IMG/VR virus record: IMGVR_UViG_2713896908_000007
Source of the DNA: a virus
Lineage: Duplodnaviria > Heunggongvirae > Uroviricota > Caudoviricetes
Strand: one strand, 5' to 3'
Length of the DNA stretch: 64,000 bases
Below are positions 1 to 64,000 of the stretch, in pieces; within the stretch, counting starts at the first letter, position 1; every line of letters begins with the position of its first letter. The notes under the pieces were generated by a model. It ran no database searches and was not told the DNA's origin. It worked only from the letters and a program-made list of their open reading frames with translations. Both the position numbers and the translations under genes were made by a program.

Positions 1-10378: not shown

Positions 10379-11521
10379 TTATCCAAACCAATTTTCTAGA
10401 ACATTTTCAAATTTATGGGTAACTTGCCACCATAAATAGTTCTCTAATACATATTTCTTTCCGTTATTTGCAATTTGTTCTAATTTTTCGGAGTGTAATG
10501 TTTCATATATATCACTAGCTAAACTTTCTGGCAACATTGGTTCATTTATATGAAATCCTGTATGGTTATTTTTTACAAATTCAACCATTCCACCTCGAGT
10601 GCTAACTAAAACGGGTTTTCCTGCCCCCATAGCTTCTATAGCAACCATGCAGAACGGTTCTTGAAACTGAGATGGGATTACAACTAGATCGGCTATAGGA
10701 TAGTAACGGTACATATCATCTGGTTTTACCCCGCCAACAAGATGACAACGCGAACCAATAGTTCCAGCAAGTTCCCTTACTTGTTTTTGATATGCAGCTT
10801 TTTCTCCTTTATCTTTATTATTGTAGTCACCAACAACTACAAGTTCTATATTGTCACATGATTTTATCAATTTTTTAAACGCTTGTAATAGTAAAACAGT
10901 CCCTTTTTCAGGGGAGATCCTTCCCGCATAAAAGATAACTTTTTTCTCAGAGGGAATGCCTAAATCTTGTTTTGTTAGCGGGGGTAGCCCTTTATCTAGA
11001 TTGTGTGGTTCTGTACCATTAGGAACTATACAAATTTCAGCGTCAGGAAGATGTTTTTCATAAAAATCCTTTAAATACTGACTTGGAACAAGCATTTTCA
11101 CATTGCTATCTAGCCCTTTCGGTGTAAAGGCATTATGCATATGCATTATCATTTTTGCGTCAGGAGCTTTCTCTCTAATTTGACGATAAAGTTTCATGCT
11201 GTTATGAACAATAATAATGCTATCGTTTGTGATATTGAAATCTTTAGCAATGTTTAACACTCGTTGTGAATATGGAATAGGATCTATTCTGCTCCATTTT
11301 TGAAATATCCGTTTATAAAGACGGCTAAACCCTATTCTATGGATAGAGCATCGCTCATTAACAATATCTTTTTCTGAGAAACCATCCTCTCGAATGCATG
11401 CTATACGATTTGGTATTCTTGTTCTCTTTGCGACTTGATATATCCAAGTTTCAACAGCTGCTGCGCCACGAGGTGGTATTGAAAATATTGGTGTAACTGT
11501 AAATATTAATTTGTCAATCAT
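10379..11521 (-). CDS. Glycosyltransferase, GT4/GT1-fold (380 aa)
   Basis: EPFCMVAIEAMGAGKPVLVSTRGG motif typical of GT4 enzymes; ATG 11521 with AAGAGGA 9 nt upstream; AT-rich. Confidence 0.85.
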   Translation of the reverse strand: MIDKLIFTVTPIFSIPPRGAAAVETWIYQVAKRTRIPNRIACIREDGFSEKDIVNERCSIHRIGFSRLYKRIFQKWSRIDPIPYSQRVLNIAKDFNITNDSIIIVHNSMKLYRQIREKAPDAKMIMHMHNAFTPKGLDSNVKMLVPSQYLKDFYEKHLPDAEICIVPNGTEPHNLDKGLPPLTKQDLGIPSEKKVIFYAGRISPEKGTVLLLQAFKKLIKSCDNIELVVVGDYNNKDKGEKAAYQKQVRELAGTIGSRCHLVGGVKPDDMYRYYPIADLVVIPSQFQEPFCMVAIEAMGAGKPVLVSTRGGMVEFVKNNHTGFHINEPMLPESLASDIYETLHSEKLEQIANNGKKYVLENYLWWQVTHKFENVLENWFG

Positions 11522-12065
11522 GAGCAACTATCCTCTTATAATCTTTTTCCTTTAAATGTTTTTTTGGGGTTGCGGGAGAGCCCGCATACATTGTATTAGC
11601 AGGAACATCAGTATTTACAACGCTATTTGCAGCTATAACACTATTGTCTCCTATTTTTACACCTGGTAGCACAGTTGTATTTGCCCCAATCCAAACATTA
11701 CGGCCTATTTTTATTGGAGCGCAAATTGTTTCTTTGGGACGTTTGCTTGGTGTTAGTGGATGCGTGACAGTTGTTAATACAACGTTGGGGCCAATGGCAG
11801 AGTTACATCCAATATCTATTGTTTTTGCATCGAGAAAAACACAATTTGCGTTAATGAAGACCTTTTTATCAATAATTATATTGCCATTCTCAAAATAAAA
11901 TGGAGCTGTTATTGTTGAGTCTTCACTTACTTTAACTCCTGTTTTTTTTAATGTGATTAATTTTTTTCTTTTTGAGATCAAGGTATAATTAAATATATGT
12001 CTTGCTTTCTTTGCTTTCTTTTTTTGAAAAATTATATAGAAATAATATGTTAGCAAATCAAACAT
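11514..12065 (-). CDS. Hexapeptide-repeat O-acetyltransferase (WbbJ/LacA-like, 183 aa)
   Basis: Left-handed beta-helix hexapeptide repeats (IGRNVWIGANTTVLPGVKIGDNSVIAANSVV); stop overlaps glycosyltransferase start in ATGATTGA. Confidence 0.8.
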   Translation of the reverse strand: MFDLLTYYFYIIFQKKKAKKARHIFNYTLISKRKKLITLKKTGVKVSEDSTITAPFYFENGNIIIDKKVFINANCVFLDAKTIDIGCNSAIGPNVVLTTVTHPLTPSKRPKETICAPIKIGRNVWIGANTTVLPGVKIGDNSVIAANSVVNTDVPANTMYAGSPATPKKHLKEKDYKRIVAHD

Positions 12066-12089
12066 TGTTGTTTTACTTCCATTTAAAAT

Positions 12090-12356
12090 TTAACTATCAA
12101 ATGTGGCTCCTATTTCTCGCATTTTGTTAAGTATGATGTTTATTTCATTGCTACCGAGAGAAGTTTGGGCAGCTATGAAAAAAAGTATGTGCAATGACAT
12201 AGATCTGTTATTTTCTTTGTTTATATATTTTCTCCACTGGCTATCGCTGCTGACCCCGGCTAGTTCTGCCATTTGATTCCCTGTATACCCAAGCGTTTCT
12301 TTGAATTGACGCAAATCTTGTGATTTGGGGGGGGTGTAGTTGTTTATTAACCTCAT
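12090..12356 (-). CDS. Small HTH-like protein (88 aa from ATG 12356; track ORF extends to TTG 12419)
   Basis: Segment LGYTGNQMAELAGVSSDSQWRKY resembles an XRE-type helix-turn-helix; AT-rich; start uncertain. Confidence 0.35.
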   Translation of the reverse strand: MRLINNYTPPKSQDLRQFKETLGYTGNQMAELAGVSSDSQWRKYINKENNRSMSLHILFFIAAQTSLGSNEINIILNKMREIGATFDS

Positions 12357-12494
12357 ATTAAACCCATTATTGGTAAGCTTTCGTTGGTGTAATGGTAGCA
12401 CCAATGGGGCTGCTGTCAAGCGTCTTTTCTTTATAAATATAGGGAGCCATCAAAATCTGACATTAATTATCTATCGAAATATTTTGAATGACTG

Positions 12495-12520
12495 GTGAGA
12501 AGTTACTTTGCATACCATTA
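12495..12520 (+). promoter_or_regulatory. Candidate late-promoter motif (GAGAAGTTACTTTGCATACCATTACC) upstream of lydA
   Basis: Recurrent AGTTACTTTGCAT-type motif, also upstream of lyz. Confidence 0.35.
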
Positions 12521-12546
12521 CCTCCTGACAACGTAGGAGGGAACTT

Positions 12547-12876
12547 GTGCTTGACACACAGGAATTAGCTCCAGTTGCTATTGCGCTCCTGCTTTCAGTA
12601 ATTGGTGGGATAGGCACGTTCCTGATGGATGTCCGAGACGGTCGCCAGTCTGGCAATTTGTTGGGATTGGTTACGGAGATCTTTGTTGCAGTGACAGCTG
12701 GCGCGGTGGCGTACCTATTGGGGCAACACGAGGGCTGGGAGTTATCAATTACGTACTTAATGGTAACGATAGCCAGCAATAACGGTCATGAGGTGATTTC
12801 AGGGATGAAACGAGTGAATATCGATAGCATTCTGAATGTTCTTACAAGTTTGGTGAAAAAGGGAGGCGGGAAATGA
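12547..12876 (+). CDS. lydA: Holin LydA-like (109 aa, GTG start)
   Basis: AGGAGG 6 nt upstream of GTG 12547; hydrophobic helices (VAIALLLSVIGGIGTFLM, IFVAVTAGAVAYLLG); heads the lydAB-darA operon. Confidence 0.7.
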   Translation: MLDTQELAPVAIALLLSVIGGIGTFLMDVRDGRQSGNLLGLVTEIFVAVTAGAVAYLLGQHEGWELSITYLMVTIASNNGHEVISGMKRVNIDSILNVLTSLVKKGGGK

Positions 12877-13316
12877 TTGGCTGGGGTGTATGCGCTCTTG
12901 CGGCAGCCTTAGCTGATCGCTATTTGCTAAAACGCAAGGACATCACGAATTTAGAGCTTGGTGATGTGGAAATTAAACCGGGATTTATCCGGGTGCCGTT
13001 CAAATATCGGTCTAAATTCCCGTTTTTGCGCGGTGCAACGGTCAGATATTGGCTCCGTGATGTTCAGAAGCCGACGACAGTGATTGAAGGCGAACAACGT
13101 TGCCTGACGTCGGCTGAACAGGGCGAAAACAGTGAATGGTTGTACATACCCACTGAATATATGGGTAAAGGAGAACGACTGTGGCATTTCAACGTCATGG
13201 TTACGCACGGCGACTCGTTCATTAACCCGTTGTATCGGATTTTCCCTGTTACTCAGCAAATCCGCAGAAGTTACGTAATAAATCTCGCACAGGATGTGTC
13301 AGATGACGAAAAATAA
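12873..13316 (+). CDS. lydB: LydB-like holin antagonist (147 aa)
   Basis: ATGA overlap with lydA stop; position between lydA and hdf/darA. Confidence 0.6.
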   Translation: MIGWGVCALAAALADRYLLKRKDITNLELGDVEIKPGFIRVPFKYRSKFPFLRGATVRYWLRDVQKPTTVIEGEQRCLTSAEQGENSEWLYIPTEYMGKGERLWHFNVMVTHGDSFINPLYRIFPVTQQIRRSYVINLAQDVSDDEK

Positions 13317-13905
13317 GTATGCAACGGTCGATTTTGACCAGGTTAATGAAAAGGGGCTTAAATCCCTTATCACGGCGATCAATAAAACCGGTGTTACGGT
13401 AATTGAGGTTGACTCCAGCAACCGCGCAACTACGAAAGATGGCGTTAAAGTTAAAACCGCAAAGTTGGTTCTTAACGACGGACAAATTCTTGCTATACAG
13501 GTAAATGATACTGGCGATATATCGTCTGTGAAACTGAATGGAAAAGCTATTCCTAATGCTCAATCGCCAGATATCAAGACGCTTGGTACCGTCATGGGGC
13601 AAGCGGCCCACAAAAACGCTGCAAAATTCCAGAAATCACTGATCGCCAAAGCTAAACGTGTTGCCAATCCGGTAGACAAGAAACCGGCAGTTAAATCCAA
13701 CTTTCAGCGCCTGCAAGAGGCAAAACAGCGGAATGCTCAGGTGGTTGCCGCTTATAAATCCGCGCAGAACTCGGTGTCTTTCAATCAACAGCAGATCACT
13801 GATTTGCGGGCGAAGCTGGATAAGGAGACAGGTCGACTCAATAACGAAAAGGCCAGGAATGGCGAACTCAAACGCCGTCTTAAGCAACTGAAAGCAGGAA
13901 ATTAA
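13303..13905 (+). CDS. hdf: Hdf-like protein (homologue of a DarA fragment, 200 aa)
   Basis: ATG 13303 with AGGA 8 nt upstream; DGQILAIQVN and KNAAKFQK segments parallel DGQTISILFH and KNSAKFQR of the adjacent DarA-like protein. Confidence 0.7.
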   Translation: MTKNKYATVDFDQVNEKGLKSLITAINKTGVTVIEVDSSNRATTKDGVKVKTAKLVLNDGQILAIQVNDTGDISSVKLNGKAIPNAQSPDIKTLGTVMGQAAHKNAAKFQKSLIAKAKRVANPVDKKPAVKSNFQRLQEAKQRNAQVVAAYKSAQNSVSFNQQQITDLRAKLDKETGRLNNEKARNGELKRRLKQLKAGN

Positions 13906-13906
13906 C

Positions 13907-15826
13907 ATGGAACAGTTCAATATCAATAAAGGGGTGACGATCAAACCTGGGCTTGACGTGCTTCCCCCGCCAGTGACTGATGATGAATATCGCGCATTAA
14001 TGGCCGGTGAGGACCGCTATCTGATGACGGAATCCAACACCCTGGAGGAAATCGAGGCTACGTTCTTCTATGACAAGCCGATCCACTGGTGTGCTACGGA
14101 TTTACTGGAGGCGATTAGTTCTACTCGTTTGCAGTTACACCGGACCATGCAGGCATTTGTCCGGGCATTGAACCAGAAGCTGAATGGTACCGGAATCTCT
14201 GCGGGGAGTGATAAAACGGGGGATGTGGCCCAGAGCGGCGCGCGCGCGATCGGCGGCGCTGAAATTGGTCGGGCACGTAACGTTAACGGGCTGCCGGTCC
14301 TGCCAGCCATTATTCCGCTCAGTGATGGTCAGACTATCAGCATTTTGTTTCATAGCCCGACAGCGGAAAACCGGATCACCAATAGCGATACGCTGGTTGC
14401 TTTCCAGTTCTTACTGAATAAAAAAGACGTTACTCACACCGTTGCTCCGATGAGTGGACGTGATATGACGCTGGCGCAGGTCACCATGAAACTTGCCAAC
14501 CTTGCAGAGAAAAACTCGGCAAAATTCCAGCGTGCGCAGAAGAAGAAAAAAGCCCTGGTTGATGAAATAACCCAACTACAGGCTGACAGTGACCAGAAAG
14601 AGGATGCCATGAGCGACCTCGCGGATCAGGTGGCAGCGGTAGAAGGCCAGAAGGCAGATCTGGAGCAGAAAATTAACGCGGTTGCTTCGGAAGCGGATTC
14701 TCTTTATCAAGAAAATGAGCGTTTGCAGGCGGAGATTGAGCAGCTCAATCGCACTGGTGGGCGCGATACCATTGCTCCAACGGGGATGACTGGTGGGCAC
14801 TCTCGCGCGCTGACGGATCGCCTTGCCAGTATCAAAAATCGTATGCATATGGACGGGGAAGCGACGCTCAGTAATGGTGCATCAATGAAGCAATTCATTG
14901 GGGACGGCAAAGGGTATGTCCAGTTAACCGATCCGGATGGCAGCGTGTACATGATCAAGGCTAAATCCATACAGGGTGTGGACATGGCAGATGCGATCGG
15001 CAAGCTGTTTAAAGCCTATAAAGCGGGTAACGTATCGGAATATCTGGTCCAACCAGAAGAGCCTAAACCGGAAAACGTCGAACCTGAACCAGCGGAAGAT
15101 ACCGGTAGCTCTTCGCCTGAACCAGAAGTCTCTGTAGGTGCATATCGATATGCCCTGCAAATGCGTCCGGCGGCCCCAGGCGCGATACCTGAAGGTAACA
15201 AAGCAATTCTGCCGTGCCCTGATGAAGGTGACCCGTATTATGAATATGCGCGCTACGGCATTGTTACTTACGATACCCCGCTTTCTGATCAGCAAATGAG
15301 TGAGTACGACCTGAAGTTATTGCCTCGCGAGGATTCTTTCGACTTCCTGGCGAAGACACTTACTAATGGTCCGTTTGGCAAATATGCACAAAAAGCTCTG
15401 GAGCTGGCCACCAGCTCACCAGACGAGTTCCGCGTAATGCTGAAAACTCAGTTTCAAAAAACTTTCCCCAATATTGCGTTTCCGGGGGGCGCAGGCACCG
15501 AGAAAATGGTGCAGAGCATGATCAATGCATTGCAGGCCGAAGTCGGTGAGATTACTCAACCAGAATCGGCCCCGGAACAGCATGATGAAAAGGTTAGCGA
15601 AGCAGATGCAGAGGCTAATAAAGCCATTGAATATCTCAATAACGTGATGGATATGCAAAGCACTGACATGGCGGAGATCCGCAACGCCAGGGGCAATGTC
15701 AGGGAAGCGATTGCTGCCCTTCAGGCTGCCGGACGTTTTGATGAAAACGAAGAGCTGGTTAACGGCGCAGCTCGCCACCTGGCTGATCTGCTGGTAGCAA
15801 TCCAGAAAGCGGGAGGAGCGGCATGA
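13907..15826 (+). CDS. darA: DarA-like antirestriction/capsid-internal protein (639 aa)
   Basis: Large ORF after hdf in the lydAB operon; internal coiled-coil; synteny with P1 darA operon. Confidence 0.75.
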   Translation: MEQFNINKGVTIKPGLDVLPPPVTDDEYRALMAGEDRYLMTESNTLEEIEATFFYDKPIHWCATDLLEAISSTRLQLHRTMQAFVRALNQKLNGTGISAGSDKTGDVAQSGARAIGGAEIGRARNVNGLPVLPAIIPLSDGQTISILFHSPTAENRITNSDTLVAFQFLLNKKDVTHTVAPMSGRDMTLAQVTMKLANLAEKNSAKFQRAQKKKKALVDEITQLQADSDQKEDAMSDLADQVAAVEGQKADLEQKINAVASEADSLYQENERLQAEIEQLNRTGGRDTIAPTGMTGGHSRALTDRLASIKNRMHMDGEATLSNGASMKQFIGDGKGYVQLTDPDGSVYMIKAKSIQGVDMADAIGKLFKAYKAGNVSEYLVQPEEPKPENVEPEPAEDTGSSSPEPEVSVGAYRYALQMRPAAPGAIPEGNKAILPCPDEGDPYYEYARYGIVTYDTPLSDQQMSEYDLKLLPREDSFDFLAKTLTNGPFGKYAQKALELATSSPDEFRVMLKTQFQKTFPNIAFPGGAGTEKMVQSMINALQAEVGEITQPESAPEQHDEKVSEADAEANKAIEYLNNVMDMQSTDMAEIRNARGNVREAIAALQAAGRFDENEELVNGAARHLADLLVAIQKAGGAA

Positions 15827-16209
15827 CACTATCAGCTATTGAGTTAATGGACCTCAGCGATAAGTTGGATGCTCTGATGTCCAAAGCTGCTACCGCGAGT
15901 GGCATGGAGTTGCTGGATATCAGCGATGAAATTGACCAGATCATGCAACAGATGGGGTACGGCGCGTCCGGCGGCGGTAGTGGCGAGGAAAAACAACCTT
16001 CAGTACATGATGGTGTGCCAAAACTGGTTGCTGATTTCCTGGCTGATAAATTCGTCGATCAGAGCACCGATGCATTTATCGGCACCTTGCAGGACTTGAG
16101 TCAATATGTTGGCACATACATCGACCTGGACCAGGTTAAACAGCACACGGCGGCATGGATAGCCGCCAACATTAAAGAGGCTTCAGGTGTTCGCAGCAAC
16201 TCTACATGA
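15823..16209 (+). CDS. ddrA: DdrA-like protein (128 aa)
   Basis: ATGA overlap with darA stop; followed by an intrinsic terminator. Confidence 0.6.
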   Translation: MTLSAIELMDLSDKLDALMSKAATASGMELLDISDEIDQIMQQMGYGASGGGSGEEKQPSVHDGVPKLVADFLADKFVDQSTDAFIGTLQDLSQYVGTYIDLDQVKQHTAAWIAANIKEASGVRSNST

Positions 16210-16270
16210 GCTGTAGTTTTCGAAGATTCTCACAAGTTCATTTCGCGTAGGTATTTATTTAACCATTAAA

Positions 16271-16308
16271 GCCGAATGCGGCGGGCACACCACATTCGGC
16301 AATTTTTT
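16271..16308 (+). terminator. Rho-independent terminator (GCCGAATG..CATTCGGC + TTTTTT)
   Basis: 8-bp stem 16271..16300 followed by AATTTTTT; between convergent ddrA and gldA. Confidence 0.7.
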
Positions 16309-16342
16309 GAAAACTATCAATGAATTAAATAATCAGAGGGGC

Positions 16343-17446
16343 TTATTCCCACTCTTGCAGGAAACGCTGACCGTACTGGTCGGCTACCAGCAGTGCAGCA
16401 TAAACCTGATCTGGCGTTGCGCCGCCAGGCATGTTGTGGATGGTTTCACCTTCTGCACATGCCGCTTCTGCGACAATCCGCATTTTCGCCGGGATATCTT
16501 CTTTAATATCCAGTTGTGCCAGGGTAATTGGCAGGCCGACAGCATGGCACAGCGCAGCTACGGTTTCGATTTCTTCAACTGGTGCGTTTTCCAGAACCAG
16601 TTGCGTCAGCGTACCGAATGCCACTTTCTCACCGTGATAATAGTGATGCGCATCCGGAATGGCCGTCAGGCCATTGTGCACCGCGTGCGCCGCCGCCAGG
16701 CCGCCGCTTTCAAAGCCCACGCCGCTCAAATAGGTGTTAGCTTCAATCACACGTTCCAGCGCCGGAGTCACCACATGCTGTTCAGCGGCAAGCATCGCTT
16801 TTTCGCCTTCTTCCAGCAGGGTGTTGTAGCACAGTTCAGCCAGAGCCAGTGCTGCCTGAGTACATTTACCGCCCGCCATCGTGGTTGCGCCGCTGCGGGA
16901 ACAGGCACGTGCTTCAAACCAGGTTGCCAACGCATCGCCAATACCCGCCGCTAACAGACGTGCAGGTGCGCCAGCAACAATTTTGGTATCCACAATGACG
17001 CGTTCCGGGTTGTTTGGCAGCATCAGATAACGTTCAAACTCACCATCATCGGTGTAGATAACGGAAAGGGCGCTGCAAGGTGCGTCGGTTGAGGCAATGG
17101 TTGGGGCAACTGCAACAGGAACGCCCATAAAGTGTGCCAGTGCTTTGGCTGTATCGAGGGTTTTACCTCCGCCGATTCCCAGAATTGCGCTACACTGAGC
17201 ATTCTCTGCAATACCCCGCAGACGATCGATTTCATTTTGCGAACATTCACCGCCGAACGGGGCAATTTCTACCTCTATTCCAGCATCTTTAAAACTTTTC
17301 TCAATATTAGTTTGAGCAAAACCTAACACAAATTTGTCACCTACCACCAACCAATGTTCTGCCAGCGGTTTCAGGTATTCACCCAGGCGATTAATGACAT
17401 CTGCGCCTTGGATGTATTTACCCGGTGATTGAATGATGCGGTCCAT
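16343..17446 (-). CDS. gldA: Glycerol dehydrogenase (GldA/DhaD family, 367 aa)
   Basis: Full-length iron-containing alcohol dehydrogenase fold; N-terminus [30 protein letters not shown] and [14 protein letters not shown] motif; AAGGAG 5 nt upstream of ATG. Confidence 0.9.
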
Positions 17447-17517
17447 AATTGCTCCTTTAGAGATGAGTTATGCTAAATGTTTTGTTATTCCCGGATGACC
17501 TTCTGTATATATCTTAA

Positions 17518-17536
17518 GTCAACATTATAAGTTGAC
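17518..17536. promoter_or_regulatory. Inverted repeat GTCAAC-N7-GTTGAC in gldA upstream region
   Basis: Perfect 6-bp arms in the divergent intergenic region between gldA and the 562-aa gene. Confidence 0.3.
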
Positions 17537-17749
17537 GCCAATATTCCGTAGAAGAGATGTTACTTCGCGAGCAGTATGACTCCATAGGTTTCTGAGACGT
17601 TACTTTGCATATGATATTGCTGAGGCAAATACATTCAATGCCGCATTTTTGTGAGATTTTAAGCCAATCTACATCACCATTAGGTAAGAGTATCTTTTTT
17701 TGGTGGTGATGGCGCAATGTATCAGTGGACAGCATAAGGTGTAACAGGG

Positions 17750-19438
17750 ATGTGTTTGAACGATCATACAGTTATGGCCACCAGCAGCGGCTACATCGGT
17801 GTGGCACCGTATACCCGCTTGCTATTACATCAGGCATCCGGCATCAAAGATATTATTCACCTGATCAGGCTGCTTTCCCGTACAGATCCCCAGGATGAAC
17901 AGCTTGTTCAAGTGCTTGCGCATTTTGTCCGAATGCCTGTTGCCGACGTGAAAAAATGGTGCCGATTATTCGGTATCAGCAATTCGTTACTTCGCGGATT
18001 GTTAAATCACGCATCCTCCCTTGGGCGCGACGGATTTGATGAGATAGCGCAGGCGATAAAAAACGGAGATATGCCACCAGCTATTGACTGGTTTTCCATT
18101 CGCCCAACCAGGGTGAAAGCATTCCTTAGTGCGGCGCAATCAGCATCACCATTGGCAGAAATGGTTCAGAGGTTGTCGCTCATATTCACAGATCATACCG
18201 CGTTCGGTGATCTGGCTCTGGACGAGATGAAAGAAGCCTCCATTCAGTGGGCCGCTCAACAAAATGAGGTTAACTCAGACTTCTTGCCAGCATTCAGGAA
18301 GGCCGTTAGTAAAGCGGATGATGCCCGTGGAATTCTGAAGGCATTTAAGGCATTGCAAAGTCGGGTTAATAAACATGTCGGTGATATCGATGGGGTAACG
18401 GCGGAAGGCAGGGATATCCTTAAAGAGCACGGCATAACGCCAGAGTTTATTGATGAGATCAGGACGGATATGCAGCGTGAGGTCGTATCGTCCCTGCAAA
18501 TTGTAGCCAGAGCGTTGGCGGATGCTAATCCGAAGAGTGCGGCCATTGTTAACCGGGTTATTGGTGATATTGAAGCATCGGAGGGCATGGGGGCGCTGAA
18601 ACTCTTCCTTTCGCGAGCGTTTAATCCTAACGGCAATATTCTCCCTGGCATTATTGGTGAGGCTAAAAGGTATGTCAGTGAAGAAGAACTTGAGCAGCTT
18701 GACCAACTACTTAAGCGATTCTCATATAACCCGCAGACACGCTGGCAAATGAATCAGCGAAGTATGGGTTCGGTCCACGAGAAAGTGTTATCTGCCATGA
18801 ACAGTGCGATCGCAAACTCATCCGTATCTGAAGAAAAAGCTCTTGAGTGGGCCGACTCTTTTATCACGGAAGAAGTGGAAGAAGCCCGCGCTGGACAGAA
18901 TGGTGGGATAGACCTGCGCAAGGAACTTGCTGATATTTATCGCCTGACCGGCGGTAAAATTTCGACCCTATCAAAGATAATTCACCACCAGGGAAGGGCA
19001 TATGCAAATCTTAATGGTATTGTTGCTGTCAATTTGAACGATGAAAATGCAAGCGCACTGTGGCACGAGCTTGGTCATCATCTTGAGTACAGTAACCCTG
19101 GTCTGTTAGAGAAAGCCAGGTCATTCCTGAAGGCCAATGTTGAAGGGGATAAGCCATCTTTCGTTAATATCGGTGGGCGTGGTAAACCTGAATGGTGCTT
19201 CAGATCTCGATTGAGTAATATTTATATGGCGAAGGTATACCCGCCAGCCTCAGTGAGTAACTCCGGGAAAATTCGGCAGAAAGCACCGACTATTTCCAAA
19301 ACGTCAGCAACGGAAGTATTCTCTATGGCTCTTCAGTTGTATCATGACAAAGAGGCCGCTGCCGCATCACTGATGAATGGTGACGGATTGCTGGAACTGT
19401 TATTAGGTGTGGCAAAGGAGCTAAATAATGCAGATTAA
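17750..19438 (+). CDS. Hypothetical protein with C-terminal zincin-like HExxH motif (562 aa)
   Basis: WHELGHHLEY motif near residue 440; AAGGTG 8 nt upstream of ATG; no other recognised domain. Confidence 0.7.
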   Translation: MCLNDHTVMATSSGYIGVAPYTRLLLHQASGIKDIIHLIRLLSRTDPQDEQLVQVLAHFVRMPVADVKKWCRLFGISNSLLRGLLNHASSLGRDGFDEIAQAIKNGDMPPAIDWFSIRPTRVKAFLSAAQSASPLAEMVQRLSLIFTDHTAFGDLALDEMKEASIQWAAQQNEVNSDFLPAFRKAVSKADDARGILKAFKALQSRVNKHVGDIDGVTAEGRDILKEHGITPEFIDEIRTDMQREVVSSLQIVARALADANPKSAAIVNRVIGDIEASEGMGALKLFLSRAFNPNGNILPGIIGEAKRYVSEEELEQLDQLLKRFSYNPQTRWQMNQRSMGSVHEKVLSAMNSAIANSSVSEEKALEWADSFITEEVEEARAGQNGGIDLRKELADIYRLTGGKISTLSKIIHHQGRAYANLNGIVAVNLNDENASALWHELGHHLEYSNPGLLEKARSFLKANVEGDKPSFVNIGGRGKPEWCFRSRLSNIYMAKVYPPASVSNSGKIRQKAPTISKTSATEVFSMALQLYHDKEAAAASLMNGDGLLELLLGVAKELNNAD

Positions 19439-19733
19439 AATCGCAGCGCCATTAGGCGGAGATGCAATTATCGAATTTGATGATAATGAAGAAGTTTCCG
19501 GGCGTTTAAGCATTATCTCCGGTGACATTACCGAGGACATGATCGCTGAAGCCATAGCTGGAGCAAATCCCAATAGCTATATGGGATTCGTTAACTCCCT
19601 TGATGCTCCCGCAAGCGATGTTCTCCGAACGCTGCATCTTTACGCTGGCTGGTTTGTTGATTGGCCAGCAGTAGAGGGTGGCGATGAGGACGACGATGAT
19701 TTCGGTGATAATATTAATCAGATTATATTTTAA
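19428..19733 (+). CDS. Small acidic protein (101 aa), translationally coupled to upstream gene
   Basis: ATG 19428 with AAGGAG 7 nt upstream, overlapping upstream stop by 11 nt; acidic C-terminus EGGDEDDDDFGDN. Confidence 0.6.
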   Translation: MQIKIAAPLGGDAIIEFDDNEEVSGRLSIISGDITEDMIAEAIAGANPNSYMGFVNSLDAPASDVLRTLHLYAGWFVDWPAVEGGDEDDDDFGDNINQIIF

Positions 19734-19892
19734 CCCATATGAGATATAATCGTTCTAATGGCATAAAGTTAGATTGTTCTTATATTCGACTTTGTGCCAT
19801 CATTAGGACTAATCATTTAGGGGTTCTTTTAGGTAGAAATTTAGCAATACATGTTTAGTATGGCAATATTTTCTAAAGGAGTTAGGTAAAAA

Positions 19893-20771
19893 GTGAAAAG
19901 AATTATTCCTGATAAAAAATGGTTAAAAGAAGAAAGCAGTAAGCGACAAGTGCCATCAGAATGTCCCTATGCAAATTCATATCGATGTCCTAGATATCAC
20001 GAAAGTGTTATTTTGTTCTCACAGATGCAAATGATTGATGGCATGTCATATAATAAAGAGAAGGAGTTGAAACAGTTCTGGGAGAGAACCGACCTCTCTT
20101 CTTTATGTAATGGAGAAACCCCGTTGGTCTCAAAAAATGATAAAGGCGGGATTTTCTCTATAGATAATTTCTGTCCAGAAATATCGTTTAGATATTTAGG
20201 TTACTATGCAGACTATATGCTGAGATACATTGATGAAGATGCTCACACTATAGGGTATGGCATAGCTAAAAGAGATCAGAAAGAAAATGATTGGAAGTAT
20301 GATTGGTCCGAGGTCAATGCTGTTTTCTATGAGGATTGTTACCTCTTTGAGAGAGTTAAACAATTCAATAAAGAACTTCATGATAGTTTCTTTAAAAGAC
20401 TACATCCGAATATTGTAATGCAAATAAGTAGAATGGATAAGTGTTTGGACTCAAATGACCCAACCGGTGTTTTGCATGCGGCATCTAATATTCTAGAAAC
20501 AATGGCTAAAGAAATATTAGATGATCCAAATGTATTAAATAAATCGTTTGGCTCTTTTTTTGAGAAGTTTAAAAAAGAGTCAAAGTTGCCGTTAGGGTTT
20601 ATTAATGCAGTTAAAGATATTTATGACTTACGTAATAAAATACCTACTGCTGGTCATGGGGGGGTGGGGATGCCTGGGTTATCTTTATCTGATGCCATAA
20701 TGATTGCTGCATCAACAAAGGCTATTGTAGAGATTGAGTACAGAAACATTGATGTGGCTGCTATTGATTGA
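19893..20771 (+). CDS. AT-rich hypothetical protein, possible abortive-infection-type protein (292 aa)
   Basis: Low-GC Lys-rich ORF with own upstream AT-rich region and AAGGAG; C-terminal DIYDLRNKIPTAGHGG resembles Abi/HEPN-type R..H motifs (weak). Confidence 0.55.
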   Translation: MKRIIPDKKWLKEESSKRQVPSECPYANSYRCPRYHESVILFSQMQMIDGMSYNKEKELKQFWERTDLSSLCNGETPLVSKNDKGGIFSIDNFCPEISFRYLGYYADYMLRYIDEDAHTIGYGIAKRDQKENDWKYDWSEVNAVFYEDCYLFERVKQFNKELHDSFFKRLHPNIVMQISRMDKCLDSNDPTGVLHAASNILETMAKEILDDPNVLNKSFGSFFEKFKKESKLPLGFINAVKDIYDLRNKIPTAGHGGVGMPGLSLSDAIMIAASTKAIVEIEYRNIDVAAID

Positions 20772-20811
20772 GCTAATATAGCGAGGTTCCTTTTTGTATC
20801 GTTCGAATTAT

Positions 20812-20829
20812 CCCCGCCTGTCGGCGGGG
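20812..20829. terminator. GC hairpin CCCCGCC-tgtc-GGCGGGG between convergent genes (no clear U-run)
   Basis: Perfect 7-bp stem; separates 292-aa gene from 260-aa gene. Confidence 0.35.
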
Positions 20830-20835
20830 TATAAC

Positions 20836-21618
20836 TTAATCACTTTCTACCTCTTCCGTTGAGTTTTCCAATGCTGCGCGACACAATTTCCTGGCATTGG
20901 TTATAGCCACACTTTTTACCTCATCCGTCATTGTACAGGTAATGTACTGATCGAGTTCTTCAGCTCGGATGATGCTTTTCCCAATCATAAACTCTATTTG
21001 CCAGAGCAGATCGGCATCCATCGTCAGTATTTCAGCCTGGCCTTCTGGGCCTGCGGGGAAGCAAACATAAGACTGTTTGCCCAGGCCGATAACTCGACAA
21101 CTTGCTTCAAGAATTGCACGCTTGAGGTCTGACTTTGTAACTGAAACAGGTTGATTTTCACCTGTGATTACGCCGTTGGCATGGACGTGGAAGGGCATGT
21201 AGCTTGAAATTCGCTCTACTTTCCATACGCCAGCAAGCGATCCTTCATGCAGCACAATGGGGGTAACCGCGAGTTTCATCTCACCATATAACTGCTGGCA
21301 GATAGCTGGATTGCTGAATACATCCAAAGGTTCACACTCAAACAGCGGTGCAATCTGCATGAGGTCCATCATGGTCATACCAGGGGTACGAGCAGTAATG
21401 AATCTGCGCATTCCAGTATCCATTGTGCGCCAGATAGCTACACCATGCTTTTTGCTCACTTCTTCAGTAAAGCCAAGGTGGCACATGATGGTTTTTTCGA
21501 TAGCCAGATCAGAGATAGAAACCTTTTCGCCTGGCACGCCATCATTATTGATGGTCACTTCGACACTCTGGCCATTACGTAGGCGGTATTGAATGGTTTT
21601 AGTATTTTGTGCTGTCAT
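20836..21618 (-). CDS. Hypothetical protein (260 aa)
   Basis: Long ORF with no recognised motif; lies in accessory island between ssb and gldA. Confidence 0.55.
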   Translation of the reverse strand: MTAQNTKTIQYRLRNGQSVEVTINNDGVPGEKVSISDLAIEKTIMCHLGFTEEVSKKHGVAIWRTMDTGMRRFITARTPGMTMMDLMQIAPLFECEPLDVFSNPAICQQLYGEMKLAVTPIVLHEGSLAGVWKVERISSYMPFHVHANGVITGENQPVSVTKSDLKRAILEASCRVIGLGKQSYVCFPAGPEGQAEILTMDADLLWQIEFMIGKSIIRAEELDQYITCTMTDEVKSVAITNARKLCRAALENSTEEVESD

Positions 21619-21815
21619 AGTCTTTTCTCTGCTTAAAAACTGATGTATTGCGCCTTCAGGTTGGTTAGGAATGTTTTCCCACCAGCGAAAGCAATATCTC
21701 GGGGTGTTCTATTCGTTAAAATCGCGTGCCATTGCCAACTTTGGCGTTTTTTAGCGAGTTCGTGCTTTTGTTGGCGCCTGGACCACCGCTTTTCTTTCAG
21801 TCGTTTTTTACACAT

Positions 21816-22304
21816 TCAAAACGGAATATCGTCGTCAAAGTCCATTGGAGGTTCGTTATTGGCATTGCTCTGAGGTTTACCGCCACCGCTGTATTGCTGG
21901 TGGTTTTGAGGTTGGTTCGATTGCCCCCAGCCATTTGAGGACTGCGAATCGTCACGGCGAGTGCCAATCATTTGCATGGTGCCACCCTGGCTGACGATAA
22001 TTTCCGTCGTATAACGTTCTACACCGACGTCATCTGTCCACTTACGGGTTTTAAGTTTCCCTTCGATGTAGACCTGAGAACCTTTTCGTAAATACTCACT
22101 CGCAATTTCAGCAAGTTTTCCGAACAAAACGACTTTATGCCATTCTGTTTGCTCTTTCTGTTGGCCCGTTTGCTTGTCGCGCCATGATTCATTCGTTGCG
22201 ATGCTGAGTCTTCCGACTGCGCCGCCATTTGGTATATATCTGATCTCCGGGTCTTGTCCCAGGGTACCAATCAGGATGACTTTGTTTACACCGCGTTGTG
22301 CCAC
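21816..22304 (-). CDS. ssb: Single-stranded DNA-binding protein (162 aa, GTG start)
   Basis: OB-fold SSB N-terminus, Gly/Gln-rich linker and acidic tail DFDDDIPF. Confidence 0.95.
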
Positions 22305-22323
22305 TTATCTTACCTAATAAAAT

Positions 22324-22340
22324 AAATTAATTAGAGCAAT
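22324..22340 (-). promoter_or_regulatory. C1 operator-like site (16/17 match to ATTGCTCTAATAAATTT)
   Basis: AAATTAATTAGAGCAAT about 20 bp upstream of ssb start, in ssb/lyz divergent region. Confidence 0.7.
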
Positions 22341-22367
22341 AATGTATATCTTTGAAACGTAGCTAAC

Positions 22368-22385
22368 AAGTGATTTGCATTATCC
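22368..22385 (+). promoter_or_regulatory. Candidate late-promoter motif (AAGTGATTTGCATTATCC) upstream of lyz
   Basis: Resembles the motif upstream of lydA. Confidence 0.3.
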
Positions 22386-22472
22386 TGTGCCTTCTAAAGG
22401 GATCGAGTCAGTCGGTATTGGCTGTGAATGGGTGTTTGTCCTGGAGCGTAAAATTTCGCTTATGAGGTCTTT

Positions 22473-23030
22473 ATGAAGGGAAAAACAGCCGCAGGAGGCG
22501 GTGCAATTTGCGCTATCGCGGTGATGATTACCATCGTGATGGGTAATGGCAATGTGCGAACCAACCAGGCGGGGCTTGAGCTGATTGGTAACGCTGAAGG
22601 TTGCCGACGTGATCCATACATGTGCCCGGCAGGGGTATGGACTGACGGGATCGGTAATACACACGGGGTAACGCCGGGTGTGCGAAAAACAGACCAGCAA
22701 ATCGCCGCTGATTGGGAAAAGAATATCCTGATCGCTGAACGCTGTATTAATCAGCACTTCCGGGGCAAAGACATGCCCGATAATGCCTTCAGTGCAATGA
22801 CAAGCGCGGCATTCAATATGGGATGCAATAGCTTACGGACCTACTACAGCAAAGCGCGAGGCATGCGAGTAGAAACATCCATCCACAAGTGGGCGCAGAA
22901 AGGGGAATGGGTGAATATGTGTAACCATCTCCCTGATTTCGTGAACAGTAACGGCGTGCCCTTGCGAGGTTTAAAGATTCGCCGTGAAAAAGAACGCCAG
23001 CTTTGCCTGACTGGGCTGGTCAATGAATAA
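22473..23030 (+). CDS. lyz: SAR endolysin, T4-lysozyme family (185 aa)
   Basis: N-terminal signal-arrest-release segment GGGAICAIAVMITIVMG followed by lysozyme domain; GAGG 5 nt upstream. Confidence 0.9.
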   Translation: MKGKTAAGGGAICAIAVMITIVMGNGNVRTNQAGLELIGNAEGCRRDPYMCPAGVWTDGIGNTHGVTPGVRKTDQQIAADWEKNILIAERCINQHFRGKDMPDNAFSAMTSAAFNMGCNSLRTYYSKARGMRVETSIHKWAQKGEWVNMCNHLPDFVNSNGVPLRGLKIRREKERQLCLTGLVNE

Positions 23031-23277
23031 ACTCCGGCAGCTCCGCCGACTTTCGACAATGAAGTTATCGCTGGCGGCGATAGTTTTTGACTCGATTTTC
23101 ATGGCGGTATATGTGCTCAATGAGACGTGGCCACTGGAACCGCTATTATATGCCGGGCTTCGGCTGTGCCTGACATTTTTGAGCATGGCTGCAAGATTGA
23201 TGCAGCAGAAAGAAACCGCTTCAGATTGTCCACGCCGTGCGGTGCGCAAATATATGGCACGCAGGCGAAAGCGATAA
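23023..23277 (+). CDS. Small membrane protein with basic C-terminus (84 aa)
   Basis: ATG overlaps lyz 3' end (ATGAATAA); one predicted TM helix LSLAAIVFDSIFMAVYVL; C-terminus RKYMARRRKR. Confidence 0.5.
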   Translation: MNKLRQLRRLSTMKLSLAAIVFDSIFMAVYVLNETWPLEPLLYAGLRLCLTFLSMAARLMQQKETASDCPRRAVRKYMARRRKR

Positions 23278-23288
23278 TAGTTAACGAG

Positions 23289-23316
23289 AACCCCGGCAGC
23301 CGCCGGGGTTATTTTT
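23289..23316 (+). terminator. Rho-independent terminator (AACCCCGGC-agc-GCCGGGGTT + ATTTTT)
   Basis: 9-bp GC stem then T-run; between lyz operon and convergent pro gene. Confidence 0.7.
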
Positions 23317-23321
23317 GGTGG

Positions 23322-24341
23322 TTATTTAAATGGATTGATTGAATTATTAAACGTGATGATGCTTGTCTCACACGGTGCCTGGACGTTAGCCGCTTGCGGA
23401 ACCTCCTTAATTTTCTTGGTGACAGGCAAGTTGCGTGCTCCAACTTTGATCAGAGATTCGAAAAGTGTGGCAACGATTTTTGCATCACCAGGTTCTTTGA
23501 GGCGGAATGCGTCTTTTTGGGCGGCGGAGACGAAGATTGGGAGGTTATCCAGTTCGTCTTGCATCGCTGCCAGCACATCATCGCGGATACCCGCTGTTTC
23601 CTCCAGCAAAGCGATTCGCGCTTCAGCATCTGCGATCTTGGCCATTGCTTCGAGGTGGCGGCCCTGGCTTTCGAGTAGTGCAGTTTCCAGTTCTGCCGTA
23701 CGCTCTGTCGCCTCCACCATCATTTCCAGTTCAGCCATTTTGCCGTAATGGGATATAACGGCCTGCACTGACTCGTCGGAGTACCCATGCGCCGCCAGGG
23801 ACTCTGCCAGTAAGGATTTAGAATCCGCGCTTTCAAACATTCCGGCGCTGGCAGGATGATCCAGGCTGATATAGTTCGGCGTTGTCACATAATCCACACC
23901 ATGGAAGCTGGTGGTTACAGCGATTTTCCCGGACTCACGCCCGCCAGTGGCCCAGCTCCAGCCACCAGCTCGGCTTTCGATCATCGCGGCGACAATTTTA
24001 CCCGGCTCTGTGTTAAGAATTTCCTGTGTATGGGTAACGATTCCGTTGTCGTCAACAGATATAGCCACTGTGCGGCACGCTGGAACATTGTCGATTACGA
24101 CCGGGCGACCTTCCACCATGATCACGCTGGTTTCTGGTACTTCCAGTTTGCCGGTCAGCTGTCGGCGACCGTGACCGTAATAGCCGAAAAGCTCACCAAG
24201 GCGTAAACCTTCCTGAGTTTCCTTGCTTTCAAGCATGGTCTTAACCGCGCTTAATACATACTGTCGCCCGTTCTGGCGACCTTTTCGAGCATTGCTATAG
24301 AGACAAAAGCGGTCAGTGACCGTTTTCAAAACATCAGTCAT
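23322..24341 (-). CDS. Putative prohead protease/scaffold (Pro-like, 339 aa)
   Basis: GGAGGG 7 nt upstream; C-terminal coiled coil; assigned by position next to portal-like gene. Confidence 0.55.
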   Translation of the reverse strand: MTDVLKTVTDRFCLYSNARKGRQNGRQYVLSAVKTMLESKETQEGLRLGELFGYYGHGRRQLTGKLEVPETSVIMVEGRPVVIDNVPACRTVAISVDDNGIVTHTQEILNTEPGKIVAAMIESRAGGWSWATGGRESGKIAVTTSFHGVDYVTTPNYISLDHPASAGMFESADSKSLLAESLAAHGYSDESVQAVISHYGKMAELEMMVEATERTAELETALLESQGRHLEAMAKIADAEARIALLEETAGIRDDVLAAMQDELDNLPIFVSAAQKDAFRLKEPGDAKIVATLFESLIKVGARNLPVTKKIKEVPQAANVQAPCETSIITFNNSINPFK

Positions 24342-24399
24342 TATATTGCCCTCCAGCTACCTTACCTAATGTCTGTTGGTATATTGGCTTTGATAACAT

Positions 24400-25616
24400 T
24401 TTCGTCCGTGTATTCATTTATATACTCATTAGTTTCAATGTATTATATAGAACATGAAGCGTGCCTATAAATATCGATTCTATCCAACTCCCGAACAAAC
24501 CGAGCTATTAGCCCGGACTTTTGGGTGTGTGCGTTTTGTCTATAACAGCCTCCTTCGCTGGCGTACCGATGCATACTACGCACGCCATGAGAGGGTCGGC
24601 TATGCACAAGCCAGCGCCAAATTAACGGCACTGAAAAAAGAACCAGAATTCGCTTGGCTGAATGACGTTTCCTGCGTCCCCCTCCAGCAGTCTCTGCGCC
24701 ACCAACAAACGGCTTTTGCTAACTTTTTCGCCGGGCGTGCTGCATACCCAGTTTTTAAGAGCAAGCGGCATAAACAGGCCGCAGAACTAACTGCCAGCGC
24801 ATTTAAATACCGTGACGGCAAGCTGTACATGGCAAAGAGCAAAGAGCCGTTAGATGTTCGCTGGAGCCGTCCGTTGCCGTCTGCTCCATCCACTGTCACT
24901 ATCACCAGGGATGCTGCCGGACGATATTTTGTATCCTGTCTCTGCGAGTTTGAGCCTGTATCACTGCCGATCACCGTTTCCACGGTCGGCATTGATATTG
25001 GTTTAAAAGATTTGTTCGTCACCGATACCGGTTTCAAAACTGGCAATCCTCGACACAACGCTAAATACGCGAAGCGATTAGCAGTGTTACAGCGCAGATT
25101 GAGCAAGAAACAAAAAGGCTCAAAGAACCGCGCCAAAGCACGTTTAAAGGTTGCCCGCCTCCACGCGAGAATAGTCGATTGTCGGATGGATAACCTGCAT
25201 AAGTTGTCCCGCAAACTGATTAACGAAAACCAAGTTGTTTGCGTCGAATCCCTTAAAGTGAAAAACATGATCCGTAACCCGAAGCTGTCTAAAGCAATAG
25301 CTGACGCAGGCTGGAGCGAACTTGTACGCCAACTCCAGTACAAAGGAGAATGGGGTGGACGTAGCATTGTCGCTATCGACCAGTATTTCCCTTCTTCCAA
25401 ACGTTGCAGCAGTTGCGGCTTCACCATGCAAAAAATGCCTCTTAATATTCGTAAATGGCACTGCCCGGAATGTGGCGCAGAGCATGATCGTGATATTAAC
25501 GCGGCCCGTAATATAAAAGCTGCCGGGCTGGCAGTGTTAGCCCTTGGAGAGTCTGTAATTCCTAAGCCGCTTCATGTGGTTTAGGTCGGACTCTGTGAAT
25601 TGGGAATGTTTGCCGT
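24400..25616 (+). mobile_element. TnpB-only IS200/IS605-family insertion between pro and prt (ends not defined)
   Basis: tnpB ORF fills the pro-prt intergenic space; no terminal hairpins recognised. Confidence 0.4.
24454..25584 (+). CDS. tnpB: TnpB (IS200/IS605 OrfB, RuvC-like RNA-guided nuclease family, 376 aa)
   Basis: N-terminus MKRAYKYRFYPT; RuvC-like motifs IGIDIGL, VCVESL, HDRDINAARNI; CxxC..CxxC zinc finger. Confidence 0.9.
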   Translation: MKRAYKYRFYPTPEQTELLARTFGCVRFVYNSLLRWRTDAYYARHERVGYAQASAKLTALKKEPEFAWLNDVSCVPLQQSLRHQQTAFANFFAGRAAYPVFKSKRHKQAAELTASAFKYRDGKLYMAKSKEPLDVRWSRPLPSAPSTVTITRDAAGRYFVSCLCEFEPVSLPITVSTVGIDIGLKDLFVTDTGFKTGNPRHNAKYAKRLAVLQRRLSKKQKGSKNRAKARLKVARLHARIVDCRMDNLHKLSRKLINENQVVCVESLKVKNMIRNPKLSKAIADAGWSELVRQLQYKGEWGGRSIVAIDQYFPSSKRCSSCGFTMQKMPLNIRKWHCPECGAEHDRDINAARNIKAAGLAVLALGESVIPKPLHVV

Positions 25617-27347
<1,731 letters not shown>

Positions 27348-27384
27348 TTAATTAGAATAATTCGCATCGTGTTTTAACGGAATT

Positions 27385-27410
27385 TAACACTAGTCACTTG
27401 TTAAGGATTA
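27385..27410 (+). promoter_or_regulatory. Candidate late-promoter motif (ACACTAGTCACTTGTTAAGGATTACC) upstream of darB
   Basis: AGTCACTT core shared with pacA and tail-fibre upstream regions. Confidence 0.3.
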
Positions 27411-27413
27411 CCA

Positions 27414-30400
27414 ATGAACAAGCTATCTATGGGGGTGTTTCGCTGTTCAAGCGTCAGCGAAATATTGAAATATATTAGGGCAATAACATCTCACCGAGCG
27501 CCGATTAAATACGGCGTGGAAAAGGTGGAAGGCAAAAGCTATGACCGACTGCGCCGGGAGGCGAATCAGAAGGCGATAGATTTGCTTAATTCGCTGGTGG
27601 ACGGCGCGACACTGACAGATGAACAGCGCCAGATCCTGGCTGGGTACACCGGTGAAGGCGGCATTGGCGGGTCCGTCTCCGAATATTACACACCAAAGCC
27701 GATCGCTGAAGGTGTCTGGGAGATCATGAAGCTCTACGGCGCGGACGTAGGTAACACTCTGGAACCATCGGCGGGAACCGGCGTTTTTAATGAGACAAAA
27801 CCGGTTGGTACGGTGATGACCGCGACTGAGATCAGCAGTGTTTCCGGTCGTATAAACCAGTTGTTACACCCGGAAGACAGCGTACAGATTTCCCCGTTCG
27901 AACAGCTGGCTATAAGCACGCCTAACGATTCATTCGACCATGTTGTGGGTAACGTTCCGTTCGGCGGTCGTGATAACACACGCAACATCGATAAGCCTTA
28001 CGCAGAAGAAACGGACATGGGTTCTTACTTCATGCTCCGCATGCTGGACAAGATAAAGCCAGGCGGATTCATGTGCGTGATTGTGCCGCCGTCCATTGTT
28101 TCAGGTTCAAACATGAAGCGGTTACGCCTGCGCCTATCACGGAAAGCTGAATTTCTTGGTGCCCACCGCTTGCCTACCGGTACTTTTGACGCAAACGGGA
28201 CCAGTACAGTCGTTGATGTGGTGCTGATGCGCAAACATCCGGCAGAGATGGCTGAGAAAATCCCCCAGGTGGATGAAAGCACTCTTGAATCGGCAAATGT
28301 GCTTTGGCCAACGTTTATTTCAGGCAAGTGGTTTGAAAAGGACGGACGCCGGTTTGTTCATGGTGCCCAGGAAAAGGGCTTCCAGGGGCGTATTGAGGTT
28401 CGTGCCGACGGGCAGATTGATAACCAGGCTCTTAAAACGAAGCTGATTCATCGTTTCGAAAGTCGTATCGACTGGTCTTTGCTCGATATGGCTGAACCGT
28501 CACCGACCGCAGATGTTGTTGATGAAGGGGAAATGCGCCTGATTAATGGCGTATGGCAAAAATATGCTGGTGGTCGCTGGATTGAAGCTGATGCTGGTAA
28601 GGAGCTTAAGATTGATGCTGCCAGTTATGGCGCGGATAGCTGGGAGGCTCTTCAGCGTAACCTGACTACAACAGAAGGCCGTCTCGGTATGACATTTACC
28701 CAGATGGCAAATGTCCGCGATAAGTACACCACATCAATCAGCGACGATATGGTGCAGCTGGTGGACTGGATTAACAGCCAGCCTGAAAAATACCGTGAAC
28801 GCTTGTATCGCGGGGCGATGATTGGCCGGATGTTAATTGAATATCAGGACATGAAGGCCGCCGGGCATAGTGCTGAACAAATCGAACAGCAGCGCCTTTC
28901 TCTGGTATCCCGTTTGCAGGCAGAGATTGATCGCTTTGGTAATCCTGGTCGCGGTCCTATAGCGAAATTGTCGGGGAGCGGTGCGCGCGCCTGGTTTGCT
29001 TTCCGTGGTGCGATTAAGCTGGATGGCACTATTTCTGACGAGCTGACAGGAAAGCTGGTTACGCATGATTCCAGCGCCAGTTATGACTCCACCAGCTATC
29101 AGGACACCCTGCGTTATCTCTATAGCGATCTTACCCGCGATCCAATCCAGCTCGATGATTTCCGCCTTGCGTTTACCGGCGAACTGCCAGCCAGTGATGA
29201 AGAGTTGCTTAATTTATTGGCCAGCACCCCTGGTATTGCGGTTTCACCGTATGGCGGGATTGTTCCGTTCGCCCGCGCCACCAGCGGCGACATTAACGAG
29301 ATAGTGGCTCCAAAACAGGAATTTCTTGCCACACTCCCCGACGGTCCAGTAAAGAACAACGTCCTTAATCAGCTGGCAGCGATCGAAGAGAAGCGCATCA
29401 AGACGCCAGCAGAGAATATCCGGTTTAAGCTCAATAGCCGTTGGTTTGACCGTTCCGTCATTCTGGAATTTTTGCAGGAAAACGGCTATCCGGATCTGCG
29501 CTATGTGCAGTCAGTGCAGCTGGAAGGCGACGAAATGGTTTCTGACACCTATCACGGTGGTGATGGTCTGTTCGTCGGGCACCGATACGGTGTCGTCCAG
29601 CGCAAGGATAAAGAAACAGGCGAGATCCGCTACGAGTGGGACCGTAAATCAGGTGAAAACGCGACCGGGTTCCCGGCACAGCTGGAAAAGTATCTCAATG
29701 GTGCGCGTATCGGTGGCAAAGATAGCGCGACGGCGAACGGCTACCGCGAGCAGATGGCACTGCTTGAGGACCAGTTCAATAAGTGGATCAAGACGCACGA
29801 TCGCTACGATGAACTGGTTGCCAAATACAACGATGTGTTCAATAGCAATATCCCGTATGAACACTCTGGCGATCCGCTTGGGTTGAAGGGATTAAGCGGT
29901 AAGCGCCAGCCATTTGATTACCAGAATAGCGAGGTGCGCCGACTGTCCGAAGATGGGCGCGGCATCTTGGGCTTCGGCACCGGGCTGGGTAAAACCACGA
30001 CCGCGCTGGCGCTTGAGGCGTTCAACTATGAGAACGGTCGCTCCACCCGTACTGCTTATGTAGTGCCTAAATCAGTGCTGGAAAACTGGTATTACGAAGC
30101 AAAAGAGTTCCTGAGTGAAGAGGCATTCAGTAACTACCTGTTCGTTGGTCTTGATGTGCTGATGGATGGCGATCAGATTCGCCAGGTGCCGGTGCTCGAC
30201 GAGAACGGTAAACCTGTCCTTGGCGCTGATGGCGCTCCCGTTATGCGCGATGCTCTTAAACTGGCAGATGAAGCCACTATCACAGCAAGGATGAACGCGA
30301 TTCCGCACTCAAATTACCGTGCAGTCGTGTTTACCAAAGAACAATACGCCCGCATTCCGCTACGTGATGACACCGTAGATGAGCATGCACAAGACATGCT

Positions 30401-33188
30401 TTATGACTTCGTTGCTGCCGGACGTGTGGCCAGCGCAATGGATTCCGACTCCCACCGCAAAGAGGCGGCGCGTCGCCGGGTATTGTCGGAGTATTCAGAT
30501 ACCGGTACCGAAAAAGCAGAGAAGTATCCGTACTTTGAGGATATGGGCTTCGACAGCGTGATTGCTGACGAAGGCCACAACTACCGCAATAGCTATAAAA
30601 ATGGTCGCGAAGCGTCACAGCTGGCCTATCTGCCCACCAGCGCGGTGGCGCAATCGGCGCGAGATATGGCAATCAAAAACGCGTACCTGATGAAAAAGAA
30701 TGGCGGGCGCGGGCCGGTTCTCCTGAGTGCAACGCCAGTCGTTAACACCCCGATCGATGCATACAACATGCTTTCTCATGTTCTGCCGAAGGAATACTGG
30801 CAGAAGATGGGGATCTACGGTCCTGATGACTTCGTTAAATTCTTCGGCAAGACCAGGCTGGAAACGGTACAGAAAATCAGCGGTGAAGTTGAAGAAAAAA
30901 TGGCGCTGGTGGGCTTTGAAAACCTTGATGCGCTGCGCGGCATATTCCATCGCTGGACAACGCTTAAAACAGCGGAAGACGTTAAGGATACCGTGGAGAT
31001 CCCGGAGCTGGACGAGCACCAGCAGGATGCACCACTTACTGAAGAACAACTGGCGGCGTATGAAGAATTGCGTCAGCAGGCGGAAGCGGCGGCCAAAGCC
31101 AACAATGGCGTAACGACCTCGGTCAATGAAGACGGCGTGATTGAGCACGAGAAAGCCCGTCCGATCTTCTCAATAATCAGGGATATGGACCGCGTATGTA
31201 CTGACATGGACCTGTACTATCGCCGGATCACCTATCGTTTCCTGCCGGAGTACGCCGATGCGGTGCAGCAGCTGGCGGACAGTTTGCCTAAACAAGCCAC
31301 CAGCGAAGACGACGACAGTGATGATTCAATCACGCAGCAATCGCAATACTCCCTGATAGATAAGGGCGAGTTTATTCAGTTGCAGGTTCCGGAAGCGTTC
31401 GAGCAGGAAGTGAATAAGCGCCTGGCCAGGTTTGGCATTGACGAACAGACCGTAACTCACCCCGTTACGCCCAAATACGCGAAGCTGATTGCCACGCTGA
31501 AGGAGTTTTTCCCGGAAGGTAAGCAAATCATCTTCACCGATGAAAAAACGCAGCACCAGAAGCTCAAGCGCATTATCTGCAATGCTCTTAACCTTGAACC
31601 TTCAAAGGTGGGGATACTGAATGCTCAGACGGTTGCCGAGGCAGGTAAAACCGGTAAGAAACTGAAAGCGGTTAAACCGCCGAAAGAGTTACCGGATGAA
31701 CCAACAGATGCACAGATAGCGAAATACAACGAGCAAATGGCTCTGTATGACGCCTATATCGCGCAGCAAAATGAAATGTCGCTGGGCGGGCTGGAAAAGA
31801 TTGCTGCCGACTTCCAGGAGGGCCGGACTCCGATCATCATCTGCAACAAAAAGGCAGAGGTGGGTATCAACCTGCATCGAGGAACGACTGACATCCATCA
31901 TCTGACGTTGCCATGGACACCAGCCAGTATCGCACAGCGTAACGGTCGCGGTGCCCGAGTTGGCTCCAACCGTGCAAGCGTTCGCGTTCACTACTACTGC
32001 GGCAAGGGTTCTTTCGATGAATACCGACTGAAGACGCTGAAGCGTAAAGCAGGCTGGATCTCCGATATCCTCCGTTCAGATAAGTCAGAAATGGAGAACG
32101 CCGACGCCAACGATATGATCGAAATGCAGATGTATACCGCTAAGGATGATGGCGAACGTCTGGCAATGATGCAGGTTCAAATGGATAAGGCGAAAGCCGC
32201 GCAACGCGCTCGCCAGAAAGAACAGGCTACTATCGACCTTCAGAACTACATCAAGGCGCAGCACGCAGCTGGTGAGGATGTGGAGGTGCTTACCGCTGAA
32301 TTAGAGCGAAGCAAAGCGGAACTTGAAAAGACCACCGCCGACGTCGCCAAATTCAAACAGGCGGTAATGGCCAAAGCAGCTGATAACGCAGACTGGAAAG
32401 CCCGCTGGGGTAGCGTCCATCACACAGACCGTACGTTGTTAGCACAGTATCGCGCGTCGTTGAAAAGCGCCATTCAGCGCAAGGCTAATATCTCTCAAGC
32501 CATCTCCCGCTATGAGAAATTATTGAACCGTACTCAGAAGGCCGCGACGGATATCAAACGCCTGCGCCCGCTGGTGGAGGATGCAATAAATAAAGGCATT
32601 ATGGATGTTGATCCTGACTTGGTTAACCATGCGAGTGAGTTCCTTGTTATCGGCGATCGCTCATGGCGTGTAGGCCAATACTACGATTGTGCCGGTGATA
32701 TCGTTCGCATTAAGTCGCTGGACTTCGACAGCCAGCGCGCAGACGTGGAGATTATCTTTACCTTCAAAGGTACCAAATCGGGTAACTGGGATGTGAAGAC
32801 GCTGGATAAACAGGTTGATGTAACTCCCGATGAAGATGCTGTTATGCAGAAAATCAGTGGTGGCGTCTCCATCGCCGGGATTAACGACATCATTTCCTGT
32901 GACGATTTCTACCGTTTCCAGCAGCGCGGCATGATCAAAATCACTGACTCATACGGCGTTCAGACTACAGAGTCAGGCTATAGCATTGATTTTGTTGGTA
33001 CCTATACGGACCCACTGAAGCATGCGGTTTACCCGGATCGCCGTGACGGCGCGCTGAAGTCGTCAATTGCAAAATGGGTGCTTGGTATGATGTCGGAAGG
33101 GAATAACCGCCAGATCCGTTCGGCAGAAACATTCCTGGTTGAACTGTTTGGCTCCAATTATGGCGATGGGAGATACGCTATCCCCTGA
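27414..33188 (+). CDS. darB: DarB-like antirestriction protein, N6-adenine methyltransferase plus helicase domains (1924 aa)
   Basis: MTase motifs LEPSAGTGVF and VVGNVPFGG; helicase motifs GFGTGLGKTT and VIADEGHNYRN. Confidence 0.8.
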   Translation: MNKLSMGVFRCSSVSEILKYIRAITSHRAPIKYGVEKVEGKSYDRLRREANQKAIDLLNSLVDGATLTDEQRQILAGYTGEGGIGGSVSEYYTPKPIAEGVWEIMKLYGADVGNTLEPSAGTGVFNETKPVGTVMTATEISSVSGRINQLLHPEDSVQISPFEQLAISTPNDSFDHVVGNVPFGGRDNTRNIDKPYAEETDMGSYFMLRMLDKIKPGGFMCVIVPPSIVSGSNMKRLRLRLSRKAEFLGAHRLPTGTFDANGTSTVVDVVLMRKHPAEMAEKIPQVDESTLESANVLWPTFISGKWFEKDGRRFVHGAQEKGFQGRIEVRADGQIDNQALKTKLIHRFESRIDWSLLDMAEPSPTADVVDEGEMRLINGVWQKYAGGRWIEADAGKELKIDAASYGADSWEALQRNLTTTEGRLGMTFTQMANVRDKYTTSISDDMVQLVDWINSQPEKYRERLYRGAMIGRMLIEYQDMKAAGHSAEQIEQQRLSLVSRLQAEIDRFGNPGRGPIAKLSGSGARAWFAFRGAIKLDGTISDELTGKLVTHDSSASYDSTSYQDTLRYLYSDLTRDPIQLDDFRLAFTGELPASDEELLNLLASTPGIAVSPYGGIVPFARATSGDINEIVAPKQEFLATLPDGPVKNNVLNQLAAIEEKRIKTPAENIRFKLNSRWFDRSVILEFLQENGYPDLRYVQSVQLEGDEMVSDTYHGGDGLFVGHRYGVVQRKDKETGEIRYEWDRKSGENATGFPAQLEKYLNGARIGGKDSATANGYREQMALLEDQFNKWIKTHDRYDELVAKYNDVFNSNIPYEHSGDPLGLKGLSGKRQPFDYQNSEVRRLSEDGRGILGFGTGLGKTTTALALEAFNYENGRSTRTAYVVPKSVLENWYYEAKEFLSEEAFSNYLFVGLDVLMDGDQIRQVPVLDENGKPVLGADGAPVMRDALKLADEATITARMNAIPHSNYRAVVFTKEQYARIPLRDDTVDEHAQDMLYDFVAAGRVASAMDSDSHRKEAARRRVLSEYSDTGTEKAEKYPYFEDMGFDSVIADEGHNYRNSYKNGREASQLAYLPTSAVAQSARDMAIKNAYLMKKNGGRGPVLLSATPVVNTPIDAYNMLSHVLPKEYWQKMGIYGPDDFVKFFGKTRLETVQKISGEVEEKMALVGFENLDALRGIFHRWTTLKTAEDVKDTVEIPELDEHQQDAPLTEEQLAAYEELRQQAEAAAKANNGVTTSVNEDGVIEHEKARPIFSIIRDMDRVCTDMDLYYRRITYRFLPEYADAVQQLADSLPKQATSEDDDSDDSITQQSQYSLIDKGEFIQLQVPEAFEQEVNKRLARFGIDEQTVTHPVTPKYAKLIATLKEFFPEGKQIIFTDEKTQHQKLKRIICNALNLEPSKVGILNAQTVAEAGKTGKKLKAVKPPKELPDEPTDAQIAKYNEQMALYDAYIAQQNEMSLGGLEKIAADFQEGRTPIIICNKKAEVGINLHRGTTDIHHLTLPWTPASIAQRNGRGARVGSNRASVRVHYYCGKGSFDEYRLKTLKRKAGWISDILRSDKSEMENADANDMIEMQMYTAKDDGERLAMMQVQMDKAKAAQRARQKEQATIDLQNYIKAQHAAGEDVEVLTAELERSKAELEKTTADVAKFKQAVMAKAADNADWKARWGSVHHTDRTLLAQYRASLKSAIQRKANISQAISRYEKLLNRTQKAATDIKRLRPLVEDAINKGIMDVDPDLVNHASEFLVIGDRSWRVGQYYDCAGDIVRIKSLDFDSQRADVEIIFTFKGTKSGNWDVKTLDKQVDVTPDEDAVMQKISGGVSIAGINDIISCDDFYRFQQRGMIKITDSYGVQTTESGYSIDFVGTYTDPLKHAVYPDRRDGALKSSIAKWVLGMMSEGNNRQIRSAETFLVELFGSNYGDGRYAIP

Positions 33189-34167
33189 AGCAATTCAGGA
33201 GAAAATAGCGGATGCGATCGCCAGAATGCCGGAAAAAACAAACCAGGGGGCTACTCGTAACGGGGATTCTGAACTTGAAGTCACCAATGCCATTTTCGGT
33301 ACCAATGAGTTCCGGGCGTCAGATTATGAGATCACCACAGCACAGTTTGGCACCATTGGCATTTACAGCAATAAAGACGAGATCAAGCAGGCAATGGACG
33401 CAGCAAGTGCGCGCATTGCAGCAGAACGGAAAGCCAATCTGAATCATGCAGTCGCCGCGCTGACTCAATCGTGGGTAACAGCAATCAGGGAGGCCGCCAC
33501 CACAGGAAAAATCACACCGGCAATTGCGGATGTCGTAAACGACGGCTCTAAATTTATGGATGCCTATCAAATGGATGCGGTGCAGTTGCCATCAGCCTAT
33601 GGCCAACTCAGCTATCGCATGACCTACAACCTGGTATCAATGTTTTCCGACCTTGCCATCCTTGGGCTGGTGGACCTTAACGAGGTTACGCCGGAATTGC
33701 TCAGCATGCGCAAGAACCATGTGGAGATATTGCACAGAATTAACACGGTACTTTCCGGGCGCACCGATGAAGAGAAACAGGCAGACGCTGATCGGATAAA
33801 CCTAGCCCTTGGCAACATCACGGAGGAAGAAATTGCCGCCAGAAACGAGAAACAAGAAGAGTTATCATCAATACAGGGTGATGCCACCAGCATAGCTCAG
33901 TCTCTTGGTCTGAATTATCGCGTATCCACCGCCGACCTGAAGATGATGTACGCACCAAAATTCGCCGCTGGCGAGGTATTTGGGCTTCAGGAAGCCTCAG
34001 GCATGAAAGGCGTTCTTTTCCGTGCGAAAGACGCAATCAAGGCGAAATTCGGCGCTCGCTGGCTGCCAGCGAAGGCGAAGAACAGCGATTTCCCGGGTAA
34101 CTGGTGGATTATCGAGACAAAACACAACGTGGCGGACGTTCTGGCCGTCATCCAACAATACGCATAA
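33160..34167 (+). CDS. Hypothetical protein in darB operon (335 aa; start uncertain)
   Basis: First in-frame ATG 33160 overlaps darB 3' end; track ORF starts at TTG 33139. Confidence 0.5.
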   Translation: MAMGDTLSPEAIQEKIADAIARMPEKTNQGATRNGDSELEVTNAIFGTNEFRASDYEITTAQFGTIGIYSNKDEIKQAMDAASARIAAERKANLNHAVAALTQSWVTAIREAATTGKITPAIADVVNDGSKFMDAYQMDAVQLPSAYGQLSYRMTYNLVSMFSDLAILGLVDLNEVTPELLSMRKNHVEILHRINTVLSGRTDEEKQADADRINLALGNITEEEIAARNEKQEELSSIQGDATSIAQSLGLNYRVSTADLKMMYAPKFAAGEVFGLQEASGMKGVLFRAKDAIKAKFGARWLPAKAKNSDFPGNWWIIETKHNVADVLAVIQQYA

Positions 34168-34200
34168 CAGGAGCGCCCGGTTCGCCGGGTGTCGCATAAT

Positions 34201-34641
34201 ATGGCCACACTATCTGATACAATAAAACCGAATAAAACATATCTTGAGGCGGTACTCCGTACAGCGTTGTTAGGAAAGACAGAAGACGAATACGTTGATT
34301 TCTTCCTGTCAGGGCTACGCGGGCGATTACTGAAAAATCCCCGCCTGTACCGCAGCTATGGTCCATACTGGCCGGAAATTAAAAAATTATTACTGGAGCG
34401 CGGTTATGGTAATTTCGGTCGTCTCGTTGACCGTGACGTTCGCAAAATTTACCGTTATGACCGCCCGGCGCTAACACTCATAGCCGCGACGCTCTACAGC
34501 CAGGAGCGTTTTGATAATGGTCAGATATACTCAGCCTGGCATTTACTGCCAGTGCCTGAAGAAGTTGACGACCAGGACTATGAGTTTGAGTCTTACGATT
34601 TGGAAGTTGAAGCCTTGGCACAGGCTGGAGAGAAAACTTGA
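34201..34641 (+). CDS. Ulx-like protein (146 aa)
   Basis: ORF immediately upstream of lxc/bof-like gene; track ORF starts at GTG 34189. Confidence 0.5.
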   Translation: MATLSDTIKPNKTYLEAVLRTALLGKTEDEYVDFFLSGLRGRLLKNPRLYRSYGPYWPEIKKLLLERGYGNFGRLVDRDVRKIYRYDRPALTLIAATLYSQERFDNGQIYSAWHLLPVPEEVDDQDYEFESYDLEVEALAQAGEKT

Positions 34642-34886
34642 AAAAGCGATACTACACAGTAAAGCATGGGACGCTACGAGCATTACAAGAGTTTGCTGAC
34701 AAGCATAACGTTGAGGTGCGCAGGGAAGGGGGAAGTAAAGCTCTGCGCATGTACCGTCCTGACGGAAAATGGCGGACGGTCGTCGATTTCAAAACTAACA
34801 GCGTTCCCCAGGGCGTCCGCGACCGGGCATTCGAAGAATGGGAGCAGATCATCATAGATAATGCATTGCTTCTGAATGCTGATTAA
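34638..34886 (+). CDS. lxc: Lxc/Bof-like C1 co-repressor (82 aa, TTG start)
   Basis: GGAG 7 nt upstream of TTG overlapping upstream stop; size and TTG start agree with what I recall for P1 bof. Confidence 0.5.
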   Translation: MKKRYYTVKHGTLRALQEFADKHNVEVRREGGSKALRMYRPDGKWRTVVDFKTNSVPQGVRDRAFEEWEQIIIDNALLLNAD

Positions 34887-34894
34887 TGGTTTTG

Positions 34895-34930
34895 TTTCCC
34901 GGTATCGTATTATACCGGGAAATATCTTTT
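34895..34930 (+). terminator. Rho-independent terminator (TTTCCCGGTAT..ATACCGGGAAA + T-run)
   Basis: Perfect 11-bp stem 34895..34922 followed by TATCTTTTT. Confidence 0.75.
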
Positions 34931-34934
34931 TATA

Positions 34935-35333
34935 TTAACCCGCGGCTGCAATTAGTGCTGACCCAACCGCCAGTGTGGTGACAAGGCCTATAATGACCAC
35001 TGTCGCTGTTACCCCTCCTGCAACAGCAGCTCCAGTCTTTGTTTTGGATAACTCTTTCTTTTCTAGAGAAATGATTTCACCCATAGGAATAGACTGGTTG
35101 TTAATACCATTGATATATTGTGGGGTAACTTTCGATACTGTCATTTCACCTTCGCTACCTGATTTTAACTTGTATTTAATTAGGTCACCAGCATATATCG
35201 GCGGCTCCGTTAAATAATAGGTACTTCTTTCAAGATTTTTCTGCTGTATGTTAACTCCCTGATAAGACTGACATCCACATAACACAAGCGATAAAATTAG
35301 CGTTGTCAGTAATTTTCTTTTGTTTTTTATCAT
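34935..35333 (-). CDS. Lipoprotein with C-terminal glycine-zipper membrane segment (132 aa)
   Basis: AAGGAG 8 nt upstream of ATG 35333; lipobox-like LSLVLCGC; C-terminus GAAVAGGVTATVVIIGLVTTLAVGSALIAAAG; AT-rich. Confidence 0.65.
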   Translation of the reverse strand: MIKNKRKLLTTLILSLVLCGCQSYQGVNIQQKNLERSTYYLTEPPIYAGDLIKYKLKSGSEGEMTVSKVTPQYINGINNQSIPMGEIISLEKKELSKTKTGAAVAGGVTATVVIIGLVTTLAVGSALIAAAG

Positions 35334-35467
35334 TGCCAGCACTCCTTCTCCTTTTCTTTGTATAGCTAAAACACATTATTTATTCTTGTCAAATAGTTTT
35401 GAGTTTGAGAGTGAGGTTTGCGTGACGACGCTCTAAAAGTTGCAGATAGCGGTAAAGATAATTTTAT

Positions 35468-36109
35468 TTACAATATGTTACCTTTTCCGGTAAGTATGCC
35501 TTGCGGTACTTTACTTTCCCCCATTAGTTGAGTGGCATGAATGATATTAATAAATGACATTAGTTGTGATGAACTCTTATTAACATTTATCTCTCCTGCC
35601 ATTGCCCTAATGTAGTCGGCGCTTGCAACGTTGTTATATTCCGTTGCGAAGCAGCATAACAACGTCAGAACGTGCTCTGTCGTTATTTCGCTCCAGTTGA
35701 TGTTGAAAAATTCATCGCCTTTTTTGTCATGTTCGGAATCGAAGATGCTTTGGTGGAGGATGTATTTGCCGGATTCCTTGCGCGGTAACTTGATCGCTTT
35801 CTGGCGTTCCAATTCCTTGTAAATCTGCATTGCTTCAATCAGTACCGGCCTGCCGTTCATGAAGGGATCGCGCAACCTTACACGCTGGCCAACTCGACCA
35901 GTAATAAAGCTGTTTTCCTCTTCCACCAGCACGATAAAACCCTTTTCCTCTTTTTCTCGCAATTCGCGCAGCAGCTGGAGTTCCATATCGCGGCGGCGTT
36001 CAGGGTAGCTGGTCCGCTCAGCCATTATCAGCTCGTTATTGATCCATGCAGCAGTCATTGACGCCGGTTTGCCGACGTTCATCGAAACAACGCATATTTT
36101 CTTATCCAT
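35468..36109 (-). CDS. Hypothetical protein (213 aa)
   Basis: ATG 36109 with AGGGGG upstream; starts MDKKICVVSMNVGKPA; track ORF extends upstream without support. Confidence 0.55.
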   Translation of the reverse strand: MDKKICVVSMNVGKPASMTAAWINNELIMAERTSYPERRRDMELQLLRELREKEEKGFIVLVEEENSFITGRVGQRVRLRDPFMNGRPVLIEAMQIYKELERQKAIKLPRKESGKYILHQSIFDSEHDKKGDEFFNINWSEITTEHVLTLLCCFATEYNNVASADYIRAMAGEINVNKSSSQLMSFINIIHATQLMGESKVPQGILTGKGNIL

Positions 36110-36298
36110 AGCGCCCCCTACAAAAAAGAAAAGCCACCAGCGGCGGCTTAGCAATACAACTGAAGGTAGCGCCCGGTACTCAGACTGTGCCGTCCATGGA
36201 ATATTTGAAAAGGGATCCATCCGTACCGGGCGTGTGATGATTCTGACTGAAGTCACTTGTCAGTTGTCAATCATTTATTATTAAAAATAATATATTTA

Positions 36299-36859
36299 TT
36301 AGTGCATGACGTTTGCCATCTCGTAAGCGTCAGCCAGCAACTCCATCTCTGACTTGTTCAGCAAGGTGAATTCTTTCTTGCCTCCAACCACACCATCGGC
36401 ATGAACAGGGACCAGCCAGGGGTATTTTGCTCTTACTTCAGCCGGTGCTGCATGCTGGTGGTGCCATCTACAAAGAGGCAATTGCTTTTTATGACAACCC
36501 GGCGCGGTACGACCGGCGATATGGTGCAGAGACACCTCATTAGATATTACTCCATGCATATAGCAGGCAATGCAGGGGAGAGCGCCAAGAGCATTGGCGA
36601 TGCGCCGTTCCTCCGCCGTTGGTGTTCTCCCCTTCAAGCCACGAGATTTTATTTTTACCGCGCTTTTCCGCGTTTTGCTGGCTGGTGGGCGTTCTTTCTG
36701 TTTAGCGATACGGCGGTCGATAGTATCCCGCATTTTCTGATATTGAGATTCTCGCCAGACCGGATCAGCCAACTTCTCCCGTTGCCGAGCGATCGCTCGT
36801 TCTCTGGCTGCCTTCTGCCACTTACGGTGCTGTTCAATTTTTTGTTCGATTGTTTTCAT
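36299..36859 (-). CDS. ref: Ref recombination enhancement HNH endonuclease (186 aa)
   Basis: HNH/zinc motifs CIACYMHG..HH..CHKKQLPLCRWHH; located downstream of cre-cra. Confidence 0.9.
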   Translation of the reverse strand: MKTIEQKIEQHRKWQKAARERAIARQREKLADPVWRESQYQKMRDTIDRRIAKQKERPPASKTRKSAVKIKSRGLKGRTPTAEERRIANALGALPCIACYMHGVISNEVSLHHIAGRTAPGCHKKQLPLCRWHHQHAAPAEVRAKYPWLVPVHADGVVGGKKEFTLLNKSEMELLADAYEMANVMH

Positions 36860-36864
36860 AAGGT

Positions 36865-36890
36865 AAAAAAAAGGCGGCCTTTAGGCCGCC
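36865..36890 (-). terminator. Attenuator-type intrinsic terminator 5 nt upstream of ref start
   Basis: On the minus strand GGCGGCC-uaaa-GGCCGCC followed by eight U, then ACCUU-AUG of ref. Confidence 0.7.
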
Positions 36891-36957
36891 AATGATTTCA
36901 AAGGAGTAGGTAATGGCCATGTGTTCGTAGTTGACTCACGCCACCTCTAAATTATAA

Positions 36958-36974
36958 CAACAAATTAGAGCAAT
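36958..36974 (-). promoter_or_regulatory. C1 operator-like site (13/17; ATTGCTCTAAT core intact) with adjacent TTATAAT
   Basis: Minus strand reads ATTGCTCTAATTTGTTGTTATAAT upstream of ref attenuator. Confidence 0.55.
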
Positions 36975-37105
36975 GATAGCTATTTTATTTATCGCGAATC
37001 ACATTCTTTCACTTTGGCACCTATGTGCTATACTCGTTCTTGATTGATTGGATGCGGAATACAAACCCGCTTTTTTGTGCAGCCTGGCTCCTTGCCAGGC
37101 TTTTT

Positions 37106-37417
37106 TTATTTCATCATGGAAGCTGTTAACGCTTTGGACCTTGCAGAACTGATTGAGAGGGCTTTGTCAACGTGCCCCAAAAATTCTCCAAACTCAGACA
37201 TCACTTTGGCAAAACCGCGCCGTGCTTCTTCCTCGGTGGCATTCATCACGAAATGTTCAGCACTACGCATACTTTTGACAGGGAACGCAACGGATATTGA
37301 GTCAATATCAGGCATTCTATCGCTCAACTTTACAGTGACAATGACGGCTGGCGACTGAATATTAGTGCTTACAGACAGCAGTACATATTTTCCGTCGATG
37401 TTGAAATCCTTTCTCAT
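37106..37417 (-). CDS. cra: Cra-like protein (103 aa)
   Basis: ORF immediately downstream of cre, preceded by operator-like site. Confidence 0.55.
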   Translation of the reverse strand: MRKDFNIDGKYVLLSVSTNIQSPAVIVTVKLSDRMPDIDSISVAFPVKSMRSAEHFVMNATEEEARRGFAKVMSEFGEFLGHVDKALSISSARSKALTASMMK

Positions 37418-37433
37418 ATGTCACCATAAATGT

Positions 37434-37450
37434 AAAATAATTAGAGCAAT
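37434..37450 (-). promoter_or_regulatory. C1 operator-like site (15/17)
   Basis: AAAATAATTAGAGCAAT between cre stop and cra start. Confidence 0.65.
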
Positions 37451-37467
37451 TTCTTATGAATTAACGG

Positions 37468-38499
37468 CTAATCACCATCTTCCAGTAGGCGCACCATTGC
37501 CCCCGTTTCACTATCCAGGTTACGAATGTAGTTCATGACAATATTTACGTTGGTCCAGCCGCCAGCTTGCATGATCTCCGGTATAGAAACTCCGGCGCGG
37601 GCCATATCTCGCGCGGCACCGACACGGGCACTATGTCCAGACCAGGCCAGGTATCGCTGACCAGAGTCATCTTTTGCCCCGTAAATCAATCGGTGAGTTG
37701 CTTCAAAAATCCCTTCCAGGGCGCGAGTTGATAGCTGGCTGGTGGATGATGGCGCGGCAACACCATTTTTTCTGACGCGGCAAAACAGGTAGTTATTCGG
37801 ATCATCAGCTACACCAGAGACAGAAATCCATCGCTCAACCAGTTTAGTTACCCCCAGGCTAAGTGCCTTCTCTACACCAGCGGTGCTAACCAGCGTTTTC
37901 GTTCTGCCAATATGGATTAACATTCTCCCACCGTCAGTACGTGAGATATCTTTAACCCTGATCCTGGAAATTTCGGCTATACGTAACAGGGTGTTATAAG
38001 CAATCCCCAGAAATGCCAGATTACGTATATCCTGGCAGCGATCGCTATTTTCCATGAGTGAACGAACCTGGTCGAAATCAGTGCGTTCGAACGCCAGTGC
38101 CTGTTTTGCACGTTCACCGGCATCAACGTTTTCTTTTCGGATCCGTCGCATGACCAGTGAAACAGCATTGCTGTCACTTGGTCGTGGCAGACCGGACCGA
38201 CGATGAAGCATATTTAGCTGGCCCAAATGTTGCTGGATAGTTTTCACTGCCAGACCACGCGCCTGAAGATATAGAAGATAATCGCGAACATCTTCAGGTT
38301 CTGCGGGAAACCACTTCCGGTTATTCAACTTGCACCATGCCGCCCACGACCGGCAAACGGACAGAAGCATTTTCCAGGTATGCTCAGAAAACGCCTGGCG
38401 ATCCCTGAACATGTCCATCAGGTTCTTGCGAACCTCATCACTCGTTGCATCGACCGGTAATGCAGGCAAATTTTGGTGTACGGTCAGTAAATTGGACAT
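37468..38499 (-). CDS. cre: Cre tyrosine recombinase (343 aa)
   Basis: Protein begins MSNLLTVHQNLPALPVDATSDEVRKNLMDMFRDRQAFSEHTWKMLLSVCRSWAAWCKLNN and ends ..RLLEDGD; loxP lies ~420 bp upstream. Confidence 0.98.
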   Translation of the reverse strand: MSNLLTVHQNLPALPVDATSDEVRKNLMDMFRDRQAFSEHTWKMLLSVCRSWAAWCKLNNRKWFPAEPEDVRDYLLYLQARGLAVKTIQQHLGQLNMLHRRSGLPRPSDSNAVSLVMRRIRKENVDAGERAKQALAFERTDFDQVRSLMENSDRCQDIRNLAFLGIAYNTLLRIAEISRIRVKDISRTDGGRMLIHIGRTKTLVSTAGVEKALSLGVTKLVERWISVSGVADDPNNYLFCRVRKNGVAAPSSTSQLSTRALEGIFEATHRLIYGAKDDSGQRYLAWSGHSARVGAARDMARAGVSIPEIMQAGGWTNVNIVMNYIRNLDSETGAMVRLLEDGD

Positions 38500-38506
38500 T
38501 TAACAC

Positions 38507-38728
38507 TCAGATAATGGTTTTAAGTAAAGTGTACAGGATCGGCTCTGCCTTTACCTGTTTATGGTTCTCGTCATAGAAACGCCAGCGACCGCGCGTGCGT
38601 TCTATTTTCTCTTCACCGCGCGATAATGACAGTTGACAACTATCACGATCAAACCCTTTTGCCCGCCAGTAACCACGGTTTTTCTCAAGCTCAATATGAG
38701 TGGACACTTTAGCAGCTGAATATCCCAT
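38507..38728 (-). CDS. Small ORF upstream of cre (73 aa), uncertain
   Basis: ATG preceded by AGAGGTG at 4 nt; occupies the loxP-cre interval. Confidence 0.3.
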   Translation of the reverse strand: MGYSAAKVSTHIELEKNRGYWRAKGFDRDSCQLSLSRGEEKIERTRGRWRFYDENHKQVKAEPILYTLLKTII

Positions 38729-38825
38729 TTTTCACCTCTAATTGATTGGTGGTGCTAAGTGCGCTACGCAAAATCTGGAGCACTAACACTGCCAACTTTT
38801 CACAGATTTTACGTAGCGCAAACTT

Positions 38826-38898
38826 GATCAAATGATCAAGTGATCACTATTTGACCTGATAAGGTATTGAACTGTATGGATTTACAGGTAAATTGATC
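38826..38898. promoter_or_regulatory. GATC (Dam site) cluster in cre upstream region
   Basis: Four GATC within 75 bp (TTGATCAAATGATCAAGTGATCAC and TTGATCAT) next to loxP; compatible with Dam-sensitive cre promoter. Confidence 0.5.
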
Positions 38899-38917
38899 AT
38901 GTTCAATAACCCTTAAT

Positions 38918-38951
38918 ATAACTTCGTATAATGTATGCTATACGAAGTTAT
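38918..38951. other. loxP: loxP site-specific recombination site (34 bp)
   Basis: Exact ATAACTTCGTATA-ATGTATGC-TATACGAAGTTAT. Confidence 0.98.
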
Positions 38952-38994
38952 TTAGAGCGATAAGGAGTTTAATCCCGACTGCGCACAAAAATCA

Positions 38995-39011
38995 AGAATT
39001 ATTAGAGCAAT
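38995..39011 (-). promoter_or_regulatory. C1 operator-like site (15/17)
   Basis: AGAATTATTAGAGCAAT upstream of coi-c1. Confidence 0.65.
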
Positions 39012-39078
39012 GCTTTTTGAGAAGAAAATCACACTCCACCAGCCAAAAGGCTGGATTGTTTTCCTTAGTTGTTTGACA

Positions 39079-39095
39079 ATTGCTCTAATAAATTA
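39079..39095 (+). promoter_or_regulatory. C1 operator-like site (16/17) overlapping a TTGACA -35 element
   Basis: TTGACA (39073..39078) immediately followed by ATTGCTCTAATAAATTA; promoter reading toward coi/c1. Confidence 0.75.
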
Positions 39096-39333
39096 TAGCT
39101 TTGCCGCCGTTTCGTAATATGACTCTGGACTCACTCTTTTATGTGTCTTCGGCGTTGTAGAGCGGCTCAGAGGGAAATGAGCAAACAGGGAAACCTTATA
39201 CAACGGCATTACGGCTATACATTGCTCTTCTTACACACAGCGCAATGTTGATAGATAACCCCAGCATGGAACATGGGTGAAACAGTAGGTCAGAGCTTCA
39301 GGCTCTGTGTTGTCAATACAGTGAGGCATAATT

Positions 39334-39543
39334 ATGGCTTTCATTCCACCAACCATCGACGATGTTAGACATTGCTCTAACGCTTTATCTGTAGACCCCG
39401 CCGAAACCGACGCTGCTCGCGCCATTGCTGAACACTACTCAAAGATATCCAATCAGGAGTACCGCATCACCCAAGACGACCTGGATGACCTCACTGACAC
39501 AATCGAATATCTCATGGCAACTAACCAGTTAGATTCACAATAA
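39334..39543 (+). CDS. coi: Coi-like C1 inactivator (69 aa)
   Basis: Small ORF directly upstream of c1 with GTGAGG 6 nt upstream, downstream of operator pair. Confidence 0.65.
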   Translation: MAFIPPTIDDVRHCSNALSVDPAETDAARAIAEHYSKISNQEYRITQDDLDDLTDTIEYLMATNQLDSQ

Positions 39544-39653
39544 ATGCACTAATAAATCTATTATTTTTGTTTGATCCCTCTATAATATAGGTCAGTAATG
39601 ACCGGTTTTCTCAGCCGGGCGTTATTGACCATGTCAATTCTGGAGGAGGATCA

Positions 39654-40505
39654 ATGATAAATTATGTCTACGGCGAACAACTGTACCAGGAGTTCGTCAG
39701 CTTCAGGGATCTCTTTCTAAAAAAAGCTGTTGCACGCGCCCAACACGTTGATGCCGCCAGCGACGGTCGTCCTGTACGCCCGGTTGTCGTTCTACCGTTC
39801 AAAGAAACAGACAGCATTCAGGCTGAAATTGATAAATGGACTTTAATGGCGCGGGAACTGGAACAGTACCCAGACCTCAATATACCAAAGACTATTTTAT
39901 ATCCTGTGCCTAACATCCTTCGCGGTGTGCGTAAGGTTACGACCTATCAGACAGAAGCTGTAAACAGCGTCAACATGACCGCTGGCCGCATTATTCATCT
40001 GATTGATAAGGACATTCGCATCCAAAAAAGCGCGGGGTTCAATGAGCACAGTGCGAAATACATAGAGAACCTGGAAGCAACAAAAGAGCTAATGAAGCAG
40101 TACCCAGAGGATGAAAAATTCCGTATGCGCGTACACGGCTTTAGCGAAACAATGCTGCGCGTCCACTACATTTCCAGTAGCCCTAACTACAATGATGGTA
40201 AATCAGTGAGTTACCATGTGCCACTGTGTGGCGTGTTTATCTGCGATGAAACTCTCCGTGATGGAATTATCATCAACGGTGAATTCGAAAAAGCAAAATT
40301 TAGCCTTTATGACTCCATAGAACCGATCATCTGCGACCGCTGGCCGCAAGCAAAAATATATCGCCTGGCAGATATTGAAAATGTAAAAAAACAAATTGCC
40401 ATCACTCGCGAAGAGAAAAAGGTTAAGTCAGCCGCATCAGTTACGCGCAGCCGTAAAACTAAGAAGGGGCAGCCAGTAAACGACAACCCCGAAAGCGCGC
40501 AATAA
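39654..40505 (+). CDS. c1: C1 repressor of lysogeny (283 aa)
   Basis: GGAGGA upstream; size, position next to coi/loxP and the dispersed 17-mer operators fit P1 C1. Confidence 0.85.
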   Translation: MINYVYGEQLYQEFVSFRDLFLKKAVARAQHVDAASDGRPVRPVVVLPFKETDSIQAEIDKWTLMARELEQYPDLNIPKTILYPVPNILRGVRKVTTYQTEAVNSVNMTAGRIIHLIDKDIRIQKSAGFNEHSAKYIENLEATKELMKQYPEDEKFRMRVHGFSETMLRVHYISSSPNYNDGKSVSYHVPLCGVFICDETLRDGIIINGEFEKAKFSLYDSIEPIICDRWPQAKIYRLADIENVKKQIAITREEKKVKSAASVTRSRKTKKGQPVNDNPESAQ

Positions 40506-40508
40506 ATT

Positions 40509-40540
40509 ATGCCCGGCATCAACCGGGCATTCTTCCATTA
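40509..40540. terminator. Bidirectional terminator (ATGCCCGG-catcaa-CCGGGCAT)
   Basis: 8-bp stem flanked by A/T-rich runs; between convergent c1 and ant. Confidence 0.6.
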
Positions 40541-41653
40541 TTCAGCCGCCACCGGTTTTAACAAGCCAGCTTCGAGCAGTTTACGCGTCAACCACTGCTG
40601 GCCTTTCCCCGTTAATTGAGGCGTCAACCGTATCTGGTAGCCATCTTCATCATCCAGCACCACTTCTTTCACCGTGAAATACCCGGCGTTGATGTATTGC
40701 TGAAACGGTACATTTTTACGTCCACCGGACGCAATCAGGATGCCGTTCTCCCGTAACCAGGCAAACAGCGCGTTTTGCTTAAGTCCAACAACCTTTGCAA
40801 AATTTCCAATCAGGATCCCCTTGGCCACTGATACCCGGTCGGCAAAATCGACTTTGGGGGCTGCGGCCACCAGCTGCTGATTTAGCTGGTGGGCTTTCTG
40901 TTCCAGAAGTTGCTTTTGTTCAGCCAGTTCGGCAGCCAGACGCAGGGCTTCTGGAAGCGTCTGGGGGATTGCGATCGGTTGCTGTTCTTTTTGTCGGAAG
41001 TAGCTGTCTTCCAGTTTTTCAAAGAATGCCCATGCCTGATCGGTTTCGAGCATTTTAGCGTGACGGGCAGCTCCTCGTTCTGTCCACAGGATGAGAGAGC
41101 GCGCTTTGGGGGAGACTGGATTTTGTGAGTAGTTTAAAGCTACCCGCAAATTTTTCAGCTCATCGCCAATAACCTTGAAAAAGTGCTTCCCTTCAACAAA
41201 GCGTACTTTGTTCTCATGATGATTTTGACGAATACGGATTGTTTCTGTCCCATACCCTCTAGCAAGAGTCTCGGTTGTCACGACACGTACTCCCTGCCAT
41301 TCCAGAACGGGAATTTCATCCGGCTGATTCTGAACAACCACCAGTTCCGATTCCTGAACTGAAGGTGCATGAATTTTTTCTGATTTAACGTTAGTTGCTT
41401 TCATTCTGTGTGCCTCCTTGCGTGCTTCGGCTGCGACGGTTGCGTAATTCAGATGACCCTGTTCGAGCAGGTATTCACGGATATCGGTTAGCAGAATGCG
41501 GTGAACCGCGTGTTTGTCCTTTCTCCGGTAAAGTTGTTTGGTGATCATGAAGTAGTTGGCAATAACGCCCGGTATATCCCTGGTACTGATACAGGCAGTG
41601 TGCTGTTCAATTGCCTCGATCATCTCTTCACGGGTGACTAATGACGTTCTCAT
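40538..41653 (-). CDS. ant: Antirepressor (Ant1-like; ORF6N plus KilA-C type domains, 371 aa)
   Basis: C-terminal antirepressor-type sequence (LPEALRLAAELAEQKQLLEQKAHQL..LTGKGQQWLTRKLLEAG); AGGAGG 4 nt upstream; ATGA overlap with icd-like ORF. Confidence 0.7.
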   Translation of the reverse strand: MRTSLVTREEMIEAIEQHTACISTRDIPGVIANYFMITKQLYRRKDKHAVHRILLTDIREYLLEQGHLNYATVAAEARKEAHRMKATNVKSEKIHAPSVQESELVVVQNQPDEIPVLEWQGVRVVTTETLARGYGTETIRIRQNHHENKVRFVEGKHFFKVIGDELKNLRVALNYSQNPVSPKARSLILWTERGAARHAKMLETDQAWAFFEKLEDSYFRQKEQQPIAIPQTLPEALRLAAELAEQKQLLEQKAHQLNQQLVAAAPKVDFADRVSVAKGILIGNFAKVVGLKQNALFAWLRENGILIASGGRKNVPFQQYINAGYFTVKEVVLDDEDGYQIRLTPQLTGKGQQWLTRKLLEAGLLKPVAAE

Positions 41654-41871
41654 AGTCCCTCCTGAGCAGAAGCGTTAACAGGGAGGCACCAGTAACTGAG
41701 AGAATTGCGCGAATCGGTAGAAAAGCGGGCAGAGAAAATACAGGGAGCATCCGGAAGCTGAGAACGTGCCTCATCTTCTGTCGGTGCAATAACGAAGTGA
41801 TAGTGACGTTTTTGGCAGGAGTAAAAGCGCCAGATAAATTCAGGATGAGCAGGGGTAGGGATAGTAGCCAC
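41650..41871 (-). CDS. icd: Icd-like small protein (73 aa, GTG start) coupled to ant
   Basis: AAGGAGG 8 nt upstream of GTG; stop overlaps ant start; preceded by structured leader. Confidence 0.5.
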   Translation of the reverse strand: MATIPTPAHPEFIWRFYSCQKRHYHFVIAPTEDEARSQLPDAPCIFSARFSTDSRNSLSYWCLPVNASAQEGL

Positions 41872-42054
41872 AATGGCAGCCTCCTTTTGCTAATTTAAGG
41901 AGCTACCGCGTGAGGTCTCAATCTCAATGGCGGTAGCACTGACTGGGTTGAGACTACCGGCGCAAAAGGGAACCGGCCTGCCTTTCGGCAGCCCAGCCAG
42001 CACTACCATTGATCTCTGAGCTAAACGCTACGTATGGCTGTGCGATGGCATGAC

Positions 42055-42079
42055 ACAAAAAAAGACGCTTTTGGCGTCT
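42055..42079 (-). terminator. Intrinsic terminator (AGACGC-caaaa-GCGUCU + U7) downstream of pacB
   Basis: 6-bp stem 42063..42079 with A-run 42057..42063 on plus strand. Confidence 0.6.
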
Positions 42080-42190
42080 GTGTCGCCTTTTGCATTATCC
42101 GGGGTCTCAATCCCGGCACCCGTTTTACTGAGGTGCCTGATAAGCATAAACCGAAAATGCCTCAAGGCGCAAGAGGTCAGGTTCAATGTA
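42055..42190 (-). ncRNA. Candidate c4-like antisense RNA of the immI-type module
   Basis: Hairpin CCGGG-AUUGAGAC-CCCGG presents a loop complementary to GGUAGUCUCAACC in the downstream icd leader (plus 41946..41958); ends in AGACGC..GCGUCU hairpin + U7. Confidence 0.35.
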
Positions 42191-42210
42191 ACATCGGTAG
42201 TTAAAAAACA

Positions 42211-42227
42211 CAATTTATTAGAGCAAA
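42211..42227 (-). promoter_or_regulatory. C1 operator-like site (15/17)
   Basis: CAATTTATTAGAGCAAA 4 bp beyond pacB stop, upstream of c4-like/icd/ant region. Confidence 0.65.
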
Positions 42228-42230
42228 TAT

Positions 42231-43715
42231 TCATTCATTAAGCCATGCCAGAGCTTCATCAACCTGCGCTTCGTCTTCGACGCTAAGCACTTCATCCTGG
42301 GGAACATAATCCGCCAGCATAGCGAAACAATATGTATCCCAATGGTCTGGTGAGTGCAGGTTGAGTTTTTTCTTCATATCCTCCTTACTCATCACCTTCC
42401 ATTGACCTGCGGAGTTAATCCCTACAGGGATTTTCGACGCTTCCTCAATAGTTTCATTACCCTTATCCAGTCTCATACGACCAGATTTTACGGCCTCTGC
42501 GGCTTGAACGTTGGCATAAGCACGTTTATCAAAGTACAGGCTCTTATCTTCACGGCTATGCATCTTTTTACCCCAGCGTATACGCTGTACGGTAATACCA
42601 TAATACTCGTACATCAGATCCGCCGTTGCTTTACCCAGGCCATCGCCGTCTATCGCTATGGTGATATTTGGGAATCGCTCAGGATTACATTCTGCGAAAA
42701 TTTTGGCGGCAAGCTGCGTTTCTGTAACGTCTGTGTATTCCAGCATTCGATAGTTGATTACACGGCGTTTATTTCTCTGGCCGGACACCATCATGATATT
42801 GATAACGGACTTATCCCGTCCCGTACCACCAGCAACGTCCACACATGCAAGCCAGCCCCATCCTTTGGCAATCTTGACTTTCCGCCGCGTTGCACGTTCA
42901 ACCTCATCACGTCCAAGAAGGAAGCCATCCTGTGATTTAGGGAATAGGCCGCGTACCTTAATCATGTACATAGGGTTATCACGCCCGCCGTACTCCGCCA
43001 GCTTCATTTTGATAAATGCTGGCGCTACCAACGGTGATTCCTCACTGTTAAGCGTGATCGCCGTATAAACGCCATCAGGGTTACCAGGACGCTTGGCCAG
43101 TTTATGGTGAGTATCGTAGAAATAGCCGCTTGGGCGTGTAGGCTGTGACAGCAATAAGATGCGGTTATCCTGTCCGGTAAGAGCACCGGTGATGATACCG
43201 AAAGCTCTATCACTGACACCGGAGGCTTCATCGATAATATACAGAAGATGATCTGCGTGTTCACCTGCGAGAGCTTCTTCACTTCCCAGACGAAAGCCCT
43301 TCGGTACTACAGTCCATACACCTTTACCAGTAACTTCATAAAAAGCGGTTTCTGTCAGAACAAAATAATCAGCAAGCCACGGAAAACGGCTGGTGGCCGT
43401 AGCCCAGTTTATCTTGATGTACTTGAATATACCGGTCATTACCTGCTGAATTTTGTTCGCAACGATAATGGCTCGGGCACCGGGATACATGATTATGAAC
43501 AACATGATCATGATAGAAGTCATGTCTGATTTCCCGGTACCGTGACCAGACGAAACAGATGTCTTGCTACCCTGTTCCTGCACAGACTCAATAATCAGAT
43601 CCTGCTGCCAGGTAGGTGTTTTGCCGAACAAAACATCAGCGGCCGCAATCCAGTCATAACGATATAGCGCCACCAGCTCGCGCCAACGTGGATCCGTTAC
43701 GCAACTTCTGGCCAT
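42231..43715 (-). CDS. pacB: Terminase large subunit PacB (494 aa)
   Basis: Follows pacA with ATGA overlap; large terminase-size ORF. Confidence 0.8.
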
Positions 43716-44908
43716 TAATCATCATCCCCGTATAGCTTGCGGGTAACTTCTTCGTCTTCCTCCTCGTCTTCGTCCAGGTCTTGTTCCAGCCATGGGGCGT
43801 TTGATACACCTTCAGTATCAACATCTCCATAACCGCCTGTATCAACGATATCGGCGATTTCTTCCCTACGCTGCTCAATCCACAATGCGGCATCGGCGCG
43901 GCGGTTGGCGGCCCGTTCTCGCGCAACTTTGTCCAGATCTTCAAGAGAAGGGCCACCGACGGCTGTTTGCCTTTCCTCATCATCGGTATTGGTCTTAGGA
44001 GCACGCAGATCAGCTTTGATTTGCTCCAGCATCAAGGGCGGTACTTTCCCACCATGCGCCTCGATGAATTCTGCTGCCTCCAGCACTGACCAGTTATTTT
44101 CACGCTTTCGTTCGTATGCCAGCTTAACAATGCCAGCTTGCCCCATAGATAAAGCGTGCTTTTCCGCCTCCCGGCTTTCTTTTCGATAGTTATTCCGGAT
44201 GCTGTAAATGGTGTTGATCAGGCTGCTTATCTGCGCGGAACAGCTGTTTAGCATGCTCGCGATACGATATTCAGGCGGAGTCCCTTCATCATCGTCTTTT
44301 TGTTGATCGCGCATTTCCTGCACCAAGCGAATACACGTATCCCTGGCGTTCTCCAGCATAAGGAGATGAGAAAGAGACTTTTCCAGAAGGGTGGTCTCCA
44401 GAACATCAGCCCCGGACCGACGCAACATAGCGCGCGCAGCCTTCCGCGCTTCAACGTTATCTATCAGGTAATCGCCAGCTTCGAATTCAAAGCGCTCACC
44501 ATCATCATCCAGGGTGTCGCGCTCCAGGCGATCACGTAAGGTCCGGTGGGCGCGGGTGATCACGTCATGATCATCTGAACGATCTTTTATGCGCTTATTT
44601 TGGCGCTTTGCATTCTCGACTGCGACACTGACAATGGCATTAACCCTTTGTTTTTCTGCTATTTCAGCCGCAATGTGATCACCTGCATGTTGATCATTAG
44701 AGTGATCAATGATCATGCTTTTTAGTGGCTTCCTGACTGGCTTATTTGGCTTGCGGCTGTCCGCAGTCCTGGTGTCTTCTTTGAAGGCACGGAGATAACG
44801 ACGTGCGGTATTAGGGTTAAGATTAAACTCGGCGGCATACTGTGCGATGGTGTAACCACCATCTCGCGCCAGGCGAGCAAAATTCTTCTTGTGATCGTCC
44901 CAGGTCAC
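43715..44908 (-). CDS. pacA: Terminase small subunit/pac-recognition protein PacA (397 aa, GTG start)
   Basis: Contains the pac hexanucleotide cluster in its 5' part; AAGGAAG 5 nt upstream of GTG. Confidence 0.8.
44529..44715. other. pac: pac packaging site (TGATCA hexanucleotide clusters)
   Basis: Four TGATCA at 44676..44715; two TGATCA plus two CGATC at 44529..44584; all contain Dam GATC; inside pacA as in P1. Confidence 0.8.
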
Positions 44909-44939
44909 TTATGCTTCCTTTCGTAAAAACTCTTTTTGA

Positions 44940-44965
44940 CGCGAGGGTAACGAAAGTCACATGTC
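44940..44965 (-). promoter_or_regulatory. Candidate late-promoter motif upstream of pacA (minus strand GTGACTTTCGTTACCC)
   Basis: About 35 nt upstream of pacA start; same AGTCACTT/GTGACTTT core as other late-gene upstream regions. Confidence 0.35.
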
Positions 44966-45011
44966 AAAAGGCCCGGAACGGGCAAGCAATCAGCAAACAA
45001 CCGCCGAGAAC

Positions 45012-45034
45012 CCTCGCCCAATGCGGGCGGGGAG
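45012..45034 (+). repeat. Left flanking hairpin repeat of TnpB element
   Basis: CCTCGCCCAATGCGGGCGGGGAG; stem CGCCC/GGGCG. Confidence 0.8.
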
Positions 45035-45115
45035 GAAAGGCGGGAAAGCCCACAGGGCTTTAAAAAAAAATCATTACGGTGTTAGCATAAAAACCTGTAT
45101 CAATGAGCGGTGACT

Positions 45116-46291
45116 ATGTTAAGAGCGACAAAAGTACGCATCTATCCAACCACTAAACAGGCTGAGTATCTCAACGCCCAGTTCGGCGCCGTGCGTTTTG
45201 CGTACAACAAAGCTCTTCACATCAAAAAACACGCTTACCAGCGACACGGAGTGAATTTAAGTCCGCGTAAAGATTTAAAACCGTTGTTGTCTGTGGCGAA
45301 GAAGTCCCGTAAGTATGCCTGGCTTAAAGAATTTGATTCAATGGCATTGCAACAGGCGGTGATTAATCTTGATGTGGCGTTTTCCAACTTTTTTAATCCG
45401 AAGCTGAAAGCCCGGTTCCCGACGTTTAAACGTAAACATGGGAAGCAATCGAGCTACCATTGTGTCGGGATTAAAGTACTGGAGAATGCCATCAAAATTC
45501 CTAAGCTGGCACCGATAGAAGCGCGTATACACCGTGTAATGACGGGAAAAGTGACGAGCATAACAATCACTCGCAGTGCCACCGGGAAATACTACGCATC
45601 CATCCTTTGTGAAGACGGTATTCCCACACCAGCGAAACCTGCGTATCTGGAGGAAGAAAAGATTACTGGTGTGGATATGGGACTTGAGCACTATGCCATC
45701 AGGTCTGACCGGGCAAAAATTGCGAATCCCCGCCATCTCATCAATGCCAGCCGTAATCTGCGACGCAAACAAAAAGCGCTATCCCGCAAGCAAAAGGGAA
45801 GCGCGAATCGTAAAAAGGCCAGAATCCGTCTTGCGGCCATACACGAACGGGTAGCGAATGCCCGTGCTGATTTTCAACATAAACTTTCTCGTACAATTGT
45901 TGACGAAAACCAAGCGGTAATTGTCGAGACGCTGAAAACAGCCAACATGATGAAAAACCACAATCTGGCAAGAGCAATAGGTGATGCAGGCTGGCATAGC
46001 TTCATCACAAAGCTGGAGTACAAGGCAGCGGAAAAAGGCGTTCACCTGGTAAAACTCGACCAGTGGTTTGCCAGTTCGAAAACGTGCCATTGTTGTGGTT
46101 ACAAAATGCCGGAAATGCCGCTTCATAAACGCATCTGGCGATGCCCTGAATGTGAAGCAGAGCATGACCGCGATATCAATGCGGCACTCAACATCCGGCA
46201 AAAAGGGATACTGGAACTAAAGGCGGCGGGACTCGTCGTCTCTGCCCATGGAGGCCAGCGTAAATCCGTCGTACAGACGGTTGCGGCCTGA
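45116..46291 (+). CDS. tnpB: TnpB (IS200/IS605 OrfB family, 391 aa)
   Basis: N-terminus MLRATKVRIYPTTKQAEYL; RuvC-like motifs GVDMGL, VIVETL, HDRDINAALNI; zinc finger CHCCGY..CPECEAEHD. Confidence 0.9.
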   Translation: MLRATKVRIYPTTKQAEYLNAQFGAVRFAYNKALHIKKHAYQRHGVNLSPRKDLKPLLSVAKKSRKYAWLKEFDSMALQQAVINLDVAFSNFFNPKLKARFPTFKRKHGKQSSYHCVGIKVLENAIKIPKLAPIEARIHRVMTGKVTSITITRSATGKYYASILCEDGIPTPAKPAYLEEEKITGVDMGLEHYAIRSDRAKIANPRHLINASRNLRRKQKALSRKQKGSANRKKARIRLAAIHERVANARADFQHKLSRTIVDENQAVIVETLKTANMMKNHNLARAIGDAGWHSFITKLEYKAAEKGVHLVKLDQWFASSKTCHCCGYKMPEMPLHKRIWRCPECEAEHDRDINAALNIRQKGILELKAAGLVVSAHGGQRKSVVQTVAA

Positions 46292-46302
46292 GATGTGGGA
46301 AG

Positions 46303-46324
46303 CCTCGCCCAACCGGGCGGGGAG
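46303..46324 (+). repeat. Right flanking hairpin repeat of TnpB element
   Basis: CCTCGCCCAACCGGGCGGGGAG, 21/22 identical to the left copy. Confidence 0.8.
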
Positions 46325-46327
46325 CAG

Positions 46328-46780
46328 TCACATACGTGCGGATGTGGCATTACCGTAATGACGGTGCTGACGGGCCACCTTATTGAAAAGTTGACGCGCC
46401 ATTACCCAAGGCTGGTGCTCCCGGCGTTCCTTTTCGTCCTGCGTCATATAGAGTTCGTTCTGGAGTTTTTCATCAAACCGGCGCGGAGCGCGGCTACGGC
46501 GAAAGAATTCAGGATTCAGAGAGTGGATCTGAAATCTACGTGGGCGTGTACTGTCATCAATCAAAACAGACGAATACTTAGACACAGCAATAGCCTTTAA
46601 GCGCAGATAAACATCGCGCTTATCGACATCCAGATGCGGGTATTCCTTTTCAAGAATTGCTGCGAGTTCTTTCGCTGATAGAAGAGATTTAGTGCGGATC
46701 ATGTAATCCGCAATCTCGTACGATGTTATTCGTGAGTGATTTATTTCCATGAAGTGGCGTCCCTGCCAGTTAAGTAACAT
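46328..46780 (-). CDS. lpa: Late promoter activator Lpa-like (150 aa)
   Basis: AGGTGA 5 nt upstream of ATG 46780; operator-like site just upstream; position between pdcB and pacA. Confidence 0.6.
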   Translation of the reverse strand: MLLNWQGRHFMEINHSRITSYEIADYMIRTKSLLSAKELAAILEKEYPHLDVDKRDVYLRLKAIAVSKYSSVLIDDSTRPRRFQIHSLNPEFFRRSRAPRRFDEKLQNELYMTQDEKERREHQPWVMARQLFNKVARQHRHYGNATSARM

Positions 46781-46851
46781 CCTGTCACCTACTGATTAGC
46801 CCATGTCAACTAATCAACGTCGAATATAATACCCTCGATTAAAGAAATAGC

Positions 46852-46868
46852 AATACATTAGAGCAATT
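46852..46868 (-). promoter_or_regulatory. C1 operator-like site (14/17) upstream of lpa
   Basis: CAATACATTAGAGCAAT about 70 bp upstream of lpa start. Confidence 0.6.
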
Positions 46869-47912
46869 TTATCTAACGCTCGACGAATGACTTGTGATAG
46901 CGCCGACTCCAAGCGCGTAATCAAAGAACAATCGTTGATGCATCGCCAGCCTACCGTGCGTCTTCTCCCAATTATCGCGGTCACGCTCAATATCACGCTG
47001 GCATGACTGGCACAGAGGAATAGCATAAATGTCATGCGCGCATAATCGACTATGACGAACGATATAAGGCGTAATGTGAGCGCCAGCTCCCGCAGCTCCA
47101 CAGCCACAGCATGGACGGGAAGCCACAAAATCCATGTACTCGGGCAATTTTAGCAATTGAAGTTTTGGTATTTTGAAATGCGCCATGCCAGGGTCGGAGT
47201 CAACATCCACAGGGCATACTTTTGCACGCATCGGCGCGGCGCGTTCTTCCATCATCTGAACATATGCTGTAGCGCGATCGTCATACGGGCGAATATCCGC
47301 CTCTTTCAGAGGTCCGCTATCCTGCGTTGCAGCCCTCACCTTATTTATTGATATACGGCAGACTTCTTCCGGCATGAGGTGGATCATGTTGCGCATGAAA
47401 GCCCACCAGCACAGCTCCTGAATACTTAAATCATGACCATCAGAAAGGCCCATTTCCTGACGAGCGACATCCAGTATCCAGTTAACGCGATTATTATGCA
47501 GCGTTTCTTTCAGCTCATTAAAACCACGCATCCGGTAATGATTATCGTGATGCCAGCACAACAACACCGCGCTGTTGTCTCGTTCAGCGTGGACAATATG
47601 GTTGTCACACCAGCTACGATCTGCGGCCTGGCATTGCCCCTCTTTCCTGCGCAACCACGCCACCAGCGCGTCAATTCCACCAATACGGCGAAACAGTTCA
47701 TCGCTGTTAAAAAACGGCTGCAACGCCTCATTTGTTGCCATAGTTTGCTCGGAAACAACGAGGCCGTCGTCCATGTGCTCGATTAACTCACGCGGCACCG
47801 GCTCCATAATAAATTTACGGCCAGCCTCCACCAGCTTTCTGACTTCCTGATCCACTTTGAATGTGGCGACGCCAAGCTCTTTTTGTACAAAGGGAGTAAT
47901 TACGGCTTTCAC
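46869..47912 (-). CDS. PdcB-like protein (347 aa, GTG start)
   Basis: Cys-rich C-terminus [38 protein letters not shown]; downstream of doc-pdcA. Confidence 0.55.
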
Positions 47913-47939
47913 ATCACACCTTTCATCACTGATTTGGCT

Positions 47940-48140
47940 TTATCTGCTGCCCGGCATTTTCTGTTTAAGCACAACCATTTCCTGACGGCATAACACAGCA
48001 ATAGCGGTCCTGGCACCAATTTGCTTACCAACCAGGTATTGCTTTACCTTGCGGCGACTCACGCCATCAAGAAGCATCTTTAACGCTTCACGGGACAATT
48101 TGTTGTATTTGCGTGCCATTAATCTACTCCGCAGAACCAT
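47940..48140 (-). CDS. PdcA-like small protein (66 aa)
   Basis: ATG 48140 overlapping doc 3' end; basic, HTH-like. Confidence 0.45.
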
Positions 48141-48504
48141 ACAATCTACGTAACGTGTCGGCGACAGAAGATACAGATATCTCGCCAGTCGCAGCGCCTA
48201 CAGTAAGGTCTGCCAGTTCAGGTGAATCAAATACCTGCACCCCGTTACGGCGTAGAAATAGCAGCGCACTGTTTAGCGCGGTACGCTTATTGGCATCATT
48301 GAATATATGCCCTCTCGCTGTAGCCACCAGGTAGGTGGCGGAGACTTCGAAAAGGTCGGTGATCTCTTCGTAGGCAACTCTGGCCTGAACTCTCCCGATA
48401 ATGGCCTCTGCCCTACCCGGATCTGACATTCCCGGCAGGCCGCCGTAGCGGCTTATATTCGCATCATGAAGCGCAATAAGTTCTTCCGGTGATATATGCC
48501 TCAT
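48124..48504 (-). CDS. doc: Doc toxin (Fic-fold kinase, 126 aa)
   Basis: [44 protein letters not shown]; start overlaps phd stop by 1 nt. Confidence 0.95.
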
Positions 48505-48725
48505 TATCGGTTAACCAGTTCCTTGTTGGTGGAGTCCAGGGTGTCAAACAGGGATGCAAATTCAGCATCCAGCGCCGCTTTTTTGTAGGCTTCGAAAGTG
48601 GCCTTGCTGACAATTACGGCTGATTCACGGCCTCTGCGGATGATTTCAACCTCTTCCCCTGCTTCAACATTATTGAGCACTTCGCTAAGGTTGCCGCGTG
48701 CGGTACGGAAGTTAATGGATTGCAT
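48504..48725 (-). CDS. phd: Phd antitoxin (73 aa)
   Basis: [73 protein letters not shown]. Confidence 0.95.
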
Positions 48726-48729
48726 AAAC

Positions 48730-48770
48730 ACCTCGTGTACTCGTTATGTGTACACAATTATAAACTTCAC
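48730..48770 (-). promoter_or_regulatory. phd-doc promoter/operator with palindromes
   Basis: Perfect palindrome TGTGTACACA (48747..48756) and half-site GTGTAC (48735..48740) between TTATAAT -10 and phd SD. Confidence 0.6.
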
Positions 48771-48901
48771 AAGCATAAAGCACCAGCACTTTGCAGCTTA
48801 ACAAAACTCTAGGCAGGTCATTCGTTGCCTAATATCCGAACTACTAAAGCATCAGAGTTGCTGTAGAATCACCGCCAATTACATAAGCCTGAAATAAGTG
48901 G

Positions 48902-50464
48902 ATGAAAATGACAAGTATTCAACAACGTGCAGAGCTTCATCGTCAAATCTGGCAAATTGCTAACGATGTCAGGGGTTCGGTCGATGGATGGGATTTTAAG
49001 CAATACGTTCTGGGCGCACTTTTCTACCGTTTTATCAGCGAAAATTTTTCCAGTTATATGGAAAATGGTGATGACAGCATCTGTTATGCGGCACTTGATG
49101 ACGGCATTATTACTGATGACATTAAAGACGATGCCATCAGAACCAAAGGCTACTTCATCTACCCCAGTCAGCTTTTCTGCAACGTAGCGGCGAAAGCAAA
49201 TACCAATGACAGACTGAATGCAGATTTAAATAGTATCTTCGTTGCTATCGAAAGCTCTGCTTACGGTTACCCTTCAGAAGCTGACATCAAAGGTTTGTTT
49301 GCTGATTTTGATACAACCAGTAACCGCCTGGGTAACACCGTTAAGGATAAAAATGCCCGCCTGGCTGCGGTTCTGAAAGGGGTCGAAGGGTTAAACCTTG
49401 GTGACTTCAATGAACATCAGATTGACCTGTTCGGTGATGCCTATGAGTTCCTGATTTCTAACTATGCGGCAAATGCCGGTAAGTCAGGCGGTGAGTTCTT
49501 TACACCGCAGCACGTCTCCAAGCTGATTGCACAACTGGCTATGCACGGGCAGACCCACGTTAACAAAATCTACGACCCGGCCGCGGGTTCCGGTTCGCTG
49601 TTGTTGCAGGCTAAAAAGCAGTTTGATAACCATATCATTGAAGAAGGCTTTTTCGGACAGGAAATCAACCATACGACCTATAACCTGGCACGTATGAACA
49701 TGTTTTTGCACAACATCAACTACGACAAGTTTGATATCAAGCTGGGCAATACGCTGACTGAACCGCACTTCAGAGATGAAAAACCGTTTGATGCCATCGT
49801 CTCTAACCCGCCGTATTCGGTGAAATGGATTGGCAGCGATGACCCGACGCTGATTAACGATGAACGTTTTGCCCCGGCTGGCGTTCTGGCCCCCAAATCC
49901 AAAGCTGACTTTGCGTTTGTACTACATGCGCTGAACTATCTTTCGGCCAAAGGTCGCGCCGCGATTGTCTGCTTCCCGGGTATTTTTTACCGTGGCGGCG
50001 CGGAGCAGAAAATCCGTCAGTATCTGGTTGACAATAACTATGTCGAAACCGTGATTTCACTGGCACCGAACCTGTTCTTTGGCACCACCATTGCCGTAAA
50101 TATTCTGGTGCTGTCTAAACATAAAACGGATACCAAAGTTCAGTTTATTGACGCCAGCGAACTGTTCAAAAAAGAGACTAACAACAACATCCTGACCGAT
50201 GCCCATATCGAAAAAATTATGCAGGTATTTTCCAGCAAGGAAGATGTTGCTCATCTGGCGAAATCTGTCACGTTTGAGACCGTTGTCGCGAATGACTATA
50301 ACCTGTCGGTAAGCAGCTATGTGGAAGCGAAAGATAACCGCGAAATTATCGATATCGGTGAGCTGAATGCTGAGCTGAAAACCACGGTCAGCAAAATCGA
50401 CCAGTTGCGCAAAGATATTGATGCGATTGTGGCTGAAATTGAAGGCTGCGAGGTGCAGAAATGA
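48902..50464 (+). CDS. hsdM: Type I restriction-modification methyltransferase subunit HsdM (520 aa)
   Basis: Motifs [15 protein letters not shown] and [10 protein letters not shown]. Confidence 0.95.
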
Positions 50465-51681
50465 GCGAGATGAGTTATCTGGAAAAATTGCTGGATGGGG
50501 TTGAGGTTGAGTGGTTGCCATTGGGGGAAGTCTCAGCCTTAAGAAGAGGCAGAGTTATGTCAAAGGGATATTTAACTGAAAATTTTGGCCCATATCCTGT
50601 CTATAGCTCTCAAACTGCAAATAATGGGAAAATAGGTTCTATCAATACCTTCGATTTTGATGGCGAATATATAAGCTGGACAACAGATGGCGCAAATGCA
50701 GGCACTGTGTTCTATCGAACAGGTAAATTTTCAATAACTAATGTTTGCGGCCTGATTACATTAAAAAGTAAATACCCATTAATCTACAAATTTCTGTTTT
50801 ACTGGCTAACAATAGAAGCCAAAAAACATGTTTACTCAGGAATGGGAAACCCCAAGTTAATGAGTCATCAGGTTGAAAATATACCTGTACCAATCCCCTG
50901 CCCGGATAATCCGGAAAAATCCCTTGCCATCCAGTCTGAAATCGTTCGGATTCTGGATAAATTTACTGAGCTTACAGCTGAGCTTACAGCTGAGCTTACA
51001 GCTGAGCTTACCATGCGTAAAAAACAGTACAACTACTATCTTGACCAGTCGCTAAGTTTTAAAGAGGGTGAGGTCGAGTTGAAAACGTTGGGAGAGATGG
51101 GGACACTTATAAGAGGCAAACGCTTTGTGAAATCCGACATAATTCCCAAGGGAGTACCGTGTATTCACTACGGTGAAATGTATACCCATTACCGCATCTG
51201 GGCGGATAAAGCAAAATCGTATATCTCTGTTGAATTAGCGTCCAAGTTAAGAAAAGCCTCATGCGGAGATGTTGTTTTTGTCTCTGCGGGTGAAACAATT
51301 GCAGATATTGGTCGTGGAACAGCCTGGTTAGGCGATGAAGATGTTGTTATTCATGACGCATGTTTTTTCTATAAAAGTTCATTGAACCCCAAGTATGTGG
51401 CCTACTTCTCAAGAACAAATTTCTTCCACGATCAGATTAAAAAATCGATCTCTTCGGGGAAAATTTCTGCCATCAATGCCAAAGGCTTTGAAAAAGTGAT
51501 TATTCCAGTTCCTTCACCAGAAGAACAAGCACGCATCGTTGCTTTCTTGGACAAATTCGACACATTGACAAGCTCCATCACCGAAGGCTTACCCCGTGAA
51601 ATAGAACTACGCCAGAAGCAGTACGAGTACTATCGTGATTTACTGTTCAGTTTCCCAAAACCTGAAGCTGTCAGTAATTAA
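50461..51681 (+). CDS. hsdS: Type I specificity subunit HsdS, type IC-like with TAEL repeats (406 aa)
   Basis: ATGA overlap with hsdM; central [16 protein letters not shown] repeat between two target-recognition domains. Confidence 0.9.
50968..51012 (+). repeat. 12-bp tandem repeat (GAGCTTACAGCT x3 plus partial copy) in hsdS central region
   Basis: Direct reading of 50968..51012. Confidence 0.95.
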
Positions 51682-51802
51682 TTGACCATTGCTACCGACC
51701 GGGCCACCTTAACACCCGGTCAGTATATAGACTATTTTTTACACGCTGGAAGTCACCATTAACGCCCTTCCGGCCCTTGCCAGACGGCACAAAGGATACG
51801 CT

Positions 51803-54800
51803 ATGACTCATCAAACACACACCATTGCTGAATCCAATAACTTTATCGTTCTTGATAAATACATCAAAGCTGAGCAAACAGGCGACAGCTATCAGAGCGA
51901 ATCGGACCTGGAACGTGAACTGATTCAGGACCTGCAAAATCAGGGCTATGAATTTATATCCGTAAAATCACAGTCAGCGATGCTGGCCAACGTTCGGGAA
52001 CAGCTTCAGAGCCTCAATGGTGTGATGTTTAATGACAGAGAGTGGCGGCGTTTCACGGAGCAGTATCTGGACAACCCGAGCGATGGCATTCTGGATAAGA
52101 CCCGTAAAATCCATATCGACTATATTTGCGACTTTATTTTTGATGACGAGCGACTTGAGAACATCTATTTGATAGATAAAAAGAATCTCATGCGCAATAA
52201 GGTGCAGATTATCCAGCAGTTTGAACAGACGGGTTCTCATGCTAACCGTTATGACGTCACGATCCTGGTTAATGGTTTACCGCTGGTGCAAATCGAACTA
52301 AAAAAACGCGGGGTGGCGATTCGTGAGGCTTTCAACCAGATACATCGTTACAGTAAAGAGAGTTTTAACAGCGAAAATTCCCTGTTTAAGTATCTGCAAC
52401 TGTTTGTCATTTCTAACGGCACCGATACCCGTTACTTTGCCAACACCACAAAGCGCGATAAAAACAGTTTTGACTTCACAATGAACTGGGCGAAATCAGA
52501 CAACACGCTGATTAAAGACCTCAAAGACTTTACCGCTACCTTTTTCCAGAAACATACTCTGCTGAATGTTCTGGTGAACTACAGCGTTTTTGACAGTAGT
52601 CAGACGCTACTGGTGATGCGACCGTACCAGATTGCAGCTACCGAACGAATTTTATGGAAAATCAACAGTTCCTATAAAGCGAAAAACTGGTCCACTCCCG
52701 AAAGTGGTGGCTTTATCTGGCACACCACCGGTTCCGGTAAAACACTGACCAGCTTTAAAGCCGCGCGTCTGGCAACAGAACTGGACTTTATTGATAAAGT
52801 CTTCTTCGTGGTCGACAGAAAAGACCTCGATTACCAGACGATGAAGGAATATCAGCGTTTTTCGCCAGACAGCGTCAACGGCTCGGAAAATACCGCAGGA
52901 CTTAAACGAAATCTGGATAAGGACGATAACAAAATTATCGTCACCACTATTCAGAAACTCAATAACCTGATGAAAGCAGAAAGCGACCTGCCTGTATACA
53001 ATCAGCAAGTGGTGTTTATATTTGATGAATGTCACCGCAGCCAGTTTGGAGAAGCACAGAAAAACCTGAAGAAGAAATTCAAACGCTATTATCAGTTTGG
53101 TTTTACCGGCACACCTATTTTCCCGGAAAACGCCTTAGGCTCAGAAACAACCGCCAGCGTATTTGGCCGTGAATTGCATTCATATGTTATTACCGATGCG
53201 ATTCGTGACGAAAAAGTGCTCAAATTCAAGGTGGACTACAACGATGTGCGGCCACAGTTTAAGTCTTTAGAGACAGAAACTGACGAGAAAAAACTGAGTG
53301 CGGCTGAAAATCAGCAGGCGTTTCTTCATCCCATGCGTATTCAGGAAATCACGCAATATATCCTGAACAACTTCCGCCAGAAAACCCACCGTACTTTCCC
53401 TGGTTCCAAAGGTTTTAATGCCATGCTGGCAGTAAGCAGCGTGGATGCTGCAAAAGCCTATTATGCGACGTTTAAACGGTTACAAGAGGAAGCCGCTAAT
53501 AAATCTGCAACTTATAAACCGCTGCGTGTTGCGACAATCTTCTCCTTTGCCGCTAATGAAGAACAAAATGCCATTGGTGAAATTTCCGATGAAACTTTTG
53601 ATACCAGCGCAATGGACAGCAGTGCTAAAGAGTTTCTTGACGCTGCAATTCGTGAGTATAACAGCTATTTTAAAACTAACTTCAGCACCGACGGTAACGG
53701 TTTTCAGAACTACTATCGTGATTTAGCCCAACGGGTTAAAAATCAGGATATCGATCTGTTAATTGTCGTTGGGATGTTTTTAACCGGCTTCGACGCTCCA
53801 ACATTGAACACGCTATTCGTCGATAAAAACTTGCGTTTTCACGGCCTGATGCAGGCATTTTCCCGCACCAACCGTATTTATGATGCAACTAAAACCTTCG
53901 GTAATATCGTCACTTTCCGCGATCTGGAACGCTCAACCATCGATGCCATAACGCTGTTTGGTGACAAAAACACCAAAAATGTAGTGTTAGAAAAGAGTTA
54001 TGCAGAGTATATGGAAGGCTTTACTGATGCTGCTACTGGTGAAGCTAAGCGCGGCTTTATGGCAGTAGTTGCAGAACTGGAACAACGGTTCCCTGACCCT
54101 GCCAGTATTGAAAGTGAAAAAGAGAAGAAAGACTTCGTTAAACTGTTTGGTGAATACCTGCGTACCGAGAACATCCTGCAAAACTATGATGAATTTGCCA
54201 CGCTGAAAGCCCTGCAACAAATCGATCTTAGCGATCCTGTTGCAGTAGAAAAATTCAAAGCAGAACATTATGTGGATGATGAAAAGCTCGCTGAATTGCA
54301 AACAATTCGTCTCCCTGCTGATCGCAAGATTCAGGATTATCGTTCTGCCTATAACGATATTCGCGACTGGCAGCGCCGTGAGAAAGAAGCTGAGAAAAAA
54401 GAGAAATCAACCATTGACTGGGATGACGTAGTTTTTGAGGTCGATTTGCTGAAGTCTCAGGAAATAAACCTGGATTATATCCTTGGACTGATTTTCGAAC
54501 ACAACAGACAAAATAAAGGCAAGGGCGAAATGATCGAAGAGGTCAAACGCTTAATTCGTTCAAGCCTAGGGAACCGTGCTAAAGAGGGCTTGGTGGTCGA
54601 TTTTATTCAGCAAACGAACCTGGATGATTTACCAGATAAAGCCAGTATCATTGAGGCATTCTTTACGTTTGCTCAACGCGAACAGCAACGTGAAGCAGAA
54701 GCATTGATAAAAGAAGAAAATCTCAATGAAGAAGCAGCAAAACGCTATATTCGCACGTCTTTAAAACGCGAATACGCCACCGAAAATGGCACAGAATTAA

Positions 54801-54919
54801 ACGAAACATTACCAAAACTTAGTCCGTTGAATCCGCAATATAAAACGAAAAAACAGGCAGTTTTCCAGAAAATCGTCTCGTTTATTGAGAAGTTTAAAGG
54901 CGTAGGCGGAAAAATATAG
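51803..54919 (+). CDS. hsdR: Type I restriction endonuclease/translocase subunit HsdR (1038 aa)
   Basis: Walker [13 protein letters not shown]; DEAD-box-like [10 protein letters not shown]; helicase motifs; AAGGA 6 nt upstream. Confidence 0.95.
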
Positions 54920-54998
54920 CCCAATTCGTGTTTTTCTTGCGGGTTCTTAATTAAACCCGCAAGAGCTCGTGGGGTTCCAAATGGCTAATATACTCCCA

Positions 54999-55085
54999 TT
55001 ACCCATGCGCGACGATGCCGCCAAAAGTGATAGAGAACAGCCAGAAATAGATCGCGGCCATAATGATTTTGAATGCCGTGTTCAT
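54999..55085 (-). CDS. Small hydrophobic peptide ORF (28 aa), candidate membrane toxin-like peptide
   Basis: ATG with AGGAG 8 nt upstream; MNTAFKIIMAAIYFWLFSITFGGIVAHG; upstream operator-like site. Confidence 0.3.
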   Translation of the reverse strand: MNTAFKIIMAAIYFWLFSITFGGIVAHG

Positions 55086-55113
55086 ATCCTCAGCTCCTGT
55101 GATTGATTGGATA

Positions 55114-55144
55114 CATGCCGCGCCTTGCGGCATGTTTTTATTTT
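55114..55144 (+). terminator. Rho-independent terminator downstream of hsdR
   Basis: CATGCCGC-gcctt-GCGGCATG followed by TTTTTATTTT. Confidence 0.75.
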
Positions 55145-55166
55145 CACCATCTCTGTTTAAAAATCA

Positions 55167-55183
55167 AGTTTTATTAGAGCAAT
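55167..55183 (-). promoter_or_regulatory. C1 operator-like site (15/17)
   Basis: AGTTTTATTAGAGCAAT at 3' end of HAD-phosphatase gene, upstream of small peptide ORF. Confidence 0.6.
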
Positions 55184-55689
55184 TATTGTTGATAAAGAAG
55201 CGCATTTTCATACTCCCTGACCATTAACGTAAGTACGCCGTGACTCCTGAAAACACGCGCCACTTCAATCTTATCTTCCAGCGCGAACGCAATTTTACTT
55301 AGACCAATTTTCTTCAGGAGATCAATCTTTGCTGGACCGTCATTTCTGTCATCGGTGGCAGGACGCATAGATAGCAAAGGCTCAGCCCCGTTTGTTACGT
55401 GCTTCCGCAGCCAGGCTCGTGTTTTATCCCTTGCGATCTCACAGCGCCCGGTTACAAACCAGACCGTGTAAACGTTAAATAACTGGCGCACCATATCAAT
55501 AACTGGAGTTATGGGAGTATCGGTGTCACAGGCGAGATTAAACTCGTTCCAGTCCTTTGTTAATGCACCTTTACCTGGTGGCGGAAGCAAATGCAGTCTG
55601 TCTTCAGTTGCCTCTGATATTGTTCCATCAATATCAACTATGACGATATACGGACGTTCATGGTGTGCGTGTTGGTTGAAAATACTCAA
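55183..55689 (-). CDS. HAD-superfamily phosphatase-like protein (168 aa)
   Basis: DxDGT motif IVIVDIDGTI and downstream FVTGR. Confidence 0.65.
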   Translation of the reverse strand: MSIFNQHAHHERPYIVIVDIDGTISEATEDRLHLLPPPGKGALTKDWNEFNLACDTDTPITPVIDMVRQLFNVYTVWFVTGRCEIARDKTRAWLRKHVTNGAEPLLSMRPATDDRNDGPAKIDLLKKIGLSKIAFALEDKIEVARVFRSHGVLTLMVREYENALLYQQ

Positions 55690-55708
55690 ATGCCCTCCTC
55701 ATTGGACG

Positions 55709-55740
55709 AAAAAAATGCTGGTGGGCGCACTCCACCAGCA
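55709..55740 (-). terminator. Rho-independent terminator between 420-aa gene and HAD gene
   Basis: Minus strand UGCUGGUGG-agugcgc-CCACCAGCA followed by U7. Confidence 0.6.
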
Positions 55741-55761
55741 TTAAAAGTGACACTGTAACTA

Positions 55762-57024
55762 TCAGCGAACGTAAATAGTGCCGCCGTTCTCTTTTTCCCA
55801 TGCATCGCTACGTGCATAGCAAACATCGAGAAGTCTTCTTGCCGCTGTTTCCTCTAAACCCAATTCGACAACCAACTGCTCATGACGGCGGGTAACCACA
55901 TCAAACAGGGTATGCAACCCTTTAGTTGCCAGATCATCAATGAATTCCGGTTCGAACGGCAGCTCTGCATCTGCCAACATAACCTCTTGCGCCCACTCAA
56001 CTCGACGGACCAGTTCCGGGCGGCGGCTTTCCATCTCTTTACAGATCAATTCATGGAAGAACTCTACCCAACCCTCCGGCTGGAACTCGCGGAAAATGGC
56101 CAACGGCTGGAAGTTTGGCATCAACCATTCGTTGATCCGGATATCAATGGCATAGCCCATGTCGCAGCAGAACTGATAAGCAAAGTCCAGCTTAGAAACG
56201 ATATAAGGACGCTCGTTATTGAACTCTTTAGGCGATGAGATCCCATAAGCCAGGAGGCGCGGGAAGAAGGAGATTTGCCCTAACGTCGGATGAAGTTTGC
56301 TTGCAGGGAAACGGCGCTCAGTAATGCCATACATTTCCTTCTTGAGCGTCGCAAATTTGGCATTCTCATTAACCAGCGCGGTAACCTCTGCTTTTTTATT
56401 AGCAAATGCCACGCGCGCTTCGCTTGCATCTTTAATAGTTTTTTTGAGCTGTTGGTTAAGGTCGGCGACCTGCTTACGCAGTTCCTGTCGCTCGCTTTTA
56501 GCTTTGTTATAGCGTTTCTCAAGGTTAAAAGGATCAAGTTTCATGATCTCTTTATATTGAGATTTTAGCGTTGAAATCTGTGAGTTCCGCAGTTCAACCA
56601 TCGCGGTCATTTCATTGAGTTTTGTTTCCAGCTCAATGCTTATACGTTCGGCATTATCAGCACGCTGGTTGGCGTCATGCGTCGCATCGTCGATCGCGTC
56701 CTGTTGCTGGCGTTTCAAATGTTCAATTTGCAGCTGAAGCTCTTCAATTTCTTTACCCTTCAGACCGAGATCCAACTGCATATTTTCAGCTGCATCTACC
56801 AGGTCGTTATGGCTATCAGCTTCTGCGTTATAAACATCAATAAGCTGTGCATGGAGCATCTCTGCTGACTGAACCGCATTATCAAAAAAACGAGCTGTGA
56901 GGTCATCACAACTAACGCGGCGTTGCGCGGCCCGGATGTTCTGGATAATGGCCGGGATACCGGCATTCAGGACATCAGGGATAGATACATTTTCGATTGA
57001 TTGGTTTTGTGCTGAAGTGCTCAT
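55762..57024 (-). CDS. Coiled-coil hypothetical protein (420 aa)
   Basis: Long ORF with extended heptad-rich central region; downstream of paired operators. Confidence 0.6.
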   Translation of the reverse strand: MSTSAQNQSIENVSIPDVLNAGIPAIIQNIRAAQRRVSCDDLTARFFDNAVQSAEMLHAQLIDVYNAEADSHNDLVDAAENMQLDLGLKGKEIEELQLQIEHLKRQQQDAIDDATHDANQRADNAERISIELETKLNEMTAMVELRNSQISTLKSQYKEIMKLDPFNLEKRYNKAKSERQELRKQVADLNQQLKKTIKDASEARVAFANKKAEVTALVNENAKFATLKKEMYGITERRFPASKLHPTLGQISFFPRLLAYGISSPKEFNNERPYIVSKLDFAYQFCCDMGYAIDIRINEWLMPNFQPLAIFREFQPEGWVEFFHELICKEMESRRPELVRRVEWAQEVMLADAELPFEPEFIDDLATKGLHTLFDVVTRRHEQLVVELGLEETAARRLLDVCYARSDAWEKENGGTIYVR

Positions 57025-57025
57025 T

Positions 57026-57244
57026 TCAAAGTTCCGTATTAGCTTGTTCTTCGGTCATTTTTCCTAAGTATGAAGGTGGAAGGACTACGCAATTTGTATC
57101 CAGCCCCTCACCTATGGCAGCCTGTAAAATTCTGGCTAAGGTGAGCCTCTTGTTGCGATACCTGGTGATGACATGCCTGATACCGCCGGTCGGCGTAACA
57201 AAGGCGATCAGCCAGTAGTGATATTTCCGTCGGAATGGCCACAT
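57026..57244 (-). CDS. Small hypothetical protein (72 aa)
   Basis: ATG with AAGG 7 nt upstream, immediately downstream of operator 57259..57275. Confidence 0.35.
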   Translation of the reverse strand: MWPFRRKYHYWLIAFVTPTGGIRHVITRYRNKRLTLARILQAAIGEGLDTNCVVLPPSYLGKMTEEQANTEL

Positions 57245-57258
57245 AGTGTACCTTGCAG

Positions 57259-57275
57259 ATTGCTCTAATAAAAAA
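57259..57275 (+). promoter_or_regulatory. C1 operator-like site (14/17)
   Basis: ATTGCTCTAATAAAAAA. Confidence 0.6.
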
Positions 57276-57307
57276 CGTGATGAGTGTACATCACGTTTTA
57301 AAAATAT

Positions 57308-57324
57308 GGAATTATTAGAGCAAT
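57308..57324 (-). promoter_or_regulatory. C1 operator-like site (14/17), inverted relative to 57259..57275
   Basis: GGAATTATTAGAGCAAT; pair flanks palindrome ACGTGATG-agtgta-CATCACGT. Confidence 0.6.
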
Positions 57325-57325
57325 A

Positions 57326-58027
57326 TTATTCTGATTCTCGCTCAAAAAATGAGCTGATAAGGGGAAGCCAATCCTCTGACACTTCGCGAGGTCGCGGTTT
57401 GCCGTGGAAAAAGATTATTCGGCAGTCTTTTGGTAATGCCCCATTCCCCCTGGAGTAACGCGCGCTCGCATATTTTGAACCAGGTTCCACAACATCGGCC
57501 TTGTAACTTACAAACCATCCTGGATACAGATCCTGAAATGCTGGTGTATCATCGCCCATAACCTTCCGTAAGAACCCCTGATCACCCCAGCACTCAGTAG
57601 TGACACAACGAGAAATCCAACCTTCCGGATCTTGCCAGAATGAACTCCAGATATGCGCTTTAACACTATTTGGTATCCACAGGGCACCGCTGCCACGATA
57701 TTGTGGATGGTAAAAATCCCTAAGCATGGTGAAGCTGGTTGGTGGATGCTCTAGGATTGGGCGTATATCACCGGCAATAACCGTGTCCAAATCCAGATAG
57801 AACAGATCATCGGTTATATCCGGTCGGAACAACTCGATTTTCGCCCACCAGCCACGGCACTTTTGCCACTGGTTGATCAATGGGACAACTTTGACGCCAG
57901 GTACATGTAAACGCTTCAGGTCTGTCAGGCAAATAATTTCATAGCCTTTTGGCAGTTGATTAACCAGCCACTGCACATCGGAAGCGTTATAGTCACCACC
58001 AGAGCGAAAAACTAAAGCAATCTTCAT
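57326..58027 (-). CDS. Hypothetical protein (233 aa)
   Basis: Stop overlaps ppp region; contains [11 protein letters not shown] segment; function unknown. Confidence 0.55.
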
Positions 58028-58716
58028 GCTGCACCATCACCTTTCACTTTCATCAATGTCAGGTTTCCGCAAAATACGGCACCAGTGTCGATATACTGCT
58101 GATTCCAGAATGTCTTCGGGCTTTTCACCGGAGTGTGACCAAAGATAAAACGATCTGCGCCCGAAATTTCGCCACCAATATCATCCATCGAATCACTGAT
58201 ACGCTCGCGCGCCCAGACAACGTTGAAAAGCGGCACCTCCTTACCGAATTGGTATTCATTATCCGGATAGTCGGCATGGGCTATAACGATAGTTTCTTGC
58301 CCGGTGTTCAACTCAATGATATAGGGCAGTCGTCTTACCAACTCCACCAGCGCCCTGGCTAATATTTCCTGATCAGCGTCCAGCATGAAGAACCATTGAC
58401 CGCCATTCATTAGCCAGTTATTCACGTTGCCATCAGGACTTAACGCATCGAGCATCAACAGCTCATGGTTCCCCACTACTGCCCTGAACCAGGGCATCTG
58501 CAATAGTTCCAGACATTCGACATTTTCAGTACCGCGATCGATAAGGTCGCCGACCGATATCAGTAAATCCTGCGCCGGGTCAAAATCCACACGATGGAGT
58601 TCGGACATCAGTCTGGTGTAGCAACCATGCAGATCACCAACAACCCAGACATTCCTGTATTTGGTACCGTCGATACGGTGATAAATTGTGGGTGCCATCA
58701 TGTATTCTTCAGCCAT
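58024..58716 (-). CDS. ppp: Ser/Thr protein phosphatase, lambda PPase-like metallophosphoesterase (230 aa)
   Basis: Motifs [20 protein letters not shown]. Confidence 0.9.
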
Positions 58717-59324
58717 TCTTTAAGAGTCATCTGCGGAATACCTCCCATTTTCCCGCATGAAACAACGTCAATCCGTTCACGCGCAGACTGGAATAACAAA
58801 GGCAGGTGACTTAGATTTTTTGGCGTGCCGCCGGAGTGAACGCGTGGTTCTTGTGTAGCGTCAACGCCCACCAGGGCGACATGTTTGAATCCGATATGGA
58901 AAGCCAGGTTCAGAGCACCATATGCACTATTGCCGCTGGCAATTTCATTCTCATCTTCGCAAAGGCCGAAATGTGCGGACCAGCGCCACGCCCACCACTC
59001 GGGAGAATTCGTATTTTTTGGCTCCGTGCCGCGTTCAGCCACACGACGGAAGCACAGAACGCCATCTCTGACTTCACGTTCTTTAACATCGGGTAGTGCC
59101 ATGCAATAACAAACACCACGGCGACGGCGGCCACGACCAACGCGCCGCATATTGTCTGGGGATGGATCAAGGGTGAAAAAATAAGAAGCGCGGTTAAGCC
59201 AGTCGATGGCCCCATTGACCGCTATAATCGGCACTCCGCGCGGCGCAACAAAGTTTGCGGCGCTTGGGCCACTGCCGACGATAATAACGCGATCACTGCC
59301 TCTAAATTTATTCTTGGGAAACAT
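58698..59324 (-). CDS. Hypothetical protein with N-terminal GSGPS motif (208 aa)
   Basis: [27 protein letters not shown]; paralogous to adjacent upstream gene. Confidence 0.55.
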
Positions 59325-59884
59325 TGAATTGCACTGCTCCTACTTGCATTCAAAATATGTAAATCTGCGTGTTTTTTGCGGGTATCCAGGAACTGCTGTT
59401 GCCATTTTGAAATAGACACCTGCGTTGGATTCCGTAGGGCTTGAGGGTGCGCACCATGCCAATGGAGGCCGTTTTGCAGAGAACAGTCATAACCGACTAA
59501 TACAACTACTTCAGCCCCTGACTCTGCCGCCAGACTGATAGCCTGCGCGCCGCTATTTACCCCTTCAGCTGGTCCACAGTATCGCCTGTACTCCAACGAA
59601 AATGATTTCGCCGCCGCCAGGTTGGCTGTCACTTTGCGGAATCTCCCTTCCGGTATGATGGATCCGTATTGCTTCCACCATGACAAATCACCTGCGTATA
59701 AGGCATAAATGTCATCGAACATCTGCCAGGAATTGTTGACCGCGATGATTGAACAGCCAGTTTTTTCTATAGCAGCACAGTCCTCACGAGTGAGTGACGG
59801 ACCGCTACCGATACAAAAAACCGTCTTAGTCGCCCGGGGCGGTATGTTCATTCTCAGCTGCAAATTCGGCCTCCAGGCGAGCAT
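59222..59884 (-). CDS. Hypothetical protein with N-terminal GSGPS motif (220 aa), paralogue of 58698..59324
   Basis: VFCIGSGPSLTREDCAAIEKTGCSIIAVNNS; 3' end overlaps downstream paralogue by ~100 nt. Confidence 0.5.
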   Translation of the reverse strand: MLAWRPNLQLRMNIPPRATKTVFCIGSGPSLTREDCAAIEKTGCSIIAVNNSWQMFDDIYALYAGDLSWWKQYGSIIPEGRFRKVTANLAAAKSFSLEYRRYCGPAEGVNSGAQAISLAAESGAEVVVLVGYDCSLQNGLHWHGAHPQALRNPTQVSISKWQQQFLDTRKKHADLHILNASRSSAIQCFPRINLEAVIALLSSAVAQAPQTLLRRAECRL

Positions 59885-60047
59885 TCATTTCAGCGATTAC
59901 CGGGTCCACTACAGCATCTGTTTCCTGTTCATTACGCGGCATGACCGATGCCAGCGATTCATAATTAACCTTGGATGACACGATTATTCTCCCGATGTTA
60001 AGGTGCGCTACCTCAAAGGACGGCAATGCACTAATTAATTTATTATT

Positions 60048-64000: not shown

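Follow-up and report, generated by a model that had tools for sequence, protein, structure and literature searches.

A candidate LPS-modifying operon of a WaaK-family glycosyltransferase and a hexapeptide acetyltransferase beside the tail-fibre genes of a P1-type phage-plasmid

A 64,000-nucleotide stretch of a P1-type phage-plasmid (here called the window) carries, on the minus strand behind its tail-fibre genes, an operon of a small XRE-like gene, a hexapeptide-repeat sugar O-acetyltransferase (AcT) gene and a glycosyltransferase (GT) gene of the WaaK family. We lean, with moderate confidence, towards the view that this is a lysogenic-conversion (moron) operon that remodels LPS. The resident phage most likely alters the surface sugars of its host through the cassette, and masking of the element's own receptor by the cassette would be a plausible role. 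Lysogenic conversion is indirectly supported: the operon has its own predicted promoter and no C1 operator nearby, both enzymes are under purifying selection (dN/dS 0.07–0.18), and the architecture recurs beside the tail-fibre genes of many temperate phages, usually with O-acetylases of the Oac/OafA type. What we infer beyond this is expression in the lysogen, the LPS core as acceptor, the donor sugar, the target of acetylation and the effect on adsorption.

Results

Layout and composition of the operon

A preliminary description of this DNA had placed a minus-strand operon of three ORFs in an AT-rich island directly after the chaperone gene, and the ORF list and base composition agree with it. 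The GC content is 0.27–0.39 over positions 10250–12350, the 2 kb of lowest GC within the 64-kb window, against 0.43–0.57 in the flanks, or about 0.48. The three ORFs, all intact in the window, are the XRE-like gene, first in the cassette (12090–12356, minus strand, 88 aa; phrog_20491, 4.6e-25), the AcT gene, of the Maa/LacA/NodL type (11514–12065, minus strand, 183 aa), and waaK (10379–11521, minus strand, 380 aa counted from ATG). The first in-frame TTG of the GT ORF is at 11527 and the ATG at 11521, used by PGAP in relatives, is the likely start; with this ATG the 8-nt overlap of AcT stop and GT start noted earlier is found at 11514–11521. The start proposed earlier for the small ORF, a TTG at 12419, has to be moved: its homologues all align from the ATG at 12356, and the TTG falls within the predicted −35 element of a σ70-like promoter (12392–12419, minus strand).

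An unusually stable hairpin separates the two convergent operons (10335–10375; dG −18.8, z −4.4 by RNA folding) and is followed on the plus strand by UUUGUUUU. It had been described as a terminator bracketing the island at 10341–10378; the hairpin is real, but its minus-strand form is the weaker one and has no U-tract. Because the U-tract is present only on the plus strand, the hairpin is likely to be the terminator of the late operon formed by S, the macro-domain ORF and U. A consensus terminator scan of 10250–12600 called nothing, hairpins such as this one with a loop of more than 8 nt escaping that scanner. Foreign composition, a promoter and a terminator of its own (both predicted) and convergence with the S–macro–U late operon are together the marks of a moron.

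Replacement of the P1 inversion switch

The P1 gene order in this region is lydA, LPdar, lydC, cin, cixL, Sv′, U′, U, Sv, cixR, Sc. By blastn, homology to P1 ends at about 6961 in the window and returns at 12487, the P1 backbone being present again over 12487–12876 (plus strand), a stretch that takes in the LPdar late promoter region as well as lydA (12547–12876; Pfam LydA/LydB). The cassette occupies the P1 address of Sv/U/U′/Sv′/cixL/cin/lydC, and the homology gap thus confirms the suggestion that the island lies where P1 carries cin and the invertible C-segment. The reported lack of an invertase gene also stands, as P1 Cin found no match better than E = 5.3 by tblastn against the whole window. 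Crossover sites, said to be lacking as well, are represented by an orphan cixR (6772–6797, plus strand), an exact 26-nt match to the P1 site within the tail-fibre gene S; no second cix was found in the window within 3 mismatches or by a degenerate core pattern.

The S gene (5337–8855, plus strand) is chimeric, its constant part being P1-like up to about 6961 and its distal part non-P1 in blastn comparisons with P1 and L004–L006. Its last 270 or so codons (from 8041) fall in a 4-kb block common to phage-plasmids of the pEA32_4 type, as do the two plus-strand genes that follow, a macro-domain ORF between fibre and chaperone (8852–9721; Pfam Macro, 2.2e-19; phrog_2613, 1e-136), the C terminus of which has GAHxH repeats like those of the fibre tip, and a non-P1 allele of the U/Tfa-type tail-fibre assembly chaperone (9740–10324; Caudo_TAP, 4.9e-32; phrog_105). 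In other prophages, related fibre tips accompany different morons: L066 has a DxD-264 protein and L088 an AT3 enzyme, so that the link between tip and enzyme is not a strict one. The outer-core glucose is the target of the S fibre of P1 (bioRxiv 10.1101/2022.07.24.501295). The earlier case for masking of the element's own receptor, drawn from the adsorption of P1 to the LPS core, is weakened because it leans on the P1 fibre, whereas here tip and chaperone are non-P1 and a macro-domain gene is added.

The WaaK-family glycosyltransferase

The GT matches Pfam Glycos_transf_1 (3.5e-37, 128 bits) and scores 657.9 bits against NCBIfam PRK15484 ('lipopolysaccharide N-acetylglucosaminyltransferase'), above the curated cut-off of 618; residues 3–381 cover positions 1–379 of the 380 in the profile, which makes it a family member by full-length score, and the next best NCBIfam family scores below 100 bits. 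Aligned to a GT4 structure, it has the C-terminal EX7E motif of retaining GT4 transferases (as EPFCMVAIE) and the GRxxxxKG nucleotide-sugar loop (as GRISPEKG). Over its full length it is 61 % identical to the WaaK of the E. coli R2 waa cluster and 55–56 % identical to that of Salmonella; since these two canonical enzymes are themselves only 57 % identical, the clade to which the window GT belongs lies within the known range of the family. The assignment to an LPS-type transferase in the preliminary description is supported by this score and these identities. In the tree the window GT falls in a mobile clade of WaaK paralogues from prophages, chromosomal islets and phage-plasmids; the E. coli R2-type WaaKs form the sister group of this clade, and Salmonella RfaK branches outside the two. 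The dN/dS of waaK is 0.066 (dS 0.60) against the pEA32_4 copy and 0.15 against an E. coli copy.

WaaK (RfaK) of Salmonella enterica and E. coli R2 is an LPS outer-core α-1,2-N-acetylglucosaminyltransferase, which uses UDP-GlcNAc to place GlcNAc on O-2 of the terminal glucose of the outer core, and the window GT resembles it in NCBIfam family, length (about 380 aa), GT4 fold and EX7E motif. The canonical gene, however, sits in the waa (rfa) cluster next to waaL, in the order waaR–waaK–waaL in E. coli R2 (L037) and waaZ–waaK–waaL in Salmonella and E. albertii (L039, L053), and is not coupled to an acetyltransferase gene, whereas the window gene lies outside any waa cluster, between tfa and lydA, and is coupled to AcT. 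In the type strain of E. albertii the waa cluster is Salmonella-like and already includes a waaK, and Salmonella has mobile WaaK paralogues beside the canonical gene; for this reason the window GT probably does something other than supply a missing canonical core step, and its acceptor or donor may differ from that of canonical WaaK. On the evidence of this type strain we rejected, for E. albertii, the simple view that the plasmid makes good a GlcNAc step lacking in the host core. Some family members are named UDP-glucose α-1,2-glucosyltransferase by NCBI (P0028; a pseudogene in L003), and the gene so named on the H70 variant plasmid, considered as a different core GT, proved to be the same waaK truncated by IS1.

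It had been suggested that the enzyme pairing is typical of O-antigen or LPS core clusters. This is not supported: the closest homologues of both enzymes are in prophages or islets rather than in waa or O-antigen clusters. A WaaK paralogue is convergent to a tfa gene in L021, and others are found in chromosomal islets (L007, L019) that have no neighbouring fibre genes. Among 50,697 deposited phage genomes we found no phage-borne WaaK homologue, the only matches of at least 55 % identity being two whole-genome contigs of Salmonella and one 1.7-kb record that has no annotation. Our literature search returned no description of a phage- or phage-plasmid-borne waaK or of a P1-like LPS glycosyltransferase, and these genes go unmentioned in a large phage-plasmid survey.

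The hexapeptide acetyltransferase

Pfam Hexapep (7.4e-15) and Hexapep_2 (1.1e-11) identify AcT as a protein of left-handed β-helix (LbH) repeats, and Pfam thus upholds the identities proposed for the GT4 enzyme and the hexapeptide acetyltransferase. In an alignment with LacA (1KQA) its VTHPL corresponds to TGHPV, and the catalytic histidine (LacA His115) is kept. The best NCBIfam matches are Maa (103.4 bits, cut-off 314) and LacA (101.8 bits, cut-off 347), with weaker matches to WcaF, WbbJ (70.7 bits, cut-off 243) and Vat; because the scores are far below the equivalog cut-offs of Maa, LacA and WbbJ, the substrate assignment is loose and these matches do not denote orthology. The dN/dS of AcT is 0.14–0.18. 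Homologues lie convergent to tfa in Mu-like prophages of Salmonella and Enterobacter, in a Serratia prophage and in a Cedecea remnant, and are usually alone, without a GT.

The XRE-like gene and the predicted promoter

The small ORF, described earlier as HTH-like, has a match to Pfam HTH_31 that falls below the cut-off (E 0.008, 16.9 bits against 27); NCBIfam gave no match, and no Pfam domain is precomputed for any of 102 homologues. Its AF2 model (pLDDT 86.3) has five helices, and the top PDB matches of the model, weak ones (E 0.026–0.3, TM 0.4–0.6), are all XRE-type HTH proteins, the best being Aca1, CapH-N, SinR and C.BclI/C.Esp1396I. The protein is a probable controller of the cassette. 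Restriction–modification C-proteins, Aca1 and CapH are HTH controllers that lead or accompany accessory operons; the window protein likewise comes first in such an operon and may have their small five-helix XRE-type fold, but unlike these controllers it scores below the Pfam HTH cut-offs, and an operator search yielded only a 13-nt inverted repeat around the −10 element, which at 77 % complementarity is too weak to use. The predicted promoter (TTGACA, 16 nt, TACCAT with a TG-extended −10) matches the consensus at 10 of 12 positions and is the best of the region, where σ70-like matches occur at chance level (10 found, 9.3 expected). Both hexamers are kept in a 98 %-identical E. coli variant despite its differing spacer. 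Sites resembling the C1 operator were absent within 10–13 kb of the cassette, and 13 occur elsewhere in the window.

The XRE-like gene is absent from the block shared with pEA32_4, and its homologues are found in temperate phages. In 45 of 80 IMG/VR viral contigs it stands directly ahead of a gene for a glycan-modifying enzyme (30 Acyl_transf_3 enzymes of the Oac/OafA type, 12 LbH proteins, one GT25 and two DxD proteins of unknown function), and 44 of these 45 enzyme genes converge with a gene of the tail-fibre module. Serratia phage BZS1 and Burkholderia phage PE067 have the same arrangement, and the gene offers a practical sequence marker for conversion cassettes in prophages.

Distribution, exchange and decay

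The segment 8041–12065 of the window, from the fibre tip through the macro-domain gene, tfa and waaK to AcT, recurs at 85–87 % nucleotide identity on a 49.5-kb IncFII-RepA phage-plasmid (pEA32_4 type) with a P2-like baseplate and an unrelated backbone. This block of about 4 kb has moved, or has been conserved, as a unit between unrelated backbones. The cassette is carried by about 3 % of the P1-type plasmids in PLSDB, from E. albertii, E. coli and E. fergusonii hosts isolated from birds, livestock and people. Of 14 P1-like copies, four have a frameshifted waaK, one a truncation by IS1, two an insertion of ISKpn26 and one an AcT with ten gaps; some of the waaK and AcT frameshifts may be assembly errors.

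Discussion

Much of the preliminary account of this locus as a lysogenic-conversion operon holds, namely the gene identities, the location, the AT-rich island and the LPS assignment; the masking argument built on P1 is weakened, and the cluster-typical pairing is not supported. Our working model is that a σ70-type promoter at 12419–12392, free of C1 control, would drive an operon of an XRE-like controller, a cytoplasmic LbH O-acetyltransferase and a translationally coupled WaaK-family GT4 enzyme. During core assembly at the cytoplasmic side of the inner membrane, the GT would add a hexose or N-acetylhexosamine, most likely an α-linked GlcNAc, to the LPS outer core, and AcT would O-acetylate that sugar or a neighbouring one. 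A lysogen might then display altered LPS and differ in antigenicity, and phages that depend on LPS, perhaps the element itself among them, might adsorb to it differently.

An LPS change could, alternatively, serve the bacterium with no role in phage adsorption, through antigenic change, resistance to serum, bile or antimicrobial peptides, or the efficiency of O-antigen ligation, the end of the late operon merely tolerating insertions. The backbone does carry other non-phage cargo, a gldA-like gene between ddrA and ddrB, as does the relative L003 with its ars and polysaccharide genes, and the varied morons beside related fibre tips and the WaaK paralogues in islets without fibre genes point the same way. 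Against such a host benefit stands the convergence with tail-fibre genes in 44 of the 45 XRE-led cassettes, as does the block in which fibre tip, chaperone and both enzymes have stayed together on unrelated backbones, and the Oac/OafA-type acetylases found in this architecture are textbook receptor-modifying conversion genes, Sf6 Oac among them; we regard this alternative as unlikely. It is more doubtful still that the enzymes act away from the core, on undecaprenyl-linked units of O-antigen or ECA, on colanic acid or capsule, or on a free sugar or xenobiotic in a detoxification of the Maa/LacA/Vat type. The named matches of AcT to maltose and galactoside O-acetyltransferases, its homologues mostly without a GT, the breadth of the GT4 family and the canonical waaK already present in the E. 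albertii type strain would fit such a substrate, whereas the full-length WaaK score of the GT, its position in the tree beside the waa-cluster enzymes and the 8-nt translational coupling, which argues for a single pathway, speak against it.

That the cassette is a decaying, non-functional passenger, left over from a recombination in which cin and the C-segment were lost, seems highly improbable. The frameshifts, insertion sequences and gapped AcT among the P1-like copies are what decay would leave, but the frameshifts lie at different homopolymers and mostly in assemblies with other such errors, the three ORFs of the window and the catalytic motifs of GT and AcT are intact, and dN/dS is 0.07–0.18 across copies at dS of up to 0.6. 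We give least credence to an intracellular conflict or defence function, in which the GT4 enzyme and the acetyltransferase would alter some macromolecule of the phage or the host and so block other phages. The GT does match PF20706 ('GT4 in conflict systems') at 48.8 bits (cut-off 26), and the nearby dar region and macro-domain gene are conflict-related themes; this match is nevertheless far below those to the GT1 (128 bits) and WaaK (658 bits) models, and bona fide WaaK and WaaG of waa clusters also match PF20706. An anti-phage defence reading was set aside when PADLOC models gave no match to the GT, AcT, XRE-like or macro-domain proteins.

The lysogenic-conversion reading can be taken further, and it is tempting to regard the distal end of the tail-fibre operon as a shared 'plug-in slot' in Mu-, P2- and P1-like temperate phages of Proteobacteria. 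We offer this tentatively, and as a whole think it rather doubtful. At the head of such a slot would stand an XRE-like controller dedicated to it, frequently accompanied by a membrane partner of 51–58 aa, and various enzymes that modify surface glycans would be swapped in, fibre tips and chaperones moving with them. In the window the slot would hold its first outer-core version, in which a transferase of the mobile WaaK clade and an O-acetyltransferase give seroconversion and self-exclusion at the level of the core and not of the O-antigen; in this P1 lineage the cassette would have taken over the place of the Cin host-range switch, and the very common WaaK paralogues of Salmonella outside waa would be domesticated remnants of the same system. 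The position next to fibre genes may reflect no more than a general hot-spot for moron insertion.

Serotype-converting phages carry Acyl_transf_3 O-acetylases of the Sf6 Oac/OafA type and gtrABC glucosylation modules, prophage-borne and separately expressed LPS-modifying sets that change phage adsorption, of which the window operon is a predicted counterpart. In 30 of the 80 viral contigs an Acyl_transf_3 gene fills the position held here by AcT and WaaK, behind the XRE-like gene and convergent with fibre genes. Those proteins are integral membrane enzymes acting on O-antigen at the periplasmic face, in contrast to the soluble, cytoplasmic enzymes predicted here, with a GT of the core type, and the window has no GtrA, GtrB, GtrC or Acyl_transf_3 protein. 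To our knowledge, O-antigen is the part of LPS changed in the phage conversions so far described. An outer-core transferase carried by a phage would target a more conserved layer, which is the receptor for many phages including P1, and by touching O-antigen ligation could shift phage susceptibility and serology across hosts. As an extrachromosomal precedent, Kaniuk and colleagues are said to have described in 2004 (J Biol Chem) a plasmid-borne LPS core glycosyltransferase, WabB of pO157 (our literature search did not return wabB or pO157), which would likewise be a GlcNAc-type transferase decorating a chromosomally encoded core, though of another enzyme family, acting on an inner-core side branch and borne by a virulence plasmid rather than a phage. 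The mobile clade also draws attention to a very common and unstudied second 'waaK' in Salmonella.

The P1/P7 C-segment has the same address between Sc and lydA, with cixR exactly retained here, and Mu-like prophages of Salmonella bear an AcT homologue between the fibre genes and com/methylase, in the place of gin in the G-segment of Mu. Unlike the Cin and Gin segments, the window has no invertase, second cix or Sv′/U′ set; its fibre has a single fixed tip, which is not that of P1, and a surface-modification cassette replaces host-range switching. In these P1 relatives the loss of the inversion switch coincides with the gain of this operon, which presents a testable trade-off between host-range flexibility and receptor modification. 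The XRE-like ORF itself contains a tract of eight cytosines, which is seven in two relatives; the assemblies of these two, and others like them, have further frameshifts at unrelated homopolymers, and the difference may be an assembly error rather than phase variation.

Gene order and the replaced inversion region

The window represents a phage-plasmid of the P1 type; it matches plasmids of Escherichia albertii best (99.9% identity), and 98% variants are present in E. coli and E. fergusonii. The gene order at the locus is R, S (5337–8855, +), a macro-domain ORF (8852–9721, +), the tail-fibre chaperone gene (9740–10324, +), three minus-strand genes, the LPdar region, lydA (start at 12547), lydB, hdf and darA. 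All three minus-strand genes were found as claimed in the preliminary description: a small XRE-like ORF (12090–12356), a hexapeptide acetyltransferase gene, AcT (11514–12065), and a GT4 glycosyltransferase gene of the waaK family (10379–11521/11527), the stop of AcT and the start of the glycosyltransferase gene sharing 8 nt. The island is also as AT-rich as had been stated, with a GC content of 0.27–0.39, the minimum of the entire 64 kb, and the observation is real and far beyond chance. The TTG at 12419 previously taken as the start of the small ORF has to be abandoned, since the alignment of every homologue begins at the ATG at 12356, which makes the protein 88 aa long. That TTG is the beginning of the −35 hexamer of a predicted sigma70-like promoter (12419..12392, −; TTGACA, 16 nt, TACCAT with TG), the top match of the region in a consensus scan. 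The hairpin at 10335–10375, thought to bracket the island as a terminator, is genuinely stable (dG −18.8 kcal/mol, z −4.4) and was not called by the consensus terminator scan. With a U-tract on the plus strand only, it appears to terminate the fibre operon and not the island.

P1 carries Sv, U, U', Sv', cixL, cin and lydC between its Sc and lydA genes, and the island does sit, as proposed, where P1 has its second fibre cassette and cin. Homology to P1 ends at about 6961, just beyond cixR, and restarts at 12487; thus some 5.5 kb has been replaced. Neither cin nor lydC was found anywhere in the window, in keeping with the reported lack of an invertase gene, but the reported lack of a crossover site was mistaken: an exact 26-nt match to the P1 cixR site lies inside S (6772–6797, +), with no second cix site in the window. 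The inversion switch has been lost, the fibre is locked to one non-P1 tip and the island occupies the cin side; the orphan cixR, left behind as a scar, dates the loss of the switch.

Linkage to the tail fibre

By blastn, window positions 8041–12065 recur at 85–87% identity in two assembled contigs and a 49.5-kb E. albertii plasmid, all with a P2-like baseplate and an IncFII RepA. What is shared runs from the final ~270 codons of S through the macro gene, the chaperone gene (tfa) and waaK to AcT, stopping exactly at the start codon of AcT. Two unrelated backbones thus carry the receptor-binding tip, its chaperone and both enzymes as a single block. Fibre tips 64–74% identical to the last 200 residues of the window's own are found in three IMG/VR loci (L066/L068 and L088) with different cargo genes in the slot, encoding either a 264-aa DxD protein or an Acyl_transf_3 enzyme. 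The start of the macro ORF overlaps the S stop, and the C-terminal GAHxH repeats of its product resemble those of the fibre tip. The same gene is found between those for fibre and chaperone in the 49.5-kb-type element pEA32_4, in phage Chuche and in an Enterobacter Mu-like prophage, and next to the one for the tail fibre in Gifsy-1 and SEN4/5; its product may be an enzyme associated with the fibre or serve in counter-defence.

The two enzymes

The glycosyltransferase scores 657.9 bits on the NCBIfam family PRK15484, 'lipopolysaccharide N-acetylglucosaminyltransferase' (cut-off 618), the second-best family scoring below 100 bits, and its EX7E motif is intact. Identity is only 55–56% to canonical Salmonella WaaK (encoded between waaZ and waaL) and 61% to E. 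coli R2 WaaK (between a waaR-like GT8 gene and waaL), and the genomic context of homologues showed every closer relative (66–92%) to be mobile: a P2-like-tail phage-plasmid copy (92%), a Salmonella islet copy preceded by two small leader genes (73%), one in an islet adjoining lysC (70%), one convergent with a tfa gene (69%) and one, very common in Salmonella, in a prophage region (68%). In a neighbour-joining tree the mobile copies form one clade, sister to the WaaKs of E. coli R2, Citrobacter and Cedecea, with Salmonella RfaK outside. The expected homology to waa-cluster enzymes thus holds at the level of the family, but not for the closest homologues; by all sequence tests the protein is a WaaK-family enzyme, yet not a waa-cluster orthologue.

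In Salmonella enterica, WaaK paralogues are widespread at sites other than the waa cluster (comparison loci L036, 8001–9143; L019, 7001–8143; L041, 6001–7140); we found no description of them in the literature searched. One, listed in 2,509 collection blocks, is in a prophage region adjoining an integrase gene and a macro-Caudo_TAP (mig-3-like) gene, and another is in a thrS/umuDC islet, downstream of the leader pair.

AcT is a left-handed beta-helix (LbH) enzyme of the Maa/LacA/NodL type that keeps the catalytic histidine and falls far under all NCBIfam equivalog cut-offs. Its homologues, a family of prophage genes, directly follow tail-fibre chaperone genes in convergent orientation in Mu-like prophages of Salmonella (inserted at three sites), in one of Enterobacter (also with fibre, macro and tfa genes), in a Serratia prophage and in a Cedecea remnant. 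One Morganella homologue is without obvious phage context.

Both genes are kept by purifying selection on mobile elements: dN/dS for waaK is 0.066 (at a dS of 0.60) against the pEA32_4 copy and 0.15 against the E. coli copy, and for AcT 0.14–0.18. Some of the 14 P1-like copies carry frameshifts, IS1 or ISKpn26; as the frameshifts are located in different homopolymers, many may be assembly errors. In the E. coli GmM062 plasmid (L003, 1–5985) waaK is truncated by IS1, beyond which, at the chaperone site of other relatives, are genes for a methyltransferase-domain protein, two glycosyltransferases, an epimerase and an acyltransferase fragment; downstream of lydB is an ars operon.

The XRE-like gene as a cassette marker

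Of the 476 P1-type PLSDB plasmids with a match to the flank, 13 carry the island; it occurs in 10 of 5,426 complete E. coli genomes (plasmid-borne in every case) and in none of 50,697 phage records. Its first gene, the XRE-like ORF, is a member of phrog_20491 (E 4.6e-25), and its AlphaFold model, built with 40 homologues, has five helices and a pLDDT of 86; the top PDB matches, at weak E-values, are all XRE-type helix–turn–helix proteins (Aca1, CapH-N, SinR and restriction–modification C-proteins). In Serratia phage BZS1 the homologue lies directly 5' of an OafA-type LPS O-acetylase gene convergent with the fibre gene, and in Burkholderia phage PE067 it is followed by two genes, the second an annotated acetyltransferase gene, again convergent with the fibre gene. 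Among 80 IMG/VR loci carrying the XRE-like gene, with enzyme genes checked against Pfam, 45 have a glycan-modifying enzyme gene directly after it (30 Acyl_transf_3, 12 LbH like that of the window, one GT25 and two DxD protein), in 44 cases convergent with a tail-fibre module gene. The combination of LbH and WaaK enzymes occurs in only four of the 80 loci, all P1-like.

In many relatives, including 14 of the 80 IMG/VR loci, a gene for a conserved 51–58-aa membrane protein lies immediately 5' of the XRE-like gene (for example L019, 6465–6620; L021, 1738–1914; L015, 3790–3963; L017, 3294–3458; L013, 8566–8715). The protein has an N-terminal coiled-coil-like segment, one transmembrane helix and no Pfam match; this partner is absent from the window. 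The coding strand of the XRE-like ORF contains a C8 tract (12326–12333), which is C7 in the E. albertii RM10705 plasmid (L001) and in E. coli (L035), with a frameshift at codons 8–10; the difference could reflect slipped-strand on/off switching or an assembly error.

A possible role in LPS conversion

The most economical reading is that the island is a lysogenic-conversion operon. We hypothesize that the cassette is expressed from its own predicted promoter, none of the 13 C1-operator-like sites in the window being near it, and that the XRE-like protein acts as its controller. The two soluble enzymes would act on a lipid-linked glycan at the cytoplasmic face, homology pointing to the LPS outer core as the target; the glycosyltransferase would add one sugar, probably GlcNAc, and the NodL/LacA-type AcT would O-acetylate this sugar or a neighbouring one. 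That the phage-plasmid waaK merely supplies a missing canonical step in the core is unlikely, since the waa cluster of the E. albertii type strain, which resembles that of Salmonella, includes a waaK of its own; the acceptor, or even the donor, may differ from that of canonical WaaK. The cluster of that strain (NBRC 107761, L053) has waaB, waaJ, waaY, waaZ, waaK and waaL homologues 58–73% identical to those of Salmonella, an outer-core gene set that is Salmonella-like rather than that of any E. coli core type.

O-antigen conversion by temperate phages through gtr and oac is well known, enzymes of the Oac/OafA type are the classical receptor-modifying conversion genes, and WabB of pO157 provides a precedent for plasmid-borne decoration of the core. 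The recurring slot supports a role in altering the surface met by phages, as its occupants are mostly of the Oac/OafA type. The P1 S fibre uses core glucose (bioRxiv 10.1101/2022.07.24.501295). Masking of the element's own receptor, as suggested by the preliminary description, we only infer, because the fibre tip is not that of P1 and related tips accompany other cargo genes. In the literature searched we found no description of a core transferase of the WaaK family in any phage or phage-plasmid, of its pairing with an LbH acetyltransferase, or of the XRE-led cassette as a general architecture; the value of the island lies in the generalization of this cassette and in possible conversion at the level of the core.

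Elsewhere in the backbone

A second low-GC patch (0.37) lies just upstream of ssb and contains ORFs at 19893–20771 (+) and 20836–21618 (−), whose products (292 and 260 aa) have no Pfam match. In the dar region, ddrA and ddrB are separated by an inserted gldA-like iron alcohol/glycerol dehydrogenase gene (16343–17446, −) of high GC (0.55–0.57), which is annotated in the E. albertii relative too.

Follow-up and report, generated by a model that had tools for sequence, protein, structure and literature searches.

The gldA locus

The P1-like phage-plasmid represented by the 64,000-nt stretch of DNA analysed here (the window) is 100% identical to plasmids of Escherichia albertii. Between its ddrA and ddrB genes lies a glycerol dehydrogenase gene, gldA, which is encoded on the minus strand and is convergent, as a previous sequence-only reading had stated, to the dar operon (lydA-lydB-hdf-darA-ddrA) on the plus strand. 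The locus comprises the following features:

15823..16209, plus strand: ddrA, whose last 9 codons and stop (16182..16209) come from the insert
16182..17730: gldA cassette, 1,549 bp, between ...AAAGAGGC and AGCATAAGG... of the ddrA-ddrB junction
16271..16300, both strands: terminator-like hairpin by folding, also an inverted repeat in the repeat search, with a T-run at 16303..16308
16343..17446, minus strand: gldA, ATG start, 367 aa, intact ORF
17447..17479, minus strand: native gldA leader, with the AGGAG Shine-Dalgarno sequence (17456..17452) and a remnant of the fsaB 3' end (17479..17457)
17518..17536: inverted repeat GTCAAC-N7-GTTGAC, whose spacer reads TATAAT (17529..17524) in the gldA direction; a weak -35 element, TCTACG, lies at 17552..17547
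17593..17615, plus strand: Lpa-type late-promoter look-alike, with TGAGA, a -22 box ACGTTACTT (17597..17605), N4 and a -10 element TATGAT (17610..17615)
17611..17638, minus strand: second candidate sigma-70 promoter for gldA, TTGAAT, 16 nt, TATCAT, the only match of the promoter scan
17731..17749, plus strand: original stop region of ddrA and its spacer to ddrB, both retained, AGCATAA GGTGTAACAGGG, directly before the ddrB ATG, by alignment with P1 and the empty site
17750..19438, plus strand: short form of ddrB, 562 aa, without roughly the N-terminal 430 residues of P1 DdrB

The description of gldA as a full-length gene for a 367-aa GldA-family enzyme was borne out: the ORF is exact and its product reached 749.5 bits with the NCBIfam equivalog model for GldA, NF047954 (curated cut-off, 700 bits), over residues 1–365 of the 365-position profile. 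The Pfam family PF00465 (Fe-ADH) is also listed for this protein. It aligns end to end with the solved Escherichia coli GldA (5ZXL) with 16 substitutions in 367 residues (~96% identity), and none of these falls in the GGGK motif (92–95), the D171 stretch or the His cluster AAHAVHNG...HHYYHGEK; in this family, the Asp and His residues are those that bind the metal. Nine substitutions specific to the phage-plasmid lineage, mostly conservative, are located at positions 31–138, in the N-terminal domain. The predicted function is that of an NAD-dependent glycerol/L-1,2-propanediol dehydrogenase, and this assignment is part of the explanation that we regard as probable (see below). The strong Shine-Dalgarno sequence claimed for the gene is the AGGAG located 5 nt upstream of the ATG.

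Boundaries and composition of the insert

The limits of the cassette were taken from a three-way alignment of the window, P1 and a P1-like plasmid with an empty site; its junctions read ...AAAGAG|... and ...GGAC|AGCATAAGG. The gap between ddrA and ddrB is 12 nt in P1, and the two genes are contiguous in a plasmid with the short form of ddrB. The insert lies inside the ddrA stop region and has rewritten the C-terminus of DdrA (...IKEAA* in P1 and ...IKEASGVRSNST* in the window), which the sequence-only reading had overlooked. The second phage-plasmid subclade has yet another DdrA tail (...KEFSGVINHST*), so this tail appears to be poorly constrained.

Two effects on ddrB were considered and ruled out. 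Replacement of the 5' half of ddrB by gldA is incompatible with the presence of the 562-aa form, with the same start region, in gldA-free plasmids such as CP063732.1. Decay of ddrB once it was severed from LPdar is not seen either, as 13 of the 14 elements with gldA have an intact ddrB frame; absent gene calls are not due to a broken frame.

The GC content is 53.0% in gldA, 38–40% in the cassette flanks and 47.3% in the window. The ORFs of the 1,549-bp insert include no transposase or integrase, a repeat search of the insert revealed no terminal inverted repeats or target-site duplication, and the junction is clean. Capture by a transposon, an IS or an integron cassette was rejected, there being no supporting features in the insert. 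The 73-aa ORF at 17514..17735 (minus strand) was rejected as a small gene or regulator because it shows only non-synonymous differences between the subclades, and two P1-like copies and both IncF copies carry frameshifts in it. The flanks had no match to Rfam riboswitches or small RNAs at E ≤ 1. An origin of the flanks elsewhere on plasmids was likewise rejected: the 5' flank (17 records) and the 3' flank (16 records) never occurred apart from the cassette, and within the window the 5' flank matches the LPdar core only.

Chromosomal origin of gldA

All matches to Escherichia chromosomes run from the gldA stop codon to position 17479, exactly 33 bp upstream of the ATG. Base-by-base comparison with the C-terminus of FsaB (AFGTTHL*) identified the 23-nt remnant as the last 7–8 codons of fsaB plus the TAA. 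Judging from these alignments, the chromosome-derived part of the insert is gldA, its ribosome-binding site and the fsaB 3' end only. The idea of a captured chromosomal fragment thus stands for these elements and fails for any wider synteny.

The nucleotide identity of the window gldA is 87.9% to the chromosomal gldA of E. albertii and 87.9–89.6% to those of all sampled Escherichia species, at dS values of ~0.5–0.6. In the tree, the phage-plasmid alleles form a clade on a branch of their own inside the Escherichia-type clade (100% bootstrap), and no sampled species has bootstrap support as the sister of this clade. Both the chromosome of the E. albertii host and E. coli were rejected as donors, given 87.9% identity to both and the lack of a supported sister. 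The gene had been called 'host-type'; it is of the Escherichia type, but it is not the allele of the present host. The core claim of the sequence-only reading, that a P1 backbone bears an entire gldA of host origin as cargo, is supported.

We suggest that gldA derives from a ptsA-fsaB-gldA operon of the Escherichia type, out of which it was cut within the final codons of fsaB, and that it was inserted once, by illegitimate recombination, into the ddrA stop-codon region of an ancestor of the E. albertii-associated P1-like phage-plasmid lineage.

Distribution, age and selection

Records of 15 complete E. albertii plasmids, which originate from several sequencing projects, show the gene order ddrA-gldA-ddrB with 96.7–100% identity. 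Carriers include strains RM10705 and 2012EL-1823B and BIA strains, and the carrier genomes include GCA_017357785.1, GCA_028622455.1 and GCA_027567895.1. The exact GldA protein is indexed in 38 assembly blocks, in 28 of which the longest contig is 50–200 kb; across all 38 it was never found on a contig of more than 200 kb, and every locus shown for it has a P1 context. The cassette gldA was absent from 50,697 phage records, where only distant Salmonella gldA matches (66–80% identity) were seen, and from IMG/VR. No P1-linked gldA copy was present in 5426 complete E. coli genomes, whose only cassette-type match was plasmid pZ1323HEC0477-2. The same cassette also occurs on non-phage IncF plasmids, where copies have decayed into fragments (H82, H83 and pEA7_2). 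Full-text literature searches that paired gldA (or glycerol dehydrogenase) with P1-like elements, phage-plasmids or E. albertii returned nothing relevant.

The insertion point is common to both phage-plasmid subclades. Between these subclades gldA is 97.0% identical, compared with 96–98% for hdf, darA, ddrA and ddrB, and the 5' flank of the cassette is the most conserved segment (98.6–98.9%); its high conservation could alternatively reflect recent recombination between the subclades. The differences in gldA comprise ~25 synonymous and 8 non-synonymous changes, which corresponds to a dN/dS of ~0.10 over a dS of ~0.10, and every copy examined has an intact gene. Against chromosomal alleles, the dN/dS is ~0.04. 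Relative to dS, dN is ~3 times higher on the phage-plasmid branch than for the chromosomal pair E. coli–E. albertii, and this elevation could be a sign of partly relaxed constraint. At the level of sequence divergence, these data show a single old insertion and purifying selection on gldA within the phage-plasmid lineage. The sequence-only reading had left the choice between an auxiliary gene and a passenger; the low dN/dS and the intact state of every copy examined favour an auxiliary gene that is maintained over a neutral passenger.

Signals flanking gldA

Between gldA and the dar operon a terminator had been proposed, and there is indeed a terminator-like hairpin followed by a T-run at 16271..16308. 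On the plus strand it folds with -18.1 kcal/mol (z = -3.8) and is followed by AAUUUUUUG; on the minus strand the values are -23.3 kcal/mol and z = -5.0, and UUUAAUGG follows. Its stem is kept in the second subclade and in pEA32_1. A simple terminator scan missed this hairpin, which was detected by explicit folding, presumably because its apical part exceeds the 3–8 nt loop limit of the scan. Its predicted fold suggests an intrinsic terminator in both directions, at which plus-strand dar transcription and minus-strand gldA transcription would end.

On the 5' side of gldA, the inverted repeat GTCAAC-N7-GTTGAC is present at 17518..17536 as reported. It is a putative regulator site, and by itself it is not statistically remarkable: a perfect 6+6 repeat is expected by chance ~0.07 times per 300 bp at one given spacer length, and nearly once when a dozen lengths are admitted. 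The arms are unchanged in 10 of 10 diverged copies, including those on IncF plasmids, in which the spacer reads CATAAT; as overall identity is ~88% or more, this conservation is weak evidence. With TATAAT in its spacer and a -35 element that matches at 3 of 6 positions, the repeat region is a candidate gldA promoter with an overlapping putative operator. The second candidate is the single match of a promoter scan for which shuffled sequences gave a mean of 2.6, i.e. there is no excess, and its TTGAAT element is not kept in the IncF copies. By their match to sigma-70 promoters, neither candidate is strong.

Control of gldA by the C1 repressor was rejected: no C1 operator was found within ~4.5 kb of gldA, although the window has 13 of them (0.37 expected). 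There is also no late-promoter match upstream of gldA on its own strand.

A late-promoter look-alike on the opposite strand, overlooked in the sequence-only reading, faces ddrB, 135 bp upstream of its ATG. It is identical to the P1 LPdar (AAGTTACTT-N4-TACCAT) at 18 of 19 core positions, the spacer between box and -10 element is TGCA, of the canonical 4 nt, and the -10 element fits TANNNT. The one mismatch in the box breaks its palindrome (ACGTTACTT instead of AAGTTACTT). The strict motif occurs three times in the 64 kb, against an expectation of 0.07, the other two occurrences being the annotated LPdar and the mapped Ps promoter. The look-alike is invariant in 8 of 8 P1-like copies, and its -22 box is mutated in both IncF copies. 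It is a putative Lpa-dependent promoter, and so short a match could have been present by chance in the donor DNA.

Probable role of gldA and alternative explanations

We consider it probable that gldA is an insulated 'moron', or auxiliary metabolic gene, which would be expressed in the lysogen. Having lost its native operon promoter, the gene is most likely read from a sigma-70 promoter in the AT-rich 5' flank, the best candidate being the TATAAT within the GTCAAC-N7-GTTGAC repeat. As neither a C1 operator nor a late promoter appears to control gldA, expression in the lysogen would be expected. The gene lies antisense to the late dar operon, and the bidirectional hairpin 3' of gldA would end transcription of gldA itself and also late transcription arriving from dar; at the other end of the cassette, the Lpa-type late promoter would then restart late transcription into the intact ddrB.

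The lysogen would thereby gain a second GldA, untied from the ptsA-fsaB-gldA operon with its poor expression. In that operon, chromosomal gldA comes last and is weakly expressed under aerobic conditions, and boosting the GldA pathway improved growth on dihydroxyacetone (PMC6643234). A second enzyme could raise or re-time the capacity for interconversion of glycerol and dihydroxyacetone and also for the reduction of hydroxyacetone, methylglyoxal or lactaldehyde, and the benefit would then be lysogenic conversion by an auxiliary metabolic gene. Such a benefit is not obvious, since the chromosome of the E. albertii type strain NBRC 107761 already has an intact fsaB-gldA.

This chromosomal copy also speaks for a neutral hitch-hiker, which was captured by accident, is perhaps not even expressed and persists without benefit by linkage to a successful phage-plasmid lineage. 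Such a history would agree with the weak promoter predictions, the lack of transposon machinery or of an obvious selective rationale and the decay of the IncF copies of the cassette. We nevertheless regard it as unlikely in view of the dN/dS of ~0.10 maintained over a dS of ~0.10 during residence on the phage-plasmid, the uniformly intact gldA and a non-coding 5' flank that is more conserved than the neighbouring genes. Moreover, P1 packages its DNA by headful, and 1.5 kb of useless DNA is a cost.

A role in the lytic cycle or in counter-defence, with GldA altering NAD+/NADH or glycerol pools and the position in dar indicating a part in phage–host conflict, appears quite improbable. The location inside an anti-restriction operon, the NAD dependence of GldA and the Lpa-box-like sequences at 17557..17565 and 17597..17605 would fit it, but gldA has the opposite orientation to the late operon, the motif for a late promoter faces away from gldA with none upstream on the gldA strand, the protein is a standard GldA whose catalytic motifs are unaltered, and the cassette also survives on non-phage IncF plasmids.

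It is still more doubtful that the phage-plasmid gene compensates for a lost or inactive chromosomal gldA in the carrier (avian) clades of E. albertii. The restriction of the arrangement to E. albertii, the purifying selection on gldA and the concentration of P1-like phage-plasmids in the avian clusters 6 and 7 of this species (bioRxiv 10.1101/2025.09.12.675607) all point this way, but fsaB-gldA is intact in the only E. albertii chromosome examined, that of the type strain.

Highly speculative, and slimmer in its prospects, is the idea that the cassette belongs to a phage conflict toolkit, in which GldA, encoded within the anti-restriction dar operon and next to Lpa-type boxes, would manipulate NAD+/NADH or glycerol-derived metabolites at infection or induction and so favour replication or blunt host defence. 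A milder version, in which gldA is a niche-defining conversion gene, would, if true, explain a phage-plasmid lineage fixed in bird-associated E. albertii.

An assembly chimera of chromosomal and plasmid reads, which the sequence-only reading had allowed for, has nothing in its favour and virtually no chance of being correct, because the arrangement is replicated across independent assemblies, with identical junctions in 15 complete plasmids from independent projects and the same context in the contigs read for the protein, which is indexed in 38 blocks, because the allele is 12% off the host chromosomal gene, and because insert and backbone co-diverge between the two subclades.

A virus that carries a host metabolic gene is not unprecedented, and phage-plasmids are increasingly viewed as vehicles of accessory traits. 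Their documented cargo consists mostly of transposon-borne resistance, virulence and defence genes; gldA differs in being a central-metabolism gene that is old, clade-wide and, by its substitution pattern, selectively maintained. The auxiliary-gene reading, which we prefer, suggests a testable connection of P1-like elements with the ecology that E. albertii has in birds; were gldA neutral, the case would be a mere annotation curiosity.

Comparison with known systems

E. coli GldA (b3945; PDB 5ZXL), a group III metal-dependent Fe-ADH (PF00465), has the same length as the window protein (367 aa), ~96% amino acid identity to it and identical NAD-binding and metal-binding motifs, and its gene has the same ribosome-binding site and the same fsaB-gldA junction. 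Unlike the E. coli gene, the window gldA is borne on a phage-plasmid, is detached from ptsA-fsaB and the promoter of these genes, differs by 12% of its nucleotides from all sampled Escherichia species and encodes the nine lineage-specific substitutions in the N-terminal domain.

The Lpa-dependent late promoters of P1, LPdar and Ps, consist of a 9-bp -22 box and a -10 element. LPdar (TGAGA-AGTTACTT-N4-TACCAT) and the window look-alike (TGAGA-ACGTTACTT-N4-TATGAT) have the same spacing, and the look-alike, as in P1, points to a late gene. It differs from LPdar and Ps in the box mismatch, in its location on foreign DNA rather than on the backbone and in that its activity is putative.

Other cargo of P1-like elements includes resistance genes, such as the mcr-1 borne by a P7-like plasmid (PMC5786510), and the ompC gene of CP063732.1. 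In these cases, too, an accessory gene occupies a variable spot of the conserved P1 backbone. The window gldA stands apart in having no IS or transposon vehicle, in being old and clade-wide rather than sporadic, and in being a metabolic gene rather than one for resistance or virulence.

Phage 'morons', a notion reportedly due to Hendrix and colleagues, are extra genes with their own promoter and terminator, located between genes that are adjacent in related phages. Like morons and auxiliary metabolic genes, gldA lies between two genes, ddrA and ddrB, that are adjacent in P1 and most P1-like plasmids, has a deviant base composition, a terminator-like hairpin and a candidate promoter, and encodes a host-derived metabolic enzyme. 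Unlike typical morons, it is antisense inside a late operon, and its cassette has brought or evolved a phage-type late-promoter look-alike that would re-drive the downstream phage gene. With a putative terminator on one side and a putative late promoter on the other, the cassette may represent a compact natural example of the domestication of a host gene in a way that spares the late operon.

An intact gldA gene of chromosomal type

The open reading frame at 16343..17446 on the minus strand has an ATG start and a product of 367 amino acids, as the sequence-only reading had proposed, and its assignment to GldA holds at 749.5 bits against the NCBIfam equivalog profile NF047954 (cut-off 700 bits). 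An alignment with E. coli GldA of solved structure (5ZXL) spans the whole product and shows 16 substitutions in 367 residues, none of them in the GGGK, D171 and histidine-cluster motifs. The strong Shine-Dalgarno sequence was found (AGGAG, 5 nt upstream of the ATG), and the gene does converge on the plus-strand genes lydA-lydB-hdf-darA-ddrA. GldA interconverts glycerol and dihydroxyacetone and takes part in fermentative glycerol use. In E. coli, chromosomal gldA lies in ptsA-fsaB-gldA and is poorly expressed aerobically, and higher expression of this pathway improves growth on dihydroxyacetone (PMC6643234). A second gldA with its own (candidate) promoter on a low-copy phage-plasmid would alter this activity in dosage or timing.

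Anatomy of the insert

Alignment of the window with P1 and a gldA-free P1-like plasmid set the limits of the insert, next to which ddrB has a short form:

16182..17730: gldA insert, 1,549 bp, between ...AAAGAGGC and AGCATAAGG...
17750..19438: ddrB, short form, 562 aa (compare 995 aa at 4402..7389 of L002, the P1 ddrB region)

The base composition of the insert is foreign, with a GC content of 53% in gldA and 38-40% in the flanks against 47% in the window. The insertion point lies within the final codons of ddrA and changes the DdrA C-terminus from ...IKEAA* in P1 to ...IKEASGVRSNST* in the window; the original ddrA stop and the 12-nt spacer ahead of ddrB are both kept. A search of open reading frames and repeats found no transposase, terminal repeats or target duplication in the insert.

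Truncation of ddrB by gldA was considered and rejected, as gldA-free P1-like plasmids, e.g. CP063732.1, share this 562-aa form and its start region; the difference is thus a natural in-frame domain deletion/insertion polymorphism in the anti-restriction protein DdrB. The window ddrB retains about a dozen codons from the start of P1 DdrB together with its C-terminal half, and the missing stretch is the extra N-terminal ParB-like domain of the 995-aa protein, described as the DdrB-type ParB domain (PMC5512222). The ddrB frame is open in 13 of 14 gldA-bearing elements, the sole exception being CP043244.1 (p2RM15115, L088), where an insertion of ~1.26 kb (~5588..6845) breaks it near codon 340.

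Origin of the gene

Among 5,426 complete E. coli genomes, the chromosomal match spans only the region from the gldA stop to 17479, and the limit is the same in representatives of E. albertii, E. whittamii and other Escherichia lineages. Compared base by base, 17457..17479 proved to be the fsaB 3' end (...AFGTTHL*), and the native spacer and ribosome-binding site come next; the gene was thus cut from the ptsA-fsaB-gldA operon, an arrangement described in E. coli (PMC6643234). Both insert flanks occur in PLSDB solely alongside the cassette. Identity to sampled Escherichia gldA genes is 87.9-89.6% for nucleotides (87.9% for the gene of the host species, E. albertii) and 95-96% for amino acids. 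Neighbour-joining placed the phage-plasmid alleles and one E. coli IncF allele in a clade (100% support) nested within the Escherichia-type clade (100% support), with no supported sister among the sampled species. The low identity and the lack of a supported sister point to a donor in an unsampled deep Escherichia lineage or to a very long residence of gldA on plasmids.

Distribution and history

An assembly chimera, raised by the sequence-only reading as what would undo the cargo claim, is excluded by the same ddrA-gldA-ddrB order in 15 complete E. albertii plasmids (95-103 kb, 96.7-100% identity) and by the exact GldA protein in 38 assembly blocks. Two of the E. albertii plasmids, NZ_CP117651.1 and CP045689.1, are 100% identical to the window over 2.5 kb around gldA. 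The longest carrying contig is 50-200 kb in 28 of the 38 blocks and exceeds 200 kb in none, and every displayed locus of the exact protein has a P1 context. The window itself behaves as a genuine P1-type element, with 13 C1-operator matches (0.37 expected) and recognisable late promoters. The other ~480 matching plasmid records, mostly P1-like and matched via the backbone flanks, lack gldA, as do all 19 matching phage records. Of the E. albertii isolates from the UK, 41% have been found to carry P1-like phage-plasmids, with a concentration in avian clusters (bioRxiv 10.1101/2025.09.12.675607), and wild birds are the source of many gldA-bearing plasmids. That study and the other literature searched do not mention gldA; the deposited records already annotate the gene, but our searches of the accessible literature turned up no discussion of it.

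The insertion point is identical in two subclades of gldA-bearing phage-plasmids, between which identity is 97.0% for gldA, 96-98% for hdf, darA, ddrA and ddrB, 91-92% for the 3' flank (ddrA side) and 98.6-98.9% for the 5' flank (ddrB side). The gldA copies of this lineage differ from one another by ~25 synonymous and 8 non-synonymous changes (dS ~0.10, dN/dS ~0.10); against chromosomal alleles, dN/dS is ~0.04. These comparisons show a single old insertion, after which gldA and the backbone diverged together under purifying selection. The choice between an auxiliary gene and a passenger in a captured chromosomal fragment is thereby narrowed: the chromosomal part is gldA to 17479 only, and the gene is under purifying selection.

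A diverged cassette adjoins yacAB on the E. albertii IncF plasmid pEA32_1 (NZ_CP117601.1, L004, 5900..7730) and is followed by ~100 bp of degenerate P1 sequence from the ddrA stop and ddrB start. This remnant indicates that the cassette came from a P1-like element, i.e. a transfer from phage-plasmid to conjugative plasmid. Between cassette-like flanks, the gldA coding region of pEA32_1 is 96.7% E. coli-like, a pattern that points to gene conversion from a chromosomal allele. An E. coli IncF plasmid carries a 91.8% gldA allele and shares the 5' flank up to 17622. Away from the P1-like backbone the cassette seems to degrade: two further E. albertii plasmids, one typed IncF, have only unannotated gldA fragments (L099, NZ_CP117564.1, 4001..4634, and NZ_CP117557.1; 85.5% identity over ~630 bp).

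Predicted transcription signals

The terminator claimed between the convergent genes agrees with a predicted hairpin at 16271..16300, between ddrA and gldA, which folding supports at -18.1 kcal/mol (z -3.8) on the plus strand, where AAUUUUUUG follows, and at -23.3 kcal/mol (z -5.0) on the minus strand. Late promoters of P1 have as their defining feature a conserved 9-bp repeat to which Lpa binds (PMC10695390), and the annotated P1 late promoter of the dar operon, LPdar, reads AAGTTACTT (-22 box), N4, TACCAT. The 64-kb window has three occurrences of the strict motif GTTACTT-N4-TANNNT (0.07 expected):

4931: P1 Ps late promoter of the R/S tail-fibre operon, experimentally mapped (annotation M81956.1)
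12502: LPdar
17593..17615, plus strand: TGAGACGTTACTTTGCATATGAT, in the cassette 5' flank, 135 bp upstream of the ddrB ATG

The only significant similarity of the 5' flank elsewhere in the window is to the LPdar core (18/19 positions). The motif is unchanged in eight P1-like copies and its box is mutated in both IncF copies. The hairpin would end the late dar transcript and the late-promoter match would restart transcription into ddrB; a late promoter rebuilt in the cassette to serve the next phage gene is plausible. The flank also holds a 15-nt direct repeat, 40 bp apart (GAGATGTTACTTCGC at 17554..17568, GAGACGTTACTTTGC at 17594..17608); the copy lying upstream resembles a second Lpa box but lacks a usable -10.

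At 17518..17536 the inverted repeat GTCAAC-N7-GTTGAC is indeed present; taken alone, such a repeat is not beyond chance. Candidate gldA promoters are as follows:

17529..17524, minus strand: TATAAT, a perfect -10 in the inverted-repeat spacer, with a weak -35
17638..17611, minus strand: TTGAAT-16-TATCAT, from a promoter scan

The first is conserved in 10 of 10 copies and the second is not conserved. As no late-promoter motif facing gldA was found, and no C1 operator near it despite the matches elsewhere in the window, expression in the lysogen is the most likely mode.

Other cargo in the window

Further cargo lies at two places:

~10380..12065 (L001, 581..2267), minus strand: two genes between a tail-fibre assembly gene and lydA
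19893..20771, plus strand: 292-aa ORF between an hxr-like gene and ssb
20836..21618, minus strand: 260-aa ORF in the same interval

The products of the first pair are a GT4-family 'LPS N-acetylglucosaminyltransferase' and an acetyltransferase with hexapeptide repeats (Pfam Hexapep), and the two genes may form a conversion module that modifies O-antigen or LPS; in P1 and some relatives (L091, L095-L097), cin and lydC occupy this place. The adjoining 109-aa ORF (12090..12419, minus strand) may, from the look of its sequence, encode a helix-turn-helix regulator. The 292-aa ORF has no Pfam match. The hxr-like-to-ssb interval holds isaB, IS1 and isaA in P1 and a Tad2-like gene, ompC or an IS element in relatives, and this variety marks it as a cargo hotspot.

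Comparison with known cargo

The proposal of phage-plasmid cargo is thus borne out: gldA is an intact gene of chromosomal Escherichia origin in a P1 backbone, fixed in a lineage of E. albertii P1-like phage-plasmids, probably as an insulated moron. The architecture is elegant and testable; the enzyme and the phenomenon are, in principle, not unexpected. Compared with host metabolic cargo on temperate elements, the gldA of the window belongs to the same known type.

Follow-up and report, generated by a model that had tools for sequence, protein, structure and literature searches.

A short ParB-less ddrB allele coupled to hxr in the darA operon of a P1-like phage-plasmid from Escherichia albertii

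Background

The closest described counterparts of the locus analyzed here are DdrB and Hxr of phage P1. P1 DdrB is a head-internal Dar antirestriction protein, classed among phage polyvalent proteins and ending in an MPTase domain (PMC5512222, PMC9024508), combining an N-terminal ParB-like domain with a C-terminal zincin (PMC5512222); the latter was assigned to the zincin-like MPTases of polyvalent proteins by Iyer, Burroughs, Anand, de Souza & Aravind 2017 (PMC5512222). Three sources (PMC9024508, PMC12810830, PMC5512222) describe, at second hand, a P1 head packaging order running from Hdf/DarA through DdrA and DdrB to DarB/Ulx, a requirement for DdrB in DarB-dependent protection of injected DNA against EcoB/EcoK type I restriction, and proteolytic processing of P1 DdrB. 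The protein is abundant in the P1 virion, with 59.5% coverage (PMC9024508). Hxr is absent from the P1 virion proteome list (PMC9024508), an absence that constitutes weak evidence because its 3 K/R residues give about one suitable tryptic peptide. CRISPRi knockdown of ddrB or hxr produced no plating phenotype in a non-restricting host (PMC10695390).

Results

Element and operon

The window—the whole 64,000-nt stretch of DNA analyzed, from IMG/VR virus record IMGVR_UViG_2713896908_000007—is a P1-family phage-plasmid (plasmid-prophage) of Escherichia albertii. It is 100% identical to E. albertii pEA16-1_1 over both 15800-17900 (cassette) and 17792-19733 (ddrB-hxr), and it is colinear with P1 on both sides of ddrB-hxr. 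An earlier note, made from the DNA alone, had described a 562-aa ORF followed by a 101-aa ORF. The two ORFs exist as described, but the note's judgment that they could not be placed in a described family does not hold: the pair shows 96-97% nucleotide identity to P1/P7 (megablast), the products fall into PHROG 2299 and PHROG 2292, and, at the level of sequence, the ORFs are ddrB and hxr of the known anti-restriction (darA) operon of phage P1. The pair is a variant of a known system, a new system is ruled out, and the large protein has the confident homology to a conserved P1 structural protein that the note had itself named as evidence against its reading.

12500..12518, plus strand: LPdar, the P1 late promoter of the darA operon (AAGTTACTT-TGCA-TACCAT), an exact match to the annotated LPdar of NC_005856
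12547-12876, plus strand: lydA, ORF in a block (12547..13905) colinear with P1 at 97% identity
12873-13316, plus strand: lydB, ORF, proximal operon gene colinear with P1
13294-13905, plus strand: hdf, ORF, proximal operon gene colinear with P1
13907..15826, plus strand: darA, 639 aa (Pfam DarA_N 3.8e-42, DarA_C 7.9e-17), product 97% identical to P1 DarA
15823..16209, plus strand: ddrA, 128 aa (not 121), PHROG 1855 DdrA-like (1.3e-57)
17731..17749, plus strand: native ddrA-stop/ddrB leader AGCATAAGGTGTAACAGGG, kept 3' of an insertion and equal to the leader of P1 and pEA22_2
17750..19438, plus strand: ddrB short allele, 562 aa, 61.8 kDa, ATG start (PHROG 2299, E=0, profile positions 445-995 of 995)
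19428..19733, plus strand: hxr, 101 aa, ATG start (PHROG 2292, 2.6e-56), product 91% identical to P1 Hxr

The pair forms the distal end of the late operon lydA-lydB-hdf-darA-ddrA-ddrB-hxr, and this operon-distal, late-operon position behind LPdar holds for ddrB and hxr in all lineages. Where the earlier note saw a pair within a variable island, the pair itself belongs to a conserved part of the P1 darA operon, its distal end. The darB gene of this plasmid carries a 14-nt frameshifting deletion, so that the pathway DdrB is said to serve may already be broken in this plasmid.

Variable segments lie around the pair: upstream the gldA insertion (16182-17730), and downstream the interval from hxr to ssb (19734-21815). 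The ddrA/ddrB junction and the hxr-ssb interval are a cargo hotspot, holding gldA here and porins, IS1 or PtuA-like defence pairs elsewhere; in relatives, the hxr-ssb interval carries PDC-M01/PtuA-like pairs (defence-like cargo). The layout seen here recurs in mcr-1-bearing P7-like plasmids.

The short ddrB allele

What the earlier note overlooked is that the 562-aa ORF represents a 995-aa protein shortened by an internal deletion.

17787..17791, plus strand: deletion junction, placed from BLAST coordinates and sequence comparison
17807..18754, plus strand: all-helical region, aa ~20-335 (AF2 secondary structure)
18755..19435, plus strand: C-terminal zincin (MPTase) domain, aa ~336-562, widely conserved

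Codons 1-12 are the P1 ddrB 5' end and the sequence from 17792 corresponds to P1 codon ~448 onward, with 96-97% nucleotide identity to P1/P7 ddrB from that position. The net loss is 1299 nt, or 433 codons, in frame, and the C-terminal 548 aa are kept, as are the native start codon and leader when compared with P1 and pEA22_2. Deleted along with the ParB-like domain are the linker and the antisense iddB; PF18763 (ddrB-like ParB) matches P1 DdrB at aa 36-167 (2.1e-39), with no match in the 562-aa protein at E<=1. The helical region that remains is conserved only among P1-like elements, with phmmer matches confined to P1-like relatives.

The short allele is carried by ~36 of 487 P1-like plasmids (about 7%), and every one of the nine distinct short alleles examined is intact at 562 aa; they come from read-archive assemblies and from E. 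albertii, E. coli and E. fergusonii. Their dN/dS of 0.12-0.30 compares with 0.17 among long alleles, a test weakened because long and short alleles have evidently recombined; in the C-module, some short alleles are nearer to P1 than to other short alleles. ParB-less DdrB orthologues with other N-termini are also present in at least two further divergent P1-like lineages (558/559 aa in Klebsiella/Cronobacter and 530 aa in lineage L112), and relatives of these in Enterobacter and lineage L108 retain ParB. In one E. coli short-allele plasmid darB is intact, and we accordingly dropped the idea that ddrB and darB decay together. Recent horizontal exchange of the ParB module, which was suggested by 91% N-terminal vs. 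31-46% C-terminal identity between P1 and an Enterobacter element, was likewise dropped because all lineage pairs show this N/C gradient, which stronger purifying selection on ParB explains equally well.

The C-terminal zincin domain

The motif WHELGHHLEY spans residues 438-447 of the short-allele protein, with the HExxH codons at 19064-19078. Across 56 aligned relatives, whose identity falls to 16-30%, R416, H439, E440, H443, E446, E481, Y492 and E522 are invariant; judged from this alignment, such invariance excludes a chance HExxH in DdrB and bears out the earlier note's zincin-type motif. The segment at aa ~335-560 is common to 323 homologous clusters, and fusions among the 56 relatives involve ddrB-ParB (13/56), Phage_Mu_F (MuF; 2) and InPase (1). 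The AF2 model of the C-domain (pLDDT ~95) has a zincin fold, with LF/PPEP/MtfA-type zincins as the nearest folds. The constant DdrB core across P1-like lineages is a module of ~550 aa that joins the helical region to a C-terminal LF/MtfA-like gluzincin, in which HExxH, Glu and Tyr residues are invariant.

Pfam peptidase/MPTase models gave no match to the window DdrB at E<=1, and one weak Reprolysin_4 match (E<=0.01) was the only curated peptidase match among the 56 relatives; the zincin class assignment is made from Iyer et al. 2017 and structure. Searches of PDB sequences using DdrB as a single sequence and as profiles yielded nothing beyond a ribosomal protein (E 1.7) and helical matches of low complexity, and Pfam/NCBIfam/PADLOC scans of both proteins returned only LPD5 (E 0.22) and MakA (E 0.21), which we took as noise. 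Pfam finds no second recognized effector domain in the window DdrB; with the only such domain besides the zincin deleted, the short-allele protein has lost its polyvalent character. The zincin may act as a peptidase, with DdrB itself, a co-packaged protein or a host protein as its substrate.

Hxr and its coupling to ddrB

The small ORF is translationally coupled to the large one, as the earlier note had observed, with the ddrB stop TAA (19436-19438) and the hxr ATG (19428) in an 11-nt overlap.

19415..19420, plus strand: Shine-Dalgarno for hxr (AAGGAG), located within the 3' end of ddrB, 7 nt before the ATG

The acidic tail reported for the small protein (EGGDEDDDDFGDN) is present, and the protein has 21 D+E vs. 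3 K+R residues for a net charge of about -18. AF2 predicts, with modest confidence (pLDDT 67.5), a small alpha/beta domain (beta-beta-beta-alpha-alpha-beta) followed by a disordered acidic tail at aa 83-101 (19674-19730). Hxr has no Pfam, NCBIfam, PADLOC or PDB match, a profile of its homologues finds no PDB sequence, and Foldseek matches it to no solved structure, Ocr/ArdA and HTH included. Homology to DdrA or Ulx was considered and rejected (hhalign probability <1%).

Hxr homologues were found only on P1-like contigs. In the search for distant relatives, a profile scan of viral contigs was swamped by near-identical P1-like loci, and distant lineages were reached via individual distant proteins. 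In every lineage sampled, hxr lies directly 3' of ddrB, with an overlap of 8-17 nt or abutting, and this strict physical link to the ddrB stop persists in lineages whose other operon junctions differ; remote homologues in lineages L108 and L112 occupy the equivalent position (hhalign 6e-5 and 2.5e-4). Between lineages, identity is 22-32% for the middle of DdrB, 33-46% for its C-terminal part and 20-44% for Hxr, vs. 36-78% for Hdf/DarA/DdrA, so that Hxr keeps about the same pace of divergence as the DdrB C-module, far ahead of the other operon products.

The gldA cassette and transcription

The earlier note also passed over a gldA cassette between ddrA and the 562-aa ORF, whose junctions we placed by comparison with P1 and the cassette-free pEA22_2.

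16182..17730, unstranded: gldA cassette, 1549 bp, inserted between ...GAGGC and AGCATAAGG (ddrA stop region) with no P1 bases lost
16271..16308, unstranded: hairpin (16271-16300) followed by T6 on the plus strand (RNA fold)
16343..17446, minus strand: gldA, 367 aa, encoding glycerol / L-1,2-propanediol dehydrogenase; a metabolic moron that runs antisense to the operon (annotated on the identical plasmid)
17597..17615, plus strand: P1 late-promoter-like site ACGTTACTT-TGCA-TATGAT, 134 nt upstream of the ddrB ATG (pattern search)

At the left junction, 8 codons from the cassette (SGVRSNST) substitute for the last codon of ddrA, as read from the junction sequence. Fifteen P1-like plasmids of E. 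albertii carry the cassette, whose gldA shares 88-89% identity with the chromosomal gene of E. coli and 91.6% with a copy on a non-P1 plasmid. The hairpin folds at -18.1 kcal/mol (z -4.0) on the plus strand and -24.8 kcal/mol (z -5.2) on the minus strand, and in these fold predictions looks like a terminator in either direction: that of gldA, and one that might stop read-through from LPdar.

The late-promoter-like site and LPdar have a common 13-mer (GTTACTTTGCATA). With the late-promoter pattern relaxed at one position to admit the 17597..17615 site, there are 4 matches in the 64 kb vs. 0.09 expected, two of the others being LPdar and LPlyz. The site is kept in a diverged gldA plasmid (L023), and the non-P1 gldA copy differs from it at 3 positions. 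The right flank of the cassette (303 bp, 17447-17749) has no match in phage genomes, and part of it is native gldA upstream DNA that is also found on the non-P1 plasmid; because the site derives from such DNA, its resemblance to LPdar may be fortuitous. If the antisense cassette does terminate LPdar read-through, ddrB-hxr may depend on the late-promoter-like site in the cassette.

Discussion

Our overall reading, which we regard as likely, places ddrB-hxr at the end of the Lpa-dependent late darA operon, with a functional short allele, an active zincin, Hxr as a partner, and a candidate promoter in the cassette. The short-allele protein would keep head entry and support of Dar assembly, with only the ParB-associated activity lost. 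The RefSeq pseudogene call on the short ddrB is probably wrong because the short alleles are intact, their dN/dS is low, and ParB-less orthologues occur elsewhere.

An alternative to a functional short allele is that the 562-aa ORF could be a non-functional ddrB remnant, persisting by chance after an in-frame deletion, with hxr and the HExxH motif merely inherited. Such a remnant would agree with RefSeq/PGAP, which flags the short allele as a pseudogene ('incomplete; missing N-terminus'), and with several features of the locus itself: the deletion has taken ParB, which across lineages is better conserved (69-91%) than any other part of DdrB, this plasmid has a frameshifted darB, and the antisense gldA insertion may separate ddrB from its promoter; ddrB is moreover dispensable for plaque formation (PMC10695390). 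We nonetheless find a remnant improbable, as the start codon and leader are native, a late-promoter-like site lies upstream, and the short allele is spread over three Escherichia species and ~36 plasmids, with 9/9 distinct alleles intact, dN/dS not above that of long alleles, and darB intact beside it in another plasmid; conservation of a ParB-less DdrB in at least two other divergent P1-like lineages is also difficult to reconcile with chance persistence. A toxin/immunity module, as raised by the earlier note, or a protease/antitoxin module would instead cast the zincin as toxic and Hxr as its neutralizer, serving addiction, abortive infection or inter-element conflict rather than the virion. 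Coupling of a larger enzyme gene to a small acidic partner, rapid co-divergence of the ddrB C-module and hxr, and the hotspot of defence-like cargo in the neighboring hxr-ssb interval would all suit such a module, but large-first/small-second gene order is also typical of assembly partners, and both genes sit in a late morphogenesis/antirestriction operon behind LPdar in all lineages. With DdrB abundant in the virion (PMC9024508), neither knockdown giving a plating phenotype, an hxr-only knockdown (EOP ~1.6) unmasking no toxicity (PMC10695390), and PADLOC and Pfam matching neither protein at the thresholds searched, we found no support for this proposal and consider it very improbable. The note's further suggestion of an anti-defence or injected polyvalent effector fits the published role of DdrB (PMC5512222, PMC9024508).

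For Hxr, the P1 GenBank record and the annotations derived from it indicate an Xre-like transcriptional repressor, based on an annotation note that gives 28% identity with a phage Xre repressor across ~58 aa, and this label has been propagated to many records. The label is unsupported because Hxr shows no helix-turn-helix: there is no HTH match in Pfam, NCBIfam or PDB sequences even at E<=1-10, HTH structures are absent from the Foldseek matches, and the predicted beta3-alpha2-beta topology with its acidic tail departs from the five-helix Xre fold. Given additionally that 21 acidic vs. 3 basic residues are hard to square with DNA binding, and that hxr is a distal gene of a late operon, the chance that Hxr is such a repressor is close to negligible. 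Greater weight, although still only that of an unlikely possibility, goes to a DNA-mimic antirestriction or anti-defence protein (Ocr/ArdA-like in principle), made late or injected, whose linkage to ddrB reflects operon economy. Small size, a net charge of about -18, rapid evolution, and location within a 'defence against restriction' operon all fit a DNA mimic, and absence from the tryptic virion proteome is only weakly informative; however, Hxr has no Foldseek likeness to Ocr, ArdA or any solved structure, its acidic residues lie in a disordered tail rather than across a DNA-shaped surface (AF2, modest confidence), the literature covered, Piya 2017 apart, holds no antirestriction phenotype for hxr, and physical coupling to the ddrB stop is conserved despite varying operon junctions. 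We infer that Hxr is no repressor and more probably binds the DdrB C-module as an acidic partner (inhibitor, chaperone or adaptor), an interaction read from gene order, coupling and parallel divergence.

A more specific version, which we put forward tentatively and judge somewhat unlikely as a whole, would make Hxr an unrecognized seventh Dar component that binds the DdrB core and controls its protease activity or its head loading, with ParB as an optional payload and a promoter in the cassette. Under this proposal, ParB would have been lost in frame independently in at least three P1-like lineages, and the gldA moron would be tolerated because three base changes made its upstream DNA an Lpa-type late promoter re-driving ddrB-hxr. 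If true, the ParB enzyme would be an optional, possibly host-counter-selected payload, and the DdrB-core/Hxr pair the indispensable unit.

As they stand, the findings leave the understanding of antirestriction unchanged. The natural ParB-less allele, which circulates among P1-like plasmids (about 7% of those sequenced) and is regularly mislabeled a pseudogene, nevertheless offers a ready-made domain-deletion experiment on which half of DdrB serves DarB packaging and antirestriction, and Hxr is a candidate partner in the Dar system, given its invariable coupling to ddrB and their parallel rapid divergence.

Comparison with known systems

The ImmA/IrrE family (Peptidase_M78, usually with an HTH regulator), to which the earlier note had likened the motif, gives no Pfam match, and the nearest folds are instead the LF/PPEP/MtfA-type zincins. 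Anthrax lethal factor-like gluzincins—PPEP-2/3 (6fpc, 9g0j), LF (6psn), the LF-like domain of Certhrax (4fxq) and MtfA (3dl1)—resemble the window protein in combining HExxH with a downstream invariant Tyr and Glu. They differ in that the downstream Tyr/Glu candidates are spaced differently, in that identity is 11-15%, with no sequence-level relationship detectable, and in context, the window protein being a phage head-internal protein and the LF-like gluzincins secreted toxins or cytoplasmic regulators. The zincin-like MPTases of phage and conjugative-element polyvalent proteins are similar in their invariant HExxH core and in having relatives fused to ddrB-ParB, MuF and InPase, whereas the window allele has no other recognized effector domain and is undetected by any Pfam model, MPTase-PolyVal included.

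Closest of all are the P1 proteins themselves. P1 Hxr (P1_gp021, YP_006490.1; PHROG 2292) agrees with the window Hxr in 91% identity, length within one residue, overlap with ddrB and acidic tail, with nothing substantive different. P1/P7 DdrB (P1_gp022, YP_006491.1; PHROG 2299) shows ~95-98% aa identity over the C-terminal 548-550 aa, lies likewise between ddrA and hxr, and is equal in start codon, leader, 11-nt hxr overlap and HExxH domain. Unlike the 995-aa P1 protein, however, the window DdrB is without residues ~13-445, comprising PF18763 and a ~280-aa linker, with iddB in the corresponding DNA, and the window carries a 1.5-kb antisense gldA cassette between ddrA and ddrB.

Identity of the ORF pair

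The two plus-strand genes and their surroundings are as follows:

17750-19438, + strand: 562-aa ORF (ddrB), ATG start
19428-19733, + strand: 101-aa ORF (hxr), ATG start
19415-19420: AAGGAG, 7 nt ahead of the ATG of the 101-aa ORF
12487-16181: P1 match, lydA to ddrA
20829 onward: P1 match, isaA, ssb, lyz, pro, prt and darB

The ATG of the small ORF and the TAA of the large one (19436-19438) share an 11-nt overlap, residues 438-447 of the 562-aa protein read WHELGHHLEY, and the 101-aa protein, with 21 acidic vs. 3 basic residues, ends in EGGDEDDDDFGDN. Inspection of ORFs and sequence revealed that the earlier note had described the two ORFs, motif, overlap, SD and acidic tail accurately, and it was also right about the translational coupling. 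Its statement that the pair belonged to no described family did not hold: megablast of 17500-19900 against phage genomes returned P1, P7 and relatives at 96-97% nucleotide identity, with the matched features annotated as ddrB and hxr, and PHROGs 1855, 2299 and 2292 confirmed DdrA, DdrB and Hxr, respectively, with DarA confirmed by Pfam. In the P1 reference, where the gene order from the late promoter of the darA operon (LPdar) is LPdar-lydA-lydB-hdf-darA-ddrA-ddrB-hxr, the ddrB/hxr overlap is also 11 nt, and both flanks of the pair are colinear with P1. Because pEA16-1_1, a plasmid of Escherichia albertii, matches at 100% identity over both segments compared with plasmids (15800-17900 and 17792-19733), the window is, on its sequence, a P1-family phage-plasmid hosted by E. 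albertii.

DdrB belongs to a set of six Dar ("defence against restriction") proteins located inside the phage head; it was found in P1 virions with 59.5% coverage and is described as helping DarB join the capsid (PMC9024508). This location agrees with the suggestion of an anti-defence or injected effector, while the toxin/immunity option also raised for the pair is unsupported. Loading of the Dar proteins starts with Hdf/DarA and proceeds through DdrA and DdrB to DarB/Ulx, and the EcoB/EcoK phenotype is linked to DdrB, DarB and Ulx (PMC12810830). Iyer et al. 2017 placed P1 DdrB among the phage "polyvalent proteins", its N-terminal domain being a DdrB-like ParB and its C-terminal one a zincin-like MPTase, and proposed autoproteolysis for its processing to ~76 kDa (PMC5512222). 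By CRISPRi, both ddrB and hxr are non-essential (PMC10695390).

A short ddrB allele without the ParB module

P1 DdrB has 995 aa, with PF18763 (ddrB-ParB) at residues 36-167; this domain is absent from the window's 562-aa protein, which matches positions 445-995 of PHROG 2299. The 19-nt leader and first 37 nt of P1 ddrB, including the start codon, are kept, followed by five junction bases and then P1 homology from codon ~448, for a net in-frame loss of 1299 nt (433 codons); the deleted DNA contains the antisense gene iddB. Judged from this comparison, the window carries a ddrB allele with an internal deletion, and the same 562-aa allele, with no insertion present, occurs in E. albertii pEA22_2.

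Among PLSDB plasmid records, the C-module (the C-terminal 548 aa of DdrB) with hxr is found in 487 and the ParB module in 445. The ddrA/short-ddrB junction occurs without the gldA cassette, an insertion between ddrA and ddrB, in 21 records (6 E. albertii, 10 E. coli, 5 E. fergusonii) and with it in 15 E. albertii records, so that the short allele is carried by about 7% of P1-like plasmids. All nine distinct short alleles examined (9/9) retain an intact ORF of 562 codons. Pairwise Nei-Gojobori dN/dS across 548 shared codons was 0.12-0.30 between short alleles, 0.08-0.24 between long and short alleles, and 0.17 between the long alleles of P1 and P7; owing to recombination, short alleles do not form a single clade in the C-module, so the test does not isolate post-deletion evolution.

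RefSeq labels short ddrB a pseudogene ("incomplete; missing N-terminus"), as PGAP does for the intact 562-aa ddrB of NZ_AP024520.1 (55373-57031; L024, 474-2132) and other RefSeq P1-like plasmids, with a feature whose start falls 30 nt past the true ATG; submitters to GenBank annotated a 425-aa "ddrB domain protein" that begins at an internal start codon. We consider this pseudogene label a probable mis-call.

ParB-less DdrB recurs elsewhere. A Klebsiella contig with a full dar operon encodes a 558-aa DdrB (35% identity to the window protein, colinear from "VGPY") followed by a 99-aa Hxr homologue (44% identity), and Cronobacter has a 559-aa form; close kin of these elements in Enterobacter hormaechei carry a 998-aa DdrB with ParB. 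Two more distant ~90-kb contigs encode a 980-aa DdrB with ParB (L108) and a 530-aa ParB-less one with a third distinct N-terminus (L112). Because the Klebsiella/Cronobacter N-terminus (MKSEEMQ...) differs from that of the Escherichia short allele (MSLNDQIVMTTS...), these junctions are independent, and this recurrence across P1-like lineages indicates that the ~550-aa C-module is the constant part of DdrB and the ParB module facultative.

The zincin domain

No curated sequence model detected the DdrB zincin domain. Exhaustive phmmer with DdrB against 1.84 billion cluster representatives returned 323 clusters at E<=1e-3, the region common outside P1-like elements being residues ~335-560. These relatives often carry an N-terminal ddrB-ParB, in one case alongside an inorganic pyrophosphatase domain and in two alongside MuF, which fits the polyvalent-protein picture. 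Residues R416, H439, E440, H443, E446, E481, Y492 and E522 are invariant in a 56-sequence alignment. In the AlphaFold2 model of the 562-aa protein (pLDDT 77.9 overall, about 95 at residues 340-562), the N-part is helical throughout and the C-domain is alpha/beta, with HExxH on helix 435-448.

Structural matches of the DdrB C-domain model (protein, entry and match values)
PPEP-3, 9g0j: 8.1, 144, 3.5 A
PPEP-2, 6fpc: 7.5, 134, 3.2 A
Certhrax LF-like domain, 4fxq: 7.0, 131, 3.1 A
Anthrax lethal factor, 6psn: 7.0, 142, 7.3 A
MtfA, 3dl1: 6.7, 131, 3.1 A

On these matches, the C-domain is predicted to be an LF/MtfA-like gluzincin, and with the invariant HExxH this upholds the earlier zincin reading.

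Hxr as a candidate partner of the DdrB core

Hxr, almost unmentioned in the literature beyond the P1 record, is labelled there "possible repressor; homolog of Xre". Neither HTH nor any other family matched it. Its predicted structure (pLDDT 67.5) has the order beta-beta-beta-alpha-alpha-beta, carries a disordered acidic tail and had no structural neighbour in the PDB, leaving the Xre label unsupported. Kinship with DdrA or Ulx was ruled out on comparison.

Homologues at 34-47% identity were found only on ~90-kb P1-like contigs (Klebsiella, Cronobacter, Enterobacter) and, as a fragment, in Raoultella. All complete P1-like contigs examined have Hxr immediately after ddrB, overlapping by 8-17 nt or abutting, and profile comparison identified the ~100-aa ORFs at this position in L108 and L112 as remote homologues (E 6e-5 and 2.5e-4).

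Inter-lineage identity of operon parts
ParB module: 69-91%
Hdf, DarA, DdrA: 36-78%
DdrB helical part: 22-32%
DdrB zincin part: 33-46%
Hxr: 20-44%

With the lowest identities in the operon, Hxr and the DdrB core are its fastest-evolving parts, diverging in parallel. From this co-divergence and the linkage, our best inference is that Hxr binds the DdrB core as a partner, although Hxr could also be a free-standing DNA mimic.

The gldA cassette and late-promoter-like sites

16182-17730: gldA cassette, 1549 bp, inserted with no P1 bases lost
16343-17446, - strand: gldA, glycerol / L-1,2-propanediol dehydrogenase gene
16271-16308: hairpin (16271-16300) then T6 on the + strand, just past the new ddrA stop
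17597-17615, + strand: late-promoter-like site ACGTTACTT-TGCA-TATGAT, 134 nt ahead of the ddrB ATG and facing ddrB

The cassette lies between the penultimate ddrA codon and the ddrA stop, giving DdrA an 8-residue new tail. A moron within the darA operon, gldA occurs there in 15 E. albertii P1-like plasmids; chromosomal E. coli gldA shares only 88-89% identity with it, and a copy flanked by IS remnants on a non-P1 E. coli plasmid shares 91.6%. The hairpin is terminator-like in both directions and plausibly blocks LPdar transcripts. The site at 17597-17615 has a 13-mer in common with LPdar (AAGTTACTT-TGCA-TACCAT), is kept in a gldA plasmid 3% diverged, and has three differences from its homologous counterpart upstream of gldA on the non-P1 plasmid. 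The late-promoter pattern, widened by one position to admit this site, has 4 matches in the window vs. 0.09 expected, two of the other three being LPdar and LPlyz. Promoter capture is a reasonable hypothesis. A further exact match, AAGTTACTTCTCTTACAAT, lies at 4929-4947 (+).

Neighbouring loci

19893-20771, + strand: 292-aa ORF, weak Abi_C resemblance only (E 0.06)
20836-21618, - strand: 260-aa PHROG 2326 protein, hxr-ssb interval
24454-25584, + strand: 376-aa TnpB/Cas12f-like ORF (PADLOC Cas12f models, 2e-65)
27414-34167, + strand: darB, 14-nt deletion vs. P1 darB around 33157-33167, near codon 1919
34201-34641: ulx, intact

The hxr-ssb interval is a cargo hotspot: the 292-aa and 260-aa ORFs occupy it here, P1 has isaB-IS1-isaA there, P7 the porin nmpC, and Cronobacter/Enterobacter relatives a PtuA/PDC-M01-like ATPase with a 280-aa partner (L012, 6529-8993). 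The same pair (AAA_21 ATPase plus 280-aa) adjoins an 83-aa Hxr fragment on a Raoultella planticola chromosome (L017, 7001-9793), among filamentous-haemagglutinin/PT-VENN toxin genes, which suggests that this defence-like pair moved along with the adjoining hxr 3' end. Between pro and prt, the site of the TnpB/Cas12f-like ORF, P1 carries nothing; in pE148-2 an InsQ/TnpB gene separates lyz from the gene for head processing (pro).

Since the deletion splits darB into a 1924-aa ORF (27414-33188) and an out-of-frame remainder (33139-34167), DarB, the main Dar effector, may be truncated in the window plasmid. One E. coli plasmid that carries short ddrB has an intact darB (2255 aa).

Modest by-products of this analysis are the probable ddrB mis-call, the unsupported Hxr repressor label and a candidate DdrB-Hxr partnership that merits a bench test. 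The ddrB-hxr pair itself is a natural architectural variant of an already known system.

Follow-up and report, generated by a model that had tools for sequence, protein, structure and literature searches.

A single-gene cargo cassette of a P1-type phage-plasmid encodes a putative defence protein with a probable HEPN-type effector domain

Introduction

What does a lone AT-rich gene do between two backbone genes of a P1-type phage-plasmid, and where did it come from? The question is raised by a 292-aa open reading frame in the Caudoviricetes record IMGVR_UViG_2713896908_000007 from IMG/VR, of which we analysed a stretch of 64,000 nucleotides (hereafter, the window). P1-type phage-plasmids are common in Enterobacteriaceae and are already known as carriers of resistance genes. 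An earlier sequence-only reading of the window had taken the gene for a horizontally acquired single-gene defence cassette and had seen in its C-terminus a resemblance to the motifs of Abi_C and HEPN-type domains, with a spacing that was not canonical. Here, we follow up these claims and consider which function best accounts for the gene, its two protein modules and the places in which its relatives are found.

Results

The open reading frame is present as it had been described (Table 1), and the same coding sequence is found in RefSeq as the hypothetical protein WP_029791854.1, whose carrier, an IncY 'phage' plasmid of 100 kb, has 99.9% identity across the cargo region. A chance open reading frame can be discounted, since the protein has 29 close homologues at 44-73% identity. 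All of these homologues open with an equivalent M-x-R-I-(I/V)-P-D-K, which validates the GTG start codon. On the opposite strand, an antisense 61-aa reading frame lies within the gene (20196-20381, minus strand); it is without support and probably is a by-product of the AT-rich composition.

The composition of the gene sets it apart from its surroundings, in that its GC content is 0.354, whereas the window has 0.473 and the flanking genes hxr and isaA have 0.45-0.47. The AT-rich upstream region was likewise correctly noted, with a GC content of 0.308 in the 159-bp spacer against the same 0.473, and so was a Shine-Dalgarno sequence, for which there is a purine-rich AAGGAG 11 nt ahead of the start and an additional AGG. 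A scan of this leader for sigma-70-like promoters gave none above chance. The P1 late-promoter box was also sought there and none was found, the single match being located inside the open reading frame and at chance level. The leader differs across the contexts in which homologues are found, such that DNA similarity between these contexts begins at position 19883 and comprises the open reading frame alone. Downstream of the gene, the predicted GC hairpin exists (CCCCGCC-TGTC-GGCGGGG); a U-tract is absent on both strands, a terminator scan made no call on it, and its function as a terminator is unproven. Elsewhere in the window, LPlyz, a late promoter annotated in P1, recurs letter for letter upstream of lyz (22368-22386), and a relative of it with two mismatches is found upstream of the lydA/darA operon (12500-12518).

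A blastn comparison with P1 (NC_005856), MH422554 and P7 delimits the cassette precisely. The P1 backbone, at 96-97% identity, stops at 19733/19734, which is the end of hxr, and the alignment restarts at 20829/20836, just past isaA. The intervening 1,094 bp contain the AT-rich leader, one open reading frame and the GC hairpin, and nothing else, and have a GC content of 0.31-0.35 versus 0.47 for the window. The surrounding genes are those of the phage P1 backbone, namely ddrB (which is truncated here), hxr, the isaA-like gene, ssb, lyz and pro. The interval between hxr and ssb varies among P1-like phages: the P1 version consists of isaB, IS1 and isaA, P7 carries the porin gene nmpC in this slot (L012 2374-3489), and MH422554 has a different gene pair. 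The hxr-ssb slot of P1 is a general cargo site. In the MH422554 slot, a 364-aa gene (L011 1669-2763) is labelled 'terminase large subunit', which is implausible at that position.

Within this slot, the gene is a rare guest. Of 5,426 complete E. coli genomes, five have it, in each case on a plasmid, while the P1 backbone is present at 95-99% identity in approximately 450 records, which means that about 1% of P1-like elements carry the cassette. Seven plasmids in PLSDB have it, and a search of 50,697 deposited phage genomes gave no instance. Homologues of the gene have a GC content of 33-36% in hosts with 40-59%. The one-gene insert, the other cargo that the slot holds elsewhere, the rarity and this GC contrast together bear out the proposal that the P1-type phage-plasmid acquired a genuine single-gene cassette horizontally.

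The location of the gene invites the explanation that it belongs to the lytic programme or the counter-defence of the phage itself, being expressed by read-through from the late darA-ddrB-hxr antirestriction operon and acting, while P1 infects, on the RNA or the defence transcripts of the host. The gene indeed has the same orientation as the Dar operon and lies immediately 3' of it, and the lack of a detectable independent promoter in the leader agrees with this. However, an element of the lytic programme is difficult to reconcile with the low frequency of the gene among P1-like elements and with its absence from deposited phage genomes. Furthermore, homologues are found in unrelated contexts without Dar genes, including plain chromosomal sites, and the modular sensor-plus-effector pattern described below is typical of host-protective systems. 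We therefore regard a role in the lytic programme as quite improbable.

Two further features of the window are worth recording in their own right. The first ~1.34 kb of P1 ddrB is replaced by a 1,610-bp segment (16182-17791) with gldA (16343-17446, minus strand), an intact 367-aa glycerol dehydrogenase gene that is 89-92% identical to E. coli copies of gldA, and a 562-aa C-terminal part of ddrB is left as a remnant (17750-19438). The gldA/ddrB junction was seen in no E. coli genome of the collection, and a metabolic gene within the Dar antirestriction operon is odd. A second AT-rich stretch (10000-12500, GC 0.30-0.37) lies upstream of the lydA region. The matching part of the map of a related plasmid has tail-fibre genes and a small recombinase, and positions 12000-12495 of the window gave no alignment to that plasmid.

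Table 1. Coordinates of the cargo gene, its protein modules and conserved residues, and the adjoining backbone genes in the window.
Feature	Position	Strand	Description	Basis
Inserted cargo cassette	19735..20828	+	1,094 bp, P1 hxr-isaA slot	blastn vs P1 (NC_005856), MH422554, P7
Leader	19735..19892	+	AT-rich; SD-like AAGGAG (19876-19881) and AGG (19884-19886)	sequence, GC 0.308
Cargo gene	19893..20771	+	292 aa, GTG start, TGA stop	
N-terminal module	19893..20384	+	aa 1-164, uncharacterised alpha+beta domain	boundary from HMM envelopes
Cys24	19962-19964	+		invariant
Cys32	19986-19988	+		invariant
Cys94	20172-20174	+		invariant
Cys149	20337-20339	+		invariant
C-terminal module	20385..20768	+	aa 165-292, predicted HEPN-fold domain	
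E202-T-M-A-K206	20496..20510	+	Ex3[K/R] motif of HEPN helix 2	model helix 29-48
R247...H255 motif region	20631..20660	+		conservation, helix positions
GC hairpin	20812..20829	.	7-bp stem, 4-nt loop, between convergent cargo gene and isaA; ends at cassette/backbone junction	sequence, RNAfold
Backbone flank hxr	19428..19733	+	Xre-like, 101 aa, last gene of darA/ddrB operon	PHROG 2292, P1 annotation
Backbone flank isaA-like gene	20836..21618	-	260 aa	PHROG 2326, P1 annotation

What the sequence-only reading had missed is that the protein is bimodular, its N-terminal half being a separate, widespread and uncharacterised domain. An exhaustive profile search yielded 576 representatives, among which both halves of the protein occur independently. 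The C-domain (residues 165-288) recurs at the C-terminus, and occasionally at the N-terminus, of proteins of 130-921 aa, and its partners are at least 30 unrelated N-terminal regions, including WD40, pentapeptide repeats and a weakly recognisable AAA_16/STAND-like ATPase. The biggest of these partner groups, with 72 proteins, is weakly AbiJ_NTD4-like. The protein consists of a previously undescribed, cysteine-rich N-terminal domain that is fused to a HEPN-type domain, the latter being a probable RNase.

The structural model assigns the C-terminal module to the HEPN fold. Foldseek ranked HEPN families first, with weak E-values. Members of the HEPN superfamily, which corresponds to Pfam clan CL0291 (Anantharaman et al. 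2013), are defined by, among other features, a second acidic residue in helix 2, typically as part of an Ex3[K/R] motif, and they frequently have an insert between helices 2 and 3 (PMC3710099). The inserted helix is present in the C-terminal module, and the Ex3[K/R] motif is found in helix 2 as E202-T-M-A-K206. The R-N...H motif is represented by R247-N248...H255 and lies within the segment to which attention had been drawn earlier (FINAVKDIYDLRNKIPTAGHGG, residues 236-257). The arginine closes helix 73-88 of the model, and the histidine is located in the next loop, which is the site of the HEPN motif. Among 187 C-domain sequences, E202, R247 and H255 are conserved in 100%, and K206, R180, D189 and G256 in 99%; as compared to Abi_C, the domain has N173 and R180 as extra invariant residues of helix 1.

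The sole departure from the HEPN definition is the spacing of this motif. With R-N-K-I-P-T-A-G-H, it reads R-x7-H rather than Rx4-6H and thus is one residue too long, so that the non-canonical spacing that had been pointed out is real. It also is a fixed property of the family, in that the spacer from R-N to H is six residues in 183 of the 187 sequences. In the notation used for Abi_C, R-Phi-X-H with X = 2-6, the protein has X = 6 and lies at the upper edge. The Rx4-6H motif is not obligatory for membership in the HEPN superfamily (PMC3710099). The earlier description of the C-terminus as Abi_C/HEPN-like hence was right at the level of the superfamily, given the predicted fold, the complete conservation of R247 and H255 and the additional Ex3K motif. 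Searches of PDB sequences with profiles for the entire family and for each of its two domains gave no meaningful match (the top matches were synaptobrevin, the acetylcholine receptor and SopA, with E>0.2), and the BFVD viral fold library contained no significant match.

The closest protein with experimental data is SadR, an Abi_C-domain protein of S. aureus, for which a 2026 study reported RNase activity as well as defence against phages and plasmids (PMC13590631). These activities depend on the R, N and H of the motif RNEYGDAH, and Abi_C spacers after the polar position range from two to six residues, with five being the commonest (PMC13590631). This bears on the possibility that the HEPN domain of the cargo protein is non-catalytic, i.e., that it binds RNA or a ligand in a regulatory role, like the domains of MtlR or human sacsin, and that the protein is a regulator. 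Several HEPN families are non-enzymatic (PMC3710099), and R-x7-H lies beyond the classical Rx4-6H. However, non-enzymatic HEPN domains typically lose the R/H dyad (PMC3710099), whereas here the dyad and E202 are without exception, and K206 almost so, across 187 diverse sequences with a fixed spacer. Moreover, Abi_C spacers reach this length, and a version that is shorter by one residue is an active RNase (PMC13590631). A non-catalytic domain thus seems very unlikely to us.

How close is the C-domain to Abi_C itself? Abi_C (PF14355) was the only Pfam family to respond to the protein, and Pfam, NCBIfam, PHROGs and PADLOC otherwise returned nothing. Its score, 13.9 bits with the full protein and 16.0 bits with the isolated domain, falls short of the gathering threshold of 24 bits. 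Sub-threshold matches to Abi_C were also seen in 13 of 25 close homologues (best E 4e-4). PF14355 is a precomputed label of two relatives, and a fragment from E. coli with 67% identity bears the name 'abortive infection family protein' at NCBI. Of 49 members of the wider C-domain family, only two match Abi_C, which counts against the explanation that we favour. PADLOC-DB v2 gave no match for the cargo protein at E<=1, and among its relatives it matched TIR halves only. We conclude from these profile searches that the C-domain is likely to be a HEPN subfamily that is adjacent to Abi_C and outside the reach of the Abi_C model.

For the N-domain, no match was found in Pfam, PADLOC, PHROGs, NCBIfam or PDB sequences, and none of the Pfam models for the AbiJ N-terminal domains NTD1-5 matched residues 1-164. 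We considered that it might be a divergent AbiJ_NTD4-like domain and rejected this, because hhalign assigned a probability of <2% to the relationship with the AbiJ_NTD4-like cluster. By the same measure (probability <2%), it is unrelated to the other N-terminal families that are found on the C-domain. The N-domain nonetheless has a family of its own, with 635 clusters at 90% identity in a large database (proteins P0271-P0385 and others). Most members are approximately 170-235 aa long and have short C-terminal tails; of 107 tails, 58 include one hydrophobic transmembrane helix, and an amphipathic helix is the other form. Further fusions are to TIR_2, to a TIR of the CAP12/Pycsar type, which resembles the effector half of the PADLOC candidate PDC-S35, and to seven other unrelated C-terminal families. 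This array of partners, comprising transmembrane helices, TIR and HEPN, shows that the N-domain behaves like the N-domains of AbiJ. In one case, the gene for an N-domain protein (P0278) is located in a phage-like region with genes for Rad52, PD-(D/E)XK and DUF932.

Over 53 N-domain sequences with differing C-terminal partners, Cys24, Cys32, Cys94, Cys149, W10, P95 and E96 are invariant, and W63, W134 and W138 are 98% conserved; three of the four invariant cysteines are followed by proline in a Cys-Pro pair. With these four cysteines, the domain, which is cytoplasmic, may hold a Zn or Fe-S site.

We then turn to the company that the homologues keep. The full-length architecture was found in 29 clusters among 5.8 billion proteins, in at least nine of 185,579 species representatives (a lower bound, as this search was pattern-limited), which belong to the Gamma- and Betaproteobacteria and the Desulfobulbaceae, and in nine prophage contigs of IMG/VR. 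Five of these nine contigs are P2-like and have the gene between GpA and the portal gene GpQ, and the gene also adjoins the portal in a divergent P2-like lineage (portal 65%, gene 43% identical). In P2 phages, the interval between GpA and GpQ is the main hotspot for defence genes (PMC13586616). In Serratia, the homologue adjoins a Gabija-like OLD-TOPRIM ATPase and a UvrD helicase, in Pectobacterium it lies in an island bordered by an integrase and tRNA-Pro, and in Salmonella it occupies a prophage tail-fibre moron site, while it is a lone insertion in the remaining contexts. A few homologues are located amid housekeeping genes without markers of mobile elements, which again counts against our preferred explanation. 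As an aside, the GpA-GpQ slot, in which prophages of the Klebsiella type have the homologue, holds a Ymh-family HEPN protein in a relative, phage vB_EcoM-813R9 (L035 5819-6970), such that one HEPN effector has been swapped for another.

Across 24 contexts, there was no conserved neighbour gene and no adjacent nucleotidyltransferase antitoxin as would be expected of a HEPN/MNT toxin-antitoxin system of type II (or VII). In Salmonella and Serratia, a gene for a DUF4145 protein (232 aa, a HEPN family) precedes the homologue in a two-gene block (L004 9181-10867 and L008 9176-10867), and the 96.5% identity of the two blocks points to a recent transfer of this tandem HEPN pair. DUF4145 as an obligate partner was rejected, since the two copies represent one shared block and the DUF4145 gene is missing in the other 22 contexts. 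Within the cassette, we found no second open reading frame of note, no tandem repeats, no direct-repeat array and no Rfam family that would correspond to the antitoxin RNA of a type III toxin-antitoxin system such as ToxIN, AbiF or the AbiV-like systems. A 39-aa open reading frame (19739-19858) was considered, along with a type III antitoxin RNA, as a small partner and was dismissed, because it sits in the leader, which is not common to the other homologues.

These results have a bearing on the possibility that the gene is not an anti-phage defence, but a toxin or addiction module that stabilises the phage-plasmid by post-segregational killing, or else a general stress RNase. HEPN domains often are the toxins of toxin-antitoxin systems, a prophage that is maintained as a low-copy plasmid gains from addiction, and the Xre-like hxr lies directly upstream on the same strand. 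However, hxr can be rejected as a dedicated Xre-type antitoxin, since it is part of the P1 backbone and is found in P1 phages without the cassette, and the cassette itself offers no antitoxin candidate, be it an MNT protein, a conserved small open reading frame or a repeat RNA. Furthermore, homologues are found in chromosomes and integrated P2 prophages, where addiction is of little use, and there specifically in defence hotspots. An addiction toxin or stress RNase therefore appears unlikely.

Discussion

We favour, as a reasonably probable explanation, that the cargo gene encodes a self-contained, single-polypeptide protein for abortive infection or for defence against mobile genetic elements, which is carried as accessory cargo by a P1-type phage-plasmid and in which the Cys4 N-domain is the sensor or regulator and the C-terminal HEPN domain the effector. 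We infer this defence function from fold, motifs, architecture and genomic position. Points against it also are the sub-threshold scores with curated models, the length of the R-x7-H spacer, the existence of non-catalytic HEPN domains and the lack of a recognisable promoter in the leader. An addiction toxin, an RNase expressed by read-through from the Dar operon and a non-catalytic HEPN domain are all less likely than such a sensor-effector defence, which is the best-supported reading and resembles AbiJ, SadR and HepS in its logic.

By analogy with other HEPN enzymes, the N-domain would keep the HEPN domain inactive in the resting state. When a phage infects or another element invades, a cue from it might then alter the N-domain or the oligomeric state of the protein, upon which the HEPN active site would assemble from R247, N248 and H255 with the help of E202 and K206, probably across a dimer interface. 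The enzyme would cleave cellular RNA, phage RNA or both (mRNA, rRNA or tRNA), such that translation would stop and the invader would be unable to replicate. The RNase activity, the RNA target and the trigger of the cargo protein are presumed here. Autoinhibition by the N-domain and metal binding by its four cysteines are only guesses, because the N-domain is poorly modelled in the full-length AF2 model, which was built from 25 sequences (pLDDT ~50).

A broader and more tentative proposal concerns the N-domain itself. It might be a new and widespread sensor module, perhaps with a metal or Fe-S site, that founds an unrecognised family of single-protein Abi systems with interchangeable transmembrane, TIR, HEPN or other killers, and the P1 gene would be the HEPN-armed member of this family, with a fixed and unusually long R-x7-H loop. 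We view this as possible. The N-domain is also of the more general value, since it fronts several kinds of killing module, and to learn what it senses would be to learn how many single-protein immune systems are switched on.

To a specialist, one more HEPN Abi-type gene in a phage cargo slot is not surprising. What is new is a HEPN subfamily with a fixed R-x7-H loop that has been missed by curated models and by PADLOC, a large unannotated Cys4 N-terminal domain that fronts transmembrane, TIR and HEPN effectors, and the finding that P1 has such cargo in its hxr-isaA slot. If our interpretation is correct, P1-type phage-plasmids occasionally bear a compact one-gene RNase defence that is overlooked by current annotation and defence-finding tools, and the fixed R-x7-H loop would extend the accepted geometry of the HEPN active site.

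[quoted passage not shown] Unlike them, the cargo protein scores below the Pfam threshold and has a fixed spacer of six residues after R-N, where Abi_C usually has five, and its N-domain matches no AbiJ N-terminal domain in Pfam and is unrelated to the AbiJ_NTD4-like domain. HepS, the HEPN abortive-infection protein of the Gifsy-1 prophage, also is among the closest known systems. The minimal HEPN toxins (SO_3166, 7ae2 and AF0298-type HEPN-T) are stand-alone proteins of approximately 130 aa that are neutralised by an adjacent MNT protein, whereas the cargo protein has no MNT partner and carries a fused N-terminal domain.

A further connection leads to PDC-S35 and the CAP12/Pycsar TIR proteins, since their TIR effector half recurs in P0168, which is related to the N-domain. 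As compared to PDC-S35 and to Pycsar and CBASS, the cargo protein has a HEPN effector and no partner gene for a cyclase or another signal-generating enzyme. The fusion in P0168 to a PDC-S35-type TIR shows that established defence effectors can have the N-domain as an alternative front end. The N-domains of the AbiJ family are likewise fused to TIR and other effectors, and it was for this family that the principle by which HEPN, TIR and other effectors have N-terminal domains in common was described in 2013.

Follow-up and report, generated by a model that had tools for sequence, protein, structure and literature searches.

A tnpB-only IS200/IS605 element at the pro/portal junction of P1-like phage-plasmids, predicted to persist by RNA-guided homing or retention

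Between the head-processing gene pro and the portal gene prt, within the 64,000-nucleotide stretch of DNA analysed here (the window), lies an apparently immobilised insertion sequence (IS) whose TnpB and omega RNA, on balance, probably still serve homing or retention as a nuclease guided by RNA. Judged by its sequence, the element is a tnpB-only, non-autonomous IS200/IS605 member (IS1341-type) of the ISEc42/gipA subfamily. It offers a natural test case, combining a dead transposon end with a seemingly live TnpB and guide scaffold and having its predicted target in about 90% of related phage-plasmids, and the genetics of P1 allows a direct test of whether homing by TnpB alone is enough to keep an element and to carry it between co-resident viral or plasmid genomes.

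The ends of this 1295-bp, tnpA-less element were placed at 24342..25636 by comparing it with P1 and some 50 relatives. An earlier note on this DNA had proposed a comparison with insertion-free P1-like genomes as the way to define the ends, and the left coordinate that it gave, 24342, proved to be the exact boundary in the P1 alignment, whereas its right limit of 25616 has to be moved to 25636. Its figures for the gaps, 112 nt on the pro side (to the ATG) and 32 nt on the portal side (to the stop), are correct, although its description of almost no flanking DNA is not, the 112 nt being the element's own left end (LE) and the right end extending 52 nt beyond the tnpB stop. The empty site in P1 reads CAGTCAT/TATCGTTT (slash, insertion point), and alignment of occupied against empty sites revealed no target duplication; terminal inverted repeats are also absent and a fixed tetranucleotide stands 5' of the element, as in the IS200/IS605 family. 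On the tnpB-sense strand the insertion follows TCAT, which on the opposite strand is the start codon of pro with one further base (the codon reads CAT on the + strand, 24339..24341, the final three bases of the target), and the insertion point falls between the start codon and the native Shine-Dalgarno (SD) sequence of pro, within the prt/pro overlap ATGACTGA. In relatives, 30 unique contexts show this tetranucleotide next to the left end. There is no space for tnpA inside the element, and tblastn with an approximate IS608 TnpA query found none in the window.

Table 1. Positions of the element's features and of the neighbouring phage genes in the window.
Feature	Position	Strand	Basis and remarks
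pro, head-processing protein, 339 aa	23322..24341	-	ORF list, P1 annotation and alignment
TCAT, insertion target and predicted TAM	24338..24341	+	Host sequence, unduplicated, abuts the 5' side of the left end
Left end (LE), 112 nt	24342..24453	+	Identical in 9 of 9 P1 copies compared
Outward-facing Shine-Dalgarno GGAGGG	24349..24354	-	In the left end, 8 nt from the pro ATG
Sigma-70-like promoter TTTATA-18-TATTAT	24417..24446	+	Consensus scan; candidate only
tnpB, 376 aa, predicted RNA-guided RuvC nuclease, ISDra2 type	24454..25584	+	ORF, Pfam, PDB match
Omega-RNA scaffold (predicted)	25482..25636	+	Covariation, covariance model; takes in the final 103 nt of tnpB and all of the right end
Right-end subterminal hairpin GTTTGCCG-TTTA-TGGCGGAC	25608..25627	+	Alignment, fold; also the final omega-RNA helix
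prt, portal gene, 573 aa	25617..27338	-	ORF list, P1 alignment
GTCAA right-end terminus	25632..25636	+	Kept in nearly all aligned relatives
Predicted 16-nt guide template TATCGTTTCCCTCTTT	25637..25652	+	Position directly 3' of the right end

The earlier note had reported no terminal hairpins, which holds for the left end and fails for the right. The LE is without the GC-rich subterminal hairpin that its relatives possess (DNA fold -2.5 kcal/mol, z = +1.06), and both this hairpin and its internal guide loop are missing from all nine P1 copies compared, whereas the right end keeps its palindrome (DNA fold z = -2.3), which as helix 7 of the omega RNA shows compensatory changes in 7 of 8 pairs. 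The Y1 TnpA of the IS608-type mechanism requires a left-end hairpin, and from its loss we infer that the element has lost the capacity for excision and transposition. By descent it is a defective member of IS200/IS605, predicted not to be transposition-competent. Matches to the LE variant were absent from metagenome contigs and confined in IMG/VR to three P1-like contigs. Decay, one of the two origins suggested in the earlier note, describes the left end with its lost hairpin, the absence of TnpA and the single site; the right end, the omega-RNA scaffold and tnpB are undecayed.

The 376-aa TnpB, described in that note as having intact RuvC-like motifs and a zinc finger, was confirmed by the ORF, by Pfam and by alignment with ISDra2. 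Its domains are those of the IS200/IS605 family (HTH, RuvC/OrfB_IS605 and zinc ribbon), with HTH_OrfB_IS605 (PF12323), OrfB_IS605 (PF01385) and Cas12f1-like_TNB (PF07282) all above the Pfam cut-off. Residues 3-365 align with ISDra2 TnpB (8EXA/8H1J; E = 7e-77), and the catalytic motifs GIDIG (D181), VES (E265) and HDRD at 344-347 (D345/D347) are kept, together with an aligned and conserved zinc finger, CSSC...CPEC. The ORF has exactly the 376 aa of the family, though dS to the nearest relatives amounts to 0.6-1.0. A repressor of the TldR type was rejected because the RuvC site is intact (D, E and D present) in a full-length protein of 376 aa. The candidate promoter ends 7 nt upstream of the tnpB ATG, promoter-like sites being no commoner here than in shuffled sequence, and since the gene has no SD its mRNA would probably be leaderless. 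A 275-aa antisense ORF (24600..25427), low in complexity and rich in Cys, Trp and Arg, was discarded as a probable artefact of codon usage; a long stop-free antisense frame within tnpB is seen in most relatives.

Any guide RNA had been expected around the 3' end of tnpB, which is right in principle, as the scaffold is predicted there and the guide directly beyond the right end (Table 1). In 45 relatives the fold of the omega RNA comprises 35 predicted pairs, with 95.6% of cells paired compared with 34-45% for slid partners, and compensatory changes occur in 25 pairs, a result matched by none of 500 shuffles. Rfam at gathering thresholds returned nothing in the region, and at permissive thresholds only RAGATH-18 at 25541..25606, below threshold (21.8 bits, cut-off 44.9). 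Because no curated Rfam family covers this RNA, a purpose-built covariance model was used; built without the window sequence, it matched the scaffold of Table 1 over its full length (153.6 bits, E = 7e-41), which answers the earlier note's proposal of such a search of the 3' region. All helices are retained in the window copy, where wobble or compensatory pairs stand in for those of the family consensus. The predicted guide template is native P1 sequence, made up of the 3' end of prt together with the original SD of pro. With a TAM deduced solely from the insertion site, TCAT followed by TATCGTTTCCCTCTTT is predicted to specify the vacant prt/pro site of P1 relatives, and TCAT plus 20 nt (TATCGTTTCCCTCTTTAAAG) is found exactly in six of six insertion-free phages (P1, P7, SJ46, RCS47, 813R1 and Ro157c2YLVW). 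A match to the empty prt/pro junction is the canonical target predicted for a selfish TnpB.

The native pro SD now lies 1.3 kb away, and the outward-facing SD of the LE stands in for it; the equivalent GGAGG of relatives lies about 7 nt from the ATG on which they are docked. On the other side the element overlaps the portal ORF by 20 nt, so that the final six codons and the stop are IS sequence and the stop codon (25617..25619) falls within the loop of the right-end hairpin. The P1 portal C-terminus ...EGNDND* is replaced by a different ending, since the right end now forms the last part of the reading frame. The insertion also uncouples translation of pro from that of prt. The phage would tolerate the insertion because the LE supplies an SD for pro and the portal ORF stops a few codons into the right end. 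For annotation, this means that the ribosome-binding site of pro and the C-terminus of the portal protein in carrier phages derive from an IS.

A P1-like portal is present in 491 E. coli genomes, of which 39 (about 8%) carry the element and 452 have an uninterrupted site; the element also occurs in plasmids of E. albertii and E. fergusonii, and the source of vB_EcoM-673R5 was a genomic survey of clinical isolates. Every copy of at least 95% identity in 5426 E. coli genomes and 72,556 plasmids sits at the pro/portal site, including one in a P1 remnant integrated in the chromosome of E. coli ST2747, and so do all exact left-end matches in IMG/VR. The exact TnpB protein is present in 1686 blocks of an assembly collection, and 10 of 10 places among the matches listed have the pro/portal context. 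No genome was found with more than one site of the P1-lineage element. The earlier note would have taken recognisable ends and identical copies in the host chromosome as signs of a recent, ordinary insertion; a recognisable right end was indeed found, while copies outside the P1 context were not found in these searches. Divergence among the P1 copies is small (0.2-1.2%), and mean dS in tnpB (0.016) is about a quarter of that in the flanking pro (0.061) and prt (0.060). Differences between two carriers, between a carrier and a non-carrier and between two non-carriers amount to 14.4, 16.7 and 14.1 in pro and to 25.3, 25.9 and 23.1 in prt, and the carriers do not, by these figures, form a clade. 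The zone of low diversity beside the element extends only about 100 bp per side and is not significant at the SNP density of the flanks.

The reading that we favour starts from a single insertion event into one P1-like genome. The omega RNA would be transcribed from about 25482 across the right end into the flank and would load TnpB with the guide TATCGTTTCCCTCTTT, which, together with the TAM TCAT, would direct it to the prt/pro junction wherever this is uninterrupted, whether in P1 relatives or in a copy that had lost the element. A genome cut in the same cell would then be repaired from the IS-bearing copy or be lost, and the element would be retained and copied into other P1 backgrounds through flanking homologous recombination, behaving like a free-standing homing endonuclease gene for which a transposase is unnecessary. 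TnpB is known to cut the vacant site, with the TAM of TnpA, to the effect that the element is retained (Meers et al., doi 10.1101/2023.03.14.532601; PMC10690162). Low diversity of the IS and diverse flanks would also arise from a single recent insertion and subsequent ordinary recombination, nuclease drive playing no part, and the present data do not separate drive from drift. Encounters with an insertion-free relative may be rare, P1 being a low-copy plasmid with immunity and incompatibility.

Domestication, in which the system serves the phage-plasmid by destroying incoming insertion-free P1-like genomes or by retuning the expression of pro and portal, appears unlikely. The exact match of the predicted guide to competitors speaks for it, as do purifying selection on a tnpB that has no route to transposition, the uncoupling of pro from prt with a changed portal C-terminus, and the report that the related GipA of Gifsy-1 is a virulence factor (AF246666 annotation; PMC3627910). 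Against this, only about 8% of P1-like elements carry the insertion, the same architecture recurs in non-phage contexts, the intact RuvC site leaves no room for a TldR-type repressor, and nothing observed here sets a benefit to the phage apart from selfish drive. Domestication would not be needed to explain the element, whose predicted guide and TAM fit a canonical selfish target.

We consider it rather improbable that the element is an inert relic, a neutral passenger with inactive TnpB and omega RNA that is intact only through recency, as its decayed left end and the slight divergence among copies might suggest. Two copies have a frameshifted tnpB (L143 and L002), although the frameshift in L002 may be a sequencing error because several other genes are split in that record, and a third (L170) shows seven non-synonymous against six synonymous changes. 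Yet in five of the six P1-lineage copies compared, tnpB has seven synonymous polymorphic sites and one non-synonymous, against a neutral expectation of about 23 non-synonymous (about 3.4 per synonymous change; binomial P about 2e-4), and its dN/dS relative to outside relatives is about 0.1, a pattern that indicates purifying selection on the gene. The preservation of every omega-RNA helix and of the family's protein length also argues against a relic.

Least probable of all is a recent, ordinary and still mobile IS, helped by host TnpA in trans and low in diversity merely through recency, which fits the intact right end and TCAT/TCAA sites and the mobility of the family elsewhere (about 84 distinct contexts, with as many as five copies in a single genome of Serratia), but which is opposed by the missing left-end hairpin and guide loop, by the lack of any copy of at least 95% identity away from the pro/portal site in the E. 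coli genomes, the plasmids, IMG/VR and the assembly-index places listed, and by the occurrence of never more than one site per genome.

Insertions of the ISEc42/gipA subfamily fall on start codons much more frequently than expected by chance. Such insertion suggests either target choice beyond the tetranucleotide or strong selection for non-disruptive insertions, and may explain the presence of gipA-like relatives in phage morphogenesis operons. A second TnpB element in the window, for which docking on the GTG start of pacA had been considered, was rejected as an example by the P1 alignment, which places it at the stop codon of lpa, on the upstream side of the LPpac late promoter. More tentatively than homing or retention at this locus, we propose two ideas jointly: that the P1 copy is a natural case of a TnpB-omega RNA pair freed from the need for a transposase, which would spread among P1-like phage-plasmids purely by RNA-guided homing and might also act as a weapon against insertion-free competitors, and that ISEc42/gipA could be an "operon-compatible" IS, inserting on ATGA starts with an outward SD in its left end and ending on the right in TTGA on the opposite strand, which would restore the stop codon of the neighbour. 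Ends of this kind would explain its frequency inside phage late operons. In the literature searched we found no description of transposase-free homing, an operon-compatible IS, the pro/portal insertion or start-codon docking.

Among characterised systems, the TnpB-omega RNA of ISDra2 from Deinococcus radiodurans (8EXA, 8H1J, 8BF8) has the same domain order, the same RuvC and zinc-finger motifs and a guide-RNA scaffold that likewise overlaps the tnpB 3' end and the right end. ISDra2 is autonomous, with its own tnpA and the TAM TTGAT, whereas the P1 element has no tnpA, an inferred TAM of TCAT and no left-end hairpin. IS608 of Helicobacter pylori resembles it in having no inverted repeats or target duplication and in inserting 3' of a tetranucleotide. 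At its right end the P1 element closes with TCAA and has GAAT on the 5' side of the hairpin foot, exactly the arrangement of IS608. IS608 has tnpA and the target TTAC; the P1 element differs in its target TCAT and in the absence of both tnpA and the left-end hairpin. TldR proteins are derived from TnpB and often prophage-borne (PMC10705468). They have no active RuvC site, whereas the P1 TnpB keeps D, E and D.

The closest relatives outside P1 are 80-86% identical. The name ISEc42 comes from GenBank ON470615.2, which applies this ISfinder name to the P1 insertion; the two are placed in the same family. The gipA element of the Salmonella prophage Gifsy-1 (AF246666; NC_010392), 79.7% identical in nucleotides over the ORF and also encoding 376 aa, shares the TCAT target and the GTCAA right end and likewise lies antisense among phage morphogenesis genes of one operon, with gpZ and gpU on its two sides, abutting a start codon. 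Unlike the P1 copy, it keeps a perfect 20-bp palindrome in its left end (left-end DNA fold -32.5 kcal/mol, z = -7.6), and its right end re-creates the stop of the upstream gene precisely and leaves the neighbouring protein unaltered, whereas the P1 portal is altered; a virulence phenotype has been reported for gipA and none is known for the P1 element. A chromosomal relative of E. coli between ybhB and bioA, about 81% identical, has the same architecture with the left-end hairpin present, and a Citrobacter copy likewise retains this hairpin. In its proposed behaviour the P1 element resembles seg and mob, the homing endonuclease genes of T-even phages, which also place a nuclease gene between conserved phage genes. 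Free-standing homing genes of this type cut the allele that lacks them and spread by recombination that co-converts flanking sequence (PMC13565253; PMC2330249). The P1 element, with its proposed homing, differs from seg and mob in its unrelated protein family and in a specificity that would be RNA-guided.

Across 24200..25800 the window gives an approximately 98% match to P1, P7, SJ46, RCS47 and other phages, barring an insert of about 1.3 kb, and it belongs to a P1-like phage-plasmid. The insert does place a tnpB gene between pro and the portal gene prt, as the earlier note had observed, with confirmed gaps of 112 nt on the pro side and 32 nt on the prt side. The ORF contains the HTH_OrfB_IS605, OrfB_IS605 and Cas12f1-like_TNB domains. 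Residues 3-365 of its product align with the solved ISDra2 TnpB (E=7e-77), and this alignment bears out the RuvC-like motifs, GIDIG (D181), VES (E265) and HDRD (344-347), and the CxxC...CxxC zinc finger that had been read as intact. A promoter-like -10 element stops 7 nt before the tnpB ATG, with no SD, and a similar arrangement is found just 5' of this codon in four of five aligned relatives; given this proximity and the missing SD, the tnpB mRNA may be leaderless and translated without an SD. The stop-free antisense frame inside tnpB, about 190-326 aa in most relatives examined, is probably a codon-usage artefact.

At the P1 empty site, the stop codon of prt and the start codon of pro share bases in ATGACTGA, and the late promoter LPpro drives both genes. 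Compared base by base, the P1 junction ...CAGTCAT|TATCGTTTCCC... becomes ...CAGTCAT|TATATTGCCCTCC... at the left and ...TTGTCAA|TATCGTTTCCC... at the right of the insert. We also aligned the ends with those of five relatives from other contexts (Gifsy-1 gipA, an E. coli chromosome, Citrobacter, Serratia and E. coli plasmids): the six right ends are homologous up to an invariant GTCAA, beyond which the flanks are unlike, and at the left, TCAT leads into a conserved start shared by the window and three of the five. Together, these comparisons delimit an element of 1295 bp, with TCAT directly 5' and no target duplication. Compared with the established features of IS608, the right end likewise terminates in TCAA and has GAAT 5' of its hairpin. 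The earlier statement that the gene had almost no flanking DNA was therefore half right, since the 112 nt are the element's own left end and the gene is not bare. The right end runs 52 nt past the tnpB stop and covers the final 20 nt of the portal ORF, thus replacing the P1 C-terminus ...EGNDND* with a different ending. The pro ATG is retained, while its native SD is displaced by 1.3 kb and replaced by GGAGGG from the left end, 8 nt 5' of the ATG, a spacing equal to that of the native GAGGG. On the minus strand, omega-RNA helix 2 in reverse complement, with CTTTTATATT after it, resembles a weak intrinsic terminator that late transcription from LPpro would meet on the way to pro; eight terminator-like sites occur across the region, against 1.8 expected.

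Coordinates of features in the window
Feature	Position	Strand	Remarks
pro	23322..24341	-	ORF
Element	24342..25636		1295 bp
Promoter-like sequence with -10 element, to tnpB ATG	24417..24456	+	
tnpB	24454..25584	+	ORF, 376 aa
Antisense frame	24600..25427	-	stop-free
Omega-RNA model match	25482..25636		153.6 bits
Terminator-like site	25520..25534	-	
Right-end hairpin	25608..25627		
prt (portal gene)	25617..27338	-	ORF
darB-like ORF	27414..33188	+	1924 aa
C4 antisense RNA and isrK	41926..42136	-	Rfam matches, 75 and 58 bits
Second tnpA-less TnpB element	~44993..46331	+	393 aa; boundaries ambiguous by a few bases
Omega-RNA model match, second element	46162..46331		70.6 bits

The ISEc42/gipA subfamily with a TCAT|CAGAATGCCTCC left end shares this position relative to genes (loci L003, L005, L006 and L011-L145 in other genomes, and window 24338..24354). 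Read on the opposite strand, its TCAT is usually the ATG of a gene and one further base, and an opposite-strand ORF of at least 60 aa begins exactly at the junction in 26 of 30 unique contexts. Among reconstructed empty sites, 18 of 22 are first-ATG starts of such ORFs, compared with 8.6% of 1407 control ATGA sites in the same loci (Fisher P=1e-15). The docked genes have their native SD displaced into the right flank and a substitute outward GGAGG in the left end; at four ATGA stop/start overlaps the terminal TTGA of the right end, in opposite-strand reading, re-creates the stop codon of the upstream gene and leaves its protein unaltered. This start-codon docking argues that the P1 insertion is typical of its family rather than wedged in by decay. 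Several of these insertions lie in phage morphogenesis operons, Gifsy-1 gpZ/gpU among them. Docking may reflect either targeting or selection, and no account of it turned up in the literature searchable here.

The absence of terminal hairpins, as previously claimed, holds for the left end, where no stable hairpin is found (-2.5 kcal/mol, z=+1.06), and fails for the right, where a hairpin includes G-T/G-U and compensated pairs. The Gifsy-1 left end, in contrast, forms a perfect 20-bp palindrome (-32.5 kcal/mol, z=-7.6), and those of other relatives a GC-rich stem with an internal loop. Using RNAalifold on 45 non-identical relatives we obtained seven helices within the last ~170 nt, with 95.6% of cells paired (34-45% when partners were slid by 1-3 columns) and compensatory changes in 25 of 35 pairs, values reached by none of 500 shuffles. 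A covariance model trained with the window sequence left out matches 25482..25636 over its full length (E=7e-41), ending precisely at GTCAA; Rfam holds no family for this omega RNA. The search thus supplies a covariation-supported scaffold for the guide RNA that had been expected from the tnpB 3' region. By known TnpB architecture, the guide is predicted to be the flank from 25637, TATCGTTTCCCTCTTT.

The second TnpB, whose element the model also matches, is 40% identical to the first, with 80% nucleotide identity to ISEc46 orfB of phage RCS47, and its element bears a left-end hairpin. Relative to P1 the element occupies the stop codon of lpa, on the upstream side of the late promoter LPpac; a new stop within its right end (GTCAC) turns the Lpa C-terminus ...ARI into ...ARM. 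Truncation, a frameshift or a different allele may account for the 1924 aa of the darB-like ORF; in 9 of 10 other carrier contigs with a listed gene call it has 2255 aa.

Of 5426 complete E. coli genomes, 39 hold copies with at least 95% identity, almost all on 94-103-kb plasmids with the same junction; in three ST2747 chromosome records the element adjoins pro within an integrated P1 remnant. On one of these (CP007394), homology to the window ends 50 bp beyond the right end, with the portal gene absent. Outside E. coli, the element is carried by P1-like plasmids from E. fergusonii and E. albertii, one of the latter copies being 100% identical. A P1-like portal occurs in 491 E. coli genomes and the prt/pro junction is uninterrupted in 452, hence about 8% carry the element. 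The exact TnpB protein is indexed in 1686 assembly-collection blocks, with the pro/portal context in all 10 places listed. Searches of metagenome contigs and IMG/VR gave no hairpin-less left end of this kind outside P1 contexts, and the next relatives lie in other contexts and match over the ORF alone, at 80-86% identity. About 343 E. coli genomes have matches at 80-90% identity; the one whose location was read, a single-copy relative on the MCJCHV-1 chromosome (~81% identity, left-end hairpin intact), sits in the ybhB-bioA interval, adjoining the start codon of ybhB, in the neighbourhood of the lambda attachment site.

Five carriers alignable to the window without gaps differ from it at 3-6 of 1295 element positions (15 in one copy), at 13-18 of 1020 in pro and at 22-34 of 1702 in prt; synonymous divergence averages 0.016 in tnpB, as against 0.061 in pro and 0.060 in prt. 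Mean differences among carriers, between carriers and non-carriers, and among non-carriers were 14.4, 16.7 and 14.1 for pro and 25.3, 25.9 and 23.1 for prt, and the pro of one carrier is 5 nt from the insertion-free RCS47 and 18 nt from the window. By their flanks, carriers are not a clade. Combined with the low diversity of the element, this makes the element a young single-origin allele in P1 backgrounds as diverse as the entire group, which requires transfer by flank recombination. Five of six tnpB copies together show seven synonymous and one non-synonymous polymorphisms, against a neutral expectation of ~3.4 non-synonymous per synonymous change, a pattern that indicates purifying selection. 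One copy (pEC21Z048-103K) has six synonymous and seven non-synonymous changes; its substitutions cluster at window-equivalent 24550..24765, which could mean relaxed selection or a recombinant segment. Two copies have a frameshifted tnpB, at least one of them in a record where several other genes are split too.

No TnpA is detectable within the window. TnpA requires both subterminal hairpins and the left one is missing, so we infer that the P1 copy is no longer able to transpose. Six P1-like phages that lack the insertion have an empty site identical to its predicted TAM plus 20 nt. TnpB with its omega RNA is known to cut the vacant site beside TnpA's own motif, which biases inheritance of the element (doi 10.1101/2023.03.14.532601; PMC10690162). 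The P1 copy would still program TnpB against insertion-free junctions, and the element would thereby be kept and copied between P1 genomes via break-induced recombination. Self-cleavage would be avoided at the right junction because it carries TCAA and not TCAT, and at the left because the guide is mismatched from position 4. Instead of selfish drive, the element may benefit the phage by excluding competitors, or its distribution may reflect neutral recombination of a recent insertion.

Our confidence in such homing is moderate, and it is high for the identity as a tnpB-only IS200/IS605 element. GenBank already annotates it as this known kind, of which it is a defective member; its population biology is unusual and open to test. 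Comparable retention and copying by recombination is known for the free-standing homing endonuclease genes of T-even phages (PMC13565253), and would apply to this element by inference.

What the first reader, a model, noticed from the sequence alone, without database searches (positions are those of the whole stretch)
34935..36109. AT-rich lipoprotein gene and a 213-aa ORF at the position of the P1 res/mod-mat region
Between lxc/bof and ref, where I recall P1 carrying its type III system and mat, there is a 132-aa lipoprotein (lipobox LSLVLCGC, C-terminal glycine-zipper segment) in AT-rich DNA, then a 213-aa ORF of unknown function. Small prophage lipoproteins in such slots often mediate superinfection exclusion or envelope remodelling. 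The strong terminator at 34895..34930 isolates it from the darB-lxc operon.
Basis: inference. Interest (0 to 1): 0.45.

Follow-up and report, generated by a model that had tools for sequence, protein, structure and literature searches.

The report
Cargo lipoprotein gene beside P1 mat
In this P1-like plasmid prophage of Escherichia albertii, the "213-aa ORF" is the ordinary backbone gene mat, and the lipoprotein next to it is an uncharacterised single-gene cargo sitting where phage P1 keeps its restriction system; its function is unproven.

Summary

**mat.** The 213-aa ORF (35468-36109, minus strand) is P1 mat. It shows 97.7% nucleotide identity to P1 and 89-91% protein identity. The upstream control region matches P1 at 209 of 211 bases.

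**The lipoprotein gene.**
- It lies at 34935-35333 (minus strand, 132 aa) and is real: dN/dS is 0.13 between alleles.
- It sits in a 705-bp, 37% GC cassette that replaces P1's res-mod between the lxc stop codon and about codon 172 of mat.

**The slot.** It is a cargo hotspot. Among 706 P1-like plasmids it carries type III RM, RelA/SpoT, SIR2, PIN, DUF2971, YaaC, GNAT or nothing. The lipoprotein version occurs in only 24 plasmids, all E. albertii.

**The protein.**
- It belongs to an unannotated family: about 100 clusters, with no Pfam, NCBIfam, PHROG or PADLOC match.
- It has an outer-membrane-type lipobox (Cys21), a confidently predicted Sm/SH3-like small beta-barrel, and a 35-residue Gly/Ala-rich C-terminal membrane helix.
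- Relatives sit on IncF and conjugative plasmids, in genomic islands, and in ordinary chromosomal neighbourhoods.

**Function.** Unknown. Envelope-level exclusion is my best guess, from location alone. A unimolecular-spanin role is unlikely.

The parts
34638..34886 (+). lxc (modulator protein, 82 aa), the last backbone gene on the left. Its stop codon is the left edge of the variable slot.
   Evidence: PHROG 2160 at E = 7.8e-57. Annotated lxc/modulator protein in relatives. In a six-way alignment, homology ends within a base of the stop codon.
34887..35591 (.). The variable cargo cassette (705 bp, 37.3% GC). It contains the hairpin, the lipoprotein gene, a 134-bp spacer and the divergent last ~41 codons of mat. 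It occupies the position of res-mod in P1.
   Evidence: P1 and relatives match only window 34600-~34890 and 35592-36900. No phage record matches the interior, even with blastn word size 11. 24 E. albertii plasmids match all of it. GC content.
34893..34934 (+). Intrinsic terminator for the lxc operon: 13-bp stem, 6-nt loop, then a T-tract. It is part of the cassette.
   Evidence: dG -18.5 kcal/mol, z -3.5; every cargo variant has a different hairpin at this position.
34935..35333 (-). Lipoprotein gene (132 aa plus stop), a member of an unannotated family of small lipoproteins.
   Evidence: dN/dS 0.13. No match in Pfam, PHROGs, NCBIfam or PADLOC.
35271..35333 (-). Signal peptide (residues 1-20) and lipobox L-C-G-C, with the acylated Cys21. 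Residue +2 is Gln.
   Evidence: Read directly from the sequence. Cys21 is invariant in the family. Residue +2 is T/S/H/Q and never Asp in 83 members.
35049..35270 (-). Periplasmic small beta-barrel (residues 22-95), Sm/SH3-like.
34938..35045 (-). Conserved K-T junction and C-terminal Gly/Ala-rich hydrophobic helix (residues 97-132), with no charged residue after it.
   Evidence: AlphaFold2 predicts a single helix 97-131, with mean pLDDT 64-84 by 10-residue block. KD19 is 2.42; the family median is 2.36 and 92 of 97 members are at or above 1.6. K99 is invariant and T100 nearly so.
35334..35467 (-). mat-lipoprotein spacer (35.8% GC). It has no terminator and no full sigma-70 consensus, though there is a lone TTGACA at 35386-35391.
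   Evidence: The promoter/terminator scan finds nothing in this interval on the minus strand. RNA fold z = +0.9. Sequence.
35468..36109 (-). mat (maturation control protein, 213 aa from ATG 36109). P1 and PGAP annotate a 250-aa form starting at ATG 36220.
35468..35591 (-). Variable 3' end of mat (last ~41 codons, 33% GC), the right-hand recombination edge of the slot.
   Evidence: the last ~41 residues differ between all four relatives compared; megablast identity stops at 35592. GC.
36240..36308 (-). P1 control elements upstream of mat, placed by homology: LPmat/Pmat at 36240-36270 and the C1 operator Omat at 36291-36308.
   Evidence: P1 annotation, mapped with an offset of 29591. 209 of 211 bases are identical to P1.
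36299..36859 (-). ref (RecA-dependent nuclease, 186 aa), backbone gene.
   Evidence: Pfam PF16786 at E = 3e-51. PHROG 2321.

Best explanation
Two separate things lie in the interval.

(a) SHOWN. The 213-aa ORF is the conserved P1 backbone gene mat, with its P1 promoter and operator region intact.

(b) SHOWN. The lipoprotein gene is a single-gene cargo cassette. It was acquired by recombination in the lxc|mat slot, the hotspot where P1 itself carries the EcoP1I res-mod genes and where other P1-like phage-plasmids carry one- or two-gene defence candidates.

(c) PREDICTED.
- The product is exported and acylated at Cys21.
- It has no Asp at +2, so it carries an outer-membrane sorting signal by the E. 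coli rule.
- It folds into a compact Sm/SH3-like periplasmic beta-barrel.
- It ends in a 35-residue Gly/Ala-rich helix that is hydrophobic enough to sit in a membrane.
- It would therefore be a small envelope protein held by two anchors.

(d) INFERRED, weakest step. In the lysogen or the infected cell it changes the envelope so that incoming phage or foreign DNA is excluded. It would do this by occluding a surface or periplasmic component that the incoming element needs. On this reading it is a non-cytoplasmic occupant of a defence slot.

Expression could come by read-through from the C1-controlled and late mat promoters, since no terminator intervenes, or from an unrecognised promoter in the AT-rich spacer.
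For: **(a) mat.**

**(b) Cargo cassette in a hotspot.**
- The breakpoints are the lxc stop codon and about mat codon 172.
- GC content is low.
- The cassette is present in 24 of 706 P1-like plasmids, all E. albertii. It is absent from the 21 phage records and from 5,426 complete E. coli genomes.
- Alternative occupants were checked in annotated records: SIR2, PIN, YaaC plus a 169-aa protein, DUF2971, RelA/SpoT, GNAT, nothing (RCS47), and res-mod (P1).
- Four of the seven alternative proteins hit PADLOC defence-candidate models. RelA/SpoT hits PDC-S33 at E = 8e-86.
- A 2025 preprint lists type III RM, CapRel, dGTPase and PrrC as typical P1-like phage-plasmid defences (10.1101/2025.09.12.675607).

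**(c) Predicted protein.**
- Lipobox and family statistics.
- AlphaFold2 mean pLDDT 87, barrel 96-98, helix 97-131.
- Sm-like fold matches.
- Purifying selection, with all 6 non-synonymous changes in barrel residues 22-60 and none in the tail.

**(d) Exclusion.**
- Slot context (above).
- The family is repeatedly carried on mobile elements: an IncF plasmid, Serratia conjugative plasmids, and IS-flanked islands in E. coli and Salmonella.
- No terminator lies between mat and the gene.
Against: - There is no similarity to any characterised exclusion or defence protein. Pfam, PHROGs, PADLOC, BFVD and PDB all gave nothing significant.
- The other occupants of the slot are cytoplasmic enzymes, so the location argument transfers only loosely to a lipoprotein.
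- Family members in Yokenella, Rahnella and Erwinia sit in stable chromosomal neighbourhoods of transporter and metabolic genes, with no phage or defence genes nearby. This points to a general envelope role for the family.
- No convincing promoter was found, so it is unknown whether the gene is expressed in the lysogen at all.
- The lysine-rich stretch lies before the helix and no charge follows it. This runs against the positive-inside rule for an out-to-in membrane span, so the final topology (inner membrane, outer membrane or oligomer) is uncertain.
Confidence: 0.4

Rival explanations
1. Lysogenic-conversion or host-fitness factor unrelated to phages. The lipoprotein alters envelope properties such as stress tolerance, serum or bile resistance, adhesion or host colonisation. 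It would work in the manner of lambda Bor/Iss or plasmid TraT, and the phage-plasmid merely carries it.
For: - Relatives sit beside adhesin, toxin and envelope-modification genes. Examples: downstream of a 1376-aa AIDA-type autotransporter in E. coli; in Salmonella and E. coli islands with a pertussis-like toxin subunit and a fimbrial usher; next to virK-lpxM and a glycosyltransferase on an E. albertii IncF plasmid.
- Chromosomal members lie in housekeeping neighbourhoods.
- The cassette is confined to E. albertii, largely bird isolates. P1-like elements form host-specific clades there.
Against: - No homology to Bor, TraT or any virulence lipoprotein.
- The slot otherwise carries defence-type genes.
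- The neighbouring genes differ in every context, so no association is consistent.
Confidence: 0.3
2. Membrane-active effector. The Sm-like barrels assemble into a ring, and the Gly/Ala-zipper helices bundle into a pore or membrane lesion. It would act as an abortive-infection or toxin-like protein, triggered or expressed late.
For: - Sm/Hfq-type barrels typically form hexameric or heptameric rings. This is general knowledge of the fold; the fold matches are.
- The tail is rich in small-xxx-small motifs, which favour helix-helix packing.
- The gene lies in a defence slot and may be transcribed from the late mat promoter.
Against: - Oligomerisation was not tested.
- Stable chromosomal single-copy homologues have no adjacent antidote or regulator, which argues against a toxic product.
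- Fold similarity is generic: Z no higher than 5.7 and Foldseek E >= 0.12.
Confidence: 0.1
3. Unimolecular spanin (like T1 gp11). The protein is anchored to the outer membrane by its lipid and to the inner membrane by its C-terminal helix, and it fuses or disrupts the membranes at lysis.
For: - It meets the bare operational definition of a u-spanin: an outer-membrane lipoprotein signal plus a C-terminal transmembrane domain, a beta-rich periplasmic part and no periplasmic cysteine (PMC6139136).
- It is almost the same size as gp11 (132 vs 133 aa).
- It may be transcribed from the late promoter LPmat.
Against: - It is not in a lysis cassette.
- P1 already has predicted spanins, ppfA and mlp (PMC9025707).
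- Only the signal peptide aligns with gp11 (hhalign, 28 columns, probability 38%).
- No PHROG spanin family matches the window protein.
- gp11's transmembrane domain is followed by RKHEKKEA, whereas this tail has no charge after it.
- A compact ~75-residue barrel is too short to bridge the periplasm (inference).
- Homologues are chromosomal genes far from any phage.
- 682 of 706 P1-like plasmids lack the gene.
Confidence: 0.04
4. Passenger with no role for the element. The gene was brought in by the recombination event that removed or replaced res-mod, and it is kept only by linkage.
For: No recognisable promoter. Narrow distribution. The same plasmid has also lost a functional darB through a 14-bp deletion, which suggests some decay.
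Against: - dN/dS is 0.13 with pS about 0.16 between alleles. That means long-term purifying selection while the gene resided in this slot.
- The ORF is intact in all 24 plasmids at 96.5-100% identity.
- It has a good Shine-Dalgarno sequence.
Confidence: 0.1

Closest known systems
P1 Mat (maturation control protein; P1_gp006, YP_006475.1)
   Same: The 213-aa ORF is this gene. It has the same position between ref and the variable slot, 97.7% nucleotide identity to P1 from 35592 on and 89-91% protein identity, and the same upstream Omat/Pmat/LPmat region.
   Different: The last ~41 residues differ, as they do between all the relatives compared. P1 and PGAP annotate a 250-aa form starting 111 nt upstream. 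RCS47, MH422554 and PHROG 1837 support the 213-aa start.
EcoP1I type III restriction-modification genes res-mod of phage P1, together with the other cargos of the lxc|mat slot
   Same: Same genomic slot, bounded by the lxc stop codon and the 3' end of mat. Each is a compact cassette carrying its own terminator.
   Different: The lipoprotein is a 132-aa envelope protein, not a cytoplasmic nuclease, NADase or alarmone synthetase. It matches no PADLOC model.
T1 gp11, the prototype unimolecular spanin
   Same: Outer-membrane-type lipobox (LSGC in gp11, LCGC here), beta-rich periplasmic part, C-terminal hydrophobic helix, no periplasmic cysteine, about 130 aa (PMC6139136).
   Different: No homology beyond the signal peptide. 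Not in a lysis cassette. No basic cytoplasmic tail. A compact Sm-like barrel rather than predicted extended strands. Non-phage chromosomal homologues exist. P1 has ppfA/mlp.
Phage exclusion lipoproteins Llp (T5) and Cor (phi80/N15/T1), and Ltp (Streptococcus phage TP-J34)
   Same: Small phage-encoded lipoproteins that protect the infected cell or lysogen at the envelope. This is from my own knowledge; for Llp see also bioRxiv 10.64898/2026.03.26.714494, abstract. They are the functional model for the best explanation.
   Different: Llp and Cor are about 60-80 aa, lack a C-terminal membrane helix and act on FhuA. Ltp has helix-turn-helix-like repeat domains. No sequence or fold match was found.
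YgdI/YgdR family lipoproteins (NCBIfam NF033216)
   Same: Small enterobacterial lipoproteins. 8 of 31 family members give weak hits (best E = 0.0056).
   Different: The hits are far below any curated threshold and the window protein itself gives none. By my recollection, YgdI/YgdR proteins are about 75 aa and have no hydrophobic C-terminal helix.
Glycine-zipper outer-membrane lipoproteins (SlyB/Pcp, Rickettsia 17-kDa antigen type)
   Same: A lipid anchor plus a Gly/Ala-rich membrane-embedded segment with small-xxx-small spacing.
   Different: No Pfam glycine-zipper family matched the window protein. None appears among the 25 listed of the 29 Pfam families hit by any of the 31 members at E <= 1. 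The hydrophobic segment here is one long C-terminal helix after a beta-barrel, not an N-proximal two-helix hairpin (the SlyB layout is from my recollection).

Membership tests
P1 Mat | High sequence identity to P1 Mat along the whole protein | tested here: met
   89% identity to P1 Mat, one substitution in the first 162 residues. 97.7% nucleotide identity. PHROG 1837 at E = 8e-107 across profile positions 1-211 of 212.
P1 Mat | Synteny (downstream of ref, same strand) and the P1 upstream control region (Omat, Pmat/LPmat) | tested here: met
   Gene order. 209 of 211 bases identical to P1 over the region carrying the annotated elements.
Bacterial lipoprotein (PROSITE PS51257-type signal) | Basic n-region, uncharged h-region, lipobox [LVI..][..][AGS]C with Cys within the first ~35 residues | tested here: met
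   MIKNKRKLLTTLILSLVL-CG-C21. Cys invariant in the family. At least 83 of 97 members fit a lipobox pattern.
Bacterial lipoprotein (PROSITE PS51257-type signal) | Actual acylation and LspA cleavage | not testable with these tools
   Needs globomycin sensitivity, palmitate labelling or mass spectrometry.
Unimolecular spanin (T1 gp11 type) | Outer-membrane lipoprotein signal plus a C-terminal transmembrane domain in one polypeptide | tested here: met
   Lipobox with Gln at +2. C-terminal helix 97-131 with KD19 2.42. Definition taken from PMC6139136.
Unimolecular spanin (T1 gp11 type) | Encoded in or next to the lysis cassette (holin/endolysin) | tested here: not met
   Neighbours are lxc and mat. 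The P1 spanin candidates are ppfA and mlp, elsewhere in the genome.
Unimolecular spanin (T1 gp11 type) | Homology to a known u-spanin family | tested here: not met
   hhalign against gp11 aligns only the signal peptide (28 columns, probability 38%). No PHROG spanin hit for the window protein. Only the T1 gp11 family and the PHROG models were compared, not all 13 u-spanin families.
Unimolecular spanin (T1 gp11 type) | Complements a lambda Rz/Rz1 lysis defect | not testable with these tools
   Requires an experiment.
Known anti-phage defence systems (PADLOC-DB 2.0) | Match to a defence-protein model | tested here: not met
   No families at E <= 1 for the window protein and three relatives. Other cargos of the same slot do match.
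YgdI/YgdR lipoproteins (NF033216) | Score above the NCBIfam cut-off | tested here: not met
   The window protein gives no hit. 8 of 31 relatives hit only at E >= 0.0056.
Characterised MGE lipoproteins in Pfam (for example lambda Bor, TraT) and Pfam glycine-zipper families | Pfam match | tested here: not met
   No Pfam families at E <= 0.1 for the window protein. None of these families is among the 25 listed of the 29 Pfam families hit by any of the 31 relatives at E <= 1.
Sm/SH3-like small beta-barrel fold (fold class, not a family) | Five- or six-stranded small barrel that superposes on Hfq/LSm | tested here: inconclusive

The most novel reading that the evidence does not exclude
The lipoprotein is the first recognised member of a new single-gene exclusion family that acts at the envelope and is carried by mobile elements (P1-like phage-plasmids, IncF and conjugative plasmids, islands). 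It would be a doubly anchored protein (N-terminal lipid, C-terminal membrane helix) whose Sm-like periplasmic barrel, possibly as a ring, blocks phage DNA entry or a receptor. That would extend the P1 lxc|mat defence hotspot from cytoplasmic enzymes to the envelope.
Probability: 0.2. Interest if true: 0.6.

Novelty: new variant of a known kind. Interest (0 to 1): 0.33.

Why it matters
- For annotation, the "unknown" 213-aa ORF is simply mat. This element has swapped P1's restriction system for a different cargo.
- The comparison shows that the lxc|mat junction of P1-like phage-plasmids is a sharply bounded cargo slot. It runs from a stop codon on one side to about codon 172 of mat on the other, and it mostly carries defence candidates.
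- That makes unknown occupants, such as this lipoprotein, YaaC plus its 169-aa partner, and GNAT, cheap candidates for functional screening.
- The lipoprotein family has about 100 clusters and no entry in Pfam, NCBIfam, PHROGs or PADLOC. It has a clear, testable architecture and recurs on mobile elements of enterobacteria, including a second copy on an E. albertii virulence-type plasmid.
- If it proves to be an exclusion factor, it would be a new type.
- If it is a general envelope protein, it is an ordinary moron and of minor interest.

Tried and rejected
1. **"The 213-aa ORF is a novel gene": rejected.** It is mat.
2. **"The lipoprotein is P1 backbone": rejected**.
3. **Direct homology searches gave no named relative.**
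   - Pfam, PHROGs, NCBIfam and PADLOC on the protein and on 31 relatives returned only sub-threshold hits driven by the signal peptide (spanin2_2, YgdI/YgdR, HslJ).
   - tblastn against 50,697 phage records found only chance Streptomyces-phage hits at E about 0.5.
5. **u-spanin idea: tested and considered unlikely**.
6. **Guilt by association across 10 genomic contexts found no recurring partner gene**. The source name "Phage-related lipoprotein" given to the Yokenella and Rahnella members is not borne out by their neighbourhoods.
7. **The giant proteins in the profile search are not relatives.**
   - P0008, P0035, P0046, P0048 and P0096 were scanned and are SpaA/DUF11/DUF7507 repeat adhesins. 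They match only a short strand-turn motif many times over.
   - P0026 has the same hit pattern but was not scanned. I treat all of these as motif-level false positives.
8. **A first attempt to fetch related loci with the 31-sequence alignment failed for lack of a conserved block**. A 5-sequence alignment then worked.
9. **The promoter search in the mat-lipoprotein spacer was negative** apart from a lone TTGACA.
10. **Lobocka et al. 2004 (PMC523184) is not held**. What Mat does is therefore taken only from the record annotation, "maturation control".
Full report
**What is in the sequence**

The window is a P1-like plasmid prophage. Around the finding the gene order is as follows:

| Gene | Coordinates | Strand |
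|---|---|---|
| darB | 27414-33188, continuing in another frame to 34167 | + |
| ulx | 34189-34641 | + |
| lxc | 34638-34886 | + |
| hairpin terminator | 34893-34924 | + |
| lipoprotein ORF | 34935-35333 | - |
| 213-aa ORF | 35468-36109 | - |
| ref | 36299-36859 | - |
| c8 | 37106-37417 | - |
| cre | 37468-38499 | - |

- The stretch 34880-35600 is 100% identical to two Escherichia albertii plasmids, NZ_CP043264.1 and NZ_CP117651.1, and 96.5-98.3% identical to 22 more. All 24 are from E. albertii and all are non-mobilizable.
- NZ_CP043264.1 is typed IncY.

**The 213-aa ORF is mat**

- Megablast against 50,697 phage records aligns window 35592-36900 to P1 at 97.7% identity, over the features annotated mat and ref.
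- The protein is 89-91% identical to Mat of P1, RCS47 and MH422554, with a single substitution in the first 162 residues.
- PHROG 1837 matches at E = 8e-107.
- The 211 bases upstream differ from P1 at two positions. In P1 this region carries the C1 operator Omat, the sigma-70 promoter Pmat and the late promoter LPmat.
- So this ORF is ordinary backbone.

**The lipoprotein gene is a cargo cassette in a sharply bounded hotspot**

*Boundaries*
- All P1 relatives in the phage collection match the window only up to about 34890 and again from 35592.
- Nothing in that collection matches the interior, even at blastn word size 11 or by tblastn.
- A six-way alignment shows that homology ends within a base of the lxc stop codon. 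Each variant then has its own, different GC-rich hairpin.
- On the other side, the last ~41 codons of mat differ in every relative compared.
- The cassette is therefore 34887-35591. It is 705 bp at 37.3% GC, against 47.3% for the window, which places it in the lowest 4.7% of 705-bp windows.

*What other elements carry in the slot*
- Of 706 P1-like plasmid records that match the flanks, only the 24 E. albertii records have this interior.
- The gene is also absent from 5,426 complete E. coli genomes.
- Annotated records show the following occupants:

| Occupant | Record |
|---|---|
| res-mod | P1 |
| nothing (39 bp) | RCS47 |
| SIR2 protein, 435 aa | NZ_CP043288.1 |
| PIN-domain protein, 316 aa | NZ_CP038378.1 |
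| YaaC plus a 169-aa protein | CP119512.1 |
| DUF2971 protein | NZ_CP138405.1 |
| RelA/SpoT protein, 375 aa | NZ_CP048917.1 |
| GNAT acetyltransferase | NZ_CP069714.1 |

- Four of these seven proteins match PADLOC defence-candidate models: PDC-S25/ThsA-like, PDC-S34, PDC-S31, and PDC-S33 at E = 8e-86.
- A 2025 preprint on phage-plasmids reports type III RM, CapRel, dGTPase and PrrC as the usual defences of P1-like elements. It also describes host-specific E. albertii clades (10.1101/2025.09.12.675607).
- I found no paper that describes this junction as a hotspot. The search covered only the open-access library.

**The gene is real and under selection**

- Two alleles, the window and IMG/VR locus L010, differ by 15 synonymous and 6 non-synonymous changes. 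That gives pS 0.157, pN 0.020 and dN/dS 0.13.
- All six amino-acid changes fall in residues 22-60. The linker and tail do not change.

**The protein**

*Family*
- The word-indexed search of 5.8 billion proteins found only four near-identical clusters and one 55%-identical E. coli protein.
- An exhaustive profile search of 1.84 billion representatives found 107 hits below E = 1e-3. About 97 are small proteins of 100-200 aa; the matches that span the profile run from lipobox to C-terminal tail.
- The handful of giant hits are a different matter. The five I scanned are repeat adhesins that match a short motif many times, so I discount them all.

*Shared features of the family*
- A lipobox with an invariant cysteine.
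- T, S, H or Q at position +2, and never Asp.
- A domain of about 75 residues with a nearly invariant G-D and an invariant Gly.
- A charged S-L-E-K/R-K-E-x-S-x-x-K-T junction.
- A 25-35-residue Gly/Ala/Val-rich tail. Its median best 19-residue hydropathy is 2.36, and 92 of 97 members are at or above 1.6.
- 61 of 97 members have no charged residue after the tail. 68 of 97 carry a net positive charge just before it.

*Structure*
- AlphaFold2 with 31 sequences gives mean pLDDT 87. The small beta-barrel is at 96-98, and residues 97-131 form one continuous helix.
- The 6-sequence run gave the same barrel.
- No Pfam, NCBIfam, PHROG or PADLOC family matches.

**Where relatives live**

| Relative | Context |
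|---|---|
| E. coli ADIK01000069 (55% identity) | Downstream of a 1376-aa AIDA-type autotransporter and a small acidic ORF; IS-flanked |
| Salmonella and E. coli (25-29% identity) | Islands with a pertussis-like toxin subunit, a fimbrial usher and IS elements |
| Second E. albertii paralogue (36% identity) | IncF plasmids, next to virK, lpxM and a glycosyltransferase. By accession series and isolation source (and strain RM10507 in one case) these appear to be the same isolates that carry the P1-like plasmid. |
| Serratia | Conjugative plasmids |
| Erwinia, Yokenella, Rahnella | Stable chromosomal sites among transporter and metabolic genes |

No partner gene recurs across these contexts. The family is therefore an envelope lipoprotein that mobile elements often pick up. 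It is not a phage-specific protein.

**How it most likely works**

*Shown*
- The cargo status of the gene and its boundaries.

*Predicted*
- Sec export, then Lgt/LspA/Lnt processing at Cys21.
- An outer-membrane sorting signal by the +2 rule.
- A compact periplasmic barrel.
- A C-terminal helix hydrophobic enough to stay in a membrane.

*Uncertain*
- The lysine-rich flank precedes the helix and nothing charged follows it. Whether the helix stops transfer in the inner membrane, enters the outer membrane or bundles with other copies cannot be decided here.
- A barrel of about 75 residues with short linkers is too small to bridge a normal periplasm (my inference). I therefore favour a protein with both anchors in, or close to, one membrane.

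*Inferred*
- From the slot context, I rank envelope-level exclusion of incoming phage or DNA first (0.4).
- A phage-unrelated envelope or fitness role is a close second (0.3), because of the virulence-island and chromosomal contexts.
- A pore or abortive-infection effector (0.1), a passenger gene (0.1) and a u-spanin (0.04) follow.

*Expression*
- No terminator or stable structure lies between mat and the gene.
- The spacer has only a lone TTGACA.
- Read-through from the C1-controlled and late mat promoters is therefore possible. That would mean expression during lytic growth rather than in the lysogen. This is untested.

**The u-spanin resemblance**

- The architecture equals the operational definition of a unimolecular spanin (PMC6139136), and the size matches T1 gp11.
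- Against it: only the signal peptides align, the gene is not in a lysis cassette, and P1 has its own predicted spanins ppfA and mlp (PMC9025707).
- Also against it: gp11's basic cytoplasmic tail is missing, and chromosomal homologues exist far from any phage.
- It has the layout of a u-spanin, but I do not file it as one.

**Verdict**

- mat is already known.
- The lipoprotein is an uncharacterised accessory gene in a known kind of place, a phage cargo and defence hotspot. Its architecture differs from that of the characterised phage lipoproteins.
- Interest is moderate to low unless an exclusion phenotype is demonstrated.

Noticed in passing
window 27414-34167 (deletion at about 33168): darB is split into a 1924-aa ORF and an overlapping 342-aa ORF. 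The cause is a 14-bp deletion relative to RCS47 and MH422554 (GTAATCGCGTCATAC region). The anti-restriction methyltransferase/helicase DarB is therefore probably inactive in this element. PLSDB lists no CDS there for the identical plasmid, which fits a pseudogene call.
   Followed up: partly
window 36109-36256: The mat start codon is ambiguous. P1 and PGAP annotate 250 aa from ATG 36220. The extra 37 codons run through a terminator-like hairpin plus T-run (36149-36131, minus strand). The hairpin is marginal by folding energy (z = -0.5 against shuffles). PHROG 1837 and the RCS47 and MH422554 annotations begin at ATG 36109, which has an AGGGGG Shine-Dalgarno sequence. The hairpin lies between the late promoter LPmat and the likely true start. 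It could end ref transcription or attenuate mat.
   Followed up: partly
window 35468-35591, compared with L001, L004 and L005: The last ~41 residues of Mat have the same length but a different sequence in every P1 relative compared. They appear to travel with the cargo cassette, so the recombination edge lies inside the mat coding sequence.
   Followed up: partly
window 34887-34934; L004, L005, L023, L024, L027: Each cargo variant has a different GC-rich hairpin immediately after the lxc stop codon. The terminator of the lxc operon is thus supplied by the cassette rather than the backbone.
   Followed up: yes
L029 (NZ_CP043261.1) 6001-6408: A second, 36%-identical member of the lipoprotein family lies on an E. 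albertii IncF plasmid, next to virK, lpxM (msbB2-like), a family-4 glycosyltransferase and a polysaccharide deacetylase. By accession series and isolation source, the three plasmids carrying it appear to come from the same isolates that carry a P1-like plasmid with the cassette.
   Followed up: partly
L002 (E. coli ADIK01000069.1) 1236-6223: The closest non-albertii homologue (55% identity) follows a 1376-aa AIDA-type autotransporter (extended signal peptide, an Ala-Ser repeat, C-terminal barrel) and a 96/107-aa acidic ORF. The unit is flanked by IS fragments.
   Followed up: no
L020-L022 (metagenome contigs), genes at 5032-8422 of L020: An environmental family member sits directly after a 609-aa ToxR/CadC-like regulator (Trans_reg_C plus TPR). 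Two unknown ORFs (136 and 207 aa) follow it with overlapping or abutting ends, so this may be an operon.
   Followed up: no
L025 (CP119512.1) 955-2504; L028 (NZ_CP069714.1) 979-1587: Three other occupants of the same P1 slot have no PADLOC match: YaaC-family protein, its 169-aa partner, and a GNAT acetyltransferase. They are further uncharacterised candidates from this hotspot.
   Followed up: no
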